Source of the DNA: Escherichia phage vB_EcoS_G29-2 | Sequence record: NC_049822.1 | Length of the DNA: 51,739 bases | Strand: one strand, 5' to 3' | Shown: one piece after another, positions 1 through 51,739 of the stretch | How positions within the stretch are numbered: position 1 is the stretch's first letter | Layout of the letters: each line of letters opens with the position of its first letter | Notes under the pieces: generated by a model | Databases searched by the model: none | Seen by the model: only the letters and a program-made list of their open reading frames with translations | Told to the model about the DNA's origin: nothing | Position numbers and translations under genes: made by a program

Positions 1-70
1 AGAGAAACACGGTCCTCTTGCATCCTTTCCGGCAATCCTGGCGAGCGCAACTGTTATTTCCGTTCCCAAT

Positions 71-105
71 GTTATCTCAATTAAGCCTCCGCACTTTGAG
101 ATAAC
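71..105. repeat. inverted repeat GTTATCTCAA / TTGAGATAAC (10-bp arms, 15-bp loop)
   Basis: perfect 10-bp arms at 71-80 and 96-105 in non-coding left end. Confidence 0.6.
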
Positions 106-139
106 AAAATCAGCGTTCACAAACAAAAAGAACAAAATA

Positions 140-300
140 AAATTTATATATATACCCATAAAATCAATAAGTTAGTTATATATGTATTTATATTTGTTAT
201 TTACTGTTATGCTCGTTCTGTGGGTATATGGTGGTGTGGTATTGTTTTTGGTGATATGTATGCGTGGTTGTATACTTTTTAATCAATGGTAATGCGGGGT
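140..300. repeat. AT/TG-rich non-coding element, copy A (homologous to 29770-29935)
   Basis: shared blocks AAATCAATAAGTTAG, TATTTATATTTGTT, TGTGG/TGTGTG, TGGTTGT. Confidence 0.55.
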
Positions 301-456
301 GATTTTTGTATGTATATATATGGGGTAGCGGTAATCCTCCGTCAACCAGGTCAACAAGGTCACTTTTAGCTGTTAAACCAATAACTTAACCAGTGCATTT
401 TGTTATCTCTAAACGCGCCACATGCCAAAAATCGTTATTAAAACACAAAATATATT

Positions 457-486
457 GACATGTAGGAAAGGAAAGGCAATAATGCA
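457..486 (+). promoter_or_regulatory. sigma70-like promoter candidate (TTGACA -17/18- AATAAT)
   Basis: TTGACA at 457-462 and A/T-rich -10 near 480-486, upstream of first gene. Confidence 0.45.
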
Positions 487-519
487 TCCAGTTTAAACGC
501 AACAAAAGGAGTAAATGCC

Positions 520-1005
520 ATGAGCGAAGAAAATATTAGCACCATGTCGCGTAGTGAGTTCTGCGATATGCTTCGCACCCTGGGCGCGGCAATTGGTAGC
601 GGTGAACGTAACAATGTATTCATGCCAGCACTTTTCTTGTGCGCTAACGTGGAGAACGGCGGCGCAATTACGGCATCGTACATGCGCCAGGTGGTCAACC
701 GTGTACCAGAAGTGAAGCAAAAAGGCGTGATCAGCATTAAGCGAAAGGTGACTGATGAGGGTGATGGCTTTGTGTTTACGCTCACAGAAGCCAAAAGCAA
801 GCCACGCGTTCTGACTGGTGAAGAAATCGACGAGATCGCAGAAAAGCGCGCAGAGAAGGCGGTAAGCAAAATTCTTAATCACCTGGTAAACGTAATGCCA
901 AATATCACAGACCTGGAAGGCGATAAACTTGCTGGAGCGTGTGAGGCTATCGGGCGCTACCAGGATATGATCCGTAAACTAGCTGGAGGAAAAGAGGATG
1001 AGTAA
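520..1005 (+). CDS. hypothetical early protein
   Basis: 161-aa ORF, RBS AAAGGAG at 504-510, first gene after promoter-like TTGACA/AATAAT at 457-486. Confidence 0.6.
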   Translation: MSEENISTMSRSEFCDMLRTLGAAIGSGERNNVFMPALFLCANVENGGAITASYMRQVVNRVPEVKQKGVISIKRKVTDEGDGFVFTLTEAKSKPRVLTGEEIDEIAEKRAEKAVSKILNHLVNVMPNITDLEGDKLAGACEAIGRYQDMIRKLAGGKEDE

Positions 1006-1258
1006 GGCATTAATTGGAGTTTTGATTGCAATCGCTACCCTGACCGGATGCGAAAAGGCATCGGAATCAACCGTTGTCGTAGGCGTGGAGTCAGATTTCA
1101 AAGTCGGTCGCCTGTTCACTGTTGACGGATGCACAGCATACAGATTCTATGATAACGGTCGCGCGATCTATTACACCAATTGCAAAGGCGCAACGGATAG
1201 CACGTACAACAGCGGAAAGAACGTAATGCGCCAGCAAGTCACAACAGATATTAAATAG
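998..1258 (+). CDS. putative lipoprotein (signal peptide with lipobox LTGC)
   Basis: N-terminus MSKALIGVLIAIATLTG-C; start overlaps upstream stop; stop codon embedded in motif copy at 1254. Confidence 0.6.
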   Translation: MSKALIGVLIAIATLTGCEKASESTVVVGVESDFKVGRLFTVDGCTAYRFYDNGRAIYYTNCKGATDSTYNSGKNVMRQQVTTDIK

Positions 1259-1300
1259 CACTTTTTGTTAAAACGCCAGGTGCGAATCCTGGCATAATAG
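1254..1300 (+). promoter_or_regulatory. conserved 21-bp motif promoter (motif + spacer hairpin GCCAGG/CCTGGC + -10 ATAATA)
   Basis: AATAGCACTTTTTGTTAAAAC then 19 bp then ATAAT. Confidence 0.6.
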
Positions 1301-1331
1301 CCTCATCGAAACGAGATTGAGGAAAACAAAA

Positions 1332-1517
1332 ATGGCACGTCGCATCACCAAAGACCTTAAAGTTCTGAACAAAGAAAACGTAGTTAAAATCCTGGTTATC
1401 TGGGGATACAACGAAGAAGCAGCAAAGCAGAAGGTAGAGGCAGGTTATGACCTGGCTGTAAAAGCAATGCCAAACGACGACGCCAAAGGCATTGCAAACT
1501 ATGTGGCTTTCTTTTAA
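1332..1517 (+). CDS. hypothetical protein
   Basis: ATG preceded by conserved leader CATCGAAACGAGATTGAGGA; track ORF 1317-1517 trimmed to RBS-supported ATG. Confidence 0.5.
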   Translation: MARRITKDLKVLNKENVVKILVIWGYNEEAAKQKVEAGYDLAVKAMPNDDAKGIANYVAFF

Positions 1518-1532
1518 TTAGCAGGCGAATAA

Positions 1533-1718
1533 ATGAAAACGAAATTAGTCCATAAGTCAGAAATCAAGATCGGCGATACTGTGATTCACAACGGCGAGCT
1601 TAGAACGGTTGGCAAAGAGTCAATAAGCCACGATGAGTTTATGGGGATCTTGTTGTTCGGCGACTCTTATCGGCTGGGTTATAAAATGGTTGAGCTTGTG
1701 GAAGAAGTAAAATTCTAA
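1533..1718 (+). CDS. hypothetical protein
   Basis: 61-aa ORF; stop embedded in motif copy at 1718. Confidence 0.45.
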   Translation: MKTKLVHKSEIKIGDTVIHNGELRTVGKESISHDEFMGILLFGDSYRLGYKMVELVEEVKF

Positions 1719-1764
1719 ATAGCACTTTTTGTTAAAACTCAAAAACGATAACCAGGCATAATGC
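1718..1764 (+). promoter_or_regulatory. conserved 21-bp motif promoter
   Basis: motif then 19 bp then ATAATG. Confidence 0.55.
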
Positions 1765-1817
1765 ATCACATAGGGCGGCACGGCGTCGCCCACTAAAACC
1801 AATCAGGAGAAAGCACC

Positions 1818-2765
1818 ATGTTAAAACTTGCTGACATTAAATTCCCGATCACCTTCGAATCTCGCGGCGTTGGTCATTTCATGTTTACCGACGAGAAGAC
1901 ATGCACTAAGTTTAACGAATACGGAAGTCCAAACGCTTCAACAATGGAGATTGAACACTTCATTGAAGCGCACAATAAACACTACAACTCACTTCGCGAC
2001 TACGGCTATGCAATGCCAGGATACACCTGTTTTCACTACAAGCCATATAAAGGACAGGTGTTACCAATGCGCGCACAGGACATTGCGAGCGCTGCGACTT
2101 ATGCGCGGGCAATTCACGCGCCAGAGAATGCAGAGCCACTAGTAAAAATGCACGCCTTCGACTATAAAAAATTGTGGTGCTTAAGCGTGGACAATATCAA
2201 GTATCCGATCACTTTCCGCTCCGCTGGTAATTCAACGATTCGCTACACATCACGCGACAATGGCGTTTATGGTGATGGTCAGAAATCAGAGTTGAAAGTT
2301 GATTTCTTTGTCAATGGTCACAACAAATTCAATCCACACAACGAAAAGGATAAAGTGTATTACGTGGAAGACATTACAAAACACTTGTTTGGAGAAACAC
2401 CATTCGGCGGCGGGAAGACGTCTATTGCTCAGGCTATAGATAACGTTGCGCGACGTATTGGTGAGCAGATTCACAGTCAAACAATTAAGGCGTCCGGAGG
2501 CTGGCGTATTGATAAGAGCGTCATTGCCTGTCAAGAAATCGTAACGCAGGGCGCGATTGAAGACATGCCGCTTGGCGCTTCAATCATCGGCATCAAAGAC
2601 GACAACGGCGACTGGCAGGATGTTTCATTCCCTGTTAAGCAGATCGAAGTACACGACGACCTGATTTGCCTCCTGGCTCATCATGGCAGCTATAGAGACA
2701 AAGCCTTTGCCGCAGAGCTTAACATCAAGCGCGGAACGATGGTTAAGTGGAAGGTCAAAGCGTAA
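1818..2765 (+). CDS. hypothetical protein with internal tandem repeat
   Basis: 315-aa ORF, RBS CAGGAGA; internal duplication ADIKFPITFESRG / DNIKYPITFRSAG. Confidence 0.7.
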   Translation: MLKLADIKFPITFESRGVGHFMFTDEKTCTKFNEYGSPNASTMEIEHFIEAHNKHYNSLRDYGYAMPGYTCFHYKPYKGQVLPMRAQDIASAATYARAIHAPENAEPLVKMHAFDYKKLWCLSVDNIKYPITFRSAGNSTIRYTSRDNGVYGDGQKSELKVDFFVNGHNKFNPHNEKDKVYYVEDITKHLFGETPFGGGKTSIAQAIDNVARRIGEQIHSQTIKASGGWRIDKSVIACQEIVTQGAIEDMPLGASIIGIKDDNGDWQDVSFPVKQIEVHDDLICLLAHHGSYRDKAFAAELNIKRGTMVKWKVKA

Positions 2766-2808
2766 ATAGCACGAATTGTTAAAACTCAAATGTGGGGCCA
2801 GGTATAAT
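2764..2808 (+). promoter_or_regulatory. conserved motif promoter (variant AATAGCACGAATTGTTAAAAC, -10 TATAAT inside GGCC stem)
   Basis: motif then 17-18 bp then TATAAT. Confidence 0.55.
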
Positions 2809-2838
2809 GGCCTCACTTTCAACGAAGGAGATAAAACG

Positions 2839-3069
2839 ATGTATATTAACAAGAAGATGAAATGCGTTTCCGTTAACTATGGTTGTGCTGGAATGTTCAA
2901 GCCTGGCGAAATCTATACGGCGCAAAAGCTGAAATCATCAACCGGATCCTTTTACGTGAGCAATAGTAAAGGGCATCGCATGTTCCTGAACGGTGGCGAA
3001 GGAACTAAGGTTATGGCGCACGCTATGGTAATTGCTGAATTTGAGGAAGTGAAAGATGGAAACAAATAA
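2839..3069 (+). CDS. hypothetical protein
   Basis: RBS GAAGGAGA 7 nt upstream of ATG 2839; in frame with track ORF 2776-3069. Confidence 0.5.
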   Translation: MYINKKMKCVSVNYGCAGMFKPGEIYTAQKLKSSTGSFYVSNSKGHRMFLNGGEGTKVMAHAMVIAEFEEVKDGNK

Positions 3070-3277
3070 GCGCGTTAAACACAAGTTTATTGATAATCAT
3101 GGTGATGCACTTGAGGTATACAAGTTTGGTGATCGCGTGTTTATTGATGGCACGTTTGAAGGTGGGCGCAGGCCGGATTTTAGGTCGATACTCACCATTA
3201 ACCAGGTGCGCAAGCTGGCGGATAAGTTAAATGATCTGGCAGATGAAATCGAATACAAGCAAATCCACTTTAATTGA
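3056..3277 (+). CDS. hypothetical protein
   Basis: 73-aa ORF overlapping upstream stop. Confidence 0.5.
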   Translation: METNKRVKHKFIDNHGDALEVYKFGDRVFIDGTFEGGRRPDFRSILTINQVRKLADKLNDLADEIEYKQIHFN

Positions 3278-3288
3278 TAGGTTTGATA

Positions 3289-3909
3289 ATGAAAAAATAC
3301 GAATTTGAACTTTGGGGCAGCAAATACCATTTTTCCACGAGCAAGCCGATTGTTATTGTTGATCTGGACGGCACTTTATCCGATGGAACGCATCGCTTGC
3401 ACCTGCTTCCGACAGAAGATTTACACCTTACAGAAAGCTGGTCTGAGTTCAATAAGGCGGCTTTTGGCGATTCGCCGATTAAGAGCACGGTTGCAGTGGT
3501 TAACGGATTATGGATGTCAGGATTTGCTATTGTTATCCTGACCGGACGTAGCGACGAAGTGATGGCGGACACCTTCAAATGGCTTAATGAAAATGGCGTC
3601 AAGTACGACGCATTAATCATGCGCCGCAAGGAAGACAACCGCAAAGACACAATCATCAAAGAAGAAGTCTTACGCGCTATCGGACTGGAAAACATTGTGT
3701 GCGCTTTTGATGATTCGCCGAACGTGGTTAAGCACTTCCGCAGTCTGGGGATCACAACCTATCAGGTCACGGAATACGACAAGCCACATAATCACATCCA
3801 ATCGCACGGCGTGGATGAATTGAAGCCAAAAATCGAATGCGAAGGCGAGCACTGTTTTAGTGTGGTTGATGGTAAATGTTTGCGTTGCGGCGTGGAGGGT
3901 TTGAAATGA
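3289..3909 (+). CDS. HAD-superfamily phosphatase (Pnk 3-prime-phosphatase-like), C-terminal Cys cluster
   Basis: motif IVIVDLDGTLSD (DxDGT) near N-terminus; C-terminal CEGEHC...CLRCG. Confidence 0.65.
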   Translation: MKKYEFELWGSKYHFSTSKPIVIVDLDGTLSDGTHRLHLLPTEDLHLTESWSEFNKAAFGDSPIKSTVAVVNGLWMSGFAIVILTGRSDEVMADTFKWLNENGVKYDALIMRRKEDNRKDTIIKEEVLRAIGLENIVCAFDDSPNVVKHFRSLGITTYQVTEYDKPHNHIQSHGVDELKPKIECEGEHCFSVVDGKCLRCGVEGLK

Positions 3910-4067
3910 CCTGGTTACTTTTAATCTTTGTCACAAGTTACAACTCCGCCGCTATTGAATCGCATGAGTTCCACGGCGAATCAAGATGTCAGGAAGCACG
4001 AAAGCAAGTTGTTCTCCACATGTCAGATAGTGGAAAAGATGTAACGGCGTTATGTGTCCGTAAATAG
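3906..4067 (+). CDS. small hypothetical protein with hydrophobic N-terminus
   Basis: ATG overlaps upstream stop (ATGA); stop embedded in motif copy at 4064. Confidence 0.4.
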   Translation: MTWLLLIFVTSYNSAAIESHEFHGESRCQEARKQVVLHMSDSGKDVTALCVRK

Positions 4068-4109
4068 CACTTTTTGCAAAAACAGATTGTTGGGCTTGCG
4101 GTATAGTAA
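4064..4109 (+). promoter_or_regulatory. conserved motif promoter (hairpin GGGCTT/AAGCCC around -10 TATAGT)
   Basis: motif then 18 bp then TATAGT. Confidence 0.55.
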
Positions 4110-4138
4110 GCCCATCGACAACGAAAAAGGAAAACATC

Positions 4139-4438
4139 ATGTTAGTTCGTAATGCGATTTATAAATTCACCAACGAGATGGGAGTTCAACTTTACCACGT
4201 AAACCATCAAGGCCACACATCAATTGCGATGTATCGCGACGCTCGCGGGAAGTGCAAACCTTCTCTGTGTGGCAGAATTTCTCCTGCGTTCTTCATGTTC
4301 AGATGGTATGCAACAGAACAAAGCAACCATAACCATTGGAATAAAGTATTGGTTGCAGGAGGCCGAATTGTTGCCAGCCACGTAGTCGATCCGCGCAAAC
4401 TAACAAGTCGCCAGCTTCGCAAAATGGCGCGCAAGTGA
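4139..4438 (+). CDS. hypothetical protein
   Basis: 99-aa ORF downstream of motif promoter and leader CCATCGACAACGAAAAAGGA. Confidence 0.55.
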   Translation: MLVRNAIYKFTNEMGVQLYHVNHQGHTSIAMYRDARGKCKPSLCGRISPAFFMFRWYATEQSNHNHWNKVLVAGGRIVASHVVDPRKLTSRQLRKMARK

Positions 4439-4454
4439 TAGAGGAGAAGAACAA

Positions 4455-4640
4455 ATGATATATGCACTTGTATTTTTGGTGATTTTCTTTTATATTTCAG
4501 GACTATTCATCTTCCGAGCATTGGTTAAAGAGTGTGATTGCACGGATAAAGATCAGCCTCTTGTTCTGATGTTCTGGTTTGTGTGGTTTTGGGTGGCGCT
4601 TTACCAGATTGTACGGGATGAAAGCGGCTTTAAGTGGTGA
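4455..4640 (+). CDS. small membrane protein (2 predicted TM segments)
   Basis: RBS GAGGAGAA; hydrophobic stretches IYALVFLVIFFYISGLFIF and LVLMFWFVWFWVALY. Confidence 0.5.
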   Translation: MIYALVFLVIFFYISGLFIFRALVKECDCTDKDQPLVLMFWFVWFWVALYQIVRDESGFKW

Positions 4641-4695
4641 TTCTTGCTATAGCGCATTCATGCAGTGCGCTATGTTGAGATAACAACAGGAGATC

Positions 4696-4833
4696 ATGAA
4701 GATGCGAAACTTCGAAAAAATCGTAACCAAAAAGAAGCGCTACAGCTATGACGAGCACCGCGAGATGAATCAACGCTATCGCAAGAAGCCACAGCGCCCA
4801 GGTAAACATTCAAGCAGACATGGAGAAAACTAA
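4696..4833 (+). CDS. small basic protein (45 aa)
   Basis: not in ORF track (<60 aa); RBS AGGAG 6 nt upstream; fills gap before kinase gene. Confidence 0.3.
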   Translation: MKMRNFEKIVTKKKRYSYDEHREMNQRYRKKPQRPGKHSSRHGEN

Positions 4834-4834
4834 T

Positions 4835-5425
4835 ATGAAGCGCGACATTATCATCCTTAACGGACCGCCAGGAGTTGGCAAGGATACGCTTGCGGCATAC
4901 TTAACGGGCCATCGTTACGCAGCCGTTAAAGCGTCGTTTAAACAGCCTATGTTTGATATTGCGTTTTCCATGCTTGGCGTTTACCGATATGACGAGTTCA
5001 TTGATCTGTATAACGACCGCGAGCAGAAAGAAAAGCCTCAAGCAATCTTGCAAGGCAAGTCTCCTCGCCAGTTCATGATCTGGATTAGCGAAGAAGTTAT
5101 GAAGCCAGCTTTTGGCGAGCAATATTTCGGAAATCGCATGGTTGAGCAAGTACACGAGATGTACAGAGATTTGGCTGTTGTAATTAGTGATGGCGGATTC
5201 CCTGAAGAAATAAAGCCGCTCGTTAAGGCAGGCCATGAAGTTCACATTTGCCGACTGCATCGCGAAGGCTTCACGTTTGATGGCGATTCACGAAACTATA
5301 TTGACCTGAACGGATACCATCACCGAGTAAAACATTACGACTTCACAATGATTGATGGCGATCCAGAAAAGACTGTTGACGAGATCATCAAAACGGTCCA
5401 GTGGAAACACATTAAGATCAAATAG
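4835..5425 (+). CDS. P-loop nucleotide kinase (dNMP kinase-like)
   Basis: Walker A GPPGVGKDT; resembles phage deoxynucleoside monophosphate kinases; stop in motif copy at 5421. Confidence 0.65.
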   Translation: MKRDIIILNGPPGVGKDTLAAYLTGHRYAAVKASFKQPMFDIAFSMLGVYRYDEFIDLYNDREQKEKPQAILQGKSPRQFMIWISEEVMKPAFGEQYFGNRMVEQVHEMYRDLAVVISDGGFPEEIKPLVKAGHEVHICRLHREGFTFDGDSRNYIDLNGYHHRVKHYDFTMIDGDPEKTVDEIIKTVQWKHIKIK

Positions 5426-5466
5426 CACGAATTGCTAAAAGCGGGGCGCAATGCCTCGCTATAATG
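5421..5466 (+). promoter_or_regulatory. conserved motif promoter (variant, -10 TATAAT)
   Basis: AATAGCACGAATTGCTAAAAG then 18 bp then TATAAT. Confidence 0.5.
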
Positions 5467-5495
5467 CAAACACCAATCAACGAGAGGACTTGAAC

Positions 5496-5900
5496 ATGTT
5501 AGAGCTTAACGACATTCGCGTAGGCACAAAATTTCGCGTAACCTGGGTATATGATGAGCGATGCGGCATTCGCAAAGGTGAGATTGTAACAGCTTCCGAT
5601 CGTTATATCGGATCTTTAAAAGAGTTTAACCGACCACGCATCAAGAATGGCTATATCATTACTCGACGACTTGGCTTTGATCATTATTGCGTAGTGGCAA
5701 CTCAAGGCGTTTTGATTGAGCTTAAGCGAATCAGCGATCATCGAGGCTGCCATGTTAAGACAATGAAAATGCCATTTCAGCGAGCGCGATACGATGCGCG
5801 ACGTATGCGCCGACTTGCGCGAAATGCGATCAAGTTCAAAAAGCCTGGTAATGATTTTTACGTCATGTACAATGGGATTGCGCGAAATGCTGGGAAATAA
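5496..5900 (+). CDS. hypothetical protein
   Basis: RBS GAGAGGA; in frame with track ORF 5451-5900. Confidence 0.5.
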   Translation: MLELNDIRVGTKFRVTWVYDERCGIRKGEIVTASDRYIGSLKEFNRPRIKNGYIITRRLGFDHYCVVATQGVLIELKRISDHRGCHVKTMKMPFQRARYDARRMRRLARNAIKFKKPGNDFYVMYNGIARNAGK

Positions 5901-5999
5901 CAACAACGCAACCAATCCTAAGCCACCGTTTGATTTTCATGAAATCATGATTGTGTTATTCTTGATTCTCTTATTTATTTATTCAGTGAGGGCCGCACT

Positions 6000-6263
6000 A
6001 TGGTTTTTAACGCACTAAAACGAATCTTTAAACCTGAATACCGGATCGTTGCTTGCACAGAATGCAAGATTTATTATCTGCAACGCCGCCGCGTTATTGG
6101 TGGGGATTGGGAATACCTGACGGATGATGCTTTCGGCTTTTGGGCTATGGAGTTCAATAGCTACAGCGAAGCGCGTGAATACGCTAAAAAGTTGCATAAG
6201 TTCAGACCTTACAAGCTGCGTTTGCTGGTTGTTAAAAAATGCGACGTATGGGATCACGTATGA
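6000..6263 (+). CDS. hypothetical protein (Cys-x2-Cys)
   Basis: 87-aa ORF, RBS GAGGG. Confidence 0.5.
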   Translation: MVFNALKRIFKPEYRIVACTECKIYYLQRRRVIGGDWEYLTDDAFGFWAMEFNSYSEAREYAKKLHKFRPYKLRLLVVKKCDVWDHV

Positions 6264-6436
6264 AAAGAGTAATTATCACCTTTATTGCCCTTATCGCTGG
6301 TTCTCACTTGGCCTATGAGTATAGCGGCATTGTTGAGTCAATCGGCGGAATGATTATCTTCCTGGCTGGCGCATATTACGGCTACGGCGATGGATTTAAA
6401 AATGGCAAGCGTTACATCCTGACTGGTAAGAAATAA
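6260..6436 (+). CDS. small membrane protein
   Basis: ATGA overlap with upstream stop; hydrophobic IITFIALIAG and MIIFLAGAYYGYG. Confidence 0.45.
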   Translation: MKRVIITFIALIAGSHLAYEYSGIVESIGGMIIFLAGAYYGYGDGFKNGKRYILTGKK

Positions 6437-6479
6437 TGTTTAACCGCGCCGCTTCTGTGGCGCTAAAAGGAGGAAACAA

Positions 6480-6767
6480 ATGGCTAAAAGCAATCGTAAG
6501 ATGTTGATTAACGCATTCGAAAAGGCAGCGCTTGAGCGTGGTTGGAATGACTCATTTCACACGGCAAACTGTATCCGACGTTACGGATTCAAGAATTGCC
6601 GCTCCTGGGCGCGTCAAATGGCTTCATGGTATGATTTTGATGCGCATTATCTTGATATGGATTGCGCCCTAGTCGAAATGATTGAGCAGGCAGCGCTAGA
6701 GGATAGACCGTTGACGCAATCTGATTTTGACGATTTTGTTCGCGATGAAATCTATTACATGAGCTAA
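6480..6767 (+). CDS. hypothetical protein
   Basis: RBS AAAGGAGGAAA; stop in motif copy at 6766. Confidence 0.55.
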   Translation: MAKSNRKMLINAFEKAALERGWNDSFHTANCIRRYGFKNCRSWARQMASWYDFDAHYLDMDCALVEMIEQAALEDRPLTQSDFDDFVRDEIYYMS

Positions 6768-6811
6768 TAGCACTTTTTGTTAAAACTTCCGCGAGGGCAT
6801 TTGTTAAAGTG
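6766..6811 (+). promoter_or_regulatory. conserved motif promoter (weak -10)
   Basis: motif present; -10 region TAAAGT less canonical. Confidence 0.4.
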
Positions 6812-6842
6812 TCCTCATTGAAGCGAAGCAGAGGAAAGCACA

Positions 6843-7100
6843 ATGTCAACCTTAAAAGATAAAAATTTTATTGGTCATGTTAGGGTTAAGTTAATCAATG
6901 TTGACTACAGACCAGATCCAGAGTCGCCAACATTGCGCGAGTGGGCCGGATTCGAAAACGGAAAGGAAATGGTTGTCGAGCTTTACAAAGATGGTGAGAT
7001 GTGGGCGATGGCTGGCATTAATCACAATGGCGAATTTGGCGAAGTAAAAGAAACAGATTGGTTTAGTCTTACAGAGAATGAAGCGGAGATTATCGAATGA
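6843..7100 (+). CDS. hypothetical protein
   Basis: RBS GAGGAAA; 85 aa. Confidence 0.55.
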   Translation: MSTLKDKNFIGHVRVKLINVDYRPDPESPTLREWAGFENGKEMVVELYKDGEMWAMAGINHNGEFGEVKETDWFSLTENEAEIIE

Positions 7101-7330
7101 TCACGATTAACCTTTCAGAGAAGCAAGCATATCAAGTGATGAGCTACATTTCTGGATTTGGTATGGAAGTCGCTATGGGTGAAGTTGCGGATCAGATTTG
7201 CCGTCAACTTACACCAGCACCAACGCGAGCGGCAGAAACTGCCGCATGGCGTAACGAGGCAGGATACATTCAGAAGGCTATTGAATACTGGAAGCGCAAA
7301 AACGAGACTGCGGAGGATGCAGGATTATGA
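7097..7330 (+). CDS. hypothetical protein
   Basis: ATGA start/stop overlap with upstream gene. Confidence 0.5.
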   Translation: MITINLSEKQAYQVMSYISGFGMEVAMGEVADQICRQLTPAPTRAAETAAWRNEAGYIQKAIEYWKRKNETAEDAGL

Positions 7331-7572
7331 TTTACATTCACTACTACCAGATCGGGACAAACGAAAACAAGCAGGAGCGCAGAGCAATTTGTGACACGCT
7401 CGACGATGCGAAAGCACAGCAACGCGTTTTGGGTGGAGTAATTCAGGCTTTTGAGCCAGTGGAAGACATAGAGCACCGAGAGCATTTGAAAGAGATTGTT
7501 GTTGATGAAATTTCATCACTAATCGACGACATGACAAATCACGGGCCTGGTTCTCCGTGGGAAGAGGCCTGA
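7327..7572 (+). CDS. hypothetical protein
   Basis: ATGA overlap; 81 aa, acidic. Confidence 0.5.
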   Translation: MIYIHYYQIGTNENKQERRAICDTLDDAKAQQRVLGGVIQAFEPVEDIEHREHLKEIVVDEISSLIDDMTNHGPGSPWEEA

Positions 7573-7650
7573 TCGACGGAGTGGGATTGCGCTAAAGTTG
7601 CAACGCTTAACAACTTTCGTAAGTTGCTCGACGATTTTTAATTAAAATTG

Positions 7651-7698
7651 AATGCCTCATACAGCGAACAGGACGCATTTTGACGAGGCATTTTTTAG
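7651..7698 (+). terminator. rho-independent terminator
   Basis: stem ATGCCTC/GAGGCAT with T-run. Confidence 0.5.
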
Positions 7699-7711
7699 GT
7701 AAGGTGATTCA

Positions 7712-7840
7712 ATGGATAACTACATAAAACCGTCGCAGCGGTGCGCACAGAAGCAAGAGGAAGCATTAGAACGCGGCGATACTGAAACGGCAATGCACTA
7801 TTTCGAAATGTACAACTTGTGGAAGGGTAGAGGTCTGTAA
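7712..7840 (+). CDS. small hypothetical protein (42 aa)
   Basis: not in track; RBS AAGGTGA; follows terminator 7651-7698; TAATG overlap with next gene. Confidence 0.35.
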   Translation: MDNYIKPSQRCAQKQEEALERGDTETAMHYFEMYNLWKGRGL

Positions 7841-8070
7841 TGTTTGGAATGAACGAGGCACAATTCAACGCTGCAAAACGCCAGGCTAAGAAGTGCGGCG
7901 AGGCAATGAAAGCGGATGTTGAAAAGCGCGGAAAGTATGTTGATGAAGTTATGAAGGGCATTATTGCCGAACATTATCAGCCAGTTGCGCCAATGCTGAC
8001 AATTACCCAATTCATCTGGTTGTGTGGTTATCTTCGTGGGCGATGGGGAAACGCATTTGACCGCGAATGA
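7840..8070 (+). CDS. hypothetical protein
   Basis: 76-aa ORF. Confidence 0.5.
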   Translation: MFGMNEAQFNAAKRQAKKCGEAMKADVEKRGKYVDEVMKGIIAEHYQPVAPMLTITQFIWLCGYLRGRWGNAFDRE

Positions 8071-8216
8071 TTGACAACGATTTCCTGATTGGATAGCATA
8101 TCAATCGTTTACATAAGAGCGGCGTTAGTGCCGAACGGGTGGCGCGGTTGCCACGCAACAACGGCGATATGCAGGTTTTTACCGTAAGACGTATCGCCTT
8201 TTTTATAGGTGAATAT

Positions 8217-8450
8217 ATGGAAAAGTACAAATTAACTTTCATGTTTAATAGTATGGTGATGAATCCCTTAAATGGTTACGCTTGCAATAGCTTTTCTGTT
8301 ACCGTGAATGAGGATGAAATTGATGATGATGGCAAATTCATTCGAATTGGTGAATACTTGTACCCCGTGCACAATATCAATTGCATCAAACGCGAGATCG
8401 TAAAAGATGAAGTACAAGGTAAGGTTGACGATCAGGAGAATGGGGCGTAA
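8217..8450 (+). CDS. hypothetical protein
   Basis: start chosen downstream of terminator-like hairpin 8151-8208; track ORF 8139-8450 would span it. Confidence 0.4.
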   Translation: MEKYKLTFMFNSMVMNPLNGYACNSFSVTVNEDEIDDDGKFIRIGEYLYPVHNINCIKREIVKDEVQGKVDDQENGA

Positions 8451-8595
8451 TTGCTCGTCATGCAAACAAAGTTTTGAGTGTGAAGTTGAAGCGCGAGGAG
8501 AGCTTGAGGCGGCAGCAAAAGCAAAAGAGCTGTCCGGCGCTAATCAAGACACTCACCAGTTTTCAATAGATCTTGTAAGGAAGATACAATGTTAA
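8440..8595 (+). CDS. small Cys-containing hypothetical protein
   Basis: RBS AGGAGA before ATG 8440; alternative start 8407. Confidence 0.35.
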   Translation: MGRNCSSCKQSFECEVEARGELEAAAKAKELSGANQDTHQFSIDLVRKIQC

Positions 8596-8822
8596 ACTTA
8601 ATTTCTGCTTTTATTATTGGTTTTGTTTTTGCTGTAATTATTTTGCTTGTCGCATCGGAAAAAATTTGCAAATTTCTTTCTAAGAACGGTAAGTTTGCAA
8701 GCGTGACATGGAATAACAAGATGCAGCGATGGGATGTTCGCGGTCACTATCTGACGATTGGTAGCAAAATCCATCAGCACCTGAAGAATCAAGAAGATGA
8801 AAAAGTAAAATACAAGTATTGA
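8589..8822 (+). CDS. small membrane protein
   Basis: RBS AAGGAAG; N-terminal TM LISAFIIGFVFAVIILLVA; followed by terminator. Confidence 0.5.
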   Translation: MLNLISAFIIGFVFAVIILLVASEKICKFLSKNGKFASVTWNNKMQRWDVRGHYLTIGSKIHQHLKNQEDEKVKYKY

Positions 8823-8828
8823 CCAACT

Positions 8829-8853
8829 ACCCGCCAAATGGCGGGTTTTTTAT
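8829..8853 (+). terminator. rho-independent terminator (end of early region)
   Basis: CCCGCC-AAAT-GGCGGG + TTTTTTATT. Confidence 0.75.
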
Positions 8854-8901
8854 TGCCTGCAATTTGTCTATAATGAGGCTTTGTTATAAGGAGGGCGCAT
8901 T

Positions 8902-9423
8902 ATGGCTAAAAACGTTGAGCCAGCAGTAAAGGCTTGCAATTTTAAAAAACTATATAATAAGCAATATGGCGATATTGCAAAAATGACAAAGGCGCACAAG
9001 TACACGCCGGAACAGGTGTTTGATCTGGCTGTGCGTTACTTTACGTGGGCCGAGGAAAACCATATACAGGCTGCGGAAACTGCATCCTTTCAGGGTGATG
9101 TATACGAAAGCAAGATTCACAAGCCGCGCGTGTTCACCTTAAATGGATTCCGCTTATTCGCTGGGCTTTCTGCTTCCGTTCTTGAAAAATGGCGACGCGA
9201 GCCAGGATTCAGCGATGTTATGGACTTTATCGACGGCGTTGTTTATGAACAAAAATTTCAGCTTGCTGCAAACAATATTGTTAACGCTGGATTCATTGGT
9301 AAAGAGATCGGCATTGAAAAGCCAGCAACCGTAACCATTGAGAATAACACAAGCGCAAGCGTTGACGCTGTAACGGCGGAGGAAGTCAAAGAGGCGGTAA
9401 TTGACATTCTGGAGAAGATATAA
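8902..9423 (+). CDS. terminase small subunit
   Basis: motif FTLNGFRLFAGLSASVLEKWRRE typical of TerS DNA-binding region; immediately upstream of TerL. Confidence 0.75.
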   Translation: MAKNVEPAVKACNFKKLYNKQYGDIAKMTKAHKYTPEQVFDLAVRYFTWAEENHIQAAETASFQGDVYESKIHKPRVFTLNGFRLFAGLSASVLEKWRREPGFSDVMDFIDGVVYEQKFQLAANNIVNAGFIGKEIGIEKPATVTIENNTSASVDAVTAEEVKEAVIDILEKI

Positions 9424-10991
9424 TGCTGATTTGGGAAGACTTAACAGCGGCGCAAAAACGCGCCGTTAAGGAAATGAGCGAATATTCATTCGAAAAGATG
9501 ATCCGCATTTGGTTTCAATTATTGCAAGGTCAGAAATTCTTAGGGAACTGGCATTTCAGCTACCTATGCAGCGAAGTTGAAAAAATCATCAAAGGAGAGT
9601 CACAGAATGTAATTTTCAACATAACGCCAGGCAGTGGTAAAACAGAGATATTCTCGATCCACATGTCACCTTATGCGTCATTGAAAAGTAAGAAGGTGCG
9701 AAATCTTAATCTTTCATTTAGTGATGGCCTTGTCCAGCAGAATAGCAACCGCATTAAAGAGATTATTGGTTCTCCAGAATGGCAGGAGCTATGGCCTGGA
9801 AAGCTGGTAAAGGCAAGCGCAAAGGATCTGATTGTAACCGATGGCGGCAAGGTTAAATTGCAAGTTAACTCGCGATCTATAGGTGGTCAGGTTACTGGTC
9901 TGCGTGGCGGCTACATGGACGATGGATTTACTGGTATGCTGGTTCTTGATGATCCAGACAAACCGGATGACATGCTTTCTAAGGTAAAGCGCGAAGCCGG
10001 ACACATGCGCCTAAAGAACACGGTGCGATCGCGTCGAATGAAGGACACAACGCCCATCGTAATGGTCCAGCAACGGCTACACGTCAATGATTCAACATGG
10101 TTCATGACAAACGGCGGCATGGGCGGCATCCAGTTTAAGGTGGTTAGTATTCCGGCGCTCGTTACTAAGGAATATCGCGAAACGCTTCCTGATTGGTTAA
10201 AGCCTGAGTTTGATCGCGATGTTTTGTCCAGTAAGCCAGTGATGATTGATGGAGTTGCTCATTATTCATTCTGGCCTGCTAAGGAAAGCGCGGAGGAATT
10301 GCTTGCGCTTCGAAATGCTGATCCGTACACGTTCGCTAGTCAGTATCAGCAACAGCCTGTTGCGCTTGGCGGTAACGTGTTTAAAACAGAGTGGTTTCAG
10401 TATTACGGCAGCAGCGAGAAATGCACGCTACCAAAACCGGATCGCTTTGAATATACATTTATCACGGTTGATACCGCACAGAAAACAGGGGAGCTTAACG
10501 ACTACTCCGTGATCTGTTATTGGGGGATGTATAAAGATCGCGTTTACTTCATTGATGGTGTTCGCGGAAAATGGGAAGCACCAGACCTTGAGACTAATTT
10601 TGTTGCGTTCGTTAATCAGTGCTGGAAGCGCAATAAAGAATGCGGAACGTTGCGAAGGATTCATGTTGAAGATAAATCGTCTGGCACTGGTTTGATTCAG
10701 AGTGCAGCGAAAAAAATAATGATCAAGATCAATCCCGTTCAGCGCGATAAAGACAAGGTTACTCGTGCAATGGACGCAGCGCCAGTAATGCGCGCCGGAC
10801 GCGTAGCACTTCCAGAATCGCATCCTATGCTGGCTGAGATACTCGCTGAAGTTGCGGCGTTTACATTCGATGATTCGCATCCTCATGATGATATTGTTGA
10901 TAACATCATTGATGCGGTTAACATTGAAATGAACATGGCAGATGATCCTGTAGGAAGAATGAAAAAATTGGCAGGTTTGCGGAACAAATAG
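9423..10991 (+). CDS. terminase large subunit
   Basis: 522 aa; ATPase P-loop-like TPGSGKT and acidic nuclease-type C-terminus; position between TerS and portal. Confidence 0.85.
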   Translation: MLIWEDLTAAQKRAVKEMSEYSFEKMIRIWFQLLQGQKFLGNWHFSYLCSEVEKIIKGESQNVIFNITPGSGKTEIFSIHMSPYASLKSKKVRNLNLSFSDGLVQQNSNRIKEIIGSPEWQELWPGKLVKASAKDLIVTDGGKVKLQVNSRSIGGQVTGLRGGYMDDGFTGMLVLDDPDKPDDMLSKVKREAGHMRLKNTVRSRRMKDTTPIVMVQQRLHVNDSTWFMTNGGMGGIQFKVVSIPALVTKEYRETLPDWLKPEFDRDVLSSKPVMIDGVAHYSFWPAKESAEELLALRNADPYTFASQYQQQPVALGGNVFKTEWFQYYGSSEKCTLPKPDRFEYTFITVDTAQKTGELNDYSVICYWGMYKDRVYFIDGVRGKWEAPDLETNFVAFVNQCWKRNKECGTLRRIHVEDKSSGTGLIQSAAKKIMIKINPVQRDKDKVTRAMDAAPVMRAGRVALPESHPMLAEILAEVAAFTFDDSHPHDDIVDNIIDAVNIEMNMADDPVGRMKKLAGLRNK

Positions 10992-11018
10992 CACGAATCG
11001 ATAAACCAATATATAATC

Positions 11019-11048
11019 AAAGGCTGGTAAATCCAGCCTTTTTTTATT
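11019..11048 (+). terminator. rho-independent terminator between TerL and portal
   Basis: AAAGGCTGG-TAAAT-CCAGCCTTTTTTTATT. Confidence 0.7.
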
Positions 11049-11060
11049 GGAGGAAAGATA

Positions 11061-12341
11061 ATGAGTAAATCACGAATCGTTAAGGCTGACGGCTACAACG
11101 AGATCTTTAAAGGCGAGAATTGCAAATCGCGAGTAGAGCAACCATTCTACATGCAGTCAATGCCATACAAGACGCTTGCTGACTTTTACGAAAAAGATGG
11201 CCTGGCAAAAAGGATTATTGACGTAGTACCAGAGGAAATGGTTTCCCCTGGATTTACTGTTGACGGCGTGGCAGACGAGGCAGCATTCCGTTCTTTGTGG
11301 GATGAGAAGCGATTGAATGCAAAAATAATTGATGCGCTTTGCTGGTCGCGTTTGTTTGGCGGATCTGCAATCATTGCTCTTGTTCAGGATGGGCGAGCGC
11401 TCAAATCACCTGTAAAGCCTGGAGCTATTCTGGAAGATGTGCGCGTTTACGATCGCTATCAGATTCGAGTTGAAGCGCGCGAAACTAATCCCCGCAAGGT
11501 TCGCTATGGTGAGCCAGTGCTTTACACTGTAACACCAGGCGGAGATTTGCCGGAATACCAGGTACATTACACGCGCGTTTGCATTATCGACGGTGAGCGG
11601 ATACCTAACGCAAAGCGACGCAGCAATGATGGATGGGGTGAGTCAGTTCTTAACAAGCGACTTGTTGAGGCTATTGTTGATTATAACTATTGTGAAACAT
11701 TAGCGACGCAATTATTGCGAAGAAAACAACAGGCAGTATGGAAGGCTAAAGGTCTTGCTGACTTGTGCGATGATGAAGAAGGTGTTAGCGCGGCACGTCT
11801 GAGGCTTGCGCAGGTTGACGATGAGGGCGGCGTAGGCAGGGCCATTGGTATTGATGCTGAGGATGAGGAATATGATGTTCTTAACTCTGACATTAGCTGC
11901 GTTGATTCTTTTCTGGAAAAGAAAATGGATCGCATCGTTTCCCTTTCAGGTATTCATGAAATCATCCTGAAAAACAAAAACGTTGGCGGCGTTAGCGCAA
12001 GCCAAAACACGGCGCTTGAAACATTCTATAAGCTGATTGAACGAAAACGCGTTGAGGATTACAAGCCTATCCTTGAATTTCTATTACCGTTCATCATTAG
12101 TGAGCAGGAGTGGAGCATTGAGTTTTCACCTTTGAGCGTACCTAGCGATAAAGATCAGGCTGAAATCCTGAATAAGAATATCGACTCAATCAGCAAGGCT
12201 ATTGATGGTCAGTTCCTTGATGTTGAAGAGGCGCGCGACACGTTGCGAGCAATCGCACCAAGCGTTAAACTAAAGGACACTAATAAAATCAAGCTGCCGG
12301 AGCCAGCGGAGCCGGAGCCAGGCACACAGGGGAATGAGTAA
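11061..12341 (+). CDS. portal protein
   Basis: 426 aa, acidic C-terminus, follows TerL. Confidence 0.8.
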   Translation: MSKSRIVKADGYNEIFKGENCKSRVEQPFYMQSMPYKTLADFYEKDGLAKRIIDVVPEEMVSPGFTVDGVADEAAFRSLWDEKRLNAKIIDALCWSRLFGGSAIIALVQDGRALKSPVKPGAILEDVRVYDRYQIRVEARETNPRKVRYGEPVLYTVTPGGDLPEYQVHYTRVCIIDGERIPNAKRRSNDGWGESVLNKRLVEAIVDYNYCETLATQLLRRKQQAVWKAKGLADLCDDEEGVSAARLRLAQVDDEGGVGRAIGIDAEDEEYDVLNSDISCVDSFLEKKMDRIVSLSGIHEIILKNKNVGGVSASQNTALETFYKLIERKRVEDYKPILEFLLPFIISEQEWSIEFSPLSVPSDKDQAEILNKNIDSISKAIDGQFLDVEEARDTLRAIAPSVKLKDTNKIKLPEPAEPEPGTQGNE

Positions 12342-13105
12342 TGAAAGTGAAGGGCGTCGTTAAACAATGGCGCTTTCCTGAAGCAAGCGAGCGGCAATTT
12401 AGCCGCTCAATTCAGGAGGCAATTAGAGATCTTGTGGTTCTCATGCGCAAGCGAACAAAAGCGATGAAGTTTGACGCAACCGATAATGAGATCAACAGCG
12501 CAGAAGATGAAATTAACAGCCTAGCAACTGACCTTATAGCTGGCATTGTTTCCACTCTTCCTGCAATCGCGTTGACCATCTATAAATTCAATGCGAAGCA
12601 GTTCATAAATGTTGCCAAATCAACTGGCGGAAAGGATAACACGGCGGTAATTGTTTTGATCGCGGTTGGCGCTAACGCTAATGAGGAATGGTATCATACG
12701 CTTTACGGTCAATGGCACGGCCTTACAGAATCATCGCTAAGGAAGTTATTCACAAATATTGTGTCTGACTGGTCAACAAACATTCGCAATGCAAACTTTC
12801 GCGGAAGCAATGATAAACAGGTTAATGATCTTGCAGAAAAGAGATTTGCTGTTTATAGCTCCTGGGGTAAAACGAGATCAGAAAACATTATCGGCGCGTG
12901 GAATAGTCGCCTGATGCGCCAGCGCCTTTATGATGCTAAGGTAACTCATTATTTCTGGCATGGGATGTTAGATGATAGAGAGCGATTGCAGCATGTGTTA
13001 TGGGAAGGTAAAAGAATAGCGCTTGATGCAATTCATGATTTCCCTGGTGAGCCGTGGGGTTGCCGTTGCTGGGCGATTCCAGATTGGAATAATAAAGGAG
13101 AGTAA
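12341..13105 (+). CDS. head morphogenesis / minor head protein (SPP1 gp7 / Mu F-like position)
   Basis: 254 aa directly coupled to portal. Confidence 0.55.
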   Translation: MKVKGVVKQWRFPEASERQFSRSIQEAIRDLVVLMRKRTKAMKFDATDNEINSAEDEINSLATDLIAGIVSTLPAIALTIYKFNAKQFINVAKSTGGKDNTAVIVLIAVGANANEEWYHTLYGQWHGLTESSLRKLFTNIVSDWSTNIRNANFRGSNDKQVNDLAEKRFAVYSSWGKTRSENIIGAWNSRLMRQRLYDAKVTHYFWHGMLDDRERLQHVLWEGKRIALDAIHDFPGEPWGCRCWAIPDWNNKGE

Positions 13106-13108
13106 TTA

Positions 13109-14221
13109 ATGAAGGCAAAACAAAGATTTGATAGCGTCCAGGTTAAGGCGCATTTTGATGATAATGGATTTTTAGTGGATCGCCCAATTGTGGCGCGAAT
13201 TGGCTTGCAGGAGTACCGCACACCGTATGGAATCAGACGAGAGTTCCGACCAGCGTCAGAGGTGTTTAAGGCTGATTCGCTTGCTACGTTCGCAGGCAAG
13301 CCGATAACTATCGGTCACGTCACAGTGACGCCAGATAATGCGGATCAGGTTGTTGTTGGTTCATGCGCTGGCGCTGGTGTTCCAAATGGGATTGGCGTTG
13401 AAGTTCCGTTAAGCATTTACTCAAAGCGAGCAATTGAGAGCGCAAAAAAGAAAGATACGGCTGAAATTTCAGTTGGTTACACATCAATTGATATTGATAA
13501 ACCAGGATGGGGCAACAATAAAACTGGTGATTACTTATTTGAGGAAGACCTTAAAGAAGACTGGAAGCCTGATTCTCCTGATTGGGTCAAATTTGACGCC
13601 ATTCAGACGAATATCCGTGTCAACCACATTGCGCTTGTCTTTCGTGGTCGTGCTGGCATTGCCAAATTAAATCTTGATAGTGAACAAGATTTTCCGTATA
13701 GTGACGAGATTCTAAATGACAAAGGAGATGAGGAAATGACAGTAAAAATTAAACTTGATGGCGCGGTAGAATTTGATGTTCCAAAGGCCGTTGCTGATCA
13801 TATTGAGGCGTTAAAGGCAGATGCAAAAGCTGCAACCGAAAAAGCTGATGGCCTTGAGGCCGAGCGCGACGCCCTGAAAACTAAAGTCGATGGCATTCCG
13901 GCGCAGATTGCAGAAGCTGTTAAGAAGGCAAAGACTGACGCAGAAGAACACGCCAAGCTGGTTGCAGATGCAACTGAAATTGGCATCAAGTGTGACGGCT
14001 TGGACGCTAAAGCGATCAAAGTTGCTTACGTCAAAGAAGTCACTGGCGCTGATATTTCAGAAAAAGCCGATGCATATATTGAAACAGCTTTTGACCTTGC
14101 GAAGCAGTCTGATAAAATGGCGGCGCAGCGTAAATCTGTTAAGGGCGATTCTTTCGAATCTGGCAAGAGTGAAAAAACCGACTCCCTTGATCCGACTGCG
14201 CGTTTGAAAAAACTTAAATAA
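13109..14221 (+). CDS. capsid scaffolding protein (possible protease-scaffold fusion)
   Basis: N-terminal globular domain plus long Ala/Lys/Glu-rich coiled-coil C-terminus; position before capsid genes. Confidence 0.55.
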   Translation: MKAKQRFDSVQVKAHFDDNGFLVDRPIVARIGLQEYRTPYGIRREFRPASEVFKADSLATFAGKPITIGHVTVTPDNADQVVVGSCAGAGVPNGIGVEVPLSIYSKRAIESAKKKDTAEISVGYTSIDIDKPGWGNNKTGDYLFEEDLKEDWKPDSPDWVKFDAIQTNIRVNHIALVFRGRAGIAKLNLDSEQDFPYSDEILNDKGDEEMTVKIKLDGAVEFDVPKAVADHIEALKADAKAATEKADGLEAERDALKTKVDGIPAQIAEAVKKAKTDAEEHAKLVADATEIGIKCDGLDAKAIKVAYVKEVTGADISEKADAYIETAFDLAKQSDKMAAQRKSVKGDSFESGKSEKTDSLDPTARLKKLK

Positions 14222-14233
14222 GGAGAAATAAAC

Positions 14234-14746
14234 ATGGCTACAATTGGAGCAAGTTATTTTGCTGTAATGTCTCGTGCGTTACCTGGTCAGGTTTCTGACA
14301 CTTCAGCTTATAATATTGATGGCGCTTGTGTTCTTGAGAATGCGGCAGGCAATCAGAATCAGTCTGTTTTTGTTGGTGTAGCGGTCCAGCATGGCGGCGT
14401 TGACGCTATGGGCAATAAGCTAATTAAGCCGATGGCGGCAAGCGGCAAGGCTTACGGCGTTGCAATTCGATCTCACTTTCAGACAACTTCGTCTGACGGT
14501 CGAATGATTTATGAATCTGGCGGCGGAATCAACGTAATGACTGAAGGGCGTGTTTGGATGCTGGCTAAAGACGCTTCCGCGCCAGCGTTCGGCACTACAA
14601 TCAAACTTTCTGATGATGGTCAGGTTGATACCACGTCTGGCACTATCGAAACAAACTGGATCGCGACTGGTGATTTCACCAAGTTTCAAGACTTGAAGCT
14701 GGTAGAGGTTCAGGTGCAAAAAGTTCCGGCAGCTTCAGCAGGTTAA
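14234..14746 (+). CDS. head protein (decoration/accessory)
   Basis: 170 aa, strong RBS AAGGAGA, terminator after. Confidence 0.5.
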   Translation: MATIGASYFAVMSRALPGQVSDTSAYNIDGACVLENAAGNQNQSVFVGVAVQHGGVDAMGNKLIKPMAASGKAYGVAIRSHFQTTSSDGRMIYESGGGINVMTEGRVWMLAKDASAPAFGTTIKLSDDGQVDTTSGTIETNWIATGDFTKFQDLKLVEVQVQKVPAASAG

Positions 14747-14752
14747 TAAATA

Positions 14753-14778
14753 TGGCGCTCACTGAGCGCCTTTTTTAT
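14753..14778 (+). terminator. rho-independent terminator
   Basis: GGCGCTC-ACT-GAGCGCC + TTTTTT. Confidence 0.7.
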
Positions 14779-14791
14779 ATTTGGAGTTCTC

Positions 14792-15226
14792 ATGAGTGAT
14801 TATTCAGTCATTGTTGGCGCTGAGTCGCCAGGATGCATGGTTGATTCTTCAATAATGGTGATTAATGGTTCTTTTGTATGTGGAGACGAGTTTATTTCAC
14901 CAGGTAAGATTGTAAGGTTATCATATATATCAAGCGGATATAAAATAGTCAGTGTTAATGGTGATCTAGTTATTGGCGTGGCAGTAAGACCGCCGGACTC
15001 GTGCATATATGAGGAGGGTGATCCCGTTAATGTGGTTAGTAGAGGTAGTGTGTGGTGCTTAACTTCTGAGAGCGAAGCGCCAGAATATGGAGATAAAGTA
15101 TTTGTAACGCAAGATGGAGATGCGGCATACAGTGAAGGCGACTTGCTGAGCGGTTGGATCTTTACTGGCGAACATGTAAAGGTTGATCATGATTCATATA
15201 TTGTCGGGGTAAGCATTAGCGCATAA
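14792..15226 (+). CDS. head-associated hypothetical protein
   Basis: 144-aa ORF between head genes. Confidence 0.45.
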   Translation: MSDYSVIVGAESPGCMVDSSIMVINGSFVCGDEFISPGKIVRLSYISSGYKIVSVNGDLVIGVAVRPPDSCIYEEGDPVNVVSRGSVWCLTSESEAPEYGDKVFVTQDGDAAYSEGDLLSGWIFTGEHVKVDHDSYIVGVSISA

Positions 15227-15244
15227 CACAAAATTATGTTGCAC

Positions 15245-15266
15245 GTTTAACAAAAAATGCTATCAT
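15245..15266 (-). promoter_or_regulatory. motif copy in inverted orientation between head genes (function unclear)
   Basis: TTAACAAAAAATGCTAT on + strand; lacks the usual 19-bp spacing to a -10. Confidence 0.3.
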
Positions 15267-15309
15267 TGTGGCGTTACATACTAACAGCCTTTATATATGG
15301 AGGAAGAAA

Positions 15310-16284
15310 ATGGAAAAAGAAAAATTTGATCAGCTAGATGCGGATATTGTTTCTAGCTATCTGGCTACTCGCGGCGTTAAGGGTGATGCTTCTGATATGG
15401 GTATCTGGACGGCGCAAGAGCTTCACAAGATCCGCTCAACTGCTTACGAGAAAGAATATCCGGCAGGTTCAGCGCTTCGTGTATTCCCTGTAACTAATGA
15501 GCTTTCTGATACTGATAAGACTTTTGAATATCAGATGTTTGACAAAGTTGGTTACGCAAAAATTATCGCTGATTACACCGACGACCTGCCGACCGTTGAC
15601 GCGCTGATGTCCAGCGAATTTGGTAAAGTGTTCCGCTTGGGTAACGCGTTCTTGATCTCCATTGACGAAATCAAGGATGGTCAGCGCACTGGTAAGAGCC
15701 TTTCCACTCGCAAGGCAAACGCAGCGCAAAACGCTCATGATCAGGAAGTTAACCGCCTGGTGTTTAAGGGTTCAAAGCCGCATAAGATTCTTTCGGTGTT
15801 TGAGCATCCTAACCTGACAAAGATCGTGTCTTCTGGCTGGTTAAGTAATGATGAAAACACTAAGTTCCCGCAGGCAGCATCTGATGAACTGGAAAAGGCT
15901 ATTGAAACCATTCAGACCATCACCAATGGTCAGCACCGCGCAACCAATATCCTGATTCCGCCGTCTATGCGCAAGGTTCTTTCCGTTCGAATGGAAAACA
16001 CCACTGAAAGTTATCTGGAATACTTCCAGAAACAAAACAGCGGAATCACCATCGACTCAATCGCAGAGCTTGAGGATATTGATGGCACTGGAACTAAAGG
16101 TTGCCTGGTATATGAGAAAGACCCAATGAATATGTCGATCGAAATTCCAGAAGCATTTAACATGCTTCCTGCGCAACCAAAAGATCTGCATTTCAAAGTT
16201 CCGTGCACTTCAAAATGTACTGGCCTGACGATTTACCGTCCGTTTACGCTAGTGCTTATTACTGGCTTGAAAAAATCAAGTTAA
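15310..16284 (+). CDS. major capsid protein
   Basis: 324 aa from RBS-supported ATG (GGAGGAAG); strong terminator after; position. Confidence 0.7.
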   Translation: MEKEKFDQLDADIVSSYLATRGVKGDASDMGIWTAQELHKIRSTAYEKEYPAGSALRVFPVTNELSDTDKTFEYQMFDKVGYAKIIADYTDDLPTVDALMSSEFGKVFRLGNAFLISIDEIKDGQRTGKSLSTRKANAAQNAHDQEVNRLVFKGSKPHKILSVFEHPNLTKIVSSGWLSNDENTKFPQAASDELEKAIETIQTITNGQHRATNILIPPSMRKVLSVRMENTTESYLEYFQKQNSGITIDSIAELEDIDGTGTKGCLVYEKDPMNMSIEIPEAFNMLPAQPKDLHFKVPCTSKCTGLTIYRPFTLVLITGLKKSS

Positions 16285-16295
16285 TCGTATAACAT

Positions 16296-16328
16296 TGGGG
16301 AATCCTTAACTGGATTCCCTTTTTTATT
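16296..16328 (+). terminator. rho-independent terminator after major capsid gene
   Basis: GGGGAATCC-TTAACT-GGATTCCC + TTTTTTATT. Confidence 0.75.
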
Positions 16329-16340
16329 GGAGGTTATGAA

Positions 16341-16613
16341 ATGGCTAAAGAAAAAACTGTAACGCTAAAGGTTTCCGGCGTATGCCTTATTATTGTTGAT
16401 GGTGAGCATTATCATCCAGGCAAAGAGTTTGACGTAGAAGAATCAAAATTGAAAACAAGCGCGTTTGAATATCTAATTGCAAAAGGCGATCTGGAGGTTA
16501 AAGATAACTCCGCATTGAACGAAGAAATCAAACAGAGCGCAGCAAGCAAACGTAAAAAAGACCCGCGAGAGGGCAAGAGCAAAGCCGAACTTGAAGACGG
16601 CGGCATCTATTAA
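16341..16613 (+). CDS. hypothetical head-proximal protein
   Basis: 90 aa, RBS GGAGG, flanked by terminators. Confidence 0.5.
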   Translation: MAKEKTVTLKVSGVCLIIVDGEHYHPGKEFDVEESKLKTSAFEYLIAKGDLEVKDNSALNEEIKQSAASKRKKDPREGKSKAELEDGGIY

Positions 16614-16633
16614 TAAAGAGGGCGCTATAAGCG
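16609..16633 (+). terminator. terminator-like hairpin (weak T-run)
   Basis: AGGGCGC-TATA-AGCGCCCT + TTTG. Confidence 0.45.
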
Positions 16634-16660
16634 CCCTTTGTCATATCTGGAGGAAACACA

Positions 16661-17077
16661 ATGGTTGATGAATTTTTCACTGACGCAGAAATCACGCAGC
16701 AAATCGTGAAATTAGCGCCACCGATGAAGCAGATTGATCCAGATTTAATGGCGGCATGGATTGATCTTGCAAAGGAATTTGTTTGCAAGAAGCGGTTTAA
16801 AGAATCATATCCTAAAGCGGTTGCTCTTTATACGTTGCACCTTATGACGCTTGACGGAGCGATGAAGCAAGAAGGGGAAAGCGTAGAGAGTTACTCTCGG
16901 CGCGTGGCGTCATTTTCCCTGACTGGTGAATTTAGCCAGACTTTTGATCGAGTGTCCGTCGATTCAAGCGGGAAAGAGATTAGGCAAACTCCGTGGGGTA
17001 AAATGTATGAAACGTTAAATCGCAAAAAAGGCGGAGGATTTGGCCTTGTGACTGGATTTAGGAGACGTTGCAAATGA
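16661..17077 (+). CDS. head-tail connector / adaptor protein
   Basis: position between capsid and tail genes; RBS GGAGGAAA. Confidence 0.5.
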
Positions 17078-17445
17078 ACTATAACGAGATCGCAAGAATG
17101 GCAACTGAAGGAATAAACTTCTTCAGTGATGGCAACGGTGAGTTTAAGTGCATAACGCAGCGTGGAAGCGTTGAAATCATCGGAGGCGAAGAAGTAGAAA
17201 AGCCAGAGATTAGTGTAATGATTAAGGGTTTAATTCGATCCCCAAAAGTTCGAGAGGTTGACGGCGAGACAATACGAGCAACCGATAAGTTGGGAGTTTT
17301 TAACAATAAAGTTGAAATTAAGAACGGGTATCATATTGATGTTGATGGTGAATTATATGTTGTAGTTGAAGCAAGACCAATCAGACAAACCAATGTCACG
17401 GTTGCTTATCGGCCTATTTTGAGAAGGATTTCTGTACATGGTTAA
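17068..17445 (+). CDS. head-tail joining protein
   Basis: overlapping-coupled ORF in connector block. Confidence 0.45.
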
Positions 17446-17881
17446 AAACTACACGATAAGGGAATTTCACGGCAACATTGATGCGTGGATAAACGCCGTT
17501 GATAGTGGACTAAAAGATTGCGTGGAGTTATTCGCCGAAAAAGTACACACAGATTTGGTTAAGCGTTCTCCGGTAGATACTGGTCGTTACCGTGGAAACT
17601 GGCAGGTAACAGCAAATAAGCCGCCATTGTATGCGCTTAACCAGTACGATAAGCACGGCGACAAAACGATCGCGGAAGGTAAGCGAGCTATATACGCAAT
17701 ATTGAGAGGTGGCGGAGCGGTAAGGGCTATTTATTTTTCAAATATGCTTATTTACGCTAACGCGCTTGAATACGGTCATTCAAAACAAGCGCCAGCGGGT
17801 GTGCTTGGTATTGTTGCCGTTAAGTTGCGTTCATATATGGCTGAAGCAATAAAAGAGTCGAGGGCTAAAAATGCACTATGA
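17438..17881 (+). CDS. tail completion protein (HK97 gp10-like position)
   Basis: 147 aa, coupled ORF. Confidence 0.45.
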   Translation: MVKNYTIREFHGNIDAWINAVDSGLKDCVELFAEKVHTDLVKRSPVDTGRYRGNWQVTANKPPLYALNQYDKHGDKTIAEGKRAIYAILRGGGAVRAIYFSNMLIYANALEYGHSKQAPAGVLGIVAVKLRSYMAEAIKESRAKNAL

Positions 17882-18269
17882 ATTAATGCTATCTGCGCGT
17901 AAGGCGCTGGCGACTGAATACGAGAGCAGATTCACGATCTCTTATGAAAACGTAGAGTTTACGCCACCTGGTGACGGTTCGCCGTGGTTGAAGTTTGACT
18001 ATGCCGAAGTTGACACAGAATACTTGTCATTGGATCGAAAATGCGTTTCATATATCGGAATGATTCAGGTTGGCATTGTGTTTCCACCAGGTTACGGAAC
18101 TGACAGGCCGCGCGTTCTAGCTAAAGAGATTGCGCAATTCTTTTACGATGGTAAAATGCTGGAGCATGGTTATATATATGAGGGTGCAAGAGTTCACAAG
18201 CCGCTCAAGAGTGAAAGCGGTTGGCTTCTCCCTATAAGGTTTTATGTTCGAATTGAAACAAAGGAGTAA
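17871..18269 (+). CDS. tail terminator / minor tail protein
   Basis: 132 aa preceding major tail protein. Confidence 0.45.
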   Translation: MHYELMLSARKALATEYESRFTISYENVEFTPPGDGSPWLKFDYAEVDTEYLSLDRKCVSYIGMIQVGIVFPPGYGTDRPRVLAKEIAQFFYDGKMLEHGYIYEGARVHKPLKSESGWLLPIRFYVRIETKE

Positions 18270-18274
18270 AAATT

Positions 18275-18937
18275 ATGCATTTACCAAATGGATCGCAAAT
18301 TTTCGTTGAGAGCAATCGCGGAAGCGCTATTGAGGCAACGGCAGTATCAAACGCTAAAGATCCTGTATTCACCGTTGCATCTGGCGGAACTGCGTACAAG
18401 AAAGGTGATTATGTTATCATCACTGCGTCTTCTTGGGGTAAGCTGATTGATCGTGTTATGCGTGTAAAGACTAACGGTGAAGAAACAAGCGTGACTCTTG
18501 AAGGCGTAGATACTACTGATCAGAACGTTTTTCCGTCTGGCGGCACTGCATCTTTTGCCAAAATTGATGCATGGACTGAGATCCCTTGCGTTCAGGATTT
18601 GTCGCAGGACGGCGGCGAACAGCAATACTACACTTATCAGTGTTTGGCAGACGATCAGGAACAGCAGTTACCTACATATAAGAGCGCTGTTTCTCTTACT
18701 TACACTTTTGCGCACGAATACGATAACGCGATCTATCCGCTATTGCGTTCAGCAGATGAATCAGGCGAAGTGACCGCGCTTCGCATGTATGTACCGAAAG
18801 CGAAAGAGATGCGTTGCTGGGCTGGTGTCCTTTCGTTTAACGAGATCCCACAAACGACCGTTAACGAAATGGAAACTGTTTCCCTGTCTGTATCCCTGAA
18901 AGGTCGATTCACCTTCCTACCTTCTCAAGTAGCATAA
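18275..18937 (+). CDS. major tail protein
   Basis: 220 aa, strong terminator after, immediately upstream of chaperone pair and tape measure. Confidence 0.65.
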   Translation: MHLPNGSQIFVESNRGSAIEATAVSNAKDPVFTVASGGTAYKKGDYVIITASSWGKLIDRVMRVKTNGEETSVTLEGVDTTDQNVFPSGGTASFAKIDAWTEIPCVQDLSQDGGEQQYYTYQCLADDQEQQLPTYKSAVSLTYTFAHEYDNAIYPLLRSADESGEVTALRMYVPKAKEMRCWAGVLSFNEIPQTTVNEMETVSLSVSLKGRFTFLPSQVA

Positions 18938-18942
18938 TCACA

Positions 18943-18968
18943 AGGGGCGTTGCGCCCCTTTTTTTGTT
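18943..18968 (+). terminator. rho-independent terminator after major tail gene
   Basis: AAGGGGCG-TT-GCGCCCCTT + TTTTTTTG. Confidence 0.75.
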
Positions 18969-19003
18969 ACTGTACAATCATGCTACACGATTCATAATCA
19001 ATT

Positions 19004-19024
19004 CTTTTAACAAAAAGTGCTATC
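19004..19024 (-). promoter_or_regulatory. motif copy in inverted orientation upstream of chaperone gene (function unclear)
   Basis: CTTTTAACAAAAAGTGCTATC on + strand immediately before RBS of 19037. Confidence 0.3.
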
Positions 19025-19036
19025 AAGGAGAAAGAA

Positions 19037-19354
19037 ATGTCAAAAATGAAATTAACTCTTGGGCCGCTTCCTGACTTTAAATTACCAGTGAAATTTGCAA
19101 TGCCTAACGGAGAAGATCAAACAATTATCTTCACAGTTCGCCACCGCAAAACAAGTGAGATTCACGAGCGATACACGTCAGACACTCCAATGAGCGATGT
19201 TGAAATGATCACCTTCCTTGCTTCCGGTTGGAATCTTGATGATGAATTTAACGAAGAAAATATTAAACAGCTTCTTGATTACTACCCAGCAACAGCAATC
19301 GGATTAACTAGCGCATACATGAAAGCGCTTGCGGGGCAGCGAGTAAAAAACTAA
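19037..19354 (+). CDS. tail assembly chaperone (G-like)
   Basis: acidic 105 aa directly upstream of tape measure; ends at slippery heptamer. Confidence 0.7.
   Translation: MSKMKLTLGPLPDFKLPVKFAMPNGEDQTIIFTVRHRKTSEIHERYTSDTPMSDVEMITFLASGWNLDDEFNEENIKQLLDYYPATAIGLTSAYMKALAGQRVKN
19345..19351 (+). other. candidate -1 programmed ribosomal frameshift site (A AAA AAC)
   Basis: slippery heptamer in the zero frame of 19037-19354 two codons before stop; -1 frame is open into 19357-19665. Confidence 0.55.
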
Positions 19355-19356
19355 AA

Positions 19357-19665
19357 ATGGCGGTTTACCTGTTTTATCAGAAACCGCCGACAGATGCAGA
19401 GCTTGAGGCCGTTGGCCTTACAAGGGCAGACTATGAAGGAGAAGATCCGCCAGAGGTTATATTTGATGAAAGCATGATGCAATCATGGGATATATTTTGC
19501 GCAATGCAAACGCAATGGAGATGTTCTGGCGGTGGCGCTTACGGATTTGATTATAATGTCTTGCCTATGCTTTTTGAGATTTACAAGGTTGAGGATCGCG
19601 AGATGGCGCTAAACGACTTGCGAATCATGGAGCAAAAAGCACTTGAAATGATGCATTCAAAATAA
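19357..19665 (+). CDS. tail assembly chaperone frameshift extension (GT-like)
   Basis: -1 frame relative to 19037-19354, open from slippery site A AAA AAC at 19345-19351. Confidence 0.6.
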   Translation: MAVYLFYQKPPTDAELEAVGLTRADYEGEDPPEVIFDESMMQSWDIFCAMQTQWRCSGGGAYGFDYNVLPMLFEIYKVEDREMALNDLRIMEQKALEMMHSK

Positions 19666-19687
19666 GCGCCTACGGGCGCTTTTTTAT
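19663..19687 (+). terminator. rho-independent terminator after chaperone genes
   Basis: AGCGCC-TACG-GGCGCT + TTTTTATT. Confidence 0.7.
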
Positions 19688-19704
19688 TACTTGGAGGATT
19701 AATA

Positions 19705-22377
19705 ATGTCAGAACAATACGCAGGCTTGACGCTTGGGGTTGACGTTTCTCAACTAAACAATGCTGTAAAGTCTTTGCAGCAATTCAAGAAGGCAAACGAC
19801 GACGCAAAGGGAAGCGTTGAGAGTTTTGTTGATTCAGAGGTTGTTGCGAGACAAAGAGCCAAACAACTGGCTGAGGAATTGGCAAAGCAGAAGCAAGAAT
19901 TTAAAGCAATTCAGTCGGCAATAGATCCGACAGCAAGCAAAATGGATAAGTTGCGCCAGGCTGCGACACAGCTTGATGCGCTTTGGAAAAAAGGAATTGT
20001 GCCGGATGATACATTCTTTGAGTTAGGATCAATTCTTGAGACGCAGCAAAATAAACTGATCGCAACTAAAAAGGCACTAACTGAAGAAGGCCGAGCAGCG
20101 CTTGAGGAAGCAAAAAATAAGGCAAGAGCAGAGGCTGAGGCAAGAAAGTTCATTGCGGCATTGCAGGCGCAAGCTGACGCAGCGGAAAAAACAAAATCAG
20201 AGCTTGTAGAAATGAGAGCCGCACAACTTGGAGTTAGTGCAGAGGCCGCGCCATTTATTGCAAAAATGAAGGAGCAGGAAAAACAAGCCTCAAAACTTGG
20301 CGTTTCTATGGGGCAGTACAAGCAAGCAATGGCGCAATTGCCAATGCAGATCACTGACGTTGTTACTTCTCTTGCTTCAGGTATGCCAGTGTGGATGATC
20401 GCAATCCAGCAGGGCGGGCAAATCAAGGACTCATTTGGCGGTGTTGCTAACACGTTTAAAGCGCTAATGACATTTGTCACGCCTTTAAGTGTAGGGATGA
20501 CGGCGCTGACTGGTGCTCTTGGTTATGCTGCATATAATGCATACAAAGCAAATGCACAACTGAAGGAGATCACAAAAACCGTTCAGGAGGCAACTGGTCT
20601 TTCTGGTGATTTTGCGGAGCGGATTGCAACTGGAATCCAGGCGCTATCTGACAAGACAGGTGAGAGCGCCGACAATCTGGCAAAGGCATACATAAGCACT
20701 AAGGATGGAGCAACCGAGGCCATACAAAAACTCGTCGATGTTGGATTTACCTATGACGAAGCAAAGGCAAAAGTAAACGAATACAAAAAAGCATCAAGTT
20801 TTGTAAGTCTTAACAATGAAATTGCTGATCACAAAAACAAGGTTCTTGAGCTTGGCGATTCATGGTATGCGGTCTTAAAAGCAAAACGTGATTATGCTTC
20901 ACCGTCCGGCGGGCTGTTGGGGAAAGAGCTTGGTTATGTGAATCCAATGCTGCAATTTGCGAAAAACACCTATGAGGATATAGGAAAGATCGTAAAAGAT
21001 GCGAATAAGGATATGGCGGAACGAGCAGCACGCATCGACAGAGAAAATCTTTCCTTAAACAGAGTTCGAGCGGCGCAAGAGGCTTTAAACAAAGCCATAG
21101 AGGATCAGAAAAATGTAGCAAGGACAGCAGACGAAGAGTTGAAAAAACGAGCGGCTGAGAACGTGGAGTTCAGGCGAAAAGAGCTTGAAGAGGCGAAGAA
21201 GGCACAGCAGCAAAAGGAGAAAGTTGGCGGAGTTGTAAAAGCACCAACAGAGCAGCTTGATAAGGAGCTATATGTGCTCAAGGCGCAACTTGAAACGCTG
21301 AAAGAGCACCGAACTGTAAATGATGTTATTTCACGCCAGAGGCAATCTTTGTGGAGTATTGAAAAGCAGATCCAGATCCTAGAGGAAGCGCAAAGCAAAC
21401 GTAAGCTGACAAAAGCGGAACAGGCGTTACTAAACGAGCAAAAAACAGTTCTTGCTATGGCAAAAGAAAAGGCAGAGATAGGCGATCAGATTGTTTTGCA
21501 ACAGAGAAAGAACAAGCAATACCAGGAAGGGCTAAAGTTCATTCAGCAAACTTCAGATGCCATTGATGCTATGAACTTGCGACAGTCTGGAGCTACAGAT
21601 CTGCAAATCCAGCGAGAGCTTGAATTGAAAAAGTTGCGAACTGATTATGTTGCTGGCGGAGGTAGTATCGACGATGAAATTTATCAGCAGATGGAAGCAA
21701 AGCTGAAAGAGTATTACGCCACTGAGGATCAGCTAAGAAATAACTGGATTGCAGGAGCAAAAAACGCATGGGAGGTTTACGGACAAGATGCAATGGATAT
21801 GTACGGAAACGTGCAAGATATTGCAAGCGAGGCGCTCAACGGTCTAACCAACCAAATGGCTACATTCCTTGCAACAGGCAAGGCAAACTTTAAGAGCTTC
21901 GCAACGTCAATCATCCAAATGATTATCCAGATGATCACAAAGATGGTTATCTTTAATGCCATATCTGGTGCGATTGGCGGTGACACTTGGACGATTGGGA
22001 GCCTTCTTAAAAATGTTGGATTTGCAACTGGTGGATACACTGGCGACGGCGGGAAGTATGAGCCAGCAGGTGTTGTTCATAAAGGCGAGTTTGTCATGAC
22101 TAAGGAGGCCACGAAGCGGATCGGGGTTGGAAATCTTTACAAAATGATGCGCGGTTATGCAAATGGCGGCGTTGTTGGCGGAACTTCATACACTGGCGGC
22201 GGAGTTTCATCTGGAGCAACAAATCTTAATATTGGCGGGATCAGCGTTGATATTAACAACGGAAGCGATCCGAAAGGGTTGGAGACTGGCGTAAAAATGA
22301 TTTTCACTGATATGATTAAGCGTTCCTGTACGCAGGGTGGGGAAGTTTACGAATTTGTTATGTCTAAGCGGGGGTGA
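19705..22377 (+). CDS. tail tape measure protein
   Basis: 890 aa, extensive coiled-coil, Gly-rich C-terminus; position. Confidence 0.85.
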
Positions 22378-22730
22378 TAGTGAAACTTGAGCAATTCAAA
22401 TGGTGCACGCAAACGCAAGGAGGCGGCGGCACTATGACCACATCAAATAACGACAGGGAAATCTCATTTGGTAATGGTTACACGCAGGTTGCGTCAGGAG
22501 GGTTTAACACGGTACGCAGGGAGTTTTCCATTGTCTATGTTGGCAAGGATTACAGAGACGTTGTTGACTTCCTGAATGGGCACAGGCTGAAGCCGTTTTT
22601 ATGGTTCATGCCTGACGGTCAGCCTGGTCTATTCAGGGTTAAATCCGGTAGCGTTGGATTAACTCCAATATCAGCAACCGTTCAGGAAGTGAAAGCAACA
22701 TTTACTGAGCAATTTACATCAATGCAATAA
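22374..22730 (+). CDS. minor tail protein (lambda gpM-like)
   Basis: [16 protein letters not shown] matches lambda M VRFGDGYSQRAPAGLN; alternative start ATG 22434 with RBS GGAGG. Confidence 0.7.
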
Positions 22731-22734
22731 TTCA

Positions 22735-22759
22735 AGCCGCCTTTGTGCGGCTTTTTTAT
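22735..22759 (+). terminator. rho-independent terminator
   Basis: GCCGC-CTTTGT-GCGGC + TTTTTTATT. Confidence 0.7.
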
Positions 22760-22791
22760 TGATGATACAATGTACGAAAGGAGGTGCAATT

Positions 22792-23553
22792 ATGGCTAAT
22801 GAAACAACAGGTCGCGCGGATCTTGAAAATTGTCTGCAAAGCCTTTACCCTGGCGAGATTATCACGCTAATTGAAATTGACGGCACAAAGTTTGGCGCAA
22901 ACATTTACCGCATACACAATGAGAACATCTCATACACTGCGGAAGAATTATTGCAGGCGCGAGAAACTGGAGTTCTTCCGCCGAAAGAGATTACATTCCG
23001 TGGTGAGGTTTACGGCGCGCGCCCGTTCGGAATATCTGGAATCAACTTCACAAGCAACGGAAAGGCTGATAAGCCACAATTGATACTATCAAACCTTGAT
23101 AGCCAGGTGAGTGCGATGATTCGCAACTTTAACGGCATGATGCAAGCTAAGGTTACAATCTGGATCACTCCAACGGAATTAATGGGGAAAGATGGCAGCA
23201 TTAAAGATGGCGCTTCAAGAAAGCTGGTTTATTACATTGAGCGCCCAAGCCATTACAATAGGATGATGGCAAAATTTGATCTGACATCGCCTTATGATAT
23301 GGATGGAATAATGATTCCTCCGCGAATAACTCAAAGCGTTTGTTATTGGGCGCAGCGTGGATGGTATCGAAGCGGAAAAGGTTGCGGATACAATGGATCG
23401 CGAATGTTTGACAAAGACAACAATCCTGTAACCGATCCATCTCAAGACTTTTGCGCAGGAACTGTAACAGCGTGCAAACTTCGTTTTGGTGCAGATCAGC
23501 AGCTTGATTTTGGCGGCGCACCAGTAGCAAGCCTGTTAAGGAGAAACCAGTAA
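22792..23553 (+). CDS. minor tail protein (lambda gpL-like)
   Basis: C-terminal CYWAQRGWYRSGKGCGYNG resembles lambda L Cys motif; RBS AAAGGAGG. Confidence 0.7.
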   Translation: MANETTGRADLENCLQSLYPGEIITLIEIDGTKFGANIYRIHNENISYTAEELLQARETGVLPPKEITFRGEVYGARPFGISGINFTSNGKADKPQLILSNLDSQVSAMIRNFNGMMQAKVTIWITPTELMGKDGSIKDGASRKLVYYIERPSHYNRMMAKFDLTSPYDMDGIMIPPRITQSVCYWAQRGWYRSGKGCGYNGSRMFDKDNNPVTDPSQDFCAGTVTACKLRFGADQQLDFGGAPVASLLRRNQ

Positions 23554-24284
23554 TGATTAGTGCAAAGATAAAACTTGAAATAATGCAGCACGTAAAAGAT
23601 GAATACCCGCGCGAGGCGTGCGGGGTTATCACTCAAAAGTCGCGGGTACAGAAATATCACCGAATAACAAACGTGCATGATGATCCTGAAAATCATTTTG
23701 AGATGAACGCAATTGAATACGTTGAGGCGTGTGAAAGTGGCGAGATTATTGCTGTTGTGCATAGCCACACTGGGGACGGGGCAAGTACAATTCCAAGCGC
23801 CCATGATACATGCATGTGTGATGAAATGGGTGTTTCATGGGTTATTGTGTCATGGCCAGAAGGTGATATGAGAATCATTGAGCCTGAATCTCGTCCTCTT
23901 ATTGGTCGCCCGTGGTCGCTTGGGGCGTATGATTGCTGGGGGCTTATTATGGCATGGCACAAACAACATGGCGTTATCCTGAATGATTTCAGGAAACCAT
24001 ATGAATGGTGGAAGCCTGAGCACGGCGAAAATCTTTACCAGGAAAATTATCTGAAAGAAGGTTTTGTTGAAACAGGAGAGACGCCAAAACCTGGTGATAT
24101 GGTTATCTTTCAGCTTTCCGCTCCAGTGTGGAATCATGCAGGTATTTATCTTGGCAACAATCAGTTGCTTCATCATGCCTTTGGTAAGTTGTCGAGGGTT
24201 GATTTGTATTCTGGATGGTATCAGGAACATGCAAAAATGGTTTGTAGACATAAGGATCTGAAATATGACTTTGAAGGTAATTAA
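23553..24284 (+). CDS. tail assembly protein (lambda gpK-like, JAB/MPN + NlpC/P60)
   Basis: HSHTGDGAS...HD metalloprotease-like motif and downstream Cys/His region. Confidence 0.7.
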   Translation: MISAKIKLEIMQHVKDEYPREACGVITQKSRVQKYHRITNVHDDPENHFEMNAIEYVEACESGEIIAVVHSHTGDGASTIPSAHDTCMCDEMGVSWVIVSWPEGDMRIIEPESRPLIGRPWSLGAYDCWGLIMAWHKQHGVILNDFRKPYEWWKPEHGENLYQENYLKEGFVETGETPKPGDMVIFQLSAPVWNHAGIYLGNNQLLHHAFGKLSRVDLYSGWYQEHAKMVCRHKDLKYDFEGN

Positions 24285-24861
24285 ATTATCTGGATCTTTA
24301 GGCCGAAGATTTGGAGTATTTCATAAGCTGGCTGTTGATTCATACCCCGAGGCAATACGCGCACTATCTTCGCAGGTGGAAGGATTCAAGGACTACATGC
24401 AAAGCGAAGTAGGATCGCGAATGCGTTACGCTGTATTTGTTGACGGTAAGAATGTAGGACAGCACGATGAAAAATCGTGGCAATGCGCAAAGGAAGTGAG
24501 GATTATTCCAATCCCAACAGGTTCAAAGTCTGGCGGGTTGTTTCAGGTTGTTCTTGGCGCGGTTATTATGGCGACTGCATTTTTCACTGGCGGCGCTTCA
24601 CTTGCGTTGATGGGTGCTTTTGCATCGTCTGCTTTCATGATGGGTGGAGCAATGGTACTTGGCGGAGTAATGCAAATGATCTCACCGCAGCAAGGAGGAT
24701 CAAGATTGTCATCTCAATCAGCAGAAAACAAGCCGTCTTATGCTTTCGGTGGCGCTGTTAACACAACCGCAGCAGGATACCCGATACCATTGCCATACGG
24801 TCAAAGGACCGTCGGCGGAGCTATCTGGTCGGCTGGGAGTTATGCAGAAGATAAGGCTTAA
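24265..24861 (+). CDS. tail assembly protein (lambda gpI-like)
   Basis: KSGGLFQVVLGAVIMATAFFTGG matches lambda I KSGGVFQIVLGAAAIAGSFFTAG. Confidence 0.75.
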   Translation: MTLKVIKLSGSLGRRFGVFHKLAVDSYPEAIRALSSQVEGFKDYMQSEVGSRMRYAVFVDGKNVGQHDEKSWQCAKEVRIIPIPTGSKSGGLFQVVLGAVIMATAFFTGGASLALMGAFASSAFMMGGAMVLGGVMQMISPQQGGSRLSSQSAENKPSYAFGGAVNTTAAGYPIPLPYGQRTVGGAIWSAGSYAEDKA

Positions 24862-24869
24862 TATAAAAG

Positions 24870-24897
24870 AGTCGCGCGTTGCGCGGCTTTTTTTTTG
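24870..24897 (+). terminator. rho-independent terminator before J gene
   Basis: GC-rich hairpin GTCGCGCG..CGCGGC + T9. Confidence 0.6.
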
Positions 24898-24941
24898 CCC
24901 GTATAATTCAACAAATCAAATAGCACAAAAGGTGAAAAAGC

Positions 24942-27900
24942 ATGGCTGAAAATATGATAACGGGCAGTAAGGGTGGATCATCAAAACCTTATGTTCCGAA
25001 AGAGATGGAAGATAACCTGATCTCAATCAACAAAATCAAAATCCTTCTTGCCGTTTCAGATGGCGAGTGCGATCCAGATTTTACACTTCGGGATCTGTAT
25101 CTTGATGATGTTCCGGTAATTGCAGACGACGGAACTGTTAACTACCAGGGTGTGAAAGCTGAATTTCGACCTGGAACGCAGACGCAAGATTACATCCAGG
25201 GGTTTACTGACACATCAAGCGAAGTGACGCTGGCGCGTGACATTACTACATCAAATCCTTATGTAATTTCTGTAACCAACAAAACATTATCGGCTATCAG
25301 AATCAAAATGCTAATGCCAACAGGCATTAAGCAAGAGGACAACGGCGATCTTGTCGGCGTTAAGGTCACTTATGCTGTTGATATGGCTGTTGACGGAGAC
25401 TCTTACAAAGAAGTATTGCGAGACACTATCGAAGGTAAAACACGTTCAGGTTACGATAGAAGCCGAAGGATTGACCTTCCGTCATTTAATGATCGCGTAT
25501 TACTTAGGGTTAGAAGGGTTACGGCAGACAGCGCATCTTCTCGTGTTACTGATCTTATTAAGCTACAAAGTTACGCTGAGGTTATTGATGCAAAATTCCG
25601 TTACCCTCTGACTGGTCTTGTATACGTTGAATTTGACAGTGAATTGTTTCCTAACCAGATCCCAAATATTTCAATCAAGAAAAAGTGGAAACTGATTAAT
25701 GTACCAAGCAACTATGATCCTGTATCCAGAGAGTATAGAGGTTCATGGGATGGAACATTCAAAAAAGCCTGGTCAAATAATCCAGCATGGGTGCTTTACG
25801 ACATCATTACAAATCAGCGTTATGGATTAGATCAGAGAGAGCTTGGTGTACAGGTTGATAAGTGGAGTCTTTACGAAGCTGCGCAATACTGCGATCAGAA
25901 AGTTCCAGACGGAAAAGGAGGCACAGAGCCACGCTATCTATGTGATGTTGTTATCCAGAGTCAGATTGAGGCTTATCAGCTTATTCGTGACATTTGCTCT
26001 ATCTTCCGTGGAATGAGCTTTTGGAATGGCGAGAGTTTGTCAATCGTTATTGATAAACCACGCGATCCATCTTACATCTTCACAAATGATAACGTTGTTG
26101 ATGGTGATTTCCAGTATACGACGGCAAGCGAAAAGAGCATGTACACTCAGTGCAACGTGACGTTCGACGACGAACAAAACATGTATCAACAGGACGTAGA
26201 GGGAGTATTCGACACAGAGGCAGCATTGCGCTTTGGATACAATCCTACAAGCATAACCGCGATCGGATGTACACGCAGGAGTGAGGCTAATCGGCGCGGT
26301 CGATGGATACTAAAAACCAACTTGCGCAGCACTACGGTAAACTTTGCTACTGGACTGGAAGGCATGATCCCATCAATAGGTGATGTGATTGCTATTGCTG
26401 ACAATTTTCACAGCAGCAACCTTAAATTAAACCTATCAGGGCGCGTGATGGAAGTTTCCGGCTTGCAGGTGTTCGTTCCGTTTAAGATTGACGCGCGACC
26501 AGGTGATTTCATTATCATCAACAAGCCGGACGGAAAGCCAGTTAAGCGCACAATCTCAAAGGTAAGCGGTGACGGAAAAACAATTGAGCTAAACATCGGG
26601 TTTGGGTTTGAAGTTAAGCCGGATACAGTTTTTGCAATCGACCGCACTGATATTGCATTGCAGCAATACGTTGTAACGAGTATCGGCAAAGGTGATGATG
26701 ATGATGAATTTACATACTCCATCACGGCTGTTGAATATGACCCGAACAAATACGACGAGATTGATTATGGAGTAAACATTGACGACAGGCCAACTTCAAT
26801 TGTCCAGCCTGACACAATGGCAGCGCCTGAAAATGTGCAAATATCCTCCTACTCGCGAATTGTCCAGGGTGCAAGCGTTGAAACAATGGTTGTGTCGTGG
26901 GATAAAGTACCTTACGCATCGCTGTATGAAATGCAGTGGCGAAAAGGTGATGGCAACTGGCTGAATACACCACAGACTGCAAACAAAGAAATTGAGGTTG
27001 AAGGTATTTATTCAGGAAACTACCAGGTAAGGGTTAGATCTGTTTCTGCTTCAGGTTCGACGTCGCCGTGGTCCAGAATTGTAACAGCTTCACTGACTGG
27101 TAAGGTAGGGGAGCCAGGCGCGCCAGTTAACTTAACTGCATCCGACAATGAGGTGTTTGGCATTCGTGTTAAGTGGGGGATGCCAGAAGGCAGCGGAGAC
27201 ACGGCATACATTGAGCTTCATCAGTCGCCGGATGGAACGGCTGAAAACTCAAGCCTGTTAACTCTGATCCCATATCCACAATATGAATACTGGCACGGTA
27301 CGCTTCCGGCTGGTCATGTTGTATGGTATAGAATCCGCAGTGTTGACAGAATCGGCAACGTTTCCGGATGGACTGATTTTGTTAGAGGCATGGCTTCAGA
27401 TGATGTGGAGGCTGTTTTAGGCAATATTCTTGATAAGATTTTTGATACCGAAGCAGGGAAGGATCTGAAAGAGAATGCCATTGATAGCGCAAACAAAATC
27501 AAGGATCAGGCGCAAAGCATCATTCAAAACGCATTGGCGAATGATGCAGACGTTAGGATTATGAGGAAGGAAAACGGAAAACGCAAAGCCGAATTCAGGC
27601 AATCAATACAGTTGATCGCAGATGAAACTGAGGCGCGCGTTACCGCAATGACGCAACTCAAGGCTGAATTTGACGAGGAAATAACTAGCGAAGTAACGAG
27701 GCTTGATCAGGCAATTGCAACAGAATCGGAAACGCGAGCAACAGCCATTGAGGAATTGAAATCACAGATTGGAGATGATATTCAGGGGCAGTTAACGAGA
27801 GTTGAGGAGGCGATTGCAAGCGAAACAGAGGCGCGCGTTTCTGCTGACACAGCATTAACAGCGAAGTTTGGAGATGTTGAATCAGCGCTGACGGAAAAAC

Positions 27901-28367
27901 TTGATTCATGGGCTGGCGTTAATGGAGTTGGCGCACAGTACGCAATGAAACTTGGATTGACATACAACGGTCAGAAGTACAGTGCTGGTATGGTGATGCA
28001 GCTTTCGCAGGGTTCATCCGGCCTTATTTCGCAGATTTTGTTTGATGCGAACAGGTTCGCTATCATGACAAGTTCGACCGGAGGGTCGTATACATTGCCT
28101 TTTGTGGTTGAAAATAACCAAGTTTTCATTAACAGCCTGTTAGTGAAAAACGGATCAATCACAAACGCCATGATCGGTAACTTCATCCAATCAAACAATT
28201 ACGTTTGGAATCAAACAGGATGGAGGCTGGATAAAAACGGAACGTTTGAAAATTATGGTTCTACTCCTGGAGAGGGGGCCATGAAAATGACAAACGAAAC
28301 GATCAGCGTTAGGGATGCAAACGGCGTTTTGCGTGTTCAGATTGGTAGGCTTACTGGTACGTGGTAA
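24942..28367 (+). CDS. tail tip / host-specificity protein (lambda gpJ-like)
   Basis: 1141 aa following K/I genes; coiled-coil repeats; terminator after. Confidence 0.85.
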   Translation: MAENMITGSKGGSSKPYVPKEMEDNLISINKIKILLAVSDGECDPDFTLRDLYLDDVPVIADDGTVNYQGVKAEFRPGTQTQDYIQGFTDTSSEVTLARDITTSNPYVISVTNKTLSAIRIKMLMPTGIKQEDNGDLVGVKVTYAVDMAVDGDSYKEVLRDTIEGKTRSGYDRSRRIDLPSFNDRVLLRVRRVTADSASSRVTDLIKLQSYAEVIDAKFRYPLTGLVYVEFDSELFPNQIPNISIKKKWKLINVPSNYDPVSREYRGSWDGTFKKAWSNNPAWVLYDIITNQRYGLDQRELGVQVDKWSLYEAAQYCDQKVPDGKGGTEPRYLCDVVIQSQIEAYQLIRDICSIFRGMSFWNGESLSIVIDKPRDPSYIFTNDNVVDGDFQYTTASEKSMYTQCNVTFDDEQNMYQQDVEGVFDTEAALRFGYNPTSITAIGCTRRSEANRRGRWILKTNLRSTTVNFATGLEGMIPSIGDVIAIADNFHSSNLKLNLSGRVMEVSGLQVFVPFKIDARPGDFIIINKPDGKPVKRTISKVSGDGKTIELNIGFGFEVKPDTVFAIDRTDIALQQYVVTSIGKGDDDDEFTYSITAVEYDPNKYDEIDYGVNIDDRPTSIVQPDTMAAPENVQISSYSRIVQGASVETMVVSWDKVPYASLYEMQWRKGDGNWLNTPQTANKEIEVEGIYSGNYQVRVRSVSASGSTSPWSRIVTASLTGKVGEPGAPVNLTASDNEVFGIRVKWGMPEGSGDTAYIELHQSPDGTAENSSLLTLIPYPQYEYWHGTLPAGHVVWYRIRSVDRIGNVSGWTDFVRGMASDDVEAVLGNILDKIFDTEAGKDLKENAIDSANKIKDQAQSIIQNALANDADVRIMRKENGKRKAEFRQSIQLIADETEARVTAMTQLKAEFDEEITSEVTRLDQAIATESETRATAIEELKSQIGDDIQGQLTRVEEAIASETEARVSADTALTAKFGDVESALTEKLDSWAGVNGVGAQYAMKLGLTYNGQKYSAGMVMQLSQGSSGLISQILFDANRFAIMTSSTGGSYTLPFVVENNQVFINSLLVKNGSITNAMIGNFIQSNNYVWNQTGWRLDKNGTFENYGSTPGEGAMKMTNETISVRDANGVLRVQIGRLTGTW

Positions 28368-28373
28368 AATCAA

Positions 28374-28397
28374 AGCGGGGCATTTGCCCCGCATTTA
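28374..28397 (+). terminator. terminator-like hairpin after J
   Basis: GCGGGG-CATTT-GCCCCGC + ATTTAT. Confidence 0.5.
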
Positions 28398-28410
28398 TGG
28401 AGGTTTAATA

Positions 28411-28716
28411 ATGGCTGAATATGGTGTTTCAACGTGGGATGCTAACGGGAAGTATAACAACTACGGAATCAAGCCAGTTTCCGTTGTTGGTGTCATTAGC
28501 CTTGCGGCTGGTCAGACAAGCGGATCGTGGAGCTTTAGCATTCCAAGTGGTTTTAAGGTTGGGTATGTTGTTTCGCTTGATGAGGGTGCTAGAGGGGTTG
28601 GAAGGGAAATAGTAGCATCTGGAAACACAATAAGAATCAGTCCTACATCTTCAGTTGGTGCAAATAGATATTCTTCTTCAAAGTGTGAGTTAGTTGTTTT
28701 TCTTGAGAGGGCTTAA
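28411..28716 (+). CDS. hypothetical tail-associated protein (MAEYG paralog 1)
   Basis: RBS GGAGG; N-terminus MAEYGVSTWDANGK shared with next gene. Confidence 0.55.
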   Translation: MAEYGVSTWDANGKYNNYGIKPVSVVGVISLAAGQTSGSWSFSIPSGFKVGYVVSLDEGARGVGREIVASGNTIRISPTSSVGANRYSSSKCELVVFLERA

Positions 28717-28717
28717 A

Positions 28718-38037: not shown

Positions 38038-38511
38038 TTAGCAATTAGTGCTTTCAGGTTTATACAGGAATCCGCCAGGTTCATAATCTGACATTCTTAC
38101 CACTCGCAACATTTCACGCTTATCACATCTCTTTGTGAGCGGTTTGCCATTGGAATCAAATCGCAGATCTGGACGGCAGAATGACGCGCGATAGCCTTGA
38201 CAACCATATTTCTTGTAATCGTTATGCACCTTTTGAGCGCCAGCGGCTGAAATCATACCGCGAACGCGCCACTGATTTACAGTTTGCTGGCTAACGTTAA
38301 GACGCTTTGCCATTGCTGACACGCTGCCGTAATACTCAATAAGAATGTCAAGCCGTGCTTTTAGTCCGGCGCGCACTTCATCTTTTAAAACATAGTATCC
38401 TGTAGGGCGCTTGCGCTTTTTCTTATCTTTACCCCGTCGAGTTCCGTTATTGCCATTAATTGTGCGCTTGTCAATCTTGCCTGTTGATACCGCGATTCGC
38501 TGCTCTTTCAT
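38038..38511 (-). CDS. HTH DNA-binding protein (putative regulator)
   Basis: helix-turn-helix SVSAMAKRLNVSQQTVNQWRVRG; basic K/R-rich N-terminus. Confidence 0.6.
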   Translation of the reverse strand: MKEQRIAVSTGKIDKRTINGNNGTRRGKDKKKRKRPTGYYVLKDEVRAGLKARLDILIEYYGSVSAMAKRLNVSQQTVNQWRVRGMISAAGAQKVHNDYKKYGCQGYRASFCRPDLRFDSNGKPLTKRCDKREMLRVVRMSDYEPGGFLYKPESTNC

Positions 38512-38523
38512 TATTCATTCTCC

Positions 38524-38569
38524 AATAGCATTTTTTGTTAAACGATGATTTAATGATTGTGTATTATAC
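38524..38569 (+). promoter_or_regulatory. conserved motif promoter for helicase operon (no spacer hairpin, -10 TATTAT)
   Basis: CAATAGCATTTTTTGTTAAAC then 19 bp then TATTAT. Confidence 0.5.
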
Positions 38570-40640
38570 ACTCCAAATGGCATTACTCAAAGGTTTTAGA
38601 ATGATTCCAAACATTGAAAAGCAAATATCAGCACTTGGTGAAGCGGTAATTAAATCCATTCAGGAGCGGTTCACTGTTGGCGATATTGTGCCTTACCCTT
38701 ACCAGTGCGTTGCATACGCTGAGATCGCAAAGCGTATGAAAAATTATGAGCATCCATTCTTTGTTAAAGCGTCGGTATCGGCTGGCAAAACATTGATGTT
38801 TGCAATGGTTGCTCACCAGTGCCGGAAAATGGGCTTAAAAATGATGGTTCTTGCTCGCCAAGCTGAGATTGTGGATCAAGATTCTGAAGAGATAACAAAT
38901 CTTGGCGTGCCGAACTCAATCTATTGCGCAGGGCTGAAGACAAAGAGCGCATACTTTCCGATCGTTGTTGGTTCTGAGGGAACTGTAGTTAATGGACTGT
39001 TTAAAGCGCTTGGCGACTATGTTCCGCACGTTATCGGGATTGACGAGTGTCACCAGGTGGATTGGGAAGACCTTGCCGACGCCATAGAGAAAGATGAGTC
39101 ATTTTTACAAATGACGACAAAGAAAGGCGAAAGAGTACCAAATCCAGATTATGACATAGAGAGCGATAACGAGTGCGAAGAGTTCCTGATTGGTGAGGAT
39201 GGCTTGCCAATGGAGGGAACAGGCCGCACACAATACACTGTCATTATCATGGAAATGATGCGACGTTGCAGGAAAGCATATGGCCATGAACTGCGCATAT
39301 TTGGCATGACTGGATCGGAGTTTCGCGGTGTAGTCCCAATACTGGTAGAAGATAAAAAGCAGAAAGGATTTTGGCGTGAACAGGTTACTAATATTGACAC
39401 CAACTACCTGATCAAGTTCGGTTCTGTTGTTCCGACTAATTTTGGCGACGTTGGCGATCTCGGGTATGACCTTTCAGAGTTTGAGGCATCAAGCGAGGAT
39501 GGCGTTGCAGACTTTGACGCTAAAACGCTTCGCAGGATGGAACAAAAAATTCATGAAGAAGCGACCATGACAAAGCGCATCATGGCGAAAGTGCACGAGA
39601 TCTGTAAAAACCGTAACGGTGTACTTGTGACATGTGCAGGCGAAAGGCACTGTAAAGAGGCGGCGGCAGCATTGCCGCCTGGAACGACTTACAGGATCAT
39701 TACTGGTAAGACTGGCGATAACCAGCGCAAGGAGTGGTTGAAAGAAGCATACGAGGGAAAGGTTAAATACATCTTCCAGGTGCAGGCGCTAACTACTGGC
39801 GTTAACGTGCCGTTTTGGGATACGTCTGTTATTCTGCGTAAGATTGGATCTCTTACGTTGCTGATTCAGCTTTTAGGGCGCGGAATGCGACTGCTTAAGA
39901 AATGGCATAAGGAGCAAGGATTCAAGAAAGATGATCATCTCGTCATGGATTTTTCAGGAACGATGGACGAGCTAGGGGAGCTTTATTTTGATCCGATACT
40001 GGAACAGGCGCAGCACCAGAAGCGATTCAGAAATGGTAAAGATCCGAAGCCTTGTCCTGTTTGCGGAACTCTTAACAGCTATTATGCTCGTCGTTGTATG
40101 CACGTAGACGAAAACGGCAACAGATGCGAGTGGTTCTTTAAATTCAGGACATGTGATGATCAGATTGACCCGCGCACTAAAAAGATTATTCATCGCGGTT
40201 GCGGAACGAAGAATGATATTGCGGCCAGGGTATGCAGACATTGCGACATGTCATTGATTGACCCTAACGAGAAGTTAAGCGGAAAGCACTACACAAAAAA
40301 CGACTGGTTTCAGGTGCAATCTTTCTCGGTTGACATGACGAAAAACCAGAAAGGGATAATATTTAATTATGAGCTTTCCGATGGCATAGACACTTTCAGG
40401 GCGAGAGAGATATTTTTCCCTGAATCTGAGAGCCAAATTTGCCGCGCAAAATGGCGAAGCGTTGCTCTTAAGCACATACCAGATCGCCGTGTTGCTGGCA
40501 TGGTGGCGAGCTATCGTAATGCACGTAAAATCATGCAATATGTGAATCACATCATGCCACCATCGCGTGTAACTCACCGCAAGACTAGCAAGGGTGAAGA
40601 TAATTTGTACAAGAAGGACTTTAATTATGGCAATGACTGA
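38535..40640 (+). CDS. ATP-dependent helicase (SF2, DEAH-type) with C-terminal zinc ribbons
   Basis: Walker A SAGKT, DEAH-like IGIDECHQV, C-terminal CPVCG...C...C clusters; start uncertain (38535 TTG, ATG 38578 or 38601). Confidence 0.75.
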   Translation: MLNDDLMIVYYTLQMALLKGFRMIPNIEKQISALGEAVIKSIQERFTVGDIVPYPYQCVAYAEIAKRMKNYEHPFFVKASVSAGKTLMFAMVAHQCRKMGLKMMVLARQAEIVDQDSEEITNLGVPNSIYCAGLKTKSAYFPIVVGSEGTVVNGLFKALGDYVPHVIGIDECHQVDWEDLADAIEKDESFLQMTTKKGERVPNPDYDIESDNECEEFLIGEDGLPMEGTGRTQYTVIIMEMMRRCRKAYGHELRIFGMTGSEFRGVVPILVEDKKQKGFWREQVTNIDTNYLIKFGSVVPTNFGDVGDLGYDLSEFEASSEDGVADFDAKTLRRMEQKIHEEATMTKRIMAKVHEICKNRNGVLVTCAGERHCKEAAAALPPGTTYRIITGKTGDNQRKEWLKEAYEGKVKYIFQVQALTTGVNVPFWDTSVILRKIGSLTLLIQLLGRGMRLLKKWHKEQGFKKDDHLVMDFSGTMDELGELYFDPILEQAQHQKRFRNGKDPKPCPVCGTLNSYYARRCMHVDENGNRCEWFFKFRTCDDQIDPRTKKIIHRGCGTKNDIAARVCRHCDMSLIDPNEKLSGKHYTKNDWFQVQSFSVDMTKNQKGIIFNYELSDGIDTFRAREIFFPESESQICRAKWRSVALKHIPDRRVAGMVASYRNARKIMQYVNHIMPPSRVTHRKTSKGEDNLYKKDFNYGND

Positions 40641-41046
40641 TAAAGGCGATTATCTGGAGTTTTACGAAAGAGATCCGACGGATACGCTAAAAGAGGAATC
40701 ACACCAGATCGGGGCGTTTCAATGGTTGACTTATGCTTACCCTGAATTGCTGGCATGGCATACGAAAAACGAGGGCGACAAGGGGATCGCCACCGCAATG
40801 ATGGATCAGCAAGCCGGACTCGTTAAGGGCGTAAGTGATTTTATCATCCTGATTGGATTAAAAGGCCGTTATCCGTTTGCAGCAATTGAGATGAAGCGCG
40901 TCAATAAGTCTGGAAAGGGTAAGGCTTCACCAGTCAGTAAGGAGCAAAAAGCCTTCTTACGACGTGTGCGCGAGCTTGGCGGATTCGCTGCCGTAACATA
41001 CGGATATAAGCAATTCATGATCGCTGTAGAATACATGATGAAATAG
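40627..41046 (+). CDS. VRR-NUC domain nuclease
   Basis: PD-(D/E)xK-like SDFIILIG...AIEMKR; start overlaps helicase stop. Confidence 0.6.
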   Translation: MAMTDKGDYLEFYERDPTDTLKEESHQIGAFQWLTYAYPELLAWHTKNEGDKGIATAMMDQQAGLVKGVSDFIILIGLKGRYPFAAIEMKRVNKSGKGKASPVSKEQKAFLRRVRELGGFAAVTYGYKQFMIAVEYMMK

Positions 41047-41088
41047 CACTTTTTGTTAAAACAGGCGCGAAGGATTGCGCCATAATAA
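41042..41088 (+). promoter_or_regulatory. conserved motif promoter (hairpin GGCGC/GCGCC, -10 CATAAT)
   Basis: motif then 19 bp then ATAATA. Confidence 0.55.
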
Positions 41089-41120
41089 CACCAGTTCAAC
41101 AAGCAACAGGTAATTAAGAA

Positions 41121-41822
41121 ATGATCAAAGAAACCGAAGTGACATTTGAACAAATCGAACGAGAAACATTCATTGGCAATGCTCTTGCTACCGGAGGCTA
41201 TTACCAGGCTGTTAAACCAAATCAATATTATAAAGTCACTGGCAACCGCTATAACGGCAGCAATACGCCGGACGTTGTGCGAGATTTGTGGTCTACGCCG
41301 TCTGAGCTTGTCGCATGGATGGAAATCGAATACGGTGATTATGACATCGACGCTGCGGCAAGCAAAGAAAATGCTGTATGTGAAAAATTCTACAGCAAGG
41401 AAACAAATTGCTTAAAGCGTTGGTGGGGTAGTAATAAGCATATCTGGCTGAATCCACCGTACAGCAATATAACGCCTTTCGTTAAGAAAGCGATTGAGCA
41501 AATGGAGCACAATAACCAGATCGACATTCTGTTACCTTGCGACACATCGACAGGATGGTTTTATGAGGCACAACAGAAAGCAGCGGAAATAATCTGGATC
41601 ACTGGCGAAGTTTACCAGGAGGAAGGAATAGAATATTCCAGAACTGGACGGCTTGCTTTCACTTCAGCGCTTACAGGTAAACCAGTGCAGGGAAACAACA
41701 AAGGAAGCGTTATTTTCATCATGCGCGAACTTAAAGAAGGTGAGCAGCAGAAAACTCGATACGTTAAGATCAGCGACATTTGCCCGTCAGTGGCAGAGCG
41801 TCGAGCAAGAAAGCGGAGTTAA
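41121..41822 (+). CDS. dam: DNA N6-adenine methyltransferase (phage Dam family)
   Basis: catalytic motif WLNPPYS (NPPY); size typical of phage Dam. Confidence 0.75.
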   Translation: MIKETEVTFEQIERETFIGNALATGGYYQAVKPNQYYKVTGNRYNGSNTPDVVRDLWSTPSELVAWMEIEYGDYDIDAAASKENAVCEKFYSKETNCLKRWWGSNKHIWLNPPYSNITPFVKKAIEQMEHNNQIDILLPCDTSTGWFYEAQQKAAEIIWITGEVYQEEGIEYSRTGRLAFTSALTGKPVQGNNKGSVIFIMRELKEGEQQKTRYVKISDICPSVAERRARKRS

Positions 41823-41826
41823 TATC

Positions 41827-42066
41827 ATGCAGAAAGAAAGAAGCGTTTATTTAAATGAAACTGGAGAGTGGTTGTTATTTCGCGCTATGGTTTGCGAGGC
41901 GCTTGATAAAAACGAGTTCATAAAACCGCTATTAGGTTGTGATCCGTGGGAGTTTACAAGCGCGCTTGATATGAGCTTTGAGGAAACAAGAAAACTACCG
42001 CTTGAAAAATGGCATGAGCAGATCGGTAAAGACTTGCAAGAGTTTTACGAATCCGCGACAAAATAG
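41827..42066 (+). CDS. hypothetical protein
   Basis: RBS GGAG; stop in motif copy at 42062. Confidence 0.45.
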   Translation: MQKERSVYLNETGEWLLFRAMVCEALDKNEFIKPLLGCDPWEFTSALDMSFEETRKLPLEKWHEQIGKDLQEFYESATK

Positions 42067-42107
42067 CACTTTTTGTTAAAAAGCCCGGCCCTGTGTCGGG
42101 CATAATT
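42062..42107 (+). promoter_or_regulatory. conserved motif promoter (hairpin GCCCG/CGGGC, -10 CATAAT)
   Basis: motif then 19 bp then ATAATT. Confidence 0.55.
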
Positions 42108-42138
42108 ATTTCATCAAAACGAACAAGAGGAAAACAAA

Positions 42139-42318
42139 ATGGTTGTTTACGATCCACGCGCTTTTAAAATTGCTCAAGAAGTTTCACGCGAATCTGTTGC
42201 TGGCGGTTCGGTTAACGGCTATCAGTTTGATTGGTCGGCAGCAATGACCTTGCTTAAGGTTGCATATGGTCACGCGCCAATTGAAACAGCGGAGGCATAT
42301 TATAAGCATGAAGGTTGA
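42139..42318 (+). CDS. small hypothetical protein (59 aa)
   Basis: not in track; RBS AAGAGGAAAA downstream of motif promoter. Confidence 0.4.
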   Translation: MVVYDPRAFKIAQEVSRESVAGGSVNGYQFDWSAAMTLLKVAYGHAPIETAEAYYKHEG

Positions 42319-42550
42319 ACAAGGTAGGCAGGCTGTATGGGATCACGCAAAGGAATGTGGGATCTCTGAAGACATAGCCAGGATAGCAAAATATTTTGAT
42401 ATTGCTGACATAAGCATTATAAGCGGCGACAAAATGACTTTTCTCAATGAACGCCCGCGCAAGATGCATCGCGTCCCAGCAATACCAACAAAGATTGATT
42501 TCAAAGAGGCTATGGCGAAAATTCGCGAGCCGCGCAAATACTACAAATGA
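42308..42550 (+). CDS. hypothetical protein
   Basis: ATG with GGAGG upstream, overlaps previous ORF. Confidence 0.4.
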   Translation: MKVEQGRQAVWDHAKECGISEDIARIAKYFDIADISIISGDKMTFLNERPRKMHRVPAIPTKIDFKEAMAKIREPRKYYK

Positions 42551-42648
42551 GGATTATTATCATGTGGCGTTTGTTACTTTTGCCCTTACCTGTTATGATG
42601 GCGATCTCTATTGTATATGTTGTCATAATGAGATAAGGAGAATTTTTG

Positions 42649-43764
42649 ATGAAGCAAATCAAAATCACAGATGAACAATTTATCAATGAGCGCAAGCAGG
42701 GAAAGACATATAAGCAGATAGCTAATGAGTATGGTATGAACGTTCGCAGCATTGAGCGACGCGCAGCGCGACTTGCAAAGCAAGGTAAAGTTACAACCAT
42801 CGGATCACCTGGCTTTGGCGTTACTGGAGAATCAAAGCTAATTGATAAAGATGGCAATGTGGTTATGACATGGATTAAGACAAGCAAGGACCGCGAGCAG
42901 TTAGAAGCATTAATGCAGGCCGCTATGGATGCATTTAGCGAAGAAGTTCCGCGACTTGATCCGCAACCAGAATCACAAAAGGATTATAGCGAGACGTTAT
43001 CACTGTATCCGATCTTTGACATGCACTTGGGCGCAATGGCGCATAAGCATGAATGCGGAGAGAATTGGGATACAGCAACAGCAGAGCGCGTAATGAATAA
43101 TTTCATTGATTATTCTATCCAGTGCGCGCCGGATAGCGAAAAAGCTGTTTTGCTGATTGGTGGCGATATGCTTCACAGTGACGGACTTGAAGCGGTTACA
43201 CCTGCAAGCGGTCACGTATTGGATCAAGATAGTCGATACGCAAAACTTGTTTATGTTGCCATCCGGTCAGTGCGTCGAGCAATCACAAAGCTGTTATCAA
43301 AACATAAAAACGTAGAGATTCAGATAATTGAAGGCAACCACGACCAAAGCGGCATGATCTGGTTGCGCGCAGCAATGGCGGCAGCATATGAGAATGAGCC
43401 GCGAGTGCATGTTGATGTGTCTCCGCGAGTGGTTCATCACACACAATATGGCAAAACATTCCTGGCATACCATCATGGGCACACTATCCGCAAGCCTGAA
43501 ACATTGCTCATGATGTGTGCGGCAGACTGGCGCGAAGACTTCGGAAATTCAAAAATGATGTATGCTCACGTAGGGCACTGGCATCATCAGACAGTAACTG
43601 AAACAAGCCTGGGCATTGTTGAAGTGCATAGCACTATGGCGGCAAAAGATGCATATGCGGCGCGCGGTGGATGGCGTTCTCGACGCCGTGCGGCTGTTAT
43701 TGTTTACGATAAAGAATACGGAGAGGTAGGGCGATTTATGCATTATCCAGAAATGGCTTATTGA
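42649..43764 (+). CDS. calcineurin-like metallophosphoesterase with N-terminal HTH domain
   Basis: motifs GGDMLHSDG, GNHDQ, GHWHH; N-terminal YKQIANEYGMNVRSIERRAARL; RBS AAGGAG. Confidence 0.65.
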   Translation: MKQIKITDEQFINERKQGKTYKQIANEYGMNVRSIERRAARLAKQGKVTTIGSPGFGVTGESKLIDKDGNVVMTWIKTSKDREQLEALMQAAMDAFSEEVPRLDPQPESQKDYSETLSLYPIFDMHLGAMAHKHECGENWDTATAERVMNNFIDYSIQCAPDSEKAVLLIGGDMLHSDGLEAVTPASGHVLDQDSRYAKLVYVAIRSVRRAITKLLSKHKNVEIQIIEGNHDQSGMIWLRAAMAAAYENEPRVHVDVSPRVVHHTQYGKTFLAYHHGHTIRKPETLLMMCAADWREDFGNSKMMYAHVGHWHHQTVTETSLGIVEVHSTMAAKDAYAARGGWRSRRRAAVIVYDKEYGEVGRFMHYPEMAY

Positions 43765-43807
43765 ACTTTTAATCATTAAAATATAAATATAAATCATAAA
43801 TTTAATT

Positions 43808-43838
43808 GGGCGTGGCATTTTGCTTCGCCCTTTTTTTA
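43808..43838 (+). terminator. rho-independent terminator before lysis cassette
   Basis: GGGCG-loop-CGCCC + TTTTTTTATT. Confidence 0.65.
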
Positions 43839-43910
43839 TTCCTTTTTGTGCGTTCAATGGTTAGGATACAATCAATTAATTGTTGACTTTTATCTACAGG
43901 AGATCTAATC

Positions 43911-44126
43911 ATGAAAGATTTTTTAAACGCTGCAACTTCCGGCACTGGCGGAGCGTCAATCACTGGCGCGGTAACTGGTCAAACAACTATTGCAATAGCC
44001 AGCTTCGTTTTGATGGCTGCATTTGGTATGTGGGGCGCTTATCTTCGCTGGCGTGATAGTAAGGCGCTACGTGACGCGCTTGAATGCGGTGATATTAAGA
44101 AAGCTATTGAGATCAGAGGTAAATAA
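43911..44126 (+). CDS. holin
   Basis: 71 aa, single [22 protein letters not shown], charged C-terminus, directly upstream of endolysin. Confidence 0.7.
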
Positions 44127-44614
44127 TGAGTATAAAACAAAGAGTGACCGCTGCGGCTTTTGGCGTTGCTCTTGCCCTTACTTCTCCGCTACTGGAGGAA
44201 ATAGAAGGAGTAAAACATAAGCCGTACAAAGATATTGCTGGGGTATGGACGGTTTGCGCCGGAATAACTGGCCCTGACGTAATACAAGGCAAAACGTACA
44301 CACAAAGAGAGTGCGATGCACTACTGGCGAAGCATATCAAGATCGCAAAGGATGAAGTTGATAAGCGTGTAAAGGTTGACATTCCTGATACAATGCGCGC
44401 AGCAATGTATTCATTCACATACAATGCTGGAACTGGAGCTTTTAGAAATTCAACCATGCTTAAGCTGATTAATAACGGTCGTTATATGGAAGCGTGCGAT
44501 CAGTTATGGATATGGACAAAATACACCAATCCAAAAACAGGAAAGAAAGAAACGTCTAAAGGACTGCGCAACCGCCGCGCGGTGGAATTTAAATATTGCA
44601 TTAAGGATCTGTAA
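44126..44614 (+). CDS. SAR endolysin (lysozyme, E-8-D-5-T catalytic triad)
   Basis: weakly hydrophobic N-terminal signal-anchor [15 protein letters not shown] followed by E-x8-D-x5-T. Confidence 0.75.
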
Positions 44615-44616
44615 TT

Positions 44617-45015
44617 ATGCGAAAGTTATCAATAATCGCTATCGCTGTTATTTTGTCTGGATGTTCAAGCGTTACGCCACTGACCGGATTAATCGGTAGT
44701 AAGCCGGAAATCACAGCACAGGCAGGAGCGGAGAACGTAAAGCAGACCGTTGGCGTTACCGCAAAGCAGGACACCAGCACAAAACAGGAAACTACAATAA
44801 AGGAATCTGCGGTTGATAAGGTGGACACTTCCAGCAAGAAGGATTTCACTACGTCAACCATTCAGGCCAATACCATCAAGGCTGATAAAATCCAGGTTGT
44901 GCAGGGTGAGCAAAGGAAGTGGTACGATCCCATAATCTATTGCGCTGCAATTTTTAGCGGTCTTTTGTCAATGCTTTACTTTTCCTACCGCAAAGGCAAC
45001 AAAAAGGAGGCTTAA
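44617..45015 (+). CDS. unimolecular spanin (lipoprotein with C-terminal TM)
   Basis: lipobox LSG-C plus C-terminal TM IIYCAAIFSGLLSMLYF; arrangement as in T1 gp11. Confidence 0.7.
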   Translation: MRKLSIIAIAVILSGCSSVTPLTGLIGSKPEITAQAGAENVKQTVGVTAKQDTSTKQETTIKESAVDKVDTSSKKDFTTSTIQANTIKADKIQVVQGEQRKWYDPIIYCAAIFSGLLSMLYFSYRKGNKKEA

Positions 45016-45030
45016 CGCCTCCTTTGTTTT
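45004..45030. terminator. bidirectional terminator at convergence of lysis cassette and leftward block
   Basis: AGGAGGC-TTAA-CGCCTCCT + TTGTTTT. Confidence 0.7.
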
Positions 45031-45250
45031 ATAGTGCATCCATCAAATCTTGAAAGCTGTTTCCGCTATAATCATTCTCGACAAGAATGTAAGCACCTTT
45101 CTTCTTTATATCCCATAACATTTCATTGTATTCGTAACGATTTATTTCAAACGTGCTGCCATCTTCTCTTGTCGCAGTTCCTTTGTCGTTGAAAACATCA
45201 AAAGTTACATTGATGATTTTTGTCTCTTTCTTTGTTACTTTGATAGCCAT
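45029..45250 (-). CDS. hypothetical protein
   Basis: RBS GAGGA; downstream of minus-strand motif promoter 45283-45328. Confidence 0.5.
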   Translation of the reverse strand: MAIKVTKKETKIINVTFDVFNDKGTATREDGSTFEINRYEYNEMLWDIKKKGAYILVENDYSGNSFQDLMDAL

Positions 45251-45282
45251 TTTTAAAATCCTCATATTCGTTCCGATGAAAC

Positions 45283-45328
45283 AAATATACCCGATACGAG
45301 ATCGGGAGTTTTAACAAAAAGTGCTATT
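45283..45328 (-). promoter_or_regulatory. conserved motif promoter (hairpin CCCGAT/ATCGGG, -10 ATATTT)
   Basis: minus-strand motif then 19 bp. Confidence 0.5.
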
Positions 45329-45518
45329 CGATACGCTTTACAGTAACCAACAAAACGCCGTCCTCATCACACAAATTATGCTCTGATATGTTAAACGCTC
45401 GCATGTCAGAATGAATTAGCGTTAACATTGCGTGCATGAAGTCTTCATGTGAGATTGAACTTACGGCGCAGAACTTCAATATTTTGTCTATTAGCATTTG
45501 ACGTAAACAGTTCTTCAT
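45324..45518 (-). CDS. small hypothetical protein (start uncertain)
   Basis: stop TAG embedded in motif copy; overlaps upstream gene unless started at internal ATG 45437. Confidence 0.3.
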   Translation of the reverse strand: MKNCLRQMLIDKILKFCAVSSISHEDFMHAMLTLIHSDMRAFNISEHNLCDEDGVLLVTVKRIE

Positions 45519-45837
45519 CGCTCATTTCTCCGATCCGTAAAACATCCCTAACCCATTCGTTTTGCATACCTTCCAGGCTGTAAAGTTCAAACGAGAAAGG
45601 GCGATTTGCGGATCCTTTCTTACACCAGAACTTTCCACCAACTCCATCAAGATAACCAGCGGTCATCATTCTTGCGCAAAACTCTTTTGAAACGGCAGTA
45701 GCAAACATTCTCTGCGTAAATCCTGCGGCCCTTGCGAGCCGCTCACATTCTCTATGCTGAAAGATAAATTTTGCTATATGTTGACGCGTAAACCATTCGA
45801 ATGACTCACACCAGCGATACAGATCCAGAAGAAACAT
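45445..45837 (-). CDS. hypothetical protein
   Basis: 130 aa, start coupled (TAATTATG) to stop of upstream gene. Confidence 0.55.
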   Translation of the reverse strand: MFLLDLYRWCESFEWFTRQHIAKFIFQHRECERLARAAGFTQRMFATAVSKEFCARMMTAGYLDGVGGKFWCKKGSANRPFSFELYSLEGMQNEWVRDVLRIGEMSDEELFTSNANRQNIEVLRRKFNLT

Positions 45838-45839
45838 AA

Positions 45840-47423
45840 TTACCCCAGCAATGTTGGATTTACAAAAACAACGCCATTAATCACACAAATATAATTTCTT
45901 TCTTCAAGCATCGGCAGCAGTTGCGTTTCCATACGCTTCATTACGCCAGCCTGGCCAACAAACGGCTTAACTTTTCGTGCAGCCTCATATATGGCGCGAA
46001 CATTCAAGATCCCCTTGTTAGCCTTACCGTGTCGAGTGATAATCTCGATTAGTTTACCCATTTCAGCATCATCACCAGCATAGCCAGAAGCGTTGGCGGC
46101 GCTAATGTATGTTTTGCTCAACTCGCTAAACATCAGCAGTGCTTCTTGAACGGTTTCAACTTCAATCTCTTTCGACTTCTGAGGGTATCCACCAGGATTA
46201 AACCAGTTGCGGATAGTGTGCAAAACCGAAGCAATCCTGATCACCTGCTTATCCATTTTGCCAAGAGCACCGCGCAGCATTGTATGCGAATACTTTCCGC
46301 CATCAGCAAGGTGCGGCTCCATCTCCTGACGAGCTATGTTAAGAACTCGCATTGCTGATTTGCTGATCTTAAGCTGGATGTTTGATTCACTCATGATGTT
46401 ATGGATCAGCTTAAAATATTGACTTTTCAGTTCTCCATCAACAGGCTCATAAGTAGAATCACCGTTATCATCAACAAACTTTCGACGACCTAAAAATGAT
46501 TCCTCACGCACAAGCAAATAACGCTCACTCACACCGATACCGCGCGATCCTGCATCCATGATGGCATTGATTGTTTCATCCTGGGCAATCACCGCCATAC
46601 AGCCAAGAGCTTTAAAACTCATATTGTTGTCAGCGTTTGCACGAGCTATAGAAACATGACCATGATCCCATGCTTTCAGCACAAGTTCGCTGTTGGTTTT
46701 ACGTTCGCTATTAGCATATGTCAGACCTAAAAGGCTGTTAATACTCGTTGCCTCGTCTGAAATCACAGCAAAGTTACCCTGGCGATTGTTGATTCTTGCA
46801 AGTCCTTCCGGCGTGGTGTCGGACACAGGGAAAACAATGTCACACATCTTTTCCAGTTTTTCTTCCAGATCTTCTTTCTCCTGGTACAGAGATTCCATAT
46901 CAGCGCCGGAGCGCTCGCTTTTCATCTCTTTTGCAAGACCTGCCAACTTTGCCTGAATCTTTTTTCTTTCCTTCTTTCGCTGATCGTTAATTCTTTCCAC
47001 TTCTGCAACCATTGGAGCAAGTGCCAGGCTGTTAACGGCAGATTTACCAGTTGAAGGAGGCTGGCTTGTGACAACATAAAGAGCGGTCGGCTGATCCGTT
47101 CCGTGATACTCAACCGTGAAGCGTCCAAGCATTGCAGCAGACACGCAGCCGATAAAATGCATATATGCCGATGATTCAGGGAACTGAACTGAGCGAGCAA
47201 TGTTGCGCGCCAACTTACCAACAACATCAACATCATTGCCAAGAGAAATTACAGGGTAGCGATCATTTCCGTTATTAACATCATTAACCTCACCCCAAAA
47301 GCTGGACGATTGACGGTATCCGTTTGCCTGAATGGACACGCGCACCGGAGACAATCCTTGTGCATCAGCTAATTCGATAATTTGTTTTGGTGTTAGTTTG
47401 TTGGTTTCAAACGAAAAATTCAT
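45840..47423 (-). CDS. P-loop NTPase-containing protein (putative replication-associated)
   Basis: 527 aa from RBS-supported ATG (GGAG); Walker A-like SQPPSTGKSA. Confidence 0.6.
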   Translation of the reverse strand: MNFSFETNKLTPKQIIELADAQGLSPVRVSIQANGYRQSSSFWGEVNDVNNGNDRYPVISLGNDVDVVGKLARNIARSVQFPESSAYMHFIGCVSAAMLGRFTVEYHGTDQPTALYVVTSQPPSTGKSAVNSLALAPMVAEVERINDQRKKERKKIQAKLAGLAKEMKSERSGADMESLYQEKEDLEEKLEKMCDIVFPVSDTTPEGLARINNRQGNFAVISDEATSINSLLGLTYANSERKTNSELVLKAWDHGHVSIARANADNNMSFKALGCMAVIAQDETINAIMDAGSRGIGVSERYLLVREESFLGRRKFVDDNGDSTYEPVDGELKSQYFKLIHNIMSESNIQLKISKSAMRVLNIARQEMEPHLADGGKYSHTMLRGALGKMDKQVIRIASVLHTIRNWFNPGGYPQKSKEIEVETVQEALLMFSELSKTYISAANASGYAGDDAEMGKLIEIITRHGKANKGILNVRAIYEAARKVKPFVGQAGVMKRMETQLLPMLEERNYICVINGVVFVNPTLLG

Positions 47424-47452
47424 TGATGATAACTCCTTTTTTTGATGCGGCA

Positions 47453-47497
47453 ATAATACCGCACCAATGCTACCCGCATTTAACAAAAAATGCTATT
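47453..47497 (-). promoter_or_regulatory. conserved motif promoter (variant, -10 TATTAT in hairpin loop)
   Basis: AATAGCATTTTTTGTTAAAT then 19 bp then TATTAT. Confidence 0.5.
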
Positions 47498-47714
47498 TGA
47501 TCCGCTCTATGCTAACTAAGATTTTTTCTGGTTCCCTTGCGCTATGGCAATGCGCGGTTACGGAGTCAGCAAAATCAAAATAAAGTGATTTGTGGTAAGA
47601 AAGACCAATCAGCCATCCAACCATCGTTTTCTTTATTGGCCTGACTATATCGCCAGGCTTGAAGGTTTTTGTTGCTGAATGAGTCACCTTATAGCGATAT
47701 TCAGCCTTGATCAC
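47493..47714 (-). CDS. hypothetical protein (GTG start)
   Basis: GTGA overlap with upstream stop; stop embedded in motif copy. Confidence 0.45.
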   Translation of the reverse strand: MIKAEYRYKVTHSATKTFKPGDIVRPIKKTMVGWLIGLSYHKSLYFDFADSVTAHCHSAREPEKILVSIERIK

Positions 47715-48097
47715 TTATACATAGCCTCAAATAAATGACAGCCACCAGCGGAAAATCCTACTTCTTCGCGATATAGCGTCCAGCGGTCGCCAGCTTCATC
47801 AAAAACATAACCAGCAACAGCACCAAGCGCGCGCCCTTGCTCAATCTGGTAGCGCTTTCCTTCTTTGAAATGCTTTTTGCACGGGATCTTGTGATCTACA
47901 AATGTGCATTTAATTGTTTTTGTCTTGATATGACGATAGTCAGACTCAACAGCGTTTTTCCACTTGCTACCCTTTGTAATGCTCTTTACCTGGAATTGTT
48001 CCAACTCGATCACATCATCGCTACCAGCAATTTTTTCGTATACAGCTTTATAACGACCGTTCATCAAAACGTTGGTTTTATTGCAGATAACTTTCAT
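47711..48097 (-). CDS. hypothetical protein
   Basis: 128 aa, RBS GGAGAAA, leader CACCGAAACGAAAGGAGA. Confidence 0.55.
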   Translation of the reverse strand: MKVICNKTNVLMNGRYKAVYEKIAGSDDVIELEQFQVKSITKGSKWKNAVESDYRHIKTKTIKCTFVDHKIPCKKHFKEGKRYQIEQGRALGAVAGYVFDEAGDRWTLYREEVGFSAGGCHLFEAMYK

Positions 48098-48128
48098 CGT
48101 TTATTTCTCCTTTCGTTTCGGTGAAGTG

Positions 48129-48173
48129 ATTATGCCAGGCTTTTACACCTGGCTTTTAACAAAAAGTGCTATT
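48129..48173 (-). promoter_or_regulatory. conserved motif promoter (hairpin GCCAGG/CCTGGC, -10 CATAAT)
   Basis: minus-strand motif; same hairpin sequence as copy at 1254. Confidence 0.55.
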
Positions 48174-48879
48174 TTGCGTTTGCTTCAAAGACGGCGCGAG
48201 CAAAACCGCGCGGTGTGAGGGAGCGGATCATCTTTGTGCGAGACGATTTTCCGCCAGTTTTGGCCCAACCAGGATTATCCTTGTCGCCATCTTTAGGAAT
48301 GATTGTTGCGCGCGGAGGAATAACAAATCCGTTTCCAGTCCAAAGGCATGTTTTCTTAAAGTACCGATCCCGTGCCGGAATAATATCAGGAAAGTCGGGA
48401 TGTTTATCATCTTCCGGCAGATAGCCAGCATAATCGCACGGATGGAACGTATAATCAGGCTTGCGCCATAGCGTTGACAGCTTGCCTACAGGATTCTCTA
48501 TCATGTACGGAACACCGAAATAATCAGCAATTTGCGCCGCTATTTTGCAAGTGTCGGCGGCTTCATCCTGGAACGATGGATTCTCAATGCGTTTTTTAGC
48601 CCAATGGCGAGATCCGCTATTTGCAAGGTCAGTGCATGGAGGGAACGCCATAATAAAATCAGGCTTACCCCAATTTTCAAGTTTTGCGGTATATTTGAAT
48701 AGATCATCAATCCACGCGTTAACGTAAAAGATATTGTCATGGATTATGCGCACTGAGTGGTAATCACCGTGATCAGCATCATCGTAATTAAAGCAAATGC
48801 ATTTATATCCAGCATCAGCCCAATCTTTAACGGCTTTACCGGATCCATCAAACAAAGAGAAAATTAAACCCTTATACAT
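48169..48879 (-). CDS. putative DNA (cytosine-5) methyltransferase, compact
   Basis: motif I-like LFDGSG, motif IV-like FPPC, motif VI-like ENPVG; RBS GAGGTGA. Confidence 0.5.
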   Translation of the reverse strand: MYKGLIFSLFDGSGKAVKDWADAGYKCICFNYDDADHGDYHSVRIIHDNIFYVNAWIDDLFKYTAKLENWGKPDFIMAFPPCTDLANSGSRHWAKKRIENPSFQDEAADTCKIAAQIADYFGVPYMIENPVGKLSTLWRKPDYTFHPCDYAGYLPEDDKHPDFPDIIPARDRYFKKTCLWTGNGFVIPPRATIIPKDGDKDNPGWAKTGGKSSRTKMIRSLTPRGFARAVFEANAK

Positions 48880-48888
48880 TTCATCACC

Positions 48889-49113
48889 TCAAAACGGAAA
48901 GCATCGCGGACAGTTAGGATCAAAATTGCAGCCGCAATCATTAACAATCATCGTTGGATCTGCAAATGCAGCACCGCATTCATGTTCCATATCCATTTCA
49001 CCCAACGCATCATCAAGTGTCCTGATCTTATATGCAACTTCAAGAGCAGCCTCTTTATTCAGCCCAGCATCTTCCGCTTTTTGCAGTCGCTCAAAAAATC
49101 CGTCCTGGCTCAT
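48889..49113 (-). CDS. hypothetical protein with C-terminal Cys cluster
   Basis: CGCNFDPNCPRC at C-terminus. Confidence 0.5.
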   Translation of the reverse strand: MSQDGFFERLQKAEDAGLNKEAALEVAYKIRTLDDALGEMDMEHECGAAFADPTMIVNDCGCNFDPNCPRCFPF

Positions 49114-49223
49114 TTCATAAGCTCCTTGATAACAATCAGAATAGTAGCAATAACAGCAGTGACAACTAAAAGACCAGCAAGGCTCATCATCACACCAAAT
49201 AAAATATCAAGAAATTTCGTCAT
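49110..49223 (-). CDS. small hydrophobic peptide (37 aa)
   Basis: not in track; RBS AGGTGA; single TM MTKFLDILFGVMMSLAGLLVVTAVIATILIVI. Confidence 0.3.
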   Translation of the reverse strand: MTKFLDILFGVMMSLAGLLVVTAVIATILIVIKELMK

Positions 49224-49240
49224 TATTATCACCTTTATTT

Positions 49241-49265
49241 AAAGGGAGGCGAAACCTCCCGTTTA
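49241..49265 (-). terminator. rho-independent terminator
   Basis: minus-strand GGGAGG-TTTCGC-CTCCC + TTTAAAT. Confidence 0.55.
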
Positions 49266-49269
49266 TTAA

Positions 49270-49497
49270 TTAGATAGCCTTCCAACTTTCAATGAACATG
49301 CTGTTCTCTTCAAGAAGTTTAATCAATTCTTCGCGCGTATATTTGCGGATTTTACTACCTGGATGCGAGCCAACAACAAACACACCTTTACCGCTCGTGA
49401 TTGTTAACTGGTTGATTCCGCAAGATTTATCCATCTTAATGGCGACGCGGTGATGTGCATCAACAGTGTGCATGATGTTAGTGATTTTGGCTTTCAT
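49270..49497 (-). CDS. hypothetical protein
   Basis: 75 aa, terminator hairpin after stop. Confidence 0.5.
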   Translation of the reverse strand: MKAKITNIMHTVDAHHRVAIKMDKSCGINQLTITSGKGVFVVGSHPGSKIRKYTREELIKLLEENSMFIESWKAI

Positions 49498-49671
49498 TAT
49501 GCAATCCTCATTATATTTGGTGTGGTAACTATATCAGGTTTGAGAAATATTGTTTAGCAATTTGTGCTATCAGTTGAAATAGCTATGGCGATTTGCTCGC
49601 TTTCCGTCTCCGCCATAATGATCATTAGAAACGGGAATCATCCAGGAATTATGAAATATTATTAGTCTCAT

Positions 49672-49953
49672 CTAATTAATGCCAACAACGTTAAAACTTA
49701 CAGCTTTTGTTGCGCTAAACACATACGCTTCAACAGCCTCACCAAATACACGAATTTTTCCCTGGCCGTACTGCGCATTCATATTGCGCCAAACCGTCCT
49801 GTTAGAACAGAACGCGCTACCAGTCTTGATAAGATTATCCATCTCTTTCCTTAGATCATGATAATCAAGCCAGAATCTATAAGCGCGTTGTTTAATGAGT
49901 TGTGCCTTGATTGTTTCAGTTGAGTTTTTAAAATCGCTGTTTGTGTAGGCCAT
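49672..49953 (-). CDS. hypothetical protein
   Basis: RBS GGAGG; TAATG coupling with upstream gene. Confidence 0.5.
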   Translation of the reverse strand: MAYTNSDFKNSTETIKAQLIKQRAYRFWLDYHDLRKEMDNLIKTGSAFCSNRTVWRNMNAQYGQGKIRVFGEAVEAYVFSATKAVSFNVVGIN

Positions 49954-50147
49954 TACACAACCTCCATAAAAGTATTGAATCCACGCAGTTTGAAAGCATT
50001 GCCATGTTTAACAACGTTCCATGTCAGGCCGGAGTGATACGCAACCATATCCTCAAGATCAATGGTGATGATAGCGCCTTTCTTAAAGATTCCTTTCTCG
50101 TGAGTGGTGTCACGCTGTACAACTTTAACATCAACTTGATTTTCCAT
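49953..50147 (-). CDS. hypothetical protein
   Basis: RBS GAGGA and conserved leader downstream of motif promoter 50178-50223. Confidence 0.5.
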   Translation of the reverse strand: MENQVDVKVVQRDTTHEKGIFKKGAIITIDLEDMVAYHSGLTWNVVKHGNAFKLRGFNTFMEVV

Positions 50148-50177
50148 CTTTAAATCCTCGTTCGTTGTCGATGGATG

Positions 50178-50223
50178 TAATATACCATTCAGGCGCATAC
50201 CGTTTTTAACAAAAAGTGCTATT
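50178..50223 (-). promoter_or_regulatory. conserved motif promoter (-10 ATATTA)
   Basis: motif then 18-19 bp then ATATTA; followed by conserved leader. Confidence 0.5.
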
Positions 50224-50509
50224 CAACAACAGATCCAGTTAAAGAGATAAGTGCCCTTGTGATCTTGTGTCTGCGATACTGACGCGCAACAACCGGAAGA
50301 TTTTCACCGCTTTGATGACCGAAGCAGATCGGCAACTCACCCTCAAGAGAGCGGAAGCCGCCAAACTCAAGATCACGCACAGGCTTTGAGCGCCACGCTT
50401 CAATAAATCCGCGTTCGTCACGCGTGATATAGCGGTATATGTTCGGGAGGGGCAATTGTATCCCCTCAAAATCCACTGTATCGGTATAGCTGTAAAACTT
50501 AGAACTCAT
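50219..50509 (-). CDS. hypothetical protein
   Basis: RBS GGAG; stop in motif copy. Confidence 0.5.
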   Translation of the reverse strand: MSSKFYSYTDTVDFEGIQLPLPNIYRYITRDERGFIEAWRSKPVRDLEFGGFRSLEGELPICFGHQSGENLPVVARQYRRHKITRALISLTGSVVE

Positions 50510-50651
50510 AGTCAACAACTCCAAATTCGTTAACAATTTGCGCCTTATAGAATCCGCCATTTTTCGCCAGGTTATAACATGCCGCTACAGTTTCAAATTC
50601 GCGCACTTCCGGCTGGCTGTTTTCGTGTTCCCAGGTAATCAGAGTAACCAT
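50499..50651 (-). CDS. small hypothetical protein (50 aa)
   Basis: not in track; RBS GAGGA and conserved leader after motif promoter 50685-50729. Confidence 0.4.
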   Translation of the reverse strand: MVTLITWEHENSQPEVREFETVAACYNLAKNGGFYKAQIVNEFGVVDYEF

Positions 50652-50684
50652 TTTCAAATCCTCGCATTCGTTATCGATGTGTGT

Positions 50685-50729
50685 AATGTACAGGAATACG
50701 AGGATTGAGTTTTAACAAAAAGTGCTATT
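50685..50729 (-). promoter_or_regulatory. conserved motif promoter (-10 TACATT)
   Basis: motif then 18 bp then TACATT; followed by conserved leader. Confidence 0.5.
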
Positions 50730-50995
50730 TAGTCCAGGAATTCGATTTCGCGCTCGCCAGTTAACGGATCTTTAATCCAGAATCCTAGCGCCTCACCGTA
50801 AATACCGCCATAGAATCCAAGCGCCGACAGATCCTCACCTTTAACAAATACCAGATCCCCGCTACGGCTTACGTGAGATACGTTAACGATAACCGGAAAG
50901 GTGCGATCCTTAAATGCAGGCCGCAGGGCGTAACACCCGTTATTGAGCAAACGTGCTTTGCGCTTAACTGGAATAGGTGCATTGATTCGCGCCAT
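50729..50995 (-). CDS. hypothetical protein
   Basis: RBS AAGGAGA; stop in motif copy. Confidence 0.5.
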   Translation of the reverse strand: MARINAPIPVKRKARLLNNGCYALRPAFKDRTFPVIVNVSHVSRSGDLVFVKGEDLSALGFYGGIYGEALGFWIKDPLTGEREIEFLD

Positions 50996-51008
50996 CTTTA
51001 TTTCTCCT

Positions 51009-51254
51009 TCATTGTTGATCGTGTTTAACTGCCATCAGAATATCACAGGACTCGTTAATAAATTTTGCCATGCGCTTATCATCACCATCAGGGATTAGCG
51101 CGTTAAACTCGCGTTTGCTACTGAACACAGTCACTTTATGGAATGATGCGAACGGCATCGACGGGAACTCGACTGTTTGCGTCAAGATCCGCAAACCCAT
51201 CTTTTTGGCCCTTACCTGGGCCTCGGCAAGTTCAAAATCCACTTCACTAATCAT
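51009..51254 (-). CDS. hypothetical protein
   Basis: ATGA coupling to upstream gene. Confidence 0.45.
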   Translation of the reverse strand: MISEVDFELAEAQVRAKKMGLRILTQTVEFPSMPFASFHKVTVFSSKREFNALIPDGDDKRMAKFINESCDILMAVKHDQQ

Positions 51255-51523
51255 TTCTTGATCTCCTCGGCAATAAACTTCAGGACTTTGCGCAAAAAAA
51301 CTTCGTTGTTGATGGTTGCTGGCAATTCCTCTTTCACTTCTTGCGGCAGATAGATATTGTCGTGCCAGGTTAAGCAATCGTAATTGATACGATAAGAGCA
51401 AAGCCACTCGCAATCGTTATCCGCTTCCCAAATGCAGAGTTGCAGAACATCGCCAAAATCCTCAACAGTCAGATCCAGACCGTGACGCTTTGCAAAGTTG
51501 AAAGTGGTTTTGCTGATGTTCAT
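51251..51523 (-). CDS. hypothetical protein (first gene of leftward operon)
   Basis: RBS CAGGAGA, downstream of motif promoter 51561-51605. Confidence 0.55.
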   Translation of the reverse strand: MNISKTTFNFAKRHGLDLTVEDFGDVLQLCIWEADNDCEWLCSYRINYDCLTWHDNIYLPQEVKEELPATINNEVFLRKVLKFIAEEIKK

Positions 51524-51560
51524 TGCTATCTCCTGATGGGTATCTCGTTTCGATGTGTCT

Positions 51561-51605
51561 AATGTACCCGATCAGGGCAATTCAGTTTTAACAAAAAGTG
51601 CTATT
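51561..51605 (-). promoter_or_regulatory. conserved motif promoter (-10 TACATT)
   Basis: motif then 18 bp then TACATT; drives leftward operon from 51523. Confidence 0.5.
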
Positions 51606-51618
51606 TGCTTACTGGTTA

Positions 51619-51658
51619 TTATTCCACCTATTCCATTAATCAGGAATAACAGGAATAA
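51619..51658. repeat. imperfect palindrome TTATTCCACCTATTCC ..8 bp.. GGAATAACAGGAATAA
   Basis: 16-bp arms, 13/16 complementary, upstream of leftward operon promoter. Confidence 0.5.
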
Positions 51659-51739
51659 ATCATTCGCGATCACCTGGATTGTGAGACTTTGAGTTTGATC
51701 AATTTTAATCAAGTGATTAACTTTTTGTGTGGAGGGGAT

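What the first reader, a model, noticed from the sequence alone, without database searches (positions are those of the whole stretch)
998..1258. Early-region lipoprotein: a second candidate superinfection-exclusion factor
Besides the Cor-like lipoprotein at 29389-29616 next to the tail genes, the second early gene also encodes a small lipoprotein with lipobox LTGC. Phage lipoproteins of this size (Cor of T1/phi80, Llp of T5) block the outer-membrane receptor after infection. Two unrelated lipoproteins could target one receptor in two ways or two different receptors.
Basis: inference. Interest (0 to 1): 0.5.

Follow-up and report, generated by a model that had tools for sequence, protein, structure and literature searches.

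The report
Early phage lipoprotein, DUF4884 family
The second gene of this T1-like phage really encodes a small secreted lipoprotein, but it belongs to a large uncharacterised phage family (DUF4884), is unrelated to the known receptor-blocking lipoproteins, and does not track the phage's receptor, so the proposed receptor-masking role is unsupported.

Summary
ORF 998-1258(+) encodes an 86-aa protein with a signal peptide and lipobox LTGC (Cys18). It follows a strong sigma70-like promoter and overlaps the stop of the first gene. It is under purifying selection (dN/dS 0.02-0.29).

It is a peripheral member of DUF4884 (PF16225), a family of about 85-aa lipoproteins with 1,421 clusters at 50% identity. 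Members sit almost entirely in phages and prophages of diderm bacteria, always in early or replication/recombination modules and never beside tail or receptor-binding genes.

The receptor-blocking idea is weakened. Mature sequences differing by 1-3 residues occur in phages proven to use FhuA or BtuB, and alleles about 53-58% identical occur in LptD phages. Each of the phages examined carries its own receptor-matched lipoprotein beside the receptor-binding genes. The gene is dispensable: it is deleted in phage grams, replaced in aaroes and absent from T1.

Best reading: an outer-membrane-anchored periplasmic accessory factor acting on something other than the phage's own receptor. Broad superinfection exclusion or envelope conditioning is my guess. 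No function has been shown.

The parts
455..483 (+). Sigma70-type promoter-like site TTGACA-17-AATAAT upstream of the first operon
   Evidence: 11 of 12 consensus matches. It is the only strong candidate upstream of gene 520-1005, and it lacks the repeated 20-nt motif found at later intergenic sites.
520..1005 (+). First early gene: DUF7174 protein (161 aa), function unknown. It is the syntenic upstream partner of the lipoprotein gene in Drexlerviridae.
   Evidence: Pfam PF23796 at 155.9 bits. The same family precedes the lipoprotein gene in Rtp and tonnikala. It does not do so in Serratia phage MTx or Pseudomonas phage Jeremy, so the pairing is synteny by descent rather than a conserved functional pair.
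985..989 (+). Shine-Dalgarno GGAGG, 8 nt upstream of the ATG
   Evidence: Read directly from the sequence.
998..1258 (+). Lipoprotein gene (86-aa precursor, stop included), DUF4884-like
998..1048 (+). Signal peptide (residues 1-17), predicted to be cleaved by signal peptidase II before Cys18
   Evidence: n-region K3, hydrophobic core ALIGVLIAIATL, lipobox LTGC. AF2 models residues 3-14 as a helix.
1040..1051 (+). Lipobox L-T-G-C. Cys18 (1049-1051) is the predicted lipidated N-terminus. The +2 residue is Glu, not Asp.
   Evidence: The Cys column is 99% conserved. In the family, +2 is Asp in only 9 of about 140 members. By the E. coli Lol-avoidance rule (established knowledge), this predicts sorting to the outer membrane.
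1052..1255 (+). Mature periplasmic domain: a six-strand antiparallel beta meander with the nearly invariant core LFTVDGCTAYRFxD...YYTNCxG...GK
   Evidence: AF2 model with pLDDT 87.8 and pTM 0.68. Conservation per position.
1130..1132 (+). Cys45 codon, one half of the predicted disulfide
   Evidence: Cys45 and Cys62 are both Cys in 130 of 147 sequences, both replaced in 16 and singly retained in 1.
1181..1183 (+). Cys62 codon, the other half of the predicted disulfide
1255..1274 (+). First copy of a 20-nt repeated intergenic motif (ATAGCACTTTTTGTTAAAAC). It overlaps the stop codon and marks the end of the two-gene unit and the start of the next promoter region.
   Evidence: 17 copies in the window against 0.04 expected. 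GGCATAAT follows about 19 nt downstream.
28411..29359 (+). Receptor-binding cassette downstream of the J-like gene: homologues of T1 ST32 (28411-28716) and ST31 (28718-29359)
   Evidence: 60% and 55% identity to T1 ST32 and ST31. The literature ties this cassette type to FhuA (PMC13164509; PMC8594841).
29389..29616 (-). Cor superinfection-exclusion lipoprotein, the receptor-matched one (comparison feature)
   Evidence: NCBIfam lamb_exclu_cor at 69.4 bits. It is 56% identical to T1 Cor and 94.7% identical to the Cor of the FhuA phage JakobBernoulli.
44617..45015 (+). u-spanin, the third lipoprotein of the window (LSGC lipobox, C-terminal transmembrane segment), in the lysis cassette
   Evidence: Position equivalent to T1 ST11.

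Best explanation
The gene encodes a true lipoprotein precursor of a T1-like (Hanrivervirus) phage. Host RNA polymerase most likely transcribes it immediately after infection, as the second cistron of the first operon, from the promoter at 455-483. Its translation is probably coupled to that of the DUF7174 gene.

The precursor would be exported by Sec, lipidated on Cys18 and cleaved by signal peptidase II. Because +2 is Glu rather than Asp, the Lol system would carry it to the inner leaflet of the outer membrane. There a tether of about 5 residues holds a 68-residue, disulfide-bonded (Cys45-Cys62) six-strand beta domain against the periplasmic face of the outer membrane.

The domain belongs to the large, uncharacterised, phage-borne DUF4884-like family. 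It acts without a conserved partner gene and is an accessory function dispensable for growth on laboratory hosts. It does not plug the phage's own terminal receptor the way Cor, Llp or Rtp45 do.

My committed guess for the mechanism is that it binds a conserved envelope component, or the incoming machinery of other phages, at the inner face of the outer membrane during the latent period. That would give receptor-independent superinfection exclusion or envelope protection.

Shown here: gene reality, family membership, predicted fold, disulfide covariation, early and non-receptor genomic context, receptor independence, dispensability. Inferred: lipidation, outer-membrane sorting, timing of expression. 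Guessed: the exclusion or envelope-protection role.
For: - Gene and signal. Purifying selection.
- Family: Pfam DUF4884 E=2e-5. All 38 close hits carry PF16225. The profile search found 1,421 cluster representatives at E<=1e-3. 135 of 147 members match DUF4884. 445 further hits are all DUF4884, with no functional name.
- Fold and disulfide.
- Phage-borne and early context:
  - 63 viral contigs, but only 11 loci in 185,579 species genomes. Eight of these are in Pseudomonas genomes, several next to integrase and recombination genes.
  - The Agrobacterium prophage order is RecT-HNH-DUF4884-...-integrase with overlapping stops.
  - A 351-kb contig carries it among small early genes.
  - Neighbours across 55 lineages are replication, recombination or nin-type genes, with no shared partner.
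- Receptor independence: BASEL receptors against alleles, contrasted with the receptor-linked cassettes. Phage Rtp has both the structurally proven LptD blocker Rtp45 and the DUF4884-like rtp3.
- Dispensability: grams deletion, unrelated gene in aaroes, absence from T1, truncated copies (P0025, aalborv).
- Prior for an exclusion role: from established knowledge, the characterised envelope-directed early proteins of virulent coliphages that I know of (T5 Llp, T4 Imm and Sp) are exclusion factors.
Against: - No experiment or homologue with a known function supports any activity.
- No PADLOC hit and no informative domain fusion.
- A few family members replace the lipobox with an N-terminal transmembrane anchor (L078, L079, L082). 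The outer-membrane tether is therefore not universal, and the target may not lie on the outer membrane.
- In the Agrobacterium prophage examined the gene sits inside an early-left operon and is probably silent in lysogens. That fits a lytic-cycle function but not classical prophage-type exclusion.
- The family spans hosts from Bacteroidota to Proteobacteria. This requires a very conserved target and fits housekeeping envelope manipulation equally well.
Confidence: 0.4

Rival explanations
1. Second plug for the phage's own receptor. The lipoprotein would bind the periplasmic face of FhuA, like Llp or Cor, and block adsorption.
For: It is a small, early, probably outer-membrane-anchored phage lipoprotein with a disulfide, like Llp and Rtp45 (PMC9586334 and PMC12685063, listed). 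The window's receptor cassette is the T1/FhuA type.
Against: The mature protein is nearly identical in BtuB phages: FritzSarasin differs by 1 residue, KarlJaspers by 3. It is about 53-58% identical in LptD phages. The true receptor-linked lipoproteins diverge to about 35% identity between receptor types. There is no sequence or fold similarity to Cor, Llp or Rtp45. The gene is never adjacent to receptor-binding genes. The family occurs in phages of hosts unlikely to carry an E. coli-type FhuA, by my own reasoning.
Confidence: 0.06
2. Blocker of a different, specific outer-membrane receptor used by competing phages. The target would be a conserved outer-membrane protein, approached from the periplasmic side.
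For: A short tether next to the outer membrane is predicted. There are two allele classes with a variable C-terminal hairpin, and recombinant alleles exist (P0012 and L021). That pattern is what one expects of a specificity determinant under diversifying exchange.
Against: The core is extremely conserved across phyla (F40 and D52 invariant; L39, Y48, R49, F50 and Y58 at 96% or more). Phage receptors are usually lineage-specific. Rtp already carries an LptD blocker. No candidate target emerges from context.
Confidence: 0.15
3. A periplasmic host-takeover function unrelated to exclusion. Examples: modulating peptidoglycan or outer-membrane biogenesis or the envelope-stress response, tuning lysis by the SAR endolysin/pinholin/u-spanin system, or countering an envelope-located host defence.
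For: It lies in early operons together with replication and recombination genes in many unrelated phages. It is apparently operonic, and so probably repressed, in the Agrobacterium prophage examined. Its wide phylogenetic range fits a universal envelope target. Some members are anchored by a transmembrane segment instead of a lipid.
Against: The gene is dispensable and frequently lost or replaced within one genus, which is unlike a core takeover function. It is not linked to lysis cassettes. There is no similarity to known lysozyme inhibitors or other periplasmic regulators in the PDB.
Confidence: 0.3
4. A non-functional or decaying ORF whose lipobox is a chance feature.
For: Loose lipobox patterns arise by chance about twice per shuffled window. 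Truncated copies exist in some phages.
Against: dN/dS is 0.02-0.29. There are 1,421 family clusters with a conserved lipobox and core. The fold is predicted with confidence. There is a good Shine-Dalgarno and a promoter.
Confidence: 0.02

Closest known systems
DUF4884 (Pfam PF16225), an uncharacterised family of about 90-aa lipoproteins
   Same: The core motif matches at E=2e-5. All close homologues are pre-annotated PF16225, and 135 of 147 family representatives hit the model. GenBank already labels the orthologues in phages Henu8, phiE31-2 and several JLBYU phages as 'DUF4884 domain-containing protein'.
   Different: This protein scores 24.7 bits, below Pfam's gathering cut-off of 30. The 49-position Pfam model covers only the central strands. 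As I recall, Pfam describes the family as mainly from Bacteroides. Here the family proves to be overwhelmingly phage- or prophage-borne across Proteobacteria and Bacteroidota. No function is known.
Cor (T1, phi80, N15, HK022) and T5 Llp: FhuA-blocking superinfection-exclusion lipoproteins
   Same: Small phage lipoproteins of about 60-70 mature residues, beta-rich and disulfide-containing. By established knowledge, Llp is expressed early. The signal peptide is 81% identical over 16 residues to that of the window's own Cor.
Rtp45 of phage Rtp: the LptDE-blocking exclusion lipoprotein (PDB 9RPS; PMC12685063)
   Same: A small periplasmic lipoprotein with one disulfide from a T1-like phage. Rtp also carries the DUF4884-like gene (rtp3, about 53-56% identical to the window's protein).
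   Different: Rtp45 lies beside the receptor-binding gene rtp44 and inserts a hairpin into the LptD lumen. rtp3 is the third annotated gene at the left genome end and is a different protein family. Both occur in one genome, which argues that they do different jobs.
T4 Imm and Sp (spackle): early, receptor-independent exclusion proteins acting in the envelope
   Same: They work in the way I propose here. They are immediate-early accessory proteins placed in the envelope that act after adsorption, independently of the receptor (established knowledge, not tested here).
   Different: No sequence or fold relation was found. Imm is an inner-membrane protein and Sp is a soluble helical periplasmic protein. 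Neither is a lipoprotein.
u-spanin (T1 gp11 type)
   Same: A phage outer-membrane lipoprotein. One is present in this window at 44617-45015.
   Different: The u-spanin has a C-terminal transmembrane anchor and sits in the lysis cassette. The 86-aa protein has neither feature.

Membership tests
Bacterial lipoproteins (signal peptidase II substrates) | N-terminal signal peptide with a positive n-region, a hydrophobic core and a lipobox [LVI][ASTVI][GAS]C, with the Cys at residue 15-35 | tested here: met
   MSKALIGVLIAIATLTGC with Cys18. A lipobox was found in 178 of 187 homologues collected. The Cys column is 99% conserved.
Bacterial lipoproteins (signal peptidase II substrates) | Actual diacylglyceryl modification, globomycin-sensitive cleavage and membrane localisation | not testable with these tools
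   Needs labelling and fractionation. Outer-membrane sorting is inferred from +2 = Glu under the E. coli Lol-avoidance rule (established knowledge).
DUF4884 (PF16225) | Score at or above Pfam's gathering threshold (30 bits) | tested here: not met
   24.7 bits, E=2e-5, residues 32-60 on model positions 3-33 of 49.
DUF4884 (PF16225) | Significant homology to family members by profile search | tested here: met
   A profile of close homologues retrieves 1,421 cluster representatives. 135 of 147 of these hit PF16225 at E<=1e-3, the best at 3e-11. All 38 and all 120 listed database hits carry PF16225.
Cor exclusion lipoproteins (NCBIfam NF047972) | Match to the Cor family model | tested here: not met
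   No NF047972 hit for the 86-aa protein, whereas the window's real Cor scores 69.4 bits. hhalign aligns only the signal peptide.
Cor / Llp / Rtp45-type receptor-blocking lipoproteins of small siphophages | Encoded in the receptor-binding-protein locus downstream of the J-like gene | tested here: not met
   The gene is about 24 kb upstream of the start of the J-like gene (24942-28367) and 27-28 kb from the cor cassette, in the first early operon. It is never next to tail or receptor-binding genes in 55 lineages.
Cor / Llp / Rtp45-type receptor-blocking lipoproteins of small siphophages | The allele co-varies with the terminal receptor | tested here: not met
   Mature proteins differ by 1-3 residues between FhuA phages (JakobBernoulli, PeterMerian) and BtuB phages (FritzSarasin, KarlJaspers). 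The receptor-linked lipoproteins share only 35% identity across these types.
Cor / Llp / Rtp45-type receptor-blocking lipoproteins of small siphophages | Fold similar to Llp (8A60) or Rtp45 (9RPS) | tested here: not met
Superinfection-exclusion factors (functional class) | Expression reduces adsorption or DNA entry of the same or other phages | not testable with these tools
   Requires plating and adsorption assays.
Spanins (o-spanin or u-spanin) | Located in the lysis cassette, with a C-terminal transmembrane segment (u-spanin) or embedded in or adjacent to an i-spanin gene (o-spanin) | tested here: not met
   The lysis cassette lies at about 43.9-45.0 kb and has its own u-spanin. The 86-aa protein has no C-terminal hydrophobic segment.

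The most novel reading that the evidence does not exclude
DUF4884-like proteins would be a widespread, previously unrecognised class of phage early periplasmic effectors. They would bind one universal envelope machine of diderm bacteria (for example BAM, Lpt, Tol-Pal or peptidoglycan-associated proteins) from the inner face of the outer membrane. That would give receptor-independent exclusion of incoming phages, or shut down envelope biogenesis. This mechanism would differ from the receptor plugs Cor, Llp and Rtp45, and would be shared by phages of Proteobacteria and Bacteroidota.
Probability: 0.25. Interest if true: 0.7.

Novelty: new member of a known kind. Interest (0 to 1): 0.35.

Why it matters
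If the family has a single conserved periplasmic target, it would be a general phage tool for manipulating the Gram-negative envelope. Phage exclusion lipoproteins have already revealed druggable states of FhuA and LptDE (PMC9586334, PMC12685063), so the target could be of interest for antibacterial design.

For phage biology, the result separates two lipoproteins that annotation pipelines and readers tend to lump together. Cor-type genes in the receptor locus predict the receptor. The early DUF4884-type gene does not.

For this window alone the finding is ordinary. Near-identical genes sit in dozens of sequenced T1-like phages and are already labelled DUF4884 or hypothetical.

Tried and rejected
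1. PDB searches by sequence with the single protein and with the 147-sequence profile gave only signal-peptide matches.
3. The first AF2 run, with 27 close homologues, gave pLDDT 64.5 and was not used for fold searches.
4. NCBIfam and PADLOC gave no family for the protein. PHROGs gave only unknown-function families, phrog_6360 and phrog_902.
5. Guilt by association gave nothing. Clustering of +/-5 neighbours over 77 loci (55 lineages) and a PHROG scan of 145 neighbours found no conserved partner gene. The DUF7174 pairing is confined to Drexlerviridae.
6. Domain fusions in longer family members: none.
7. The genome scan with the full alignment failed because no stretch was conserved enough. The narrower motif scan therefore undercounts bacterial copies.
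8. Literature searches for DUF4884, Drexlerviridae or Hanrivervirus lipoproteins, and LptD exclusion found no functional study of this family.
9. I considered and rejected a spanin role, membership of Cor/Llp/Rtp45, and a chance ORF.

Full report
**What the window is.** The window is a complete or near-complete genome of a T1-like siphophage (Drexlerviridae, Tempevirinae, Hanrivervirus). Region 400-2800 is about 93% identical in nucleotides to phages herni and JakobBernoulli. The gene order is collinear with T1.

**Observation.** ORF 998-1258(+) encodes 86 aa beginning MSKALIGVLIAIATLTGC|EKASES.
- It has a lysine in the n-region, a 12-residue hydrophobic core, and the lipobox LTGC with Cys18.
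- A GGAGG lies 8 nt upstream of the ATG.
- The ATG overlaps the stop of the preceding gene 520-1005, a DUF7174 protein.
- A near-consensus sigma70 promoter (TTGACA-17-AATAAT) lies at 455-483.

A lipobox pattern alone is not rare: a loose rule hits about two ORFs per shuffled window. Here, however, it is conserved in 178 of 187 homologues. The gene is also under purifying selection, with dN/dS of 0.02-0.29.

The window also carries a third lipoprotein, the u-spanin at 44617-45015.

**Family.**
- Pfam gives a sub-threshold but significant DUF4884 match: 24.7 bits against a cut-off of 30, E=2e-5.
- PHROGs gives only unknown-function families.
- All 38 close database hits are pre-annotated PF16225.
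- A profile of 27 homologues, searched exhaustively, finds 1,421 cluster representatives at E<=1e-3 and 382 at E<=1e-10. Nearly all are lipoproteins of 80-120 aa.
- 135 of 147 of them hit DUF4884.
- A further profile search lists 445 proteins, none with a functional name.

The family is overwhelmingly viral.
- 63 loci lie in IMG/VR contigs of 5-358 kb.
- tblastn hits lie in Drexlerviridae, Pantoea, Serratia (Myosmarvirus), Pseudomonas and Xanthomonas phages.
- Only 11 motif-matching loci occur in 185,579 species genomes. Eight of these are in Pseudomonas genomes, several beside integrase and recombination genes.

**Structure.** With the deep alignment, AF2 gives pLDDT 87.8 and pTM 0.68. The model is a signal helix followed by six antiparallel strands in a meander.
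- The nearly invariant positions are L39, F40, Y48, R49, F50, D52, Y58, G64 and K74.
- Cys45 and Cys62 are both present in 130 of 147 sequences, both replaced in 16, and singly present in 1. This is the signature of a disulfide, and so of a periplasmic protein.
- +2 is Glu. Asp is rare at +2 in the family. By the E. coli Lol rule (established knowledge), this predicts outer-membrane sorting.
- BFVD returns only family members.
- Profile-to-PDB sequence search and hhalign against Cor align only signal peptides.

**Context.** In Drexlerviridae the gene is the second of the first operon, after DUF7174. In phage Rtp a tiny annotated ORF, rtp2, lies between the two genes. That pairing is absent in Serratia MTx and Pseudomonas Jeremy.

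Across 55 distinct genomic contexts no neighbour family recurs. The annotated neighbours are helicase loaders, DnaB, recombination exonuclease, NinG, polynucleotide kinase and replication proteins. None is a tail, receptor-binding or lysis gene.

In an Agrobacterium prophage the order is cI/Cro ... RecT-HNH-DUF4884-...-integrase, with overlapping stop and start codons. This is an early-left operon that is probably silent in the lysogen. In a 351-kb contig the gene lies among small early genes.

**Test of the receptor hypothesis.** The BASEL supplementary table gives experimentally determined receptors:

| Phage | Receptor |
|---|---|
| JakobBernoulli | FhuA |
| PeterMerian | FhuA |
| KarlJaspers | BtuB |
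| FritzSarasin | BtuB |
| JeanPiccard | LptD |

- The window's receptor cassette is the T1 type: ST32, ST31 and Cor homologues at 60, 55 and 56% identity. Its Cor is 94.7% identical to JakobBernoulli's. FhuA is therefore the predicted receptor.
- The BtuB phages carry a different cassette. Its lipoprotein is only about 35% identical to Cor.
- The early lipoprotein behaves differently. Its mature form differs from the window's by one residue in FritzSarasin (BtuB), by two in PeterMerian (FhuA), and by three in JakobBernoulli (FhuA) and KarlJaspers (BtuB). There are no receptor-specific positions.
- JeanPiccard (LptD-dependent) and Rtp (whose Rtp45 binds LptDE) carry alleles about 53-58% identical.
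- In Rtp the LptDE blocker is Rtp45, as shown by cryo-EM, and it is encoded next to the receptor-binding gene.

So the gene is independent of the terminal receptor. This is the opposite of the behaviour of Cor, Llp and Rtp45.

**Dispensability and allelic flux.**
- Phage grams has a clean deletion that removes the lipoprotein gene and the two following genes.
- aaroes carries an unrelated Cys-rich cytoplasmic protein in the same slot.
- T1 has no family member.
- A 59-aa in-frame deletion variant and a copy lacking the signal peptide exist.
- Two allele classes exist, with recombinants between them. They differ between FritzSarasin and tonnikala, phages the BASEL table lists as about 95% identical overall.

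**Interpretation.** The specific analogy to Cor and Llp is not supported for the phage's own receptor. The best-supported picture is an immediate-early, outer-membrane-tethered, disulfide-bonded periplasmic accessory protein of the phage-borne DUF4884-like family that acts alone on something other than the terminal receptor.

From established knowledge, the characterised envelope-directed early proteins of virulent coliphages that I know of (T5 Llp, T4 Imm and Sp) are exclusion factors. On that basis I commit to receptor-independent exclusion or envelope protection as the most likely role, at about 0.4. Rivals are a non-exclusion periplasmic takeover function (about 0.3) and a block of some other conserved outer-membrane receptor (about 0.15). 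No function is shown by any computation here, and no paper in the searchable library addresses this family.

**Novelty and score.** The gene is a new member of a known but uncharacterised family. Orthologues in GenBank are already labelled DUF4884 or hypothetical. Interest is moderate to low for this window (0.35). It would rise if the family proves to have one universal envelope target.

Noticed in passing
window 1255-1274, 1719-1738, 2766-2785, 4064-4083, 6767-6786, 38525-38544, 41043-41062, 42063-42082 (+); 15244-15263, 19004-19023, 29671-29690, 45308-45327, 47477-47496, 48153-48172, 50203-50222, 50709-50728, 51585-51604 (-): The 20-nt motif ATAGCACTTTTTGTTAAAAC occurs 17 times (<=3 mismatches; 0.04 expected). 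Most copies share the strand of the neighbouring gene blocks, although the minus-strand copies at 15244 and 19004 lie inside the plus-strand structural gene block. At the two copies read, GGCATAAT follows about 19 nt downstream. It is probably a phage-specific promoter or operator element. The first operon (promoter at 455-483) lacks it.
   Followed up: partly
window 520-1005: The first early gene is a DUF7174 protein (155.9 bits). It precedes slot 2 in Rtp and tonnikala (both matched to the Pfam model) and, judging by shared viral orthologous group VOG2785, also in aaroes and grams, whatever occupies slot 2. Its function is unknown.
   Followed up: partly
L018:2242-2505 (phage aaroes), L083:1127-1453 (T1 ST76), L019:2050-2260 (phage grams): The second position of the early operon is a variable slot. 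It holds the DUF4884 lipoprotein in many phages, an unrelated Cys-rich 87-aa protein in aaroes, an unrelated 108-aa protein in T1, and a deletion joining the DUF7174 gene to the tail of the fourth gene in grams.
   Followed up: yes
L084:5046-5315(-) and L085:5277-5546(-) (KarlJaspers and FritzSarasin): The BtuB-specific receptor cassettes end with an 89-aa lipoprotein (MKKLIAV...LTGC) that is only about 35% identical to Cor. It is the likely BtuB-matched exclusion factor. Its signal peptide is nearly the same as that of the window's Cor.
   Followed up: partly
L078, L079, L082 (IMG/VR contigs): Some family members have no lipobox. Instead they carry an N-terminal transmembrane anchor before a shortened domain (…SADGC[TS]VYRF…), so the membrane tether is not conserved across the family.
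   Followed up: no
L003-L010, L028-L041, L050, L058 (Pseudomonas prophages and viral contigs): Pseudomonas members carry a conserved C-terminal extension of about 35 residues (…GGNHQAGNERQLSPHETQPEPTPALAPGRWIDERYQL) that is absent from the enterobacterial phage proteins.
   Followed up: no
phage database records MG0656xx ('Campylobacter phage A16a, E6, C4, A139 ...'): About 20 records labelled as Campylobacter jejuni phages are about 50-kb T1-like genomes. They carry this lipoprotein and Cor at 85-95% identity to coliphages. The host labels look doubtful, possibly through contaminating coliphages.
   Followed up: no
window 28411-29616: The receptor cassette has the T1 ST32/ST31/Cor architecture, and its Cor is 94.7% identical to that of the FhuA phage JakobBernoulli. 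This phage is therefore predicted to use FhuA. One paper's remark links Tempevirinae Cor to BtuB (PMC13164509), but the BASEL table lists JakobBernoulli and PeterMerian as FhuA-dependent.
   Followed up: partly
P0012 and L021:6001-6267 against L015:2501-2773: Hybrid alleles join the N-terminal two-thirds of the window-type lipoprotein to the C-terminal hairpin (…TSWEVSKSNGKVT…) of the tonnikala-type allele. This indicates recombination inside the gene.
   Followed up: partly

What the first reader, a model, noticed from the sequence alone, without database searches (positions are those of the whole stretch)
1254..6811. Family of stop-codon-embedded 21-bp motif promoters with fixed spacing to the -10 (early-region cluster)
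AATAGCACTTTTTGTTAAAAC (minor variants) recurs at 1254, 1718, 2764, 4064, 5421 and 6766. In every case the TAA/TAG stop of the upstream gene lies inside the motif (TAAATAGCAC or AAATAGCAC), and a -10-like hexamer (ATAAT, TATAAT, TATAGT) follows 18-19 bp after the motif ends. No TTGACA-like -35 sits at the canonical 17-bp spacing: the TTGTTA inside the motif is about 22 bp from the -10. The motif therefore occupies roughly -52 to -32, where an UP-element or a phage activator site would sit, not a sigma70 -35. This degree of conservation over about 18 copies genome-wide is more typical of phage-specific transcription signals than of host promoters, yet I see no phage RNA polymerase gene. A phage factor that redirects host RNAP is a reasonable hypothesis.
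Basis: seen in the sequence. Interest (0 to 1): 0.8.

Follow-up and report, generated by a model that had tools for sequence, protein, structure and literature searches.

The report
Phage early promoters carrying host marboxes
The repeated 21-bp motif of this T1-like phage is a perfect copy of the binding site for the host's MarA/SoxS/Rob stress activators, placed exactly as in host promoters that need those activators, so the phage's early genes are probably switched on by a host antibiotic- and stress-response regulator rather than by a phage factor.

Summary
The window (a Hanrivervirus-like Drexlerviridae genome) has 22 copies of ATAGCACnnnTTGnTAAA. Twenty are followed after 17-18 nt by a sigma70 -10 hexamer, a conserved C-A start site and a 23-31 nt leader. 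No usable -35 is present.

The repeat is already published as an unexplained "21 nt direct repeat" of TLS, T1, Rtp and Rogue1 (PMC11447400).

What I add is its identity. Its 20-bp core matches the enterobacterial marbox (gcannwwntgnnaaa; AYnGCACnnWnnRYYAAAYn). It is in forward orientation and centred near -41, which is the architecture of class II MarA/SoxS/Rob/RamA-dependent promoters. The E. coli micF marbox (ACAGCACTGAATGTCAAAAC) sits the same 18 bp from its -10, and fumC sits 17 bp.

A scan with the host consensus alone finds 21 perfect sites against 0.6 expected.

No AraC-family gene was found in the window or in more than 1,000 Drexlerviridae records, and two conserved candidate proteins have other folds. 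The related dibbiviruses have the same promoters and do encode a MarA-like protein.

Most likely a host activator (Rob, MarA or SoxS) drives these promoters. Binding, start sites and dependence are untested.

The parts
1255..1305 (+). Promoter cassette: marbox ATAGCACTTTTTGTTAAAAC (1255-1274), hairpin GCCAGG..CCTGGC, -10 CATAAT (1293-1298), predicted start ~1305 (cAtcgaaacga), start codon 1332
   Evidence: stop TAG of ORF 998-1258 lies at marbox positions 2-4
1719..1770 (+). Promoter cassette: marbox 1719-1738, -10 CATAAT 1757-1762, start codon 1818
   Evidence: stop TAA of ORF 1533-1718 abuts the marbox
2766..2815 (+). Promoter cassette: marbox ATAGCACGAATTGTTAAAAC 2766-2785, 17-nt gap, -10 TATAAT 2803-2808, hairpin flanking the -10, start codon 2839
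4064..4114 (+). Promoter cassette: marbox ATAGCACTTTTTGCAAAAAC 4064-4083, -10 TATAGT 4102-4107 inside the loop of GGGCTT..AAGCCC, start codon 4139
5422..5472 (+). Promoter cassette: marbox ATAGCACGAATTGCTAAAAG 5422-5441, -10 TATAAT 5460-5465, start codon 5496
6767..6817 (+). Promoter cassette: marbox 6767-6786, -10 TAAAGT 6805-6810 enclosed by the covarying stem GAGGGCA..TGTCCTC, start codon 6843
31181..31231 (+). Promoter cassette: marbox ACAGCACAAATAGCTAAACA, 17-nt gap, -10 TATAAT 31218-31223, located after the recE-like gene
38525..38575 (+). Promoter cassette for the helicase gene: marbox ATAGCATTTTTTGTTAAACG, -10 TATTAT 38562-38567
41043..41093 (+). Promoter cassette: marbox 41043-41062, -10 CATAAT 41081-41086, upstream of the Dam methylase gene
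42063..42113 (+). Promoter cassette: marbox 42063-42082, -10 CATAAT 42101-42106, start codon 42139
51554..51604 (-). First promoter cassette of the leftward early arm: marbox 51604-51585, -10 TACATT 51566-51561
50678..50728 (-). Promoter cassette: marbox 50728-50709, -10 TACATT
50172..50222 (-). Promoter cassette: marbox 50222-50203, -10 TATATT
49521..49570 (-). Promoter cassette: marbox ATAGCACAAATTGCTAAACA, 17-nt gap, -10 TATAGT
48122..48172 (-). Promoter cassette: marbox 48172-48153, -10 CATAAT
47446..47496 (-). Promoter cassette: marbox ATAGCATTTTTTGTTAAATG, -10 TATTAT
45277..45327 (-). Promoter cassette: marbox 45327-45308, -10 TATATT
38004..38054 (-). Promoter cassette for the primase gene: marbox AAAGCACTAATTGCTAAAAA overlaps the stop codon of the Cro/C2-like regulator gene; -10 TATCAT lies inside a hairpin followed by a T-run (composite terminator-promoter)
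29640..29690 (-). Promoter cassette for the cor-like gene: marbox ATAGCACTTTTTGCTAAACG, -10 TATAGT
18973..19023 (-). Cassette antisense to the tail genes: marbox, then -10 TAGCAT, running into a bidirectional terminator
   Evidence: also conserved in T1
10988..11007 (+). Orphan marbox at the stop codon of the large terminase gene, with no correctly spaced -10
15244..15263 (-). Orphan marbox antisense to the capsid genes, with no valid -10 (TATGCG)
   Evidence: conserved in T1 and TLS
455..483 (+). Canonical sigma70 promoter TTGACA-17-AATAAT before the first rightward gene (DUF7174, 520-1005); shown for contrast with the marbox class
   Evidence: equivalent to P01 of TLS
38563..38590 (-). Canonical sigma70-like promoter TTGAGT-16-TATAAT for the Cro/C2-like regulator gene (38038-38511)
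   Evidence: equivalent to P57 of TLS

Best explanation
Each repeat is the upstream half of a promoter cassette about 50 bp long from marbox to start site (about 75 bp to the start codon). The cassette reads: stop codon of the previous gene, 20-bp marbox, 17-18 bp G+C-rich spacer that forms a hairpin, sigma70 -10 (YAtAaT, with G at -14), then a C-A start site followed by TCGAAACGA and a 23-31 nt leader. The marbox ATAGCAC-nnW-TTG-Y-TAAAAC is the asymmetric site bound by monomeric two-helix-turn-helix activators of the MarA/SoxS/Rob/RamA group. It is in forward orientation and centred near -41, where it replaces the -35 hexamer. That is the class II architecture of host promoters such as micF and fumC, in which the bound activator contacts sigma70 region 4 and the alpha C-terminal domain and recruits host RNA polymerase. 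This phage has no gene for such an activator, so the most likely activator is host-encoded: Rob, which is made constitutively, and MarA or SoxS when they are induced. Shown here: the motif family, its enrichment, its identity with the published marbox consensus, the geometry, the lack of a -35, the lack of an AraC-family gene, and conservation across the whole phage family. Inferred: the start sites, the binding, the dependence on the activator, and which protein it is.
For: Identity with the host consensus. Scanning the window with the published consensus alone gives 21 perfect matches to gcannwwntgnnaaa against 0.6 in shuffles, and 22 matches at <=1 mismatch to AYnGCACnnWnnRYYAAAYn against 1.8 (the first consensus is from PMC12052159; the second is quoted from memory of Martin et al. 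1999). At positions my search pattern did not constrain, 87 sites from five genomes follow the degenerate code: positions 9 and 10 are A/T in 85/87 and 87/87 sites, and position 14 is C/T in 86/87.

Geometry. Class II sites are forward-oriented, overlap the -35 and cluster at about -41; such promoters have normal -10 elements and no recognisable -35, averaging 1.9/6 matches (PMC10268841). The micF site is centred at -41.5 (PMC9638938) or about -41 (PMC8811837). In E. coli K-12, the micF marbox ACAGCACTGAATGTCAAAAC is followed by 18 nt and then TAGAAT. The fumC marbox ATGGCACGAAAGACCAAACA is followed by 17 nt and then AATAAT. The phage gaps are 18 nt in 73 sites, 17 in 9 and 19 in 4.

No phage activator found. 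A MarA/SoxS/Rob profile detects nothing in six-frame ORFs of the window, T1, TLS, Klebsiella phage mtp2 or DTL (all E > 0.1), yet it detects DIBBI_047 at 2e-15. A tblastn search with DIBBI_047 finds no Drexlerviridae record. The conserved 130-aa protein is a single winged helix and the 128-aa protein is all-beta.

Link to the AraC family. Dibbiviruses share the T1-type replication module, have about 10 of the same promoters, and encode a 136-aa protein whose best solved relatives are MarA and RamA.

Conservation. The motif is unchanged between phages whose portal proteins are only 54-60% identical. This fits a highly conserved recognition partner.
Against: No transcription start sites, binding data or genetic data exist for any T1-like phage in the library searched. 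From general knowledge, MarA and SoxS are scarce in unstressed cells and Rob is largely inactive, so it would be risky for a virulent phage to depend on them. The phage sites are far more uniform than host marboxes, and they conserve positions the host consensus leaves free (A3, T11), which could point to another or an additional binding protein. The phage does encode conserved DNA-binding proteins: a Cro/C2-like regulator with its own canonical promoter, and a winged-helix protein. The dibbivirus argument is weaker than it looks. Its members also infect Pantoea, an enterobacterium, and the MarA residues I recall as making the base contacts in helix 3 are not conserved in DIBBI_047.
Confidence: 0.6

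Rival explanations
1. A phage-encoded DNA-binding protein of a non-AraC fold recognises the repeat. It could act as the activator of a middle promoter class, as MotA does in T4, or as a repressor that shuts early promoters off, as at the stoperators of mycobacteriophage L5. Under this reading the resemblance to the marbox is convergent, or has been exploited secondarily.
For: A Cro/C2-like regulator (38038-38511) is conserved in all five Drexlerviridae genomes and in DIBBI. It is one of only two or three genes with a canonical sigma70 promoter, as expected for a factor made before its targets. A conserved winged-helix protein also exists. The repeat is more uniform than host marboxes. The TLS authors proposed a stoperator or enhancer site.
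Against: The site is asymmetric with two half-sites one helical turn apart. That suits a monomer with two helix-turn-helix motifs, not a Cro-type dimer. It would be a large coincidence for an unrelated protein to need a site matching the host consensus at every specified position, in the same orientation and at the same 18-bp distance from the -10 as micF. The leftward early arm starts directly with such a promoter and has no canonical promoter, so its first genes would have no way to be expressed before the factor exists.
Confidence: 0.2
2. No activator is needed. Host sigma70 holoenzyme alone uses these promoters, with the A/T-rich repeat acting as an UP-element-like contact for the alpha subunit and the G at -14 (partial extended -10) compensating for the missing -35.
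For: The -10 elements are good, G at -14 is present in 69/87 sites, and TG is present in 7/20 window sites. The repeat has T- and A-tracts. The TLS authors noted a resemblance to UP elements. Early genes must be expressed at once after infection.
Against: The invariant G+C-containing block ATAGCAC is not a feature of UP elements. From general knowledge of the UP consensus, the tracts lie about 8 bp out of register with it. Near-invariance of 15 positions over a deeply diverged family points to sequence-specific protein recognition.
Confidence: 0.12
3. The repeat is mainly a recombination or RNA-level element: a boundary for modular gene shuffling, or a terminator or processing signal for the upstream gene. 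Under this reading it is not a transcription-initiation signal.
For: Homology breakpoints with close relatives fall at 1254, 1274, 1796 and 6845. The spacer hairpin covaries and tolerates G-U pairs on the sense strand. A copy in T4-like RB43 contains a full terminator. PeSL cassettes of T4-type phages are a precedent.
Against: The fixed distance to a hexamer with invariant A-11 and T-7, the conserved C-A start and the uniform 23-31 nt leaders are promoter properties. Breakpoint enrichment is weak (4 of 21, p = 0.057). These roles can be secondary consequences of a repeated promoter cassette.
Confidence: 0.05

Closest known systems
Class II MarA/SoxS/Rob/RamA-dependent promoters of Enterobacteriaceae (micF, fumC, lpxC P2)
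   Same: The 20-bp asymmetric marbox has the GCAC and YTAAA elements and is in forward orientation. It is centred at about -41, lies 17-18 bp from a normal sigma70 -10, and leaves no usable -35.
   Different: Host marboxes are degenerate and scattered, one per promoter. The phage carries about 20 near-identical consensus copies in 52 kb, driving almost every early and middle transcription unit of a virulent phage. Each copy is fused to the preceding stop codon, a hairpin and a conserved leader. Activator binding has not been shown.
The '21 nt direct repeat' of phage TLS, also noted in T1, Rtp and Rogue1 (PMC11447400)
   Same: It is the same sequence element (aaATAGCACnnnTTGnTAAAA). It has 18 intergenic copies, lies in the direction of transcription about 76 nt before start codons, and has the same TTT/GAA/AAA subgroups.
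   Different: That paper left the function open (stoperator, enhancer site or UP element). It did not report the fixed-distance -10, the start-site block, the hairpin or the match to the marbox.
T4 middle promoters (MotA box plus AsiA, 'sigma appropriation')
   Same: A phage promoter class with a host-type -10 and a different conserved element in place of the -35, read by an activator that works with sigma70 region 4 (general knowledge; Mot-box promoters are mentioned in PMC4122927).
   Different: The MotA box is TGCTT, centred at about -30, and is read by phage-encoded MotA with AsiA. Here the element is a host activator site centred at about -41, and no phage activator gene was found.
PeSLs, composite promoter-terminator cassettes of T4-type phages (PMC2839356, PMC4122927)
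   Same: Repeated intergenic cassettes combine an early promoter with a stem-loop, flank small variable genes, and coincide with indel boundaries between close relatives.
   Different: PeSL promoters are near-consensus sigma70 promoters with a -35 (TTGACA-N17-TATAAT and variants). The stem-loop precedes the promoter, whereas here it overlaps the spacer and the -10.
Dibbivirus early promoters plus DIBBI_047 (Xanthomonas phage DIBBI; Pantoea phages PSKM and AAM37)
   Same: The same marbox, 17-18 nt gap and -10 cassettes (about 10 copies), and a shared T1-type helicase/primase/Dam/RecE module.
   Different: Dibbiviruses encode their own 136-aa AraC-family protein most similar to MarA and RamA. 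The window phage and all Drexlerviridae records searched do not.

Membership tests
Class II marbox (MarA/SoxS/Rob) promoter | Sequence matches the marbox consensus (gcannwwntgnnaaa; AYnGCACnnWnnRYYAAAYn) | tested here: met
   20 of 22 window sites have 0 mismatches to the first consensus; all 22 have <=2 mismatches to the second (17 have 1, at position 19). An unbiased scan gives 21 perfect hits against 0.6 expected. Unconstrained positions 9, 10 and 14 follow W, W and Y in 85-87 of 87 sites.
Class II marbox (MarA/SoxS/Rob) promoter | Forward orientation relative to the core promoter | tested here: met
   GCAC is promoter-distal and TAAAA promoter-proximal in all 20 sites that have a -10. The definition comes from PMC12052159 and PMC10268841.
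Class II marbox (MarA/SoxS/Rob) promoter | Site overlaps the -35 region and is centred at about -41, 17-19 bp from the -10 | tested here: met
   The gap is 18 nt in 73, 17 in 9 and 19 in 4 of 87 sites. micF has 18 and fumC has 17. The position relative to the start site is inferred from the -10, not from mapped 5' ends.
Class II marbox (MarA/SoxS/Rob) promoter | Canonical -10 but no recognisable -35 hexamer | tested here: met
   A-11 and T-7 are present in all retained sites by the selection rule, and the unselected hexamer positions also match (T-12 in 71/87, T-10 in 72/87). The best -35 match averages 2.65 of 6. The published class II mean is 1.9.
Class II marbox (MarA/SoxS/Rob) promoter | Bound by MarA, SoxS or Rob | not testable with these tools
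   Needs a gel-shift assay, footprinting or ChIP.
Class II marbox (MarA/SoxS/Rob) promoter | Transcription depends on, or is stimulated by, the activator | not testable with these tools
   Needs in vitro transcription or infection of marA soxS rob mutants.
Sigma54 promoter (TGGCAC-N5-TTGC) | GG and GC doublets separated by exactly 10 bp | tested here: not met
   TAGCAC..TTG resembles the consensus, but the doublets are 8 bp apart and the first is AG (read from the sequence). A sigma70-type -10 follows at a fixed distance.
Canonical sigma70 promoter | TTGACA-like hexamer 16-18 bp upstream of the -10 | tested here: not met
   TTGTTA is 21-22 bp away. The consensus scan finds only one of the cassettes, 2779-2808, through TTAAAA.
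Phage-encoded MarA-like activator system (as in dibbiviruses) | An AraC-family (HTH_18) gene in the phage genome | tested here: not met
   No hit in six-frame ORFs of the window or of four other Drexlerviridae genomes. A tblastn search with DIBBI_047 finds only dibbiviruses and unrelated records. Two candidate proteins have other folds.
PeSL-type composite promoter-terminator cassette | Conserved promoter joined to a stem-loop, repeated between small genes, and associated with indel boundaries | tested here: inconclusive
   The hairpin is significant (MFE -9.4 against -4.2 in shuffles, p = 2e-13) and covaries. Breakpoint enrichment is weak (4 of 21, p = 0.057). Most hairpins lack a U-tract.

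The most novel reading that the evidence does not exclude
A whole family of virulent enterobacterial phages, including the classical phage T1, has wired nearly all of its early and middle transcription to the host's mar/sox/rob activators through about 20 consensus class II marboxes per genome. Phage gene expression would then be coupled to the host's antibiotic, bile-salt and oxidative-stress state, and the replicating phage DNA might titrate those activators. Relatives (the dibbiviruses) have made the system autonomous by carrying their own MarA-like gene.
Probability: 0.5. Interest if true: 0.85.

Novelty: new variant of a known kind. Interest (0 to 1): 0.72.

Why it matters
How T1-like phages are transcribed has been an open question. 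They encode no RNA polymerase or sigma factor, and careful annotation of TLS found only three sigma70 promoters plus an unexplained repeat. Reading the repeat as a class II marbox gives a concrete mechanism that existing strains and purified proteins can test. If it holds, a very common group of coliphages and Klebsiella phages, many of them therapy candidates, depends on or is boosted by the regulators that cause multidrug tolerance (MarA, SoxS, Rob, RamA). That would predict interactions between phage and antibiotic, and between phage and bile. It would offer a new route to phage resistance through rob/mar/sox mutations. It would also supply a set of compact, tightly defined activator-dependent promoters for engineering.

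Tried and rejected
**Sigma54.** I considered reading TAGCAC-N-TTGC as a sigma54 promoter. The spacing is 2 bp short, the first doublet is AG, and a sigma70 -10 follows.

**Alternative -10 or -35 inside the motif.** An extended -10 within the motif (TGtTAAAAC) lacks the T at -7 and ignores the conserved downstream hexamer. TTGTTA or TTAAAA as a -35 would give spacers of 21-22 or 18-19 bp, with at most 4/6 matches.

**Other host factors.** Judged by eye and from memory, the motif does not match CRP, FNR, IHF, Fis or ArcA sites.

**boxA/boxB antitermination signal.** I dropped this reading because the fixed distance to a -10 and the start-site conservation explain the data better.

**A phage MarA homologue.** The HMM and phmmer searches, a thin profile-profile comparison and two structure predictions were all negative.

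**gp01 (DUF7174, 520-1005) as an immediate-early regulator.** It is not conserved in T1 or the Klebsiella phage at the threshold used, and it gave no informative hit. I did not follow it further.

**Breakpoints at cassettes.** The result was only suggestive.

**Literature.** Searches for T1-like transcriptomics, or for any link between marboxes and phages, found nothing.

**Reference marboxes.** I could not obtain the cryo-EM scaffold sequences (no supplements held), so I used the K-12 genome instead. The inaA and nfo marboxes were too degenerate for my thresholds.

Full report
**1. Observation**

The 21-mer AATAGCACTTTTTGTTAAAAC occurs 16 times in the window at up to 3 mismatches, against 0.01 expected, and 18 times at up to 5 mismatches. 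The core ATAGCAC-N3-TTG-N-TAAA occurs 22 times at up to 2 mismatches.

In the reported interval the copies start at 1254, 1718, 2765, 4063, 5421 and 6766.

Every copy that lies before a gene points in the direction of that gene. In 16 of 22 copies the stop codon of the upstream ORF lies inside or abuts the motif.

A hexamer with A at position 2, T at position 6 and at least 4/6 matches to TATAAT starts 18 nt (15 sites) or 17 nt (5 sites) after the motif. The chance of such a hexamer at one fixed offset is 0.021.

The best TTGACA match at 16-18 bp spacing averages 2.65 of 6. The TTGTTA inside the motif is 21-22 bp from the -10.

**2. Identity of the window, and prior knowledge**

The window is about 94% identical to Hanrivervirus phages of the Drexlerviridae, such as SFP17, herni, aaroes and pSf-1.

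The repeat is already in the literature. The 2024 re-annotation of phage TLS describes a 21-nt direct repeat, aaATAGCACnnnTTGnTAAAA, with 18 intergenic copies. It lies in the direction of transcription, about 76 nt before start codons, and is also seen in T1, Rtp and Rogue1.

The same paper found only three sigma70-like promoters in TLS and no RNA polymerase or sigma factor gene. It offered three readings without deciding between them: stoperator, enhancer-binding site or UP element (PMC11447400). It did not mention the fixed-distance -10.

I found no transcription-start or transcriptome study of any T1-like phage.

**3. Anatomy of the cassette**

I collected 98 sites from the window, T1, TLS, the Klebsiella Webervirus mtp2 and the Loudonvirus DTL. 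Of these, 87 have a -10 at 17-19 nt, and 73 have it at exactly 18 nt. A Chaseviridae coliphage used as a control has no site.

The aligned sites show the following:
- The motif itself.
- An 18-nt spacer that is unconserved in sequence but G+C-rich.
- G at -14 in 69 of 87 sites.
- A -10 hexamer with the consensus T/C-A-T-a-a-T.
- C at -1 and A at +1, followed by TCGAAAC.

Leaders to the start codon are 23-31 nt in 17 of the 19 window cassettes for which a start codon was predicted.

The spacer and -10 region folds far better than shuffled versions. Mean MFE is -9.4 against -4.2 kcal/mol (Wilcoxon p = 2e-13), and 71 of 87 sites fold at -4 kcal/mol or better.

In a nine-member subfamily, a 7-bp stem encloses the -10. 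It is paired in 98.4% of cells, and 6 of 7 pairs show compensatory changes; none of 500 shuffles reaches this. G-U pairs occur on the sense strand. This points to an RNA hairpin in transcripts that read through from upstream. Most hairpins lack a U-tract, but the copy before the primase gene (38004-38054) and a copy in phage RB43 are full terminators.

**4. What the motif is**

The conserved positions coincide with the marbox, the asymmetric site of the monomeric two-helix-turn-helix activators MarA, SoxS, Rob and RamA.

One published definition is 5'-gcannwwntgnnaaa-3' (PMC12052159). The phage sequence GCACTTTTTGTTAAA, and its variant GCACGAATTGCTAAA, match all ten specified positions. The older consensus AYnGCACnnWnnRYYAAAYn, which I quote from memory of Martin et al. 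1999, is matched with at most one mismatch in 20 of 22 sites.

A scan that uses only these host-derived patterns finds 21 perfect matches against 0.6 expected, and 22 against 1.8.

Positions that my own search pattern left free obey the degenerate code. Positions 9 and 10 are A/T in 85 and 87 of 87 sites, and position 14 is a pyrimidine in 86 of 87.

**5. Geometry**

The literature defines class II marbox promoters as follows:
- The site is forward-oriented and overlaps the -35.
- In Salmonella, ChIP-seq combined with Cappable-seq shows forward sites clustering near -41.
- Such promoters have canonical -10 elements and start sites but no recognisable -35, averaging 1.9 matches (PMC10268841).
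- That paper also cites structural work showing sigma70 displaced from the micF -35 element.
- The micF site is centred at -41.5 (PMC9638938) or about -41 (PMC8811837).

I read the E. coli K-12 sequence directly. The micF marbox ACAGCACTGAATGTCAAAAC is followed by 18 nt, then TAGAAT, with the annotated RNA start 8 nt after the hexamer. The fumC marbox ATGGCACGAAAGACCAAACA is followed by 17 nt and then AATAAT.

The phage promoters therefore have the same element, orientation and distance.

**6. Who binds it**

A profile built from MarA, SoxS and the Rob N-terminal domain found nothing in six-frame ORFs of five Drexlerviridae genomes; all E-values were above 0.1. The MarA and SoxS sequences were checked against Pfam, and MarA also against the PDB entry; the Rob fragment was not separately checked.

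Three small proteins that could bind DNA are conserved in all five genomes:
- A Cro/C2-like protein (38038-38511), which has its own canonical promoter.
- A 130-aa protein (45445-45837). Its model has pLDDT 85 and a single winged helix. The best Foldseek E-value is 0.46, to MarR/IclR/BlaI-type folds, with no AraC-family match.
- A 128-aa protein (47711-48097), which is all-beta with pLDDT 86.

The Xanthomonas phage DIBBI provides a telling comparison. It shares the T1-type helicase, primase, Dam, RecE and Erf genes. It has about ten of the same cassettes; the commonest 11-mers in its genome are AGCACTTTTTG and TAGCACTTTTT. It also encodes DIBBI_047, a 136-aa AraC-family protein. That protein matches my profile at 2e-15, and its best solved relatives are MarA (4e-7) and RamA (6e-6). 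Its stop codon lies inside a marbox.

Homologues of DIBBI_047 occur in only 30 of 50,697 phage records. Six of those 30 are dibbivirus records, representing three phages, and none is a Drexlerviridae record.

This ties the motif to the AraC family, but there are two caveats. Dibbiviruses also infect Pantoea, which is an enterobacterium. And the MarA residues I recall as making the base contacts in helix 3 are not conserved in DIBBI_047.

Because the leftward early arm begins directly with a marbox promoter and has no canonical one, an activator that is already present at infection is the simplest reading. From general knowledge, Rob is made constitutively, while MarA and SoxS are inducible.

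**7. Rivals**

- A phage protein of another fold could bind the repeat, either as activator or as a late repressor of the early promoters.
- Holoenzyme alone could use the promoters, helped by G at -14.
- The repeat could serve mainly in recombination or RNA processing.

The second and third readings are compatible with, and probably secondary to, promoter function. Homology breakpoints with close relatives do fall at 1254, 1274, 1796 and 6845, but the enrichment is weak: 4 of 21 ends, p = 0.057.

**8. Novelty**

The repeat itself is known. Its -10 partner, start-site block and covarying hairpin are additions.

The identification as a class II marbox promoter family appears to be new. I found no paper in the library that connects marboxes, or MarA/SoxS/Rob, with T1-like phage promoters.

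It is a new variant of a known kind of promoter, used genome-wide by a virulent phage family. Everything about binding and dependence remains to be shown.

Noticed in passing
window 1299-1320, 4108-4130, 42107-42125, 51540-51560 (-) and most other cassettes: A second conserved block, C-A-TCGAAACGA, begins 6 nt after the -10, at the inferred start site. It gives uniform 23-31 nt leaders ending in a GAGG-type ribosome-binding site.
   Followed up: partly
window 1275-1293, 2772-2813, 4091-4113, 6792-6815, 38003-38031 (-); 71 of 87 cassettes in five genomes: G+C-rich inverted repeats lie in the 18-nt spacer or enclose the -10. They are significantly stable. In a nine-member subfamily they show compensatory changes in 6 of 7 pairs, with G-U pairs on the sense strand, which suggests an RNA hairpin at the 3' side of the upstream gene.
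   Followed up: yes
window 18973-19023 (-) and 15244-15263 (-): Two marbox sites point against the late structural genes, and both are conserved in T1 (15086, 18850); the capsid-region one is also in TLS (15042). The first has a -10 (TAGCAT) and runs into the bidirectional terminator after the major tail gene, so it could make a short antisense RNA. The second lacks a valid -10.
   Followed up: no
window 455-483 (+), 8071-8099 (+), 38563-38590 (-): Only three good canonical sigma70 promoters were seen. They lie before the DUF7174 gene, before the terminase region, and before the Cro/C2-like regulator gene. Consensus sigma70 matches in 1-10000 are fewer than in shuffles (10 against 20.6).
   Followed up: partly
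L009 (Escherichia phage RB43, AY967407.1 57679-57775): A T4-like Pseudotevenvirus carries a T1-type cassette at the stop codon of its DNA ligase gene. It has a perfect marbox, a full terminator hairpin with a T-run, then TATTGT and CATCGAAACGA, but the marbox-to-hexamer gap is 29 nt instead of 18. Related Klebsiella and Enterobacter T4-like phages have 2-3 places each that match the marbox part of the query (not inspected further). This suggests the cassette moves between phage families.
   Followed up: partly
L011 (Xanthomonas phage DIBBI, JN022534.1 36382-36792 and 32052-46641): A myovirus with a T1-type replication module encodes a MarA/RamA-like 136-aa AraC-family protein and has about ten marbox promoters. 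The activator gene's own stop codon lies inside a marbox. Pantoea phages PSKM and AAM37 carry homologues that are about 95% identical.
   Followed up: yes
window 10988-11007 (+): An orphan marbox overlaps the stop codon of the large terminase gene. It is followed by a terminator, not by a correctly spaced -10. T1 has similar orphans at 8362 and 25021.
   Followed up: no
window 1254, 1274, 1796, 6845: Homology with close relatives (aaroes, slyngel, herni, pSf-1, egaa) starts or stops exactly at cassette edges, as expected if the repeats mediate exchange of gene modules. The statistics are weak with the few genomes compared.
   Followed up: partly
window 120-320: The non-coding region between the two divergent early arms holds AT-rich runs (tatatatata) and G/T-rich repeats (ggtggtgtggtattg, gcgtggttgtatac). 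It may be a packaging or replication signal.
   Followed up: no
and host tallies: Twenty records named 'Campylobacter phage', with host given as C. jejuni, match this enterobacterial phage DNA closely. That looks like misattributed hosts or contamination in the public records.
   Followed up: no

Follow-up and report, generated by a model that had tools for sequence, protein, structure and literature searches.

A multidomain accessory protein of T1-like phages with two N-terminal modules and a predicted SH3-like barrel, encoded by gp05 of Escherichia phage vB_EcoS_G29-2

Results

The gp05 gene and its genomic slot

The window analyzed here comprises the whole genome (51,739 bp) of Escherichia phage vB_EcoS_G29-2 (NC_049822.1), a T1-like siphovirus of the Drexlerviridae (Tempevirinae) whose closest relatives are Hanrivervirus and Warwickvirus. 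Gene gp05 (H1N86_gp05) occupies positions 1818..2765 on the plus strand, with an ATG at 1818 and a stop codon at 2763-2765, and encodes a protein of 315 amino acids; the translation is 100% identical to the NCBI protein H1N86_gp05, which is labelled 'hypothetical protein'. No membrane segment was predicted in gp05, and the protein is taken to be soluble. It has a pI of 7.7, with 38 acidic and 39 basic residues, and the pI of individual domains ranges from 5.45 to 9.26; an acidic DNA mimic of the anti-restriction type (Ocr, ArdA) was considered and rejected on these values. Over the whole gene, pairwise dN/dS was 0.23-0.29. As judged from its sequence, gp05 is a real accessory gene of T1-like (Drexlerviridae) phages, and it is predicted to be expressed.

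The gene lies 3' of a gene for a 61-aa protein (PHROG 3623) and 5' of a gene for a HAD/PNKP-type phosphatase, and is followed by small plus-strand genes toward the terminase. This slot was kept in distant relatives, also where the C-terminal part of the protein had been replaced. Since gp05 has the same orientation as the packaging and structural genes downstream of it, a virion structural or assembly protein was considered; however, the small terminase lies 6 kb farther downstream and the neighbors of gp05 are small non-structural ORFs, the gene is accessory and deletable, and it has neither a structural PHROG category nor a Pfam match, so that a structural role is extremely improbable.

Promoter-type repeats flank gp05

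Both sides of gp05 carry a copy of the 19-21-nt direct repeat of Drexlerviridae. The upstream copy (ATAGCACnnnTTGnTAAAA; 1719..1737, plus strand) is positioned right after the stop codon of the 61-aa gene and 81 nt before the gp05 ATG, and a -10-like hexamer, CATAAT (1757..1762, plus strand), follows 19 nt after the repeat to give a putative gp05 promoter. The predicted 5' UTR contains a GC-rich hairpin (1773..1791, plus strand; 7-bp stem GGGCGGC/GTCGCCC with a 5-nt loop, by RNA folding), and a conserved Shine-Dalgarno sequence, AGGAG (1805..1809, plus strand), lies 8 nt before the ATG. The downstream repeat copy (2766..2784, plus strand) starts 1 nt after the gp05 stop codon and is followed by a -10 hexamer, TATAAT (2803-2808, plus strand), which together would form the promoter of the next gene. 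The hairpin was kept in 4 phages with substitutions in the loop only, and occurs as a single copy in the G29-2 genome; the 5' UTR as a whole was not unusually structured (z = -0.84), and the local 7-bp hairpin alone is conserved.

Direct repeats have already been reported for TLS and T1, and the reannotation of TLS listed 21 occurrences of a 21-nt direct repeat, aaATAGCACnnnTTGnTAAAA, for which a stoperator, enhancer or UP element was suggested (PMC11447400). A search of the G29-2 genome revealed 21 matches to the repeat against 0.22 expected, situated mainly in the non-structural blocks of both arms. In 18 of these 21 copies a -10-like hexamer (consensus GgtAtAaT) was found 18-19 nt after the repeat, and the hexamer was followed by a conserved CATCgAAACGA..GAGGA leader. 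By its sequence, this combination of repeat, fixed-spaced hexamer and leader is a promoter architecture. Furthermore, a repeat copy was present 55-81 nt before the homologous ATG in 6 of 7 other phages, the remaining one being the phage of family member P0033, in which the nearest copy is 478 nt upstream. A downstream copy abuts or overlaps the stop codon in SECphi27, KarlJaspers, damhaus and the phages of P0033, P0138 and P0158, and is found 145 nt after it in T1. From this arrangement we infer that gp05 forms a monocistronic unit, which host RNA polymerase would transcribe from a promoter belonging to gp05 alone. The first-pass annotation had described gp05 as an early gene, which is plausible, as one copy of the promoter-type repeat, an element concentrated in non-structural blocks, precedes gp05 itself.

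gp05 contains two copies of one module followed by an unrelated domain

Two similar segments about 120 aa apart had been noted previously in gp05, and this observation was confirmed: the first peptide begins at aa 1 and the second at aa 122, so that they are offset by 121 aa. Smith-Waterman alignment of aa 1-122 with aa 123-315 gave a score of 77, compared to a mean of 27.2 (sd 4.3) and a maximum of 54 among 2000 shuffles, none of which reached the observed score. By blastp the first copy (N1) and the second copy (N2) were 32% identical over 53 aa (E = 6e-8). A module HMM built solely from 19 distant relatives, with gp05 itself left out, matched aa 1-68 (E 6.7e-18) and aa 122-185 (E 1.1e-24). 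An independent profile, PHROG 7116, behaved likewise, with the same profile region matching N1 (profile positions 1-56, E 2.9e-11) and N2 (profile positions 1-68, E 4.3e-23). Because both copies are matched by the HMM and by PHROG 7116, these data indicate that the repeated unit is a whole domain of ~65 aa, extending beyond the ~20 aa first seen.

An AlphaFold2 model was computed from an alignment of 42 diverse family members, with a mean pLDDT of 74.9 (an alignment of 25 close homologs gave a pLDDT of 39). In this model pLDDT exceeds 90 across most of each domain and the linkers have low confidence; two N-modules of the same topology are followed by a C domain. The self-alignment, the HMM, the predicted domains and PHROG 7116 thus all agree with the earlier description of a tandem-domain protein, to which a third, unrelated domain is now added. 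With a pTM of 0.37 alongside confidently predicted domains, gp05 would have no fixed inter-domain arrangement.

The N1 module (1818..2027, plus strand; aa 1-70) is of subtype B, with the motif HNxHY..DYxYxMPG, and is predicted to form four short strands and then one helix (pLDDT 76-94 over aa 1-60). It is followed by linker 1 (2028..2177, plus strand; aa 71-120; pLDDT 32-56), which in G29-2 is a rare long variant that explains most of the length excess over the common forms of 293-302 aa, and which contains an A6 tract at 2166-2171 (plus strand). The N2 module (2178..2387, plus strand; aa 121-190) is of subtype A, with the motif HNxxNPxN..YYV, and is predicted to have the N1 topology (pLDDT 91-98). 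Linker 2 (2388..2534, plus strand; aa 191-239; pLDDT 38-54) includes a low-confidence helix at aa 202-220. Both linkers and N2 are mildly basic (pI 8.1-9.3). The C domain (2535..2762, plus strand; aa 240-315) is all-beta, with seven predicted strands (pLDDT 80-97), and in the model it resembles a small SH3-like beta-barrel.

Across the family, the conserved features of the N-module are a first strand of the form (Y/F)PITF and a polar HN..NPxN motif at and beyond the end of the helix; N1 retains HN, and its NPxN is replaced by HNKHYNSLRDYGYAMPGY. In the C domain, two glutamates and one proline are invariant and a third glutamate is nearly so, all of them lying in the conserved motifs IEDMPxGA, RIEVHDD and ExNIKRGT. 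Comparison of the N-module with the C domain by hhalign indicated that they are unrelated (probability 0.3%), and the 61-aa upstream protein was likewise unrelated to the C domain.

The gp05 family is variable in architecture and restricted to T1-like phages

A profile search of 1.84 billion representative proteins yielded 49 representatives related to gp05. By tblastn, the N2-C unit was present in 231 phage records, all of them T1-like and including T1 (AZS32503.1), TLS (gp06) and SECphi27 (gp30), and N1 was present in 148 records. Domain-profile searches for new fusions in a set of 5.8 billion proteins returned only unannotated proteins of T1-like phages, and the matches of gp05 in BFVD were solely uncharacterized members of its own family. 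On the strength of these searches the family is confined to T1-like phages, and its members are without annotation throughout.

The commonest form of the protein, with one N-module and the C domain in ~160-190 aa (~175 aa, as in T1 and TLS), is the ancestral form. Two N-modules were found in P0138, P0140, P0145 and P0147, as well as in every protein of the Hanrivervirus/Warwickvirus type, and three in P0033. The C domain also occurs alone (~80 aa; P0146, P0157 and P0159) or behind unrelated heads (P0137, P0155, P0156 and P0161), and the N-module is joined to unrelated tails in P0158 and P0164. A MazG-like tail had been suspected by eye in P0164 and was dropped, as it had no Pfam or PDB support and matched only PHROGs of unknown function.

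gp05 aligned to PHROG 7116 with an E of 2.5e-67 (aa 121-314 against profile positions 1-173), and its second matching stretch was N1. PHROG 7116 shares the N-module, the C domain and the genomic slot with gp05, and PHROG 10425 corresponds to the C domain alone; the 173-aa PHROG 7116 profile represents one N-module plus C, whereas gp05 has an additional N-terminal subtype-B module and a linker.

The accessory status of the gene is apparent from its distribution, with N2-C in 231 records compared to ~840 records with a related large terminase. Klebsiella phages make up 395 of the ~840 large-terminase records, but 3 of the 231 N2-C records; most Klebsiella phages of this group lack the gp05 family. 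In one 43-kb metagenomic contig, a 46-aa remnant alone was found, in which the start of the upstream gene is fused to the last 27 aa of a gp05-type protein. By this sequence, a gp05-type gene is dispensable in at least one contig, where it has been deleted naturally.

The two N-modules belong to different subtypes

The relationship between N1 and N2 was assessed in a neighbor-joining tree of 43 modules (~70 columns, unbootstrapped). All N1 copies grouped with the single modules of P0122, P0148 and P0164, with which they share subtype-B motifs, and N2 copies grouped with subtype A, the mainstream type; the additional module of P0033 was N2-like. Had a tandem duplication occurred recently within the gene, in the Hanrivervirus/Warwickvirus lineage, it would account for the presence of both modules in one protein in the same order and for the 'L' that N2 retains where the family N-terminus has 'ML', and the third, N2-like module of P0033 shows that in-gene duplication or insertion does occur. 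However, N1 and N2 are ~24-32% identical, compared to ~85% between orthologous copies, and N1 clusters with the subtype-B modules and away from N2, which makes a recent duplication decidedly unlikely. The grouping of the modules and their low mutual identity point instead to two old paralogous module subtypes that were brought together in gp05, a conclusion held with moderate confidence because the tree has no bootstrap support. The first-pass annotation's statement that gp05 was built from an internal duplication therefore stands as far as two homologous copies are concerned, but not in its implied history, as the copies are not each other's closest relatives in the module tree.

Phage damhaus has two annotated genes, gp55 and gp56, in place of this one. 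DNA alignment demonstrated that the split results from a single TGG-to-TAG change at Trp120, the last codon of linker 1 (2175-2177, plus strand, in G29-2), with a possible GTG restart four codons on, and that it falls exactly on the N1/N2 boundary. The two-gene state was considered as an ancestral, unfused form and was rejected, since a split produced by one TGG-to-TAG change is derived.

gp05 alleles are mosaic and under constraint

Among 117 close homologs, N1 and N2 each formed one cluster with a mean identity of 85-87%, while linker 2 (clusters of 82 and 35 sequences) and the C domain each fell into two allelic types. All four combinations of linker 2 and C types were observed (52/25/22/11), indicating recombination inside the gene. 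When the DNA of G29-2 was compared to that of three relatives, the flanking genes were 94-97% identical, and in the same comparison linker 1 was 54-77%, linker 2 60-64% and C down to 60% identical. The gene-wide dS of 0.44-0.84 was far above the level implied by the flanks. Altogether, these data indicate that the alleles of gp05 are old and have been exchanged between genomes.

Pairwise dN/dS was 0.04-0.49 in every segment, including both halves of the split damhaus gene, and by domain was 0.15-0.39 for N1, 0.13-0.32 for N2 and 0.21-0.46 for C. These values indicate that all domains are under purifying selection, and hence that all three are functional and constrained. It should be noted that the crude pairwise dN/dS gave no sign of positive selection, and an arms-race reading is therefore not directly supported.

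Searches for a molecular function

gp05 had no match in Pfam at an E of 1 or less, and no match recurred among 42 family members; NCBIfam and PADLOC-DB likewise gave no match for gp05 or its relatives, PDB sequences gave none by phmmer or with domain profiles, and Foldseek against the PDB gave nothing significant. The earlier remark that gp05 has no recognizable enzymatic motif is borne out by these sequence and fold searches. The best fold matches were EF-P domain I, the uL2 C-terminal domain, Pelota and eIF5A, at only 4-17% sequence identity. The likeness of the C domain to SH3-like barrels (EF-P domain I, the uL2 C-terminal domain, the N-domains of eIF5A and Pelota, FeoA and SH3b) is at the level of fold only, as its IEDMP, EVHDD and NIKRGT motifs differ from those of these families and it has no Pfam match.

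The top fold matches, all nucleic-acid- or ribosome-associated small barrels, together with the mildly basic N2 and linkers, would be consistent with a nucleic-acid-binding regulator of phage or host genes, whose SH3/KOW-like barrel and beta-rich modules would contact RNA or DNA. A search of the 42 members for KOW, S1 or OB domains gave no Pfam match save single chance-level hits to POT1 (0.064) and the Dna2 rift barrel (0.098), and nucleic-acid binding is regarded as unlikely.

The strong conservation of polar residues, namely the HN..NPxN motif where the N-module helix ends and the three glutamates of the C domain, could reflect an active or metal site of a novel kind. gp05 might then be an enzyme with an undescribed active site, engaged in the host-DNA degradation of T1 and TLS or tied to the nearby RNA-repair-type phosphatase and kinase genes. 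The gene keeps its place upstream of the HAD/PNKP gene, and the early products for host DNA degradation are, according to the TLS paper, still to be identified (PMC11447400). However, no nuclease, hydrolase or transferase family was found by sequence or fold, and HNH (beta-beta-alpha-Me) and PD-(D/E)xK nucleases specifically gave no Pfam or PDB match; HN..NPxN sits at a helix end after four strands, not in a beta-beta-alpha finger, and the C domain is all-beta. The domains are just 65-75 aa, N1 has no NPxN yet is under purifying selection, and many phages of the family do without the gene although their basic life cycle is presumably the same. An enzymatic function is accordingly judged quite improbable.

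Discussion

T1-like phages rank among the coliphages isolated most often and serve as standard test phages for defense systems (SECphi27, BASEL Bas01-13). To our knowledge, almost all of their left-arm genes are without an assigned function. Public databases already listed the sequence of gp05 and its family, with PHROG 7116 as a family of unknown function; the domain architecture, module subtypes, copy-number variation, mosaic alleles and promoter bracketing are new, in that no earlier description of them was found. This structural and evolutionary description of a small orphan protein is held with high confidence, and turns gp05 from a 'hypothetical protein' into a defined object with domain boundaries, subtypes, alleles, a natural split and a natural deletion. 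The result is cleanly resolved, yet contains nothing that would surprise a phage specialist. The variants of gp05 are ready constructs and natural controls for experiments.

The small domains on flexible linkers, the variable modules, the conserved barrel, the absence of a catalytic signature, the accessory, mosaic nature of the gene and its place in the non-structural block lead us to favor, tentatively, a role in binding or as an adaptor, with a host component as the target; this is a possible reading, not a firm one. Host RNA polymerase would transcribe gp05 from the repeat-type promoter of the gene, alongside other non-structural genes, to give a soluble, 'beads-on-a-string' protein in which the family-specific alpha/beta modules N1 and N2 and the C barrel are carried on flexible, fast-changing linkers. 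It would act by binding, early or midway through infection, with the C barrel as a common interaction or effector surface and the N-modules as recognition units, their number and subtype determining valency or specificity. Its target would most likely be a host component, leading to host takeover or counter-defense.

gp05 had been proposed as a candidate host-takeover or anti-defense factor on account of its size and early position. Such a role is plausible on circumstantial grounds, namely the accessory, mosaic, dispensable and non-enzymatic appearance of the protein; a role in counter-defense specifically is doubtful. About as doubtful, and more far-reaching, is the proposal that the N-module is a new fold family serving as a recognition unit variable in copy number (1-3) and subtype, which together with the SH3-like barrel would define a new class of counter-defense or takeover effectors, exchanged as cassettes via the promoter repeats. 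If this were true, module number, subtype and the two C alleles would map onto different host targets or defense systems. If gp05 is a counter-defense or takeover factor, it would tune specificity in an unusual manner, through a variable number of N-modules; if it is not, gp05 is an ordinary orphan accessory gene.

The flanking repeats may ease the swapping of the whole unit, or of parts of it, between phages by recombination, as they would provide homology for cassette exchange. In T4-type phages, promoter-stem-loop cassettes (PeSLs) reportedly mediate modular gene shuffling, as described by Arbiol et al. in 2010. The gp05 locus resembles PeSLs in that single accessory genes lie between copies of a promoter-type element and that content varies at a conserved slot, but the repeats differ from PeSLs in sequence and in phage family, and for gp05 recombination at the repeats is what we infer.

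With respect to defense, known anti-defense families (including anti-CRISPR, Gad, Tad, Had and Apyc) were not matched in Pfam, PDB or BFVD, and the literature examined on Hanrivervirus and anti-defense, G29-2, SECphi27 escape mutants, T1 and TLS contained nothing on this gene. The gp05 homolog of SECphi27, gp30, was not among the defense triggers reported in the literature examined; the Mokosh trigger of SECphi27 is a different protein of 128 aa, and its RAZR trigger is Gp77. A further trigger protein of T1-like phages is Gp54 of phage Bas11 (PF25180), a 66-aa beta-barrel that directly activates CapRel(SJ46) (PMC11578894). Gp54 and gp05 are both small, non-essential accessory proteins of Drexlerviridae with a beta-barrel, which in gp05 is a predicted one, but no relationship was detectable between them, as gp05 had no Pfam match to the Gp54 family and comparison of the C-domain profile with the Gp54 homolog of G29-2 gave an hhalign probability of 0.2%. 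This homolog is encoded on a different genome arm from gp05, at 49953-50198 on the minus strand.

Repeat-type promoters

The Drexlerviridae direct repeat, ATAGCACnnnTTGnTAAAA, was found in 21 copies across the whole window versus 0.22 expected, with copies on the plus strand at 1255, 1719, 2766, 4064, 5422, 6767, 10988, 38525, 41043 and 42063, and on the minus strand at 15263, 19023, 29690, 38054, 45327, 47496, 48172, 49570, 50222, 50728 and 51604. In 18 of the 21 window copies, a -10-like hexamer lies 18-19 nt past the repeat and is followed by a conserved leader, CATCgAAACGA..GAGGA; this arrangement argues, at the level of sequence, that the direct repeats would act as promoters for non-structural genes. 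The role of these repeats was left undecided by the TLS paper (PMC11447400). Many of the spacers between repeat and -10 hexamer in the window also contain short inverted repeats that are constant in position and differ in sequence (e.g., 1274-1298, 5441-5465 and 42082-42106, and 45283-45308 on the minus strand). These include CCAGG..CCTGG, GCGGGGC..GCCTCGC, CCCGG..CGGGC and CCCGA..TCGGG, and look like a conserved hairpin or palindrome beside the -10 box with compensatory changes.

The predicted 5' UTR of gp05 (the 315-aa ORF at 1818-2765) carries a GC-rich, 7-bp hairpin at 1773-1791. This hairpin is kept in four phages (G29-2, damhaus, SECphi27 and KarlJaspers), and all substitutions between them fall in the loop; at most other repeat-type promoters the leader is shorter and lacks a hairpin of this kind. 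A promoter of another type, a near-consensus sigma-70 promoter (TTGACA-17-AATAAT, 11/12), is located on the plus strand at 455-483, immediately upstream of the DUF7174 gene (520-1005), which is the first gene in the left arm.

Split, deleted and rearranged gp05 homologs

An A6 tract immediately precedes the Trp120 codon at the boundary of the N1 and N2 modules of gp05 (2166-2177). In the corresponding stretch of damhaus (locus L005, 1819-1833) the Trp120 codon is TAG, splitting the gene into gp55 and gp56, and purifying selection is still acting on both halves. The 46-aa ORF P0163 (2501-2641 of locus L010, the 43-kb metagenomic contig ERR11564784_14673) starts with 19 aa from the beginning of the upstream 61-aa gene, fused to the C-terminal 27 aa of the gp05 homolog; this locus is a natural deletion of almost the entire homolog, represented by one assembled contig only. 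The 375-aa homolog of Shigella phage 2019SD1 (P0028; NC_049820.1, about 43323-44203) has a duplicated and frame-scrambled N2-C unit, and its source is an 'UNVERIFIED_ASMBLY' record. The rearrangement is probably an assembly artefact, and P0028 was left out of alignments.

About 20 records of ~50-kb T1-like genomes are titled 'Campylobacter phage' (e.g., MG065680.1, MG065636.1 and MG065643.1) and are closely related to T1-like coliphages; OR786094.1, titled 'Streptococcus phage MBBL140', is also a ~50-kb T1-like genome. The Campylobacter and Streptococcus host labels on these records look doubtful.

Neighboring and other genes

The longest ORF for the gene following gp05 (2776-3069, +) begins at TTG 2776, a start that would place it across the repeat-type promoter at 2766-2808; the true start is probably ATG 2839 (MYINKK...), the start annotated in damhaus and KarlJaspers. 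Further downstream is a variable 73-aa gene (3056-3277, +). Positions 3101-3300 have practically no KarlJaspers counterpart and are flanked by sequence that is 92-97% identical, and the region of this gene is a further replaceable cassette.

T4-Pnk-like functions appear to be divided over two plus-strand genes, one encoding a HAD/PNKP-type phosphatase domain only (3274-3909) and the other, 0.9 kb downstream, a separate 201-aa P-loop protein (4820-5425); no RNA ligase was noticed near these genes in the window. On the minus strand, the ORF at 49953-50198 encodes a Gp54 homolog (Pfam PF25180, E 3e-37), the true start of which is likely Met18 of the ORF. Gp54, a small beta-barrel protein of phage Bas11, is a direct activator of the defence protein CapRel(SJ46) (PMC11578894).

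What the first reader, a model, noticed from the sequence alone, without database searches (positions are those of the whole stretch)
3289..5425. Split polynucleotide-kinase-like pair: HAD phosphatase and P-loop kinase as separate early genes
3289-3909 has the DxDGT HAD signature of Pnk-type phosphatases plus an unusual C-terminal Cys cluster. 4835-5425 has a Walker A GPPGVGKDT kinase resembling phage dNMP kinases. They are separated by small ORFs. This could be nucleotide salvage, or a split end-healing pair countering host anticodon nucleases. No RNA ligase motif (KxDG) was seen nearby, which argues against a complete RNA repair system.
Basis: inference. Interest (0 to 1): 0.5.

Follow-up and report, generated by a model that had tools for sequence, protein, structure and literature searches.

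The report
Linked phage phosphatase and nucleotide kinase
A T1-like coliphage carries a T4-Pnkp-type 3'-phosphatase and a T4-gp1-type nucleotide kinase as separate genes; other phages keep these two genes overlapping or fused, so they work together, most likely to recycle host DNA rather than to repair RNA.

Summary
Both genes are real, at the stated coordinates. The window is a complete Hanrivervirus-like (Drexlerviridae, T1-like) phage genome.

ORF 3289-3909 is a stand-alone HAD phosphatase of the T4 Pnkp type. It matches Pfam HAD_PNKP at 4e-22, all seven residues essential in T4 are conserved, and the top 21 Foldseek PDB hits are Pnkp phosphatase domains.

So the pair is not a T4 Pnkp cut in two.
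- In 71 of 80 viral contigs with the kinase, the HAD gene lies just upstream on the same strand.
- In 22 of those, the two genes abut or overlap.
- Three diverged HAD-kinase fusion proteins exist.
- A metallophosphoesterase ("DNA repair exonuclease", window 42649-43764) joins them as a three-gene cassette in several phage groups.

The window has no ligase and no tRNA genes. My best reading is salvage of host-DNA breakdown products. DNA end-healing remains a live rival. No biochemistry exists for either protein.

The parts
3289..3909 (+). Stand-alone Pnkp-type HAD phosphatase gene (206 aa)
   Evidence: Pfam PF25109 HAD_PNKP 4e-22 (79 bits, cutoff 27.6) and phrog_415 7e-67. PDB sequence hits are Pnkp1 (4xrp) and T4 Pnkp. 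Foldseek top 21 hits are all Pnkp phosphatase domains.
3361..3375 (+). HAD motif I, DLDGT (nucleophile D25, general acid D27)
   Evidence: Invariant in the family alignment. Corresponds to T4 D165/D167.
3838..3888 (+). Optional C-terminal Cys/His knuckle, CEGEHC-x7-CLRC
   Evidence: Present in some close relatives and absent or replaced in others. AF2 confidence is only about 50.
3906..4067 (+). Small ORF (53 aa) overlapping the HAD stop codon; lineage-specific insert
   Evidence: Annotated in aaroes as gp31. phrog_5579 3e-08.
4139..4438 (+). Small ORF (99 aa), unknown function; insert between the pair
   Evidence: phrog_8382 7.5e-17. Annotated in aaroes.
4455..4640 (+). Small ORF (61 aa), hydrophobic; insert between the pair
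   Evidence: phrog_9755 3e-28.
4696..4833 (+). Small basic ORF (45 aa) ending 1 nt before the kinase start
   Evidence: A counterpart is annotated in JLBYU41.
4835..5425 (+). gp1-type P-loop (deoxy)nucleotide kinase gene (196 aa)
4862..4888 (+). Walker A motif GPPGVGKDT
   Evidence: The GKDT ending is shared with T4 gp1 (GVKRSGKDT).
42649..43764 (+). HTH + metallophosphoesterase ('DNA repair exonuclease', phrog_704); third member of the module in other phages, separated from the pair in this genome
   Evidence: phrog_704 3e-151. It is 42-43% identical to the genes flanking the HAD-kinase pair in phage MR4 and in the fusion contig L092. It lies immediately upstream of HAD in 21 viral contigs.
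455..483 (+). Promoter-like site upstream of the + strand gene block
   Evidence: 11 of 12 consensus matches. Consensus match only.
8829..8846 (+). Terminator-like hairpin ending the block, just before the small terminase gene
   Evidence: Consensus match only.

Best explanation
The two genes encode a functionally coupled enzyme pair: a Pnkp-type HAD 3'-phosphatase and a T4-gp1-type (deoxy)nucleoside monophosphate kinase.

In the ancestral arrangement they form one translationally coupled operon, usually with a phrog_704 metallophosphoesterase/nuclease. In this Hanrivervirus lineage, small ORFs have been inserted between them and the nuclease gene sits elsewhere in the genome.

The most likely job is salvage of host DNA, which T1-like phages are known to degrade and re-use. 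The proposed steps, all inferred, are:
1. The nuclease and host enzymes cut the host chromosome.
2. The HAD enzyme removes 3'-phosphates from fragments, 3'-mononucleotides or 3',5'-bisphosphates, so that 5'-dNMPs result.
3. The kinase converts dNMPs to dNDPs for phage DNA synthesis.

Shown here: family membership, active-site conservation and genetic linkage. Inferred: the substrates and the pathway.
For: HAD identity:
- Pfam, PHROG, PDB and fold matches all point to Pnkp phosphatase domains.
- The T4 residues that I recall as essential for the phosphatase (Shuman laboratory; recalled, not read here), D165, D167, R176, R213, D254, D277 and D278, align to the invariant D25, D27, R36, R87, D120, D141 and D142.

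Kinase identity:
- The gp1 dNMP-site residues R68, R132, M135, W152, D175, E181 and R197 map to the invariant or conserved R62, R78, M81, F98, D119, E125 and R140 (residue list from PMC10653934).
- An invariant Lys36 sits where hydroxyl kinases of this fold carry a catalytic Asp.

Linkage:
- HAD lies upstream on the same strand in 71 of 80 IMG/VR loci, abutting or overlapping in 22, and never in the other order.
- The stop and start codons overlap by 4 nt in Webervirus NJS1 and in Pseudomonas phage MR4.
- The genes are adjacent in Yersinia phage YenM_12.
- In Kagunavirus RP180 the trio forms a three-gene cassette inside the tail genes.
- Fusion proteins P0257, P0387 and P0263 are 37-74% identical to each other, share a linker and occur on at least 5 contigs.

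Nucleotide-metabolism context:
- Distant kinase homologues lie next to thymidylate synthase and ribonucleotide reductase genes. They are followed by a different HAD, similar to 5'(3')-deoxyribonucleotidase.
- T1 and TLS degrade host DNA and re-use the nucleotides (PMC11447400). Published annotations also read the pair as nucleotide supply (PMC13164509).
Against: - No enzyme of this kinase clade or of this stand-alone HAD clade has been assayed.
- The gp1 phosphate- and base-binding residue R177 is an invariant Gly in this family, and K37 is not in register. The acceptor may therefore differ from gp1's.
- The HAD belongs to a family whose characterised members act on polynucleotide ends.
- A 3'-phosphatase has no obvious role if host DNA is cut to 5'-phosphate products.
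- The self-contained cassette among tail genes and the neighbouring DNA ligase in MR4 fit a repair or accessory role just as well.
Confidence: 0.5

Rival explanations
1. A non-canonical polynucleotide kinase-phosphatase for DNA end-healing. The gp1-like kinase phosphorylates 5'-OH DNA ends and the HAD removes 3'-phosphates. With the phrog_704 nuclease trimming ends, nicks or breaks in phage DNA become sealable by host LigA, or by a phage ligase where one is present.
For: - HAD-kinase fusions are maintained over long divergence, in the same domain order as mammalian PNKP (the PNKP order is from my own knowledge).
- The pair is tightly associated with a nuclease-like metallophosphoesterase.
- A DNA ligase gene lies directly downstream in MR4.
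- The HAD has every Pnkp catalytic residue.
- The invariant loss of gp1 R177 hints at a changed acceptor site.
Against: - The kinase is homologous to gp1, not to Pnk.
- It has no acidic residue at the general-base position after strand 2; an invariant Lys sits there.
- It keeps the gp1 Arg residues that hold the dNMP phosphate.
- Distant homologues sit in thyA/nrd clusters.
- This window has no ligase.
Confidence: 0.25
2. An RNA (tRNA) end-healing pair that counters host anticodon nucleases, as T4 Pnkp does together with Rnl1.
For: The closest solved relatives of the HAD come from RNA repair systems: Pnkp1 of the Pnkp1/Rnl/Hen1 complex, and T4 Pnkp.
Against: - The window has no RNA or DNA ligase homologue: tblastn with T4 Rnl1, T4 DNA ligase and two other phage ligases gives E > 0.1, and none is annotated in the near-identical phage aaroes.
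- From my own knowledge, E. coli has no ligase for 5'-P/3'-OH RNA ends, and removing the 3'-phosphate would work against RtcB.
- The kinase is not of the Pnk type.
- The window has no tRNA genes.
Confidence: 0.07
3. Two independent enzymes with no shared pathway, for example a general nucleotidase and a housekeeping-type nucleotide kinase. They would be neighbours only because DNA-metabolism genes cluster.
For: - In this window they are 925 nt apart, with four unrelated ORFs between them.
- Nine of 80 loci have the kinase with no detectable HAD.
- Large phages pair the kinase with other genes.
Against: - The gene order is fixed.
- Overlapping stop/start codons occur in three or more unrelated phage groups.
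- The genes travel as a cassette into a tail-gene cluster.
- Three diverged fusion proteins exist.
Confidence: 0.1

Closest known systems
Bacteriophage T4 polynucleotide kinase-phosphatase (Pnkp, gene pseT), C-terminal HAD 3'-phosphatase domain
   Same: Same Pfam family (PF25109). Same DxDxT motif, and all seven catalytic or essential residues have equivalents. It is among the closest solved folds.
   Different: - The window protein stands alone, with no Pnk kinase domain attached.
- It has a longer, invariant insert after motif I.
- It has a His-rich KPHxHxQSHGV tail.
- It has an optional Cys/His knuckle.
- Its partner kinase is of another type.
Bacteriophage T4 gp1 deoxynucleoside monophosphate kinase (PDB 1DEK)
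   Same: - Shared GKDT P-loop and LxGKSP motif.
- Equivalents of R68, R132, M135, D175, E181 and R197.
   Different: - Only 14-17% identity.
- Lacks a roughly 36-residue insert of gp1.
- R177 is replaced by an invariant Gly; K37 is not in register, although an invariant K36 lies nearby.
- The lid is longer and carries an invariant DSR motif.
- No Pfam or NCBIfam model reaches its threshold.
Mammalian PNKP (FHA - HAD phosphatase - P-loop kinase), a DNA end-healing enzyme
   Same: The metagenomic fusions P0257, P0387 and P0263 have the same order, HAD phosphatase then kinase. The PNKP architecture itself is from my own knowledge.
   Different: The PNKP kinase is of the Pnk type and carries a catalytic Asp. 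The phage kinase is of the gp1 type. There is no FHA domain. In the window the two parts are separate genes.
Annotated 'polynucleotide kinase' + 'dNMP kinase' genes of Drexlerviridae (T1, TLS, KanT1, Webervirus)
   Same: These are the same genes as in the window. T1 itself carries the pair (L083). Published genome papers list both and suggest a role in nucleotide supply.
   Different: The literature rests on annotation only. The label 'polynucleotide kinase' is a misnomer, because the protein has only the phosphatase domain. The papers I could search did not report the operon, cassette or fusion linkage.
Kinase + 5'(3')-deoxyribonucleotidase-like HAD pair of Vequintavirus-like phages (phrog_420)
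   Same: A gp1-like kinase gene sits directly next to a HAD phosphatase gene with DxDxT and DD motifs.
   Different: The HAD subfamily differs (hhalign to the window family finds nothing). The gene order is the opposite. The context is thyA/nrdA.

Membership tests
Pnkp-type HAD 3'-phosphatase (Pfam PF25109 HAD_PNKP) | Score above the curated family threshold | tested here: met
   79.3 bits against a cutoff of 27.6, E 4e-22.
Pnkp-type HAD 3'-phosphatase (Pfam PF25109 HAD_PNKP) | DxDxT motif, plus equivalents of T4 R176, R213, D254, D277 and D278 | tested here: met
   D25, D27, R36, R87, D120, D141 and D142 are all invariant in 17 relatives. That these T4 residues are essential is recalled from the Shuman laboratory's work, not read here.
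Pnkp-type HAD 3'-phosphatase (Pfam PF25109 HAD_PNKP) | Fold closest to the Pnkp phosphatase domains | tested here: met
   The Foldseek top 21 PDB hits are Pnkp1 and T4 Pnkp. TM is 0.67 on the isolated T4 phosphatase domain. The model's mean pLDDT is only 70.
Pnkp-type HAD 3'-phosphatase (Pfam PF25109 HAD_PNKP) | 3'-phosphatase activity on polynucleotide ends | not testable with these tools
   Needs an enzyme assay.
T4-type bifunctional Pnkp (kinase and phosphatase from one ancestral protein) | A Pnk-type kinase domain: similarity beyond the P-loop | tested here: not met
   [not shown]
T4-type bifunctional Pnkp (kinase and phosphatase from one ancestral protein) | Catalytic Asp general base after strand 2 (T4 D35, 20 residues after the P-loop Lys) | tested here: not met
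   The position 20 residues after K16 is an invariant K36. No invariant acidic residue lies nearby. The comparison is by position only, because no reliable alignment to Pnk exists.
T4 gp1-type dNMP kinase | Homology and fold | tested here: met
   [not shown]
T4 gp1-type dNMP kinase | dNMP phosphate-binding residues K37, R68, R132 and R177 | tested here: inconclusive
   R68 maps to R62 and R132 to R78, both invariant. K37 maps to F40, with an invariant K36 one turn away. R177 maps to an invariant G121 (residue list from PMC10653934).
T4 gp1-type dNMP kinase | dNMP kinase activity | not testable with these tools
   Needs an enzyme assay or complementation of tmk(ts) or T4 gene 1 mutants.
Complete phage RNA repair system (Pnkp + RNA ligase) | An RNA ligase encoded by the same genome | tested here: not met
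   tblastn with T4 Rnl1, T4 DNA ligase and the MR4 and GJ1 ligases gives E > 0.1 throughout the window. No ligase is annotated in phage aaroes. T4 Rnl2 was not used as a query.

The most novel reading that the evidence does not exclude
The HAD phosphatase, the gp1-like kinase and the phrog_704 metallophosphoesterase form a mobile, self-contained nucleic-acid end-processing cassette. In it, a dNMP-kinase-derived enzyme has been recruited as a 5'-OH polynucleotide kinase. That would be an independent invention of Pnkp, with the mammalian domain order in its fused form. Its use would be to heal phage DNA, or RNA, cut by host defence nucleases that leave 3'-phosphate and 5'-hydroxyl ends.
Probability: 0.2. 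Interest if true: 0.7.

Novelty: new variant of a known kind. Interest (0 to 1): 0.45.

Why it matters
- **Annotation.** Hundreds of T1-like, Webervirus, Kagunavirus and other phage genomes label this HAD gene 'polynucleotide kinase', although it has no kinase domain. Its real partner, a gp1-like kinase, is often left as 'hypothetical' or 'ATP-binding'.
- **Testable unit.** Showing that the two are an evolutionarily coupled unit (operon, cassette, fusion) turns two vague annotations into one hypothesis that can be tested.
- **If it is salvage.** It would identify part of the long-missing machinery by which T1-type phages re-use the host chromosome.
- **If the kinase acts on polynucleotide ends.** It would be a second, independent origin of a kinase-phosphatase end-healing enzyme, and possibly a useful reagent.

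Tried and rejected
- Pfam and NCBIfam scans of the kinase gave only sub-threshold P-loop hits. A PDB sequence search gave nothing significant. Its identity had to come from PHROGs, structure prediction and profile comparison.
- A MAFFT alignment of the T4 Pnk kinase domain to the kinase family was unreliable beyond the P-loop, so I did not use it for residue mapping.
- hhalign of the window HAD family against the phrog_420 HAD of Iguana-like phages found nothing. The two HADs belong to different subfamilies.
- Literature searches for anti-defence roles, and for papers combining 'phosphatase domain', 'T4 polynucleotide kinase', 'dNMP kinase' and 'host DNA degradation', returned nothing relevant. 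The 1996 T4 gp1 structure paper is not held, so I took the residue roles from PMC10653934.
- I considered and rejected fusion by assembly error. There are three fusion sequences, 37-74% identical, with a homologous linker, and one of them occurs on three contigs.
- RNA repair was rejected for lack of any ligase.
- The HAD model is of moderate quality (pLDDT 70), and the Cys knuckle is not confidently folded. I make no structural claim about the knuckle.
- I did not test the 'early gene' label.
Full report
**What the window is.** The 2.9-kb region around the finding is 96-97% identical to Escherichia phage aaroes and Shigella phage SFP17. It matches more than 100 other T1-like phages of the genus Hanrivervirus (Drexlerviridae, Tempevirinae). 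The 51.7-kb window is therefore essentially a whole phage genome. The annotation of aaroes shows the usual T1-like gene set and no ligase of any kind.

**Observation.**
- ORF 3289-3909 (+, 206 aa) has DLDGT at residues 25-29 and a C-terminal CEGEHC-x7-CLRC cluster.
- ORF 4835-5425 (+, 196 aa) has the Walker A motif GPPGVGKDT. Its start at 4835 is supported by the 196-aa homologues and by a GGAG upstream.
- Four small ORFs lie between them: 3906-4067, 4139-4438, 4455-4640 and 4696-4833.

**The phosphatase.**
- It passes the curated Pfam threshold for HAD_PNKP, the phosphatase domain of polynucleotide kinase-phosphatase (79 bits against 27.6, E 4e-22). It matches phrog_415 at 7e-67.
- Its only significant relatives among solved structures are Pnkp1 of the Capnocytophaga Pnkp1/Rnl/Hen1 RNA repair complex and T4 Pnkp. 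A profile comparison with T4 Pnkp gives 96% probability.
- From the alignments, the T4 residues D165, D167, R176, R213, D254, D277 and D278 correspond to D25, D27, R36, R87, D120, D141 and D142. All are invariant in 17 relatives. That these T4 residues are essential is my recollection of the Shuman laboratory's work, not something I read here.
- An AlphaFold model has a moderate mean pLDDT of 70, with a core of 80-90. Its first 21 Foldseek PDB hits are Pnkp phosphatase domains.
- The protein has no kinase domain, so the common database label 'polynucleotide kinase' is a misnomer.
- The Cys cluster is an optional tail. Close relatives have no tail (179 aa), this knuckle, an unrelated domain of about 57 aa, or both.

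**The kinase.**
- Curated libraries give only sub-threshold P-loop hits, and a sequence search of the PDB finds nothing. PHROGs places it in phrog_139, 'deoxynucleoside monophosphate kinase', at 1e-51.
- A profile comparison with gp1 runs for 73 columns through the NMP-binding region, including a shared LxGKSP motif. The comparison with T4 Pnkp stops after the P-loop.
- tblastn with T4 Pnkp hits only the HAD gene in the window. T4 gp1 hits the kinase gene.
- I mapped the gp1 substrate-site residues listed in PMC10653934 onto the family. R68, R132, M135, W152, D175, E181 and R197 correspond to R62, R78, M81, F98, D119, E125 and R140, which are invariant or conserved. R177 is an invariant Gly, and K37 is out of register with an invariant K36.
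- The position where hydroxyl kinases of this fold, such as T4 Pnk D35, carry a catalytic Asp is the invariant K36. This looks like a phosphate-accepting nucleotide kinase with a modified acceptor pocket, not a Pnk.

**Are the two genes linked?** Yes, strongly.
- I fetched 80 viral contigs encoding a relative of the kinase and searched them with profiles of both proteins. In 71 of them a HAD_PNKP gene lies upstream on the same strand within 2.1 kb, and never in another arrangement.
- In 22 of these the genes abut or overlap. In the T1-like contigs the gap ranges from 49 to 2,072 nt. T1 itself (L083) has 483 nt, and the window has 925 nt holding four small ORFs. The spacer is therefore a hot spot for insertions, not a sign that the genes are independent.
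- The stop and start codons overlap by 4 nt in Klebsiella Webervirus NJS1 and in the Autographiviridae phage MR4 of Pseudomonas. The genes are adjacent in the Yersinia myovirus YenM_12.
- In Kagunavirus RP180, three genes with overlapping ends sit as an opposite-strand cassette in the middle of the tail genes.
- An exhaustive profile search (4,436 hits) revealed proteins in which an N-terminal HAD_PNKP domain is fused to this kinase. P0257 (403 aa, on three contigs, one of 60.7 kb), P0387 (74% identical to P0257) and P0263 (37% identical to P0257) share a homologous linker. These are real fusions, maintained over time.

**A third partner.**
- A gene of phrog_704, annotated 'DNA repair exonuclease', has an N-terminal HTH and weak metallophosphoesterase similarity. 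It lies immediately upstream of the HAD gene in 21 of the 22 abutting pairs and in NJS1, MR4, YenM_12 and RP180. It lies immediately downstream of the fusion gene in L092.
- The window's copy is at 42649-43764, next to the lysis genes. It is 42-43% identical to those partners. In this lineage the module has been dispersed.

**What it most likely does.**
- The kinase family's distant members in Vequintavirus-like and Iguana-like phages lie beside thymidylate synthase and ribonucleotide reductase. They are followed by a different HAD with DVDLT and IIDDR motifs and weak similarity to 5'(3')-deoxyribonucleotidase.
- T1 and TLS degrade the host chromosome and re-use its nucleotides, and the enzymes responsible are unidentified (PMC11447400). 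A recent survey also read the two genes as an extension of nucleotide supply (PMC13164509).
- I therefore favour a salvage module (confidence 0.5). The nuclease makes fragments. The HAD removes 3'-phosphates from fragments, 3'-mononucleotides or 3',5'-bisphosphates to yield 5'-dNMPs. The kinase makes dNDPs. A fusion makes sense if the phosphatase product is the kinase substrate. All substrate assignments are inference.

**Rivals.**
- DNA end-healing by a non-canonical kinase-phosphatase (0.25). It fits the fusions, the nuclease partner, the ligase next door in MR4 and the changed acceptor residue. It conflicts with the gp1 homology and the missing general base.
- RNA repair against anticodon nucleases (0.07). 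It lacks any ligase and any tRNA genes.
- Independent functions (0.1). This is contradicted by the operon, cassette and fusion data.

**Novelty.** The genes themselves are ordinary, annotated members of T1-like genomes. I found no biochemical study of either clade. The papers I could search did not describe the coupling. I class the finding as a new variant of a known kind: a kinase-phosphatase module built from a Pnkp-type phosphatase and a gp1-type kinase. Interest is moderate.

Noticed in passing
window 3289-3909 (tail at 3838-3888): The C-terminal tail of the HAD protein is modular among close relatives: none (179 aa), the Cys/His knuckle seen here, an unrelated domain of about 57 aa (236-237 aa), or both (264 aa).
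   Followed up: partly
window 3784-3813 (HAD aa 166-175): A His-rich motif, KPHxHxQSHGV, follows the HAD core. It is invariant or nearly so in relatives and has no counterpart in T4 Pnkp. It may be a metal or docking site.
   Followed up: no
L093 (Raoultella phage RP180) 1880-4046: The genes for the phrog_704 nuclease, the HAD and the kinase form a three-gene cassette with overlapping ends. It sits on the opposite strand inside the tail-gene cluster, like a mobile accessory module.
   Followed up: partly
L088 4584-5198; L090 4606-5199: In Iguana-like and Vequintavirus phages the gp1-like kinase is followed by a phrog_420 ORF. This ORF has HAD motifs (DVDLT, IIDDR) and weak similarity to mitochondrial 5'(3')-deoxyribonucleotidase. 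It lies beside thyA and nrdA.
   Followed up: partly
window 3000-5900, versus GenBank records: Twenty 'Campylobacter phage' records with host C. jejuni match this T1-like coliphage region; one of them, MG065667, shows 93% amino-acid identity in the kinase. The host assignment looks doubtful.
   Followed up: no
window 1818-2765: This 315-aa ORF (phrog_7116, matched in two stretches) appears to contain an internal duplication: IKFPITFESRG near aa 7 and IKYPITFRSAG near aa 127.
   Followed up: no
window 455-483 and 8829-8846: A near-consensus promoter-like site (11 of 12) and a GC-rich terminator-like hairpin bracket the + strand block of about 25 small genes that holds both enzymes. The hairpin lies just before the small terminase gene.
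   Followed up: no
L083 (phage T1, 48,836 bp) 4954-6534: T1 itself carries the pair, with 483 nt between the genes. A published T1 map lists an HNH endonuclease alongside PNK and dNMP kinase. Gaps among T1-like contigs range from 49 to 2,072 nt.
   Followed up: partly
L004 (phage phiEcoM-GJ1) 2250-4226: Here the kinase homologue has no HAD partner. It overlaps a short DNA ligase gene upstream and is followed by dUTPase.
   Followed up: no

What the first reader, a model, noticed from the sequence alone, without database searches (positions are those of the whole stretch)
8071..8215. Non-coding stretch with promoter-like and terminator-like elements (candidate small RNA or attenuator)
TTGACA at 8078 is followed by a hairpin GGCGATA...TATCGCC plus TTTTTTAT at about 8160-8208, with no convincing ORF start in between. 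The track ORF 8139-8450 would have to span the terminator.
Basis: seen in the sequence. Interest (0 to 1): 0.35.

Follow-up and report, generated by a model that had tools for sequence, protein, structure and literature searches.

The report
Conserved structured leader RNA, T1-like phages
The stretch is a real non-coding unit of a T1-like phage: a conserved host-type promoter drives a roughly 100-base structured RNA ending in a terminator, and the RNA core is shared across the phage family but matches no RNA family in Rfam 15.

Summary
Observation confirmed. The window is a T1-like phage (Drexlerviridae, close to Hanrivervirus). Between an upstream 76-aa gene (stop 8068-8070) and the real start of the next gene (ATG 8217) lie:
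- a sigma-70 promoter (TTGACA 8071-8076, 17 nt, TAGCAT 8094-8099);
- a conserved single-stranded 5' segment (8106-8119);
- two short hairpins (SL1 8120-8133, SL2 8139-8154);
- a third hairpin (8163-8198) followed by six U (8199-8204), i.e. an intrinsic terminator.

All three helices show compensatory base changes across relatives. There are 34 G.U pairs and no A.C pairs, so the structure is an RNA on the + strand. The promoter, 5' segment, SL1 and SL2 recur once per genome at the same place in T1, TLS, Rogunavirus and Webervirus. The U-tract is clade-specific, and some lineages carry tRNA genes downstream of the core.

There is no Rfam match, no conserved ORF, and no mention in the papers searched.

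Best reading: a promoter-proximal regulatory leader. Its default product here is a ~100-nt RNA, and its terminator must be read through to express the three downstream small genes. Whether read-through is regulated, or the short RNA also acts in trans, cannot be settled by computation.

The parts
7840..8070 (+). Upstream 76-aa gene (phrog_303; some depositors call it 'inducer of pleiotropic effects'). Its TGA stop (8068-8070) abuts the -35 hexamer.
8071..8076 (+). -35 hexamer TTGACA. It is TTGAC-N in nearly all relatives and TTGCAT in one Rogunavirus group.
8085..8092 (+). Conserved spacer motif CTGATTGG (family consensus CTGAnnGG). In many relatives its last bases give a TGn extended -10.
   Evidence: the extended -10 reading is inference
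8094..8099 (+). -10 hexamer TAGCAT, 17 nt after the -35. Relatives have TAACAT, TAACCT, TAGTAT or TAGATT.
8106..8119 (+). Conserved, predicted single-stranded 5' segment CGUUUACAUAAGAG (family consensus CGU-rr-AC-r-n-AAGAG). The transcription start is inferred at about 8105-8107.
   Evidence: the start site is inferred from its distance to the -10
8120..8133 (+). SL1: CGGC / GCCG stem with a 6-nt variable loop.
   Evidence: 94.6% paired, 3 of 4 pairs with compensatory changes
8134..8138 (+). Conserved linker AACGG (family consensus AACGCG; the last G pairs in SL2).
8139..8154 (+). SL2: GUGGC / GCCAC stem, loop GCGGUU (family consensus GCGrWW).
   Evidence: 100% paired, 4 of 5 pairs compensatory; also predicted independently by RNAalifold
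8155..8162 (+). A/C-rich linker GCAACAAC.
8163..8198 (+). SL3, the terminator hairpin. The 9-bp stem is 8163-8171 / 8190-8198, with an inner GG(U)/(A)CC helix at 8174-8176 / 8181-8183. The 3' side of the internal loop, CCGUAAGAC (8182-8190), is nearly invariant. The apex accepts a covarying 17-18-nt hairpin insertion in Warwickvirus, JLBYU41 and grams.
8199..8206 (+). U-tract UUUUUUAU. It is 5-9 U in Hanrivervirus, Warwickvirus and part of Henuseptimavirus, 4 U in others, and absent in the T1 and TLS types.
8207..8212 (+). Shine-Dalgarno AGGTGA of the downstream gene.
8217..8450 (+). First downstream gene, 77 aa. The true start is ATG 8217. It has no promoter of its own, so it is expressed only by read-through of SL3.
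8407..8595 (+). 62-aa CxxC protein (phrog_2919). It is found downstream of the leader in 41 distinct forms across the lineages sampled, and lies directly after it in several.
8589..8822 (+). 77-aa membrane protein (DUF7299), the last gene of the cassette.
8829..8851 (+). Canonical intrinsic terminator ending the cassette, just before the small terminase gene (8902). A TATAAT without a -35 follows at 8869-8874.

Best explanation
This is a promoter-proximal regulatory leader RNA of a sigma-70 transcription unit: promoter 8071-8099, leader 8106-8204, three small genes 8217-8822, terminator 8829-8846.

Host RNA polymerase starts at about 8106. It transcribes a conserved single-stranded 5' segment and two short hairpins (SL1, SL2), then meets a third hairpin followed by a U-tract.

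The default product is therefore a roughly 100-nt non-coding RNA. The three downstream genes, whose ribosome-binding site begins 2 nt after the U-tract region, are made only by polymerases that read through. SL3 thus acts as an attenuator.

The family-wide conserved module (5' segment, SL1, AACGnG linker, SL2) is most likely the recognition platform that sets or regulates read-through. This would work either by binding a phage or host factor (as a nut site does) or by acting on the polymerase itself.

Shown: the promoter and RNA structure are conserved, the element is on the + strand, it is single-copy and non-coding, and the downstream genes depend on read-through.
Inferred: that the terminator works in vivo, that read-through is regulated rather than simply leaky, and what binds SL1/SL2.
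For: - Promoter hexamers, spacing and register are conserved across Tempevirinae, T1, Rogunavirinae and Webervirus, while the adjacent spacer and discriminator bases vary.
- SL1/SL2 core in 37 diverse sequences: 97.6% of cells paired against 68.6% in shuffles and 19-49% when partners are slid; 100 double-change cells against 31 expected; 7 of 9 pairs compensatory.
- SL3 in 26 sequences: 98.7% paired, 6 of 9 pairs compensatory; RNAalifold finds SL2 and SL3 unaided.
- 34 G.U against 0 A.C pairs in one alignment, and 10 against 2 in the other, fix the strand as +.
- A covariance model of the core finds one copy in the window (8106-8160, 61 bits, E about 2e-14; the next hit scores 8 bits). It finds copies at the same position relative to the terminase gene in relatives left out of the model.
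- Only 2 nt separate the U-tract region from the Shine-Dalgarno of gene 8217, so the cassette has no promoter of its own.
- The core is kept in lineages where it is an ordinary 5' UTR without a U-tract (T1, TLS) and where tRNA genes follow it. This favours a function exerted in cis on the transcript or on the polymerase.
- A second terminator lies just before the small terminase gene in the window, T1 and Sweeny records and in the TLS supplement, so read-through control could reach further downstream.
Against: - There are no expression data. The start site, termination efficiency and any regulation are all inferred.
- No antiterminator-like protein was recognised among the ten neighbouring proteins scanned; all have unknown function.
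- No conserved alternative (antiterminator) pairing exists. The SL1-3'/SL3-5' alternative predicted for the window does not covary in the clade where SL1 changed.
- A TATAAT after the 8829 terminator, and similar -10-like elements after late terminators, suggest the late genes have their own promoters. This weakens any need for long-range antitermination.
- A strong promoter plus a strong terminator is equally what a stand-alone small RNA gene looks like.
Confidence: 0.45

Rival explanations
1. The functional product is the terminated ~100-nt RNA itself. It would be an early, abundant, trans-acting small RNA or RNA-protein component, pairing through its conserved single-stranded 5' segment or titrating a host RNA-binding protein. 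Expression of the downstream genes would be just leak-through.
For: - It has its own consensus-like promoter and a strong terminator with 6-9 U in this clade.
- A conserved unpaired 5' segment (8106-8119) and A/C-rich linkers look like seed or Hfq-type ARN sites.
- tRNA genes, another class of stable RNA, have settled in the same transcription unit in Rogunavirinae and in one other locus.
- The unit is single-copy and more conserved than the flanking small genes.
Against: - T1- and TLS-type phages keep the core but have no U-tract. There it is a 5' UTR unless it is released by processing.
- Complementarity of the RNA to the rest of the phage genome is at chance level: two 12-mers against about 0.5 expected, one of them low-complexity.
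- There is no similar sequence in 5,426 E. coli genomes, so it does not mimic a host RNA at the sequence level.
- Host targets could not be tested.
Confidence: 0.25
2. The SL1-SL2 module is a processive antitermination element. It would be protein-independent like HK022 put, or protein-dependent like lambda nut. Polymerase starting at 8071 would become termination-resistant, reading through SL3, the 8829 terminator and the many terminators of the structural-gene region, and so timing the switch to late expression.
For: - Two hairpins lie directly after a sigma-70 promoter, followed by terminators, at the boundary between the early small-gene cluster and the packaging and structural genes.
- At least five intrinsic terminators lie between 11 and 20 kb on the + strand, and terminator-like repeats continue to 32 kb.
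- The TLS authors found only three intergenic sigma-70 promoters against 21 terminators.
- The long untranslated stretches with tRNA genes after the core in Rogunavirinae would benefit from protection against termination.
Against: - The hairpins are far smaller (4-5 bp) than put's two long, bulged stems of about 70 nt.
- There is no boxA on the transcribed strand; only its reverse complement TAAGAGCG occurs, and only in one clade.
- There is no GNRA-like boxB loop, and no recognisable N or Q protein.
- The element is single-copy.
- -10-like elements follow several late terminators, which suggests re-initiation rather than read-through.
Confidence: 0.15
3. The leader is a post-transcriptional element. 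It would be a processing or stability determinant, or a translational operator, for the cassette mRNA. For example, it could be a binding site for the 62-aa CxxC protein found downstream of it in all lineages sampled. The U-tract in this clade would be a secondary tuning device.
For: - The 62-aa protein is found downstream of the leader in 41 distinct forms across all lineages sampled, and is directly adjacent in several.
- The last hairpin, with the conserved CCGUAA loop motif, sits 8-10 nt before the Shine-Dalgarno in T1- and TLS-type phages.
- The outer stem of SL3 covaries freely, while its internal-loop sequence UGCAGG...CCGUAAGAC is nearly invariant. This is what a sequence-specific binding site would look like.
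Against: - The protein's predicted beta-beta-alpha-beta fold (pLDDT 84.7) has only weak, generic structural matches and no annotated relative.
- The 14-nt unpaired 5' end is the opposite of a classic 5' stabilising hairpin.
- In Webervirus the CCGUAA hairpin is absent, yet SL1 and SL2 remain.
Confidence: 0.1
4. Nothing specific: SL3 is merely the terminator of the upstream early operon, and the TTGACA/TAGCAT pair is a chance match.
For: - Promoter-like matches occur at the background rate (9 found, 9.0 expected).
- No terminator separates the upstream genes from this region, so upstream transcripts would indeed stop at SL3.
Against: - The hexamers are conserved in register in sequences whose small terminase is only about 50% identical.
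- SL1 and SL2 covary strongly.
- T1 and TLS keep the promoter and core without any U-tract.
Confidence: 0.03

Closest known systems
Lambda late promoter PR' with terminator tR' (the short '6S' late leader transcript; StxS in Stx phages)
   Same: - One sigma-70 promoter per genome, placed ahead of the packaging and structural genes.
- An intrinsic terminator follows about 100-200 nt later.
- The default product is a short non-coding RNA, and the downstream genes need read-through. (Recalled knowledge of lambda.)
   Different: - No Q-family protein was recognised nearby.
- The initially transcribed region has no conserved -10-like pause element.
- The conserved part here is an RNA structure (SL1/SL2) with covariation, which qut sites do not have.
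- The terminator is missing in T1- and TLS-type relatives.
HK022 put RNAs (putL/putR)
   Same: Two stem-loops are transcribed immediately after an early sigma-70 promoter, with terminators downstream.
   Different: - put is about 70 nt, with two long bulged stems and a triplex, and occurs twice per genome.
- Here the stems are 4-5 bp and the core is about 50 nt and single-copy.
- No sequence or model-based relationship could be tested.
Lambda N-utilisation (nut) sites: boxA plus boxB
   Same: A conserved linear element (AACGnG) lies next to a 5-bp hairpin with a semi-conserved loop. It sits promoter-proximal and upstream of terminators.
   Different: - There is no boxA (CGCUCUUA) on the RNA strand.
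- The loop is GCGrWW rather than a GNRA-like pentaloop.
- No arginine-rich N-like protein was identified.
- There is one site, not two.
Hfq-type trans-acting small RNAs with their own promoter and Rho-independent terminator
   Same: It has its own promoter, is about 100 nt long, has an unpaired conserved 5' segment, and ends in a terminal hairpin with 6 or more U.
   Different: - The terminator is not conserved across the family.
- No target complementarity above chance was found within the phage.
- Hfq binding is untested.
Stable small RNAs next to tRNA genes in T4 (species 1 and 2 RNAs)
   Same: A phage-encoded structured RNA of unknown function shares a transcription unit with tRNA genes. 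Here this is seen in Rogunavirinae. (The T4 case is recalled knowledge.)
   Different: In this window no tRNA is present, and no sequence relationship is known.

Membership tests
Any Rfam 15 family | Score at or above the family's gathering threshold | tested here: not met
   No match in the whole window at the gathering threshold. With permissive filters on 7900-8400, only chance-level snoRNA-type hits appeared, E 0.19-9.5, none on 8106-8204.
Lambda Q / qut late-promoter system | A sigma-70 promoter followed within about 200 nt by an intrinsic terminator, ahead of the late genes | tested here: met
   Promoter 8071-8099, terminator 8163-8204, small terminase gene at 8902.
Lambda Q / qut late-promoter system | A Q-family antiterminator gene upstream of the promoter | tested here: not met
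   Ten flanking proteins were scanned against PHROGs and Pfam. All are families of unknown function and none is a Q family. Only the neighbours were scanned, not the whole genome.
Lambda Q / qut late-promoter system | A conserved -10-like sigma-dependent pause element in the initially transcribed region | tested here: not met
   The conserved segment is CGTrrACrnAAGAG. The best -10-like hexamer, CATAAG, lacks the final T and becomes CAGACG or CACAAG in T1 and Webervirus.
HK022 put RNA | Two stem-loops transcribed directly downstream of an early promoter | tested here: met
   SL1 and SL2 begin 14 nt after the inferred start.
HK022 put RNA | About 70 nt with two long, bulged stems (stem I forming a triplex), present as putL and putR | tested here: not met
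   Stems are 4 and 5 bp without bulges and the core is about 50 nt. The element is single-copy. put features were taken from PMC9378689.
HK022 put RNA | Protein-independent antitermination that depends on the beta' zinc-binding domain | not testable with these tools
   This needs in vitro transcription or rpoC mutants.
Lambda N / nut site | boxA (CGCUCUUA-like) on the transcript | tested here: not met
   Only the reverse complement (TAAGAGCG, 8114-8121) is present, and only in the clade with SL1 = CGGC.
Lambda N / nut site | boxB: a 5-bp stem with a GNRA-like purine pentaloop | tested here: not met
   SL2 has a 5-bp stem, but its 6-nt loop is GCGGUU (family consensus GCGrWW).
Trans-acting Hfq-type sRNA | Own promoter and a Rho-independent terminator with a long U-tail | tested here: met
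   Met in this window and its clade. Not met in T1- or TLS-type relatives.
Trans-acting Hfq-type sRNA | A conserved seed with complementary targets | tested here: inconclusive
   A conserved unpaired 5' segment exists. Complementarity within the phage is at chance level. Host targets were not searchable with short seeds.
Leader-peptide (ribosome-mediated) attenuator | A conserved short ORF in the leader and conserved alternative pairings | tested here: not met
   The ORF ending at CCG-UAA ranges from 1 to 36 codons, mostly without a start codon. The alternative pairing is not supported by covariation.

The most novel reading that the evidence does not exclude
The 5' segment-SL1-AACGnG-SL2 module would be a new class of nascent-RNA element that modifies host RNA polymerase, alone or with a small phage protein. 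It would control the early-to-late switch of T1-like phages, whose temporal regulation without any phage polymerase or sigma factor remains unexplained.
Probability: 0.15. Interest if true: 0.8.

Novelty: new variant of a known kind. Interest (0 to 1): 0.5.

Why it matters
T1-like phages (Drexlerviridae) are classical, very common coliphages and Klebsiella phages. They encode no RNA polymerase or sigma factor, and it is still unclear how they order gene expression. The TLS re-annotation found three sigma-70 promoters, 21 terminators and an unexplained 21-nt repeat.

This locus is a single-copy, family-wide conserved promoter plus structured RNA, sitting at the boundary between the early small genes and the packaging genes. 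It is absent from Rfam, from the GenBank annotations seen, and from the papers searched. That makes it a concrete, cheap-to-test candidate regulator.

The clade-specific gain of a terminator, and of tRNA genes, on a fixed RNA core also shows how one leader can be re-used. Even if it turns out to be a plain attenuator, it corrects a recurrent mis-annotation: the ORF extended across the terminator, as in pSf-1 gp57.

Tried and rejected
- **Coding.** The track ORF GTG 8139-8450 and the minus-strand ORF 8012-8242 are rejected. Close relatives differ by 1-, 2-, 4- and 17/18-nt indels in loops and in the U-tract, and substitutions are compensatory rather than codon-like. A simple test for stop-free frames is uninformative for a 95-nt GC-rich stretch.
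- **Leader peptide ending at the conserved CCG-UAA.** Not conserved.
- **tRNA or tmRNA.** None in the window.
- **Rfam.** No match.
- **Alternative antiterminator pairings.** Two were considered: SL1 3' arm with SL3 5' arm, and the 5' CGUUUAC with GUAAGACG. Both are present in the window only and have no covariation support.
- **Minus-strand RNA or DNA cruciform.** 34 G.U against 0 A.C pairs argue against both.
- **Lambda boxA.** TAAGAGCG is the reverse complement and is clade-specific, so it is treated as coincidence.
- **RfaH ops element.** The 8/12 similarity lies in the variable SL1 loop, so it is rejected.
- **K-turn or loop-E reading of the SL3 internal loop.** The sequence does not fit (inspection only).
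- **Targets of the RNA within the phage.** Complementarity is at chance level.
- **Host mimicry.** No blastn match in E. coli genomes.
- **Function of the neighbouring proteins.** PHROGs and Pfam give only unknown-function families. The AF2 model of the 62-aa protein gives only weak, generic fold matches.
- **Literature.** Nine searches found no description of this RNA or promoter. The TLS supplement lists other promoters only.
- **A loose regex anchored on the RNA alone** gave mostly spurious hits and was discarded.
- **Scans of the genome and metagenome collections.** Not run. Any pattern general enough to reach distant relatives (about 14 specified bases) would give tens of thousands of chance matches.

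Full report
**What the window is.** Region 7600-8900 is 97% identical to Escherichia phage vB_Eco-B1.3 and 91-96% identical to many Hanrivervirus genomes. The window is therefore a T1-like virulent siphovirus (Drexlerviridae, Tempevirinae).
- Genes from 1 to about 33 kb run on the + strand: a cluster of small early genes up to 8070, three small genes at 8217-8822, then small terminase (8902), large terminase (9423) and the structural genes.

**The observation.** The sequence shows:
- TTGACA at 8071-8076, directly after the TGA stop (8068-8070) of a 76-aa gene;
- a 17-nt spacer, then TAGCAT at 8094-8099, a 10/12 match to consensus;
- the hairpin GGCGAUAUG (8163-8171) / CGUAUCGCC (8190-8198), followed by UUUUUU (8199-8204);
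- the Shine-Dalgarno AGGTGA at 8207-8212 and ATG at 8217.

The hairpin alone folds at -15.2 kcal/mol, z = -3.2. The whole 8106-8204 RNA folds as three successive hairpins. Promoter-like matches as such are at background frequency, so the sequence match alone proves nothing. The case rests on comparison with relatives.

**Conservation and covariation.**
- blastn finds the 186-nt stretch in 128 phage records, all covering at least 80% of it, at 75-98% identity.
- An alignment of 20 relatives showed an invariant -35, a conserved -10, variable bases around them, and then a block more conserved than the flanking genes.
- I then fetched the region upstream of the small terminase gene in T1, TLS, Henu7, JK06, Sweeny and PHB17 and in 80 IMG/VR contigs.
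- The same arrangement appears in 91 loci, with 77 distinct sequences: TTGAC-N, a spacer containing CTGAnnGG, a -10, 5-7 variable bases, CGTrrACrnAAGAG, SL1, AACGnG, SL2.
- On a MAFFT alignment of 37 diverse cores, the two helices are 97.6% paired. This compares with 68.6% in column shuffles and 19-49% with slid partners. There are 100 double-change cells against 31 expected, and compensatory changes at 7 of 9 pairs.
- SL2 is written with eleven different stem sequences, for example GUGGC/GCCAC, GUGAC/GUCAC, GUAGC/GCUAC, GUGAGA/UCUCAC, CCAG/CUGG and CAUC/GAUG.
- In the 26 distinct sequences that have the third hairpin, its 9-bp stem is 98.7% paired, with compensatory changes at 6 pairs. RNAalifold predicts SL2 and SL3 on its own.
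- G.U pairs outnumber A.C pairs 34 to 0 and 10 to 2, so the structure belongs to an RNA read from the + strand.

**Copy number and distribution.**
- A covariance model of the core finds a single copy in the window: 8106-8160, 61 bits, with the next hit at 8 bits.
- It finds copies at the equivalent position in relatives not used to build it: two Rogunavirus groups, Webervirus and others.
- The promoter lies in register upstream of every such hit.

**Not coding.**
- Loops and the U-tract differ by 1, 2, 4 and 17-18 nt among close relatives.
- The small ORF ending at the conserved CCG-UAA is not conserved.
- Most depositors start the downstream gene at the ATG equivalent to 8217.
- There is no tRNA and no Rfam match, even at E up to 10.

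**What varies.** The 3' module is lineage-specific.
- Hanrivervirus, Warwickvirus and part of Henuseptimavirus have the long SL3 followed by 5-9 U. Others have 4 U.
- T1- and TLS-type phages instead have extra hairpins and a final 5-bp hairpin whose loop ends in CCGUAA. This is followed directly by the Shine-Dalgarno, with no U-tract.
- Webervirus has only SL1 and SL2, with a short U-run after SL2.
- The motif CCGUAAG is shared between the T1/TLS loop and the 3' internal loop of SL3. The outer stem of SL3 covaries freely, while that internal-loop sequence is nearly invariant.
- Warwickvirus, JLBYU41 and grams carry a covarying 17-18-nt hairpin inserted at the SL3 apex.
- In Rogunavirinae and one other lineage, tRNA genes (Arg, Trp, Val, Ser) lie 130-250 nt downstream of the core, before the next protein gene.
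- The 62-aa CxxC protein (window 8407-8595) is found downstream of the leader in 41 distinct forms across all lineages sampled.

**How it most likely works.**
- *Shown by anatomy.* The three genes 8217-8822 have no room for a promoter of their own, because the Shine-Dalgarno starts 2 nt after the U-tract region. Whatever transcribes them must pass SL3. If SL3 terminates, as its 9-bp G+C-rich base and six U predict, it is an attenuator. The default product of the 8071 promoter is then an RNA of about 100 nt.
- *Inferred.* The 5' segment-SL1-linker-SL2 module is the part under the strongest and broadest selection. It is retained where it is merely a 5' UTR (T1, TLS) and where tRNAs follow it. 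It therefore most likely acts in cis, on the transcript or on the transcribing polymerase, to set or regulate read-through.
- *Mechanism.* I found no conserved alternative pairing, which argues against a classical switch between terminator and antiterminator. A factor-binding or polymerase-binding mechanism fits better.

**Rivals.**
- *Trans-acting small RNA.* This remains a serious rival. Promoter plus terminator plus an unpaired conserved 5' end is exactly that anatomy. But the terminator is not conserved family-wide, and I found no above-chance targets in the phage and no host look-alike.
- *Long-range, put- or nut-like antitermination.* The position of the element and the many terminators of the late region make this attractive. 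But the element fails the defining features of put and nut that could be tested (and the membership table). In addition, -10-like elements following the late terminators suggest re-initiation.
- *Post-transcriptional operator,* for example for the 62-aa protein. This is possible, but that protein's predicted fold gave no functional lead.

**Comparison with what is known.**
- It works like lambda PR'-tR' in outline, and like put or nut in placement. It is a member of none of these families, nor of any Rfam family.
- None of the annotated GenBank regions fetched marks a feature here. The T1 record annotates terminators at 4001-4034 and 8322-8344 but nothing at about 7587-7755.
- The TLS re-annotation lists other promoters only.
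- Nine full-text searches found nothing on it.
- I therefore rate it a new variant of a known kind: a phage promoter-proximal leader or attenuator RNA.

**Limits.**
- Everything about expression is inferred, since there are no transcript data.
- Model E-values are rough because calibration was shortened.
- The sequences compared are related by descent, so shuffle controls overstate significance. The slid-partner controls and the number of distinct stem sequences are the stronger evidence.

Noticed in passing
window, 23 sites, e.g. 1255-1273, 1719-1737, 6767-6785, 41043-41061 (+); 45309-45327, 50710-50728, 51586-51604 (-): The 21-nt Drexlerviridae direct repeat AAATAGCACTTTTTGTTAAAA occurs 23 times against 2.8 expected. 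Where gene orientation is clear it points the same way as the flanking genes. In several copies it is followed by a variable G+C hairpin and then ATAAT. The repeat was reported for TLS with unknown function, and it is not present at the 8071 locus.
   Followed up: partly
window 8846-8874, 18947-18978, 22740-22771, 24876-24907: Intrinsic terminators on the + strand are followed 10-20 nt later by a -10-like hexamer (TATAAT or TACAAT) without a recognisable -35. This suggests coupled terminator and promoter modules in the late region.
   Followed up: partly
L035 1597-1672; L068 2018-2172; L070 1714-1867; L089 1548-1624; L050 1849-1936: In Rogunavirinae and one other lineage, tRNA genes (Arg-CCU/UCU, Trp, Val, Ser) lie in the same transcription unit, 130-250 nt downstream of the conserved leader core.
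   Followed up: partly
window 8077-8083 and 8103-8109: A 7-bp inverted repeat AACGATT / AATCGTT brackets the -10 hexamer. Comparable but different repeats occur in some relatives (TCACGG/CCGTGA, CGGCGT/ACGCCG). Across 46 promoters the enrichment is marginal: mean 3.93 against 3.62 +/- 0.12 in permutations.
   Followed up: partly
window 8407-8595: A 62-aa protein (phrog_2919) with a conserved CxxC and Thr-His. It seems restricted to Drexlerviridae: all hits lie on contigs of about 50 kb. AF2 predicts a beta-beta-alpha-beta fold (pLDDT 84.7). Structural matches are weak only: archaeal eL20/LX, PurS, and B. subtilis RNA polymerase epsilon subunit at TM about 0.5.
   Followed up: partly
window 455-483: The best sigma-70 match in the window (TTGACA, 17 nt, AATAAT; 11/12) lies at the left end. 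It is probably the counterpart of TLS promoter P01 and the start of early transcription.
   Followed up: no
window 4696-4833: A 45-aa, very basic Lys/Arg-rich early protein with a weak Pfam hit to T7 gene 1.1 protein (E = 0.015). It is noted only as the kind of protein that could bind RNA.
   Followed up: no
window 34396-34548: A run of overlapping direct repeats with 9-nt spacing (CAC/CAG/CAA-rich) inside a minus-strand ORF region. It probably encodes a repetitive Gly-rich protein segment.
   Followed up: no
window 161-265 and 29803-29907: Two copies of a 105-nt sequence at 73% identity, 29.6 kb apart.
   Followed up: no
phage records MG0656xx (e.g. L021): About twenty GenBank records named 'Campylobacter phage', marked UNVERIFIED with host C. 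jejuni, are Hanrivervirus genomes carrying the same leader. They are presumably coliphage contaminants or mis-assignments.
   Followed up: no
L003 1597-1899 (Shigella phage pSf-1 gp57): The pSf-1 record annotates the long ORF that runs across the terminator, the equivalent of window 8139-8450. This is a likely start-codon mis-annotation.
   Followed up: partly

What the first reader, a model, noticed from the sequence alone, without database searches (positions are those of the whole stretch)
10986..11048. Degenerate motif copy and strong terminator between TerL and portal
AATAGCACGAATCGATAAACC is followed by TATAAT only 4 bp later and then a strong terminator hairpin with T7 immediately before the portal RBS. 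A terminator inside the packaging/morphogenesis operon suggests attenuation to set terminase:portal stoichiometry. The motif copy here has non-standard geometry.
Basis: seen in the sequence. Interest (0 to 1): 0.35.

Follow-up and report, generated by a model that had tools for sequence, protein, structure and literature searches.

The report
Terminator-promoter joint between terminase and portal
This is an ordinary, family-wide transcription stop signal at the end of a T1-like phage's terminase genes, sitting next to a conserved promoter-like TATAAT box and a decaying copy of a repeat motif already published for these phages, so it is real but largely already known.

Summary
The window is a Hanrivervirus-like T1-type phage (Drexlerviridae). 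The TerL stop codon (10989-91) lies inside a 21-nt copy of the family's repeat. TATAAT follows at 11012-17, then a 9-bp hairpin (11019-41), a T7 run, a Shine-Dalgarno site and the portal ATG (11061).

The motif is the published 'DR' of TLS/T1 (aaATAGCACnnnTTGnTAAAA), whose function is unknown. About 20 window copies carry a -10 hexamer 19-20 nt downstream. This copy has it at 6 nt and has two mismatches.

The hairpin is the ortholog of TLS terminator T30, and it is annotated as a terminator in phages Sazh and AKS96. It is kept across genera with compensatory stem changes. The hexamer in front of it shows a sigma-70 -10 conservation profile even in lineages that lack the DR.

RNA started about 7 nt after the hexamer would lack the 5' arm of the hairpin and so escape termination.

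Most likely reading: a boundary module that ends the terminase transcript and probably re-initiates transcription for the portal and head genes. It is one of about ten such terminators in the late region. 'Attenuation for stoichiometry' is only partly supported. Interest is low and the elements are essentially already known. No transcript data exist to confirm the promoter.

The parts
9423..10991 (+). Terminase large subunit (TerL) gene. Its TAG stop (10989-10991) lies inside the repeat motif.
   Evidence: ORF list. DNA 97-98% identical to phages aalborv, grams and pSf-1, where it is annotated 'terminase large subunit'.
10986..11006 (+). Degenerate copy of the Drexlerviridae 21-nt direct repeat (DR, consensus aaATAGCACnnnTTGnTAAAA). 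Here it reads AAATAGCACGAATCGATAAAC, the 'G' (GAA) subclass, with two mismatches in the 3' half.
   Evidence: The consensus and subclasses come from PMC11447400. Diverged relatives carry the perfect form AAATAGCACGAATTGCTAAA at the same place. The nearest relatives are more decayed (CGACAAAC).
11012..11017 (+). Perfect -10-like hexamer TATAAT, 6 nt after the DR core and 1 nt before the hairpin. It is a candidate sigma-70 -10 element for a portal/head-gene promoter. The hexamer 17 bp upstream is TAGCAC, a poor -35.
   Evidence: It is conserved as TAnnnT in 19 junction types, including lineages that lack the DR. Information per position is 1.7/2.0/0.69/1.41/1.51/2.0 bits, against 0.02-0.98 bits in the flank. 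The promoter scan does not list it because there is no -35 match.
11019..11041 (+). Terminator stem-loop. 5' arm 11019-11027 (AAAGGCTGG), loop 11028-11032 (TAAAT), 3' arm 11033-11041 (CCAGCCTTT). The GC core is 11022-11027 paired with 11033-11038.
   Evidence: Terminator scan, fold and covariation analysis. It is the ortholog of TLS T30 and of the annotated terminators of Sazh and AKS96.
11039..11045 (+). T7 run (U-tract) of the terminator. It is followed by ATT.
   Evidence: T5-7 followed by ATT(A)(T)GGAG is conserved in all T1-, TLS-, Rogue1- and DTL-type relatives.
11049..11053 (+). Shine-Dalgarno sequence GGAGG of the portal gene, 7 nt before the ATG.
   Evidence: An RBS is annotated at the equivalent place in Sazh and T1.
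11061..12341 (+). Portal protein gene.
   Evidence: ORF list. Homologs are annotated as portal protein.
8829..8874 (+). Context: the upstream boundary of the terminase transcription unit. It consists of a terminator hairpin (8829-8846), a T-run, and then TATAAT (8869-8874) ahead of the TerS RBS.

Best explanation
The 75 nt between TerL and portal form a boundary module between two late transcription units.

(a) A canonical Rho-independent terminator (GC-rich 9-bp hairpin plus U7) ends, at least in part, the transcripts that come through the terminase genes. Those genes are themselves preceded by a terminator and a TATAAT at 8829-8874.

(b) The perfect TATAAT, 1 nt upstream of the hairpin, most likely serves as the -10 element of a host sigma-70 promoter. 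Its start site would fall at about 11023-11026, inside the 5' arm of the hairpin. RNA born there cannot form the hairpin. It therefore runs on into the portal and head genes, while RNA from upstream is stopped.

(c) The repeat copy is a member of the family-wide DR motif, whose function is unknown. In this genus the copy is losing its 3' half and is probably of little or no importance here.

What is shown: the sequence features, the conservation and covariation of the hairpin, the -10-like conservation profile, and the loss of hairpin energy for promoter-born RNA.

What is inferred: that termination and initiation actually occur, and how efficient each is.
For: - Canonical terminator features are present: 9 pairs, 5 of them G-C, a 5-nt loop and T7. 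The fold has z = -3.4.
- The hairpin is kept in 16 diverged junction types. 100% of cells are paired, 3 pairs change on both sides, and 0 of 500 shuffles reach the observed covariation score.
- Unrelated stems sit at the same place in other lineages: DTL (AGCCCC/GGGGCT), AKS96 (GCCCCT/AGGGGC), Ec_L1 and Webervirus.
- Homologous hairpins were called terminators independently: TLS T30, dG -11.8; a Sazh GenBank feature; and an AKS96 feature found with TransTermHP/WebGeSTer.
- The hexamer keeps T1, A2 and T6 in 18-19 of 19 junction types while position 3 varies. This matches the sigma-70 -10 profile. The flanks are nearly random.
- Five lineages add an extended -10 TGn.
- Hexamer variants (TACAAT, TAAACT, TACTAT) are not compensated on the U-tract side, so RNA pairing does not explain the conservation.
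- The hexamer always ends 0-3 nt before the stem. RNA starting 7 nt after it keeps only 0 to -4.5 kcal/mol of structure, against -11 to -19 for read-through RNA, in all 13 lineages tested.
- The late region has about ten terminator-plus-RBS junctions. This matches the 'transcripton' description of T1 and TLS.
- A second composite in this window (38054, minus strand) has the DR, then a terminator with a -10-like TATCAT in its loop at the standard +20 spacing. T1 has TAACAT and TLS has TATCAT at the same junction. Promoters nested in terminators therefore recur in this family.
Against: - No transcript data (TSS, 3' ends) exist for any T1-like phage in the searched literature.
- The candidate promoter has no acceptable -35 (TAGCAC, 2 of 6) and no TGn in this window. 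The consensus scan does not call it.
- A perfect TATAAT is not rare in AT-rich intergenic DNA.
- The junction sequences are phylogenetically related, so the conservation counts overstate independence.
- A-rich sequence upstream of a terminator is also expected for bidirectional terminators. The minus strand also scores as terminator-like.
- If the real start site were 5 nt after the hexamer (A/G at 11021-22), most of the hairpin would still form (-11.3 kcal/mol).
Confidence: 0.55

Rival explanations
1. Pure attenuator. The hairpin plus U7 is a leaky terminator that only lowers the fraction of terminase transcripts continuing into portal. TATAAT is not a promoter. It is merely the A/T-rich tract that flanks a terminator, possibly a bidirectional one.
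For: - The terminator features and their conservation are as described.
- There is no -35 or TGn in this window.
- A perfect TATAAT is not enriched in intergenic DNA.
- The A-rich 5' flank can pair with the U-rich 3' flank in predicted folds.
- The minus strand also scores as a terminator.
Against: - The hexamer profile (T1, A2 and T6 invariant, position 3 free) is that of a -10 element, not of a generic A-tract.
- Variants containing C (TACAAT, TAAACT, TACTAT, TATCAT) weaken an A/U tract, are not compensated downstream, and yet keep TAnnnT.
- Serial attenuation through about ten late terminators would starve the most abundant structural genes unless there are internal promoters (inference).
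Confidence: 0.25
2. DR-dependent regulated site. An unknown DR-binding factor (phage or host protein) acts here. One possibility is that it represses the TATAAT promoter, because the DR lies at about -36 to -19 instead of the usual -50 to -33. The other is that it drives a weak -10 in the hairpin loop at the standard +20 spacing.
For: - In diverged relatives the DR at this junction is perfectly conserved, always exactly 6 nt before the hexamer, while the flanks vary.
- In relatives the loop hexamer at +20 reads GACAAT, GACTAT or GACTTT, which keeps A2 and T6.
- The DR is quasi-palindromic (TAGCA-N5-TGCTA), as expected for a dimeric DNA-binding protein.
- The minus-strand copy at 15263 also has CATAAT 7 nt after the DR.
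Against: - In this window the DR has lost its right half-site (CGATA instead of TGCTA). Its closest relatives are worse (CGACA).
- T1, TLS, Snitter, DTL and AKS96 keep the hexamer and terminator with no DR at all.
- The loop here (GGTAAA/GTAAAT) is not -10-like at +20 or +21.
- No DR-binding factor is known (PMC11447400).
- T1 promoters that Pir regulates (hol, recE) lack a DR.
Confidence: 0.12
3. Mainly an RNA-stability or processing element. The hairpin protects the 3' end of terminase mRNA, or the 5' end of portal mRNA after cleavage, and its role as a transcription stop is secondary.
For: - Webervirus and Ec_L1 keep a hairpin at this junction without a U-tract.
- 69% of DR copies genome-wide are followed by stable hairpins without U-tracts (mean z = -2.5).
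Against: - In this lineage, and in T1-, TLS-, Rogue1- and DTL-type phages, the hairpin is always followed by T5-T7. That is the defining mark of an intrinsic terminator.
- The two roles are not exclusive.
Confidence: 0.08

Closest known systems
TLS terminator T30 (TerL/portal junction) and the annotated terminators of Citrobacter phage Sazh (MH729819, 11408-11434) and E. coli phage AKS96 (KF771239, 2654-2679)
   Same: Same genomic position: after the TerL stop and immediately before the portal RBS. TLS and Sazh have nearly the same stem (GGCTGG / CCGGCC) and the same tail (T-run followed by ATT, then the RBS). All were predicted as Rho-independent terminators.
   Different: TLS, Sazh and AKS96 have no DR copy at this junction. 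Their hexamers are TAAAAT or TAAACT rather than TATAAT. AKS96 has an unrelated stem. None has been tested experimentally.
The 21-nt direct repeat (DR) family of T1-like phages, aaATAGCACnnnTTGnTAAAA (TLS DR1-DR18; also T1, Rtp, Rogue1)
   Same: Same sequence family (the 'G' subclass with GAA in the middle), oriented with transcription and intergenic. The copy starts 75 nt before the start codon; TLS copies lie about 76 nt upstream.
   Different: It has two mismatches at otherwise conserved positions. The -10-like hexamer is 6 nt downstream instead of 19-20 nt. It is followed by a full terminator. The function of the family is unknown (proposed: stoperator, enhancer site, or UP-like element).
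[quoted passage not shown] One example is the T1 record's promoter 15062-15089 directly followed by terminator 15095-15121 before the major capsid gene.
   Same: Terminator and RBS junctions punctuate the structural genes, with a promoter-like element directly abutting a terminator.
   Different: In T1 the TerL/portal hairpin is present in the sequence but is not annotated. The idea that the start site lies inside the hairpin is my inference and is not in the cited texts.
Classical regulated attenuators (leader-peptide, riboswitch or antiterminator-protein controlled terminators)
   Same: A terminator hairpin sits upstream of a gene inside a co-oriented gene cluster.
   Different: There is no alternative antiterminator fold, no leader ORF and no Rfam family match above threshold. 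Nothing suggests conditional control.

Membership tests
Intrinsic (Rho-independent) terminator | G+C-rich stem-loop | tested here: met
   9-bp stem with 5 G-C pairs and a 5-nt loop. The MFE structure keeps it, z = -3.4 and -6.75.
Intrinsic (Rho-independent) terminator | Run of U directly 3' of the stem | tested here: met
   T7 at 11039-11045, then ATT. A T5-T7 run is conserved in relatives.
Intrinsic (Rho-independent) terminator | Lies downstream of a stop codon, on the coding strand, in non-coding DNA | tested here: met
   The TerL stop is at 10989-91 and the portal ATG at 11061.
Intrinsic (Rho-independent) terminator | Structure, rather than sequence, maintained in evolution | tested here: met
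   100% of cells paired, 3 pairs with changes on both sides, 0 of 500 shuffles. Unrelated stems occur in DTL, AKS96, Ec_L1 and Webervirus.
Intrinsic (Rho-independent) terminator | Releases transcripts in vitro or in vivo | not testable with these tools
   No Term-seq or northern data for any T1-like phage were found.
Drexlerviridae DR repeat (aaATAGCACnnnTTGnTAAAA) | Match to the 21-nt consensus, with highest conservation at ATAGCAC and TAAAA | tested here: inconclusive
   ATAGCAC is intact. TTG has become TCG and TAAAA has become TAAAC, so there are 2 mismatches. No chance match is expected.
Drexlerviridae DR repeat (aaATAGCACnnnTTGnTAAAA) | Oriented with transcription, between genes, about 76 nt upstream of the start codon | tested here: met
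   It is on the + strand, like the genes. It overlaps only the TerL stop codon. Position 10986 is 75 nt before the ATG at 11061.
Drexlerviridae DR repeat (aaATAGCACnnnTTGnTAAAA) | A -10-like hexamer 19-20 nt after ...TAAA. This is the standard geometry derived here, not part of the published definition. | tested here: not met
   The hexamer is at +6. The sequences at +20 and +21 (GGTAAA, GTAAAT) are not -10-like. 19 of 24 window copies and 16 of 21 T1 copies have it at +19 to +21.
Sigma-70 promoter | -10 hexamer close to TATAAT, with A at position 2 and T at position 6 | tested here: met
   A perfect TATAAT at 11012-17. Its conservation across lineages follows the -10 profile.
Sigma-70 promoter | -35 hexamer close to TTGACA at 16-18 bp, or an extended -10 TGn | tested here: not met
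   The hexamer at 17 bp is TAGCAC (2 of 6) and there is no TGn. The site is not listed by the scan. TGn is present in 5 other lineages.
Sigma-70 promoter | Mapped transcription start | not testable with these tools
   No TSS data are available.
Regulated attenuator / riboswitch | Competing antiterminator structure, leader peptide or a known RNA family | tested here: not met
   The only strong structure is the terminator itself. Rfam hits are all below the gathering score (26 against 50 bits at best) and overlap the hairpin.

The most novel reading that the evidence does not exclude
T1-like phages may use a compact 'stop-and-restart' module. A DR motif, a hairpin of free sequence and a -10 box are packed together so that the hairpin exists only in RNA arriving from upstream, while the -10 box starts a new RNA inside or just past it. 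At two junctions (TerL/portal and pir/primase) the hairpin has gained a U-tract and become a full terminator. The DR would be read by an as yet unidentified factor that activates from about -41 and has a different effect when the DR sits at about -28, as at this junction in relatives.
Probability: 0.25. Interest if true: 0.5.

Novelty: already known. Interest (0 to 1): 0.2.

Why it matters
It matters little beyond annotation. The result gives this genus an unannotated terminator and a candidate internal late promoter, and it shows the DR copy here is decaying. If the nested promoter-in-terminator design were confirmed, it would explain how T1-like phages keep capsid genes highly expressed despite a terminator every one to three late genes. 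It would also offer compact insulating parts for synthetic biology. The real open question is what reads the DR motif, which occurs about 20 times per genome and has no known function. That question is touched by this locus but not answered by it.

Tried and rejected
- **Rfam scan of 10700-11300.** Only sub-threshold sRNA hits appeared (sroD at 26 bits against a gathering score of 50, PrrB/RsmZ, STnc390). All overlap the hairpin and I take them to be terminator look-alikes.
- **Literature search for TSS, Term-seq or RNA-seq of any T1-like phage.** Nothing usable was found.
- **Hypothesis that the DR is the operator of the T1 regulator Pir (Orf23).** Pir activates the dam promoter, which has a standard DR, and represses its own promoter, which has a DR next to it. 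But the Pir-regulated hol and recE promoters of T1 have no full DR. The hypothesis is not supported, though not excluded.
- **Enrichment of perfect TATAAT in intergenic DNA.** 7 copies against about 5.4 expected, which is not significant.
- **RNA pairing between the TATAAT region and the U-tract/ATTAT tail as the reason for hexamer conservation.** Predicted folds do show such weak outer helices. Hexamer variants are not compensated, so I rejected this as the main constraint.
- **The second CACGAATCG at 11071-11079, inside the portal gene.** It is a DR-like stretch (CACGAATCGTTAAGG) seen only in this genus. In other genera the same codons read differently, so I judged it coincidence plus coding constraint.
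- **First MAFFT alignment (A1).** It was out of register for the stem. I redid it with trimmed hairpins (A2).
- **My first hairpin finder.** It had a bug and tried only 3-nt loops. Its hairpin column was ignored and replaced by RNAfold z-scores.
Full report
**What the window is**

The 3 kb around the finding is 96-98% identical to Escherichia, Shigella and Salmonella phages aalborv, grams, pSf-1 and slyngel. These are Hanrivervirus-type members of the T1-like family Drexlerviridae. In those records the two flanking genes are annotated as terminase large subunit and portal protein. In the window, TerL is 9423-10991 and portal is 11061-12341.

**Check of the observation**

- The quoted 21-mer lies at 10987-11007. 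The published-consensus frame is 10986-11006.
- TATAAT is at 11012-11017.
- The hairpin AAAGGCTGG/TAAAT/CCAGCCTTT is at 11019-11041.
- T7 is at 11039-11045, GGAGG at 11049-11053 and the portal ATG at 11061.
- The TerL stop codon TAG (10989-91) is part of the motif.

The consensus scan calls the hairpin terminator-like on both strands. The 86-nt region folds at -19.3 kcal/mol with z = -3.4, and 0 of 200 shuffles fold as well. No chance match to the 21-mer is expected.

**The motif family**

ATAGCAC-N5-GnTAAA occurs 28 times at up to 2 mismatches, against 5.1 expected. About 23 of these are convincing, and they lie on the strand of the neighbouring genes.

This is the 21-nt direct repeat (DR) reported for phage TLS, consensus aaATAGCACnnnTTGnTAAAA. 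It has T, G and A subclasses and is also present in T1, Rtp and Rogue1. Its function is unknown. The authors mention stoperator-like, enhancer-binding or UP-element-like roles (PMC11447400).

I derived the standard geometry. In 19 of 24 window copies and 16 of 21 T1 copies, a -10-like hexamer (TATAAT, CATAAT, TATAGT and similar) begins 19-20 nt after ...TAAA. The DR then spans roughly -50 to -33, which fits a promoter-associated element.

The copy in the finding belongs to the G subclass. It has two mismatches (TTG to TCG, TAAAA to TAAAC), and its hexamer begins at +6. So 'degenerate' and 'non-standard geometry' are both correct.

**Comparative evidence at this junction**

I read the TerL/portal junction in 34 IMG/VR loci and 9 GenBank phages. 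Three layers emerge.

1. *Hairpin, T-run and RBS.* These are present in every T1-, TLS-, Rogue1-, DTL- and Snitter-type phage examined. In a register-correct alignment of 16 junction types, all 139 cells pair and three pairs change on both sides (A-U to G-C, G-C to U-A, A-U to C-G). None of 500 shuffles reaches the observed covariation score. DTL, AKS96, Ec_L1 and Webervirus have unrelated stems at the same place, and the last two lack a U-tract. The structure is therefore under selection.
2. *A TAnnnT hexamer ending 0-3 nt before the stem.* This is present in all 19 junction types, as TATAAT, TACAAT, TAAAAT, TATCAT, TACTAT, TAAACT or CATAAT. Information content per position is 1.7/2.0/0.69/1.41/1.51/2.0 bits, against 0.02-0.98 bits in the six flanking positions. 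This is the known shape of the sigma-70 -10 element, with A-11 and T-7 strongest and the third position weakest. Five lineages add a TGn extension. The variants are not compensated on the 3' side, so RNA pairing with the U-rich tail does not explain the conservation.
3. *The DR.* It is present only in a subset of lineages, those with portal identity of about 75-84% plus the Hanrivervirus group. There it is perfectly conserved as AAATAGCACGAATTGCTAAA (or AAATAGCACTAATTGCTAAA in some lineages), always exactly 6 nt before the hexamer. In the window it reads ...TCGATAAAC, and in its closest relatives ...TCGACAAAC. T1, TLS, Snitter, DTL and AKS96 have no DR here. The short geometry is thus an old, conserved arrangement, but the DR sequence is decaying in this genus.

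**Prior knowledge of the terminator**

The homologous hairpin is listed as terminator T30 of TLS (10914-10941, dG -11.8 kcal/mol; Supplementary Table S1 of PMC11447400). It is annotated as 'terminator' in Citrobacter phage Sazh, and in phage AKS96 it was found with WebGeSTer and TransTermHP. It is present in the T1 sequence but is not annotated in the T1 record.

[quoted passage not shown] The window fits this description. Strong + strand terminators, each followed at once by an RBS, lie at 8829, 11019, 14754, 16297, 16619, 18942, 19664, 22734, 24873 and 29361. The terminase genes have their own entry: a terminator at 8829-8846, then TATAAT at 8869-8874, then the TerS RBS.

**How it most likely works**

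The hairpin plus U7 is an intrinsic terminator that closes the terminase transcription unit. The TATAAT directly in front is probably the -10 element of a host-polymerase promoter for portal and the head genes.

E. coli polymerase usually starts about 7 nt after the -10 hexamer (established knowledge). That puts the start inside the 5' arm of the hairpin. Folding RNA from that start to the end of the U-tract leaves only 0 to -4.5 kcal/mol of structure, compared with -11 to -19 for read-through RNA. This holds in all 13 lineages tested. Upstream RNA would therefore be stopped, while promoter-born RNA passes.

A second junction supports this design. At 38054 on the minus strand, between the Pir homolog and primase, a DR is followed by a terminator whose loop carries TATCAT at the standard +20 spacing. 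The same junction has TAACAT in T1 and TATCAT in TLS (DR10/T57).

Weak points:
- There is no -35 (TAGCAC, 2 of 6) and no TGn in this window.
- A perfect TATAAT is not rare in intergenic DNA.
- The compared sequences are related to one another.
- No transcript data exist.

I put the composite model at about 0.55. The terminator part alone I put at about 0.85.

**Rivals**

It fits the terminator evidence. It does not explain the -10-like conservation profile. It would also progressively starve the downstream, more abundant structural genes.
- *DR-dependent regulation* (about 0.12). It is suggested by the strict DR-6 nt-hexamer spacing in relatives and by the quasi-palindrome TAGCA-N5-TGCTA. Against it, the DR is decaying here, is absent in many lineages that keep the rest, and no binding factor is known. 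The obvious candidate is Pir. T1 Orf23 activates the hol and dam promoters and represses pir and recE (PMC6737242). The window homolog is 60% identical. But T1 hol and recE promoters lack a DR, so the candidate is not supported.
- *RNA-stability role* (about 0.08). It is suggested by hairpins without U-tracts in Webervirus and Ec_L1, and by hairpins after 69% of DR copies. It is not exclusive of termination.

**Comparison with known systems and novelty**

The hairpin meets every testable criterion of an intrinsic terminator. The motif is a slightly degenerate member of the published DR family and fails only the standard -10 spacing. The candidate promoter meets the -10 criterion but not the -35 or TGn criterion. 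Nothing indicates a regulated attenuator: there is no alternative fold and no Rfam family match above threshold.

Because orthologs of the terminator and the motif family are already in the literature and in GenBank records, I rate the finding as already known and of low interest (0.2). The only modestly new points are the family-wide -10-like hexamer abutting the hairpin, and the inference that its transcripts would bypass the terminator.

Noticed in passing
window, about 20 sites, e.g. 1255, 2766, 4064, 5422, 31181, 41043, 42063, 47496(-), 48172(-); also T1 locus L037, e.g. 1450, 2269, 3535, 4864, 47633(-): Most DR copies are followed within 36 nt by a stable hairpin whose stem sequence differs from copy to copy. 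69% have z < -1.5 and the mean z is -2.5. The hairpin sits either in the DR-to-(-10) spacer or, especially in T1, with its two arms flanking the -10 hexamer. It has no U-tract. Its role is unexplained and is not mentioned in the TLS paper text I read.
   Followed up: partly
window 38054-37990 (- strand), between the Pir homolog (38041-38511) and primase: This is a second DR-plus-terminator composite. The DR (AAAGCACTAATTGCTAAA) contains the stop codon. It is followed by a 12-bp hairpin, T7 and an RBS. A -10-like TATCAT sits in the hairpin apex at the standard +20 spacing. The arrangement is conserved in T1 (TAACAT) and TLS (DR10 and T57).
   Followed up: partly
window 24873-24944: Ahead of the 1141-aa tail-fibre (J-like) gene the order is reversed: terminator, then TATAAT (24902), then 12 nt, then a DR-like copy (ATAGCACAAAAGGTGAAA). 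The A/G-rich part of that copy is the RBS, only 4 nt before the ATG. Here the DR would be transcribed in the 5' UTR. T1 (25021) and TLS (DR8) have the same arrangement.
   Followed up: no
window 15246-15263 (-) and 19006-19023 (-): Two DR copies point against the direction of the structural genes, one just before the major capsid gene and one after the major tail gene. They are conserved in T1 (15086-, 18850-) and TLS (DR7). They could be antisense promoters or roadblocks in the late region. The 15263 copy has CATAAT at +7, the same short geometry as the finding.
   Followed up: no
window, downstream of DR promoters, e.g. 1285-1330, 42095-42140, 45290-45250(-), 50190-50150(-): There is a conserved leader after the -10 box: (C)ATCGA(A/C)AACGA, a few nt, then GAGGA and the ATG. 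This suggests a shared 5' UTR element in DR-driven transcripts.
   Followed up: no
window 1256-58, 5423-25, 10989-91, 41044-46, 42064-66 and others: The TAG inside ATAGCAC, or a TAA just before it, serves as the stop codon of the upstream gene at many DR copies. The motif therefore doubles as a gene end.
   Followed up: no
window 11071-11079, inside the portal gene: CACGAATCG, the centre of the DR copy, recurs exactly 79 nt downstream in the portal coding sequence, within a DR-like stretch (ATCACGAATCGTTAAGG). It is seen only in this genus. It is probably coincidence plus coding constraint.
   Followed up: partly
loci L020 (1877-2428) and L025 (1927-2433): In two relatives an extra gene of about 170-180 aa, ending ...YHENHGKK, is inserted between TerL and the DR. 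I suspected an HNH homing endonuclease but did not test this. It has no intergenic space after TerL and reuses the DR/TATAAT/terminator module. L025 is otherwise Hanrivervirus-like but carries a perfect DR.
   Followed up: partly
window 38511-38590: The Pir (T1 Orf23) homolog, 60% identical, has one of the few consensus-like sigma-70 promoters in the window (TTGAGT-16-TATAAT, 38590-38563, minus strand). A + strand DR (38525-38542) lies between that promoter and the pir start codon. This geometry is compatible with the autorepression reported for T1 Pir.
   Followed up: partly
public records matched: About 20 GenBank records named 'Campylobacter phage' (for example A16a, A14a, A143) are 87-96% identical to this E. 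coli/Shigella phage group and carry no annotation. The host attribution looks doubtful.
   Followed up: no
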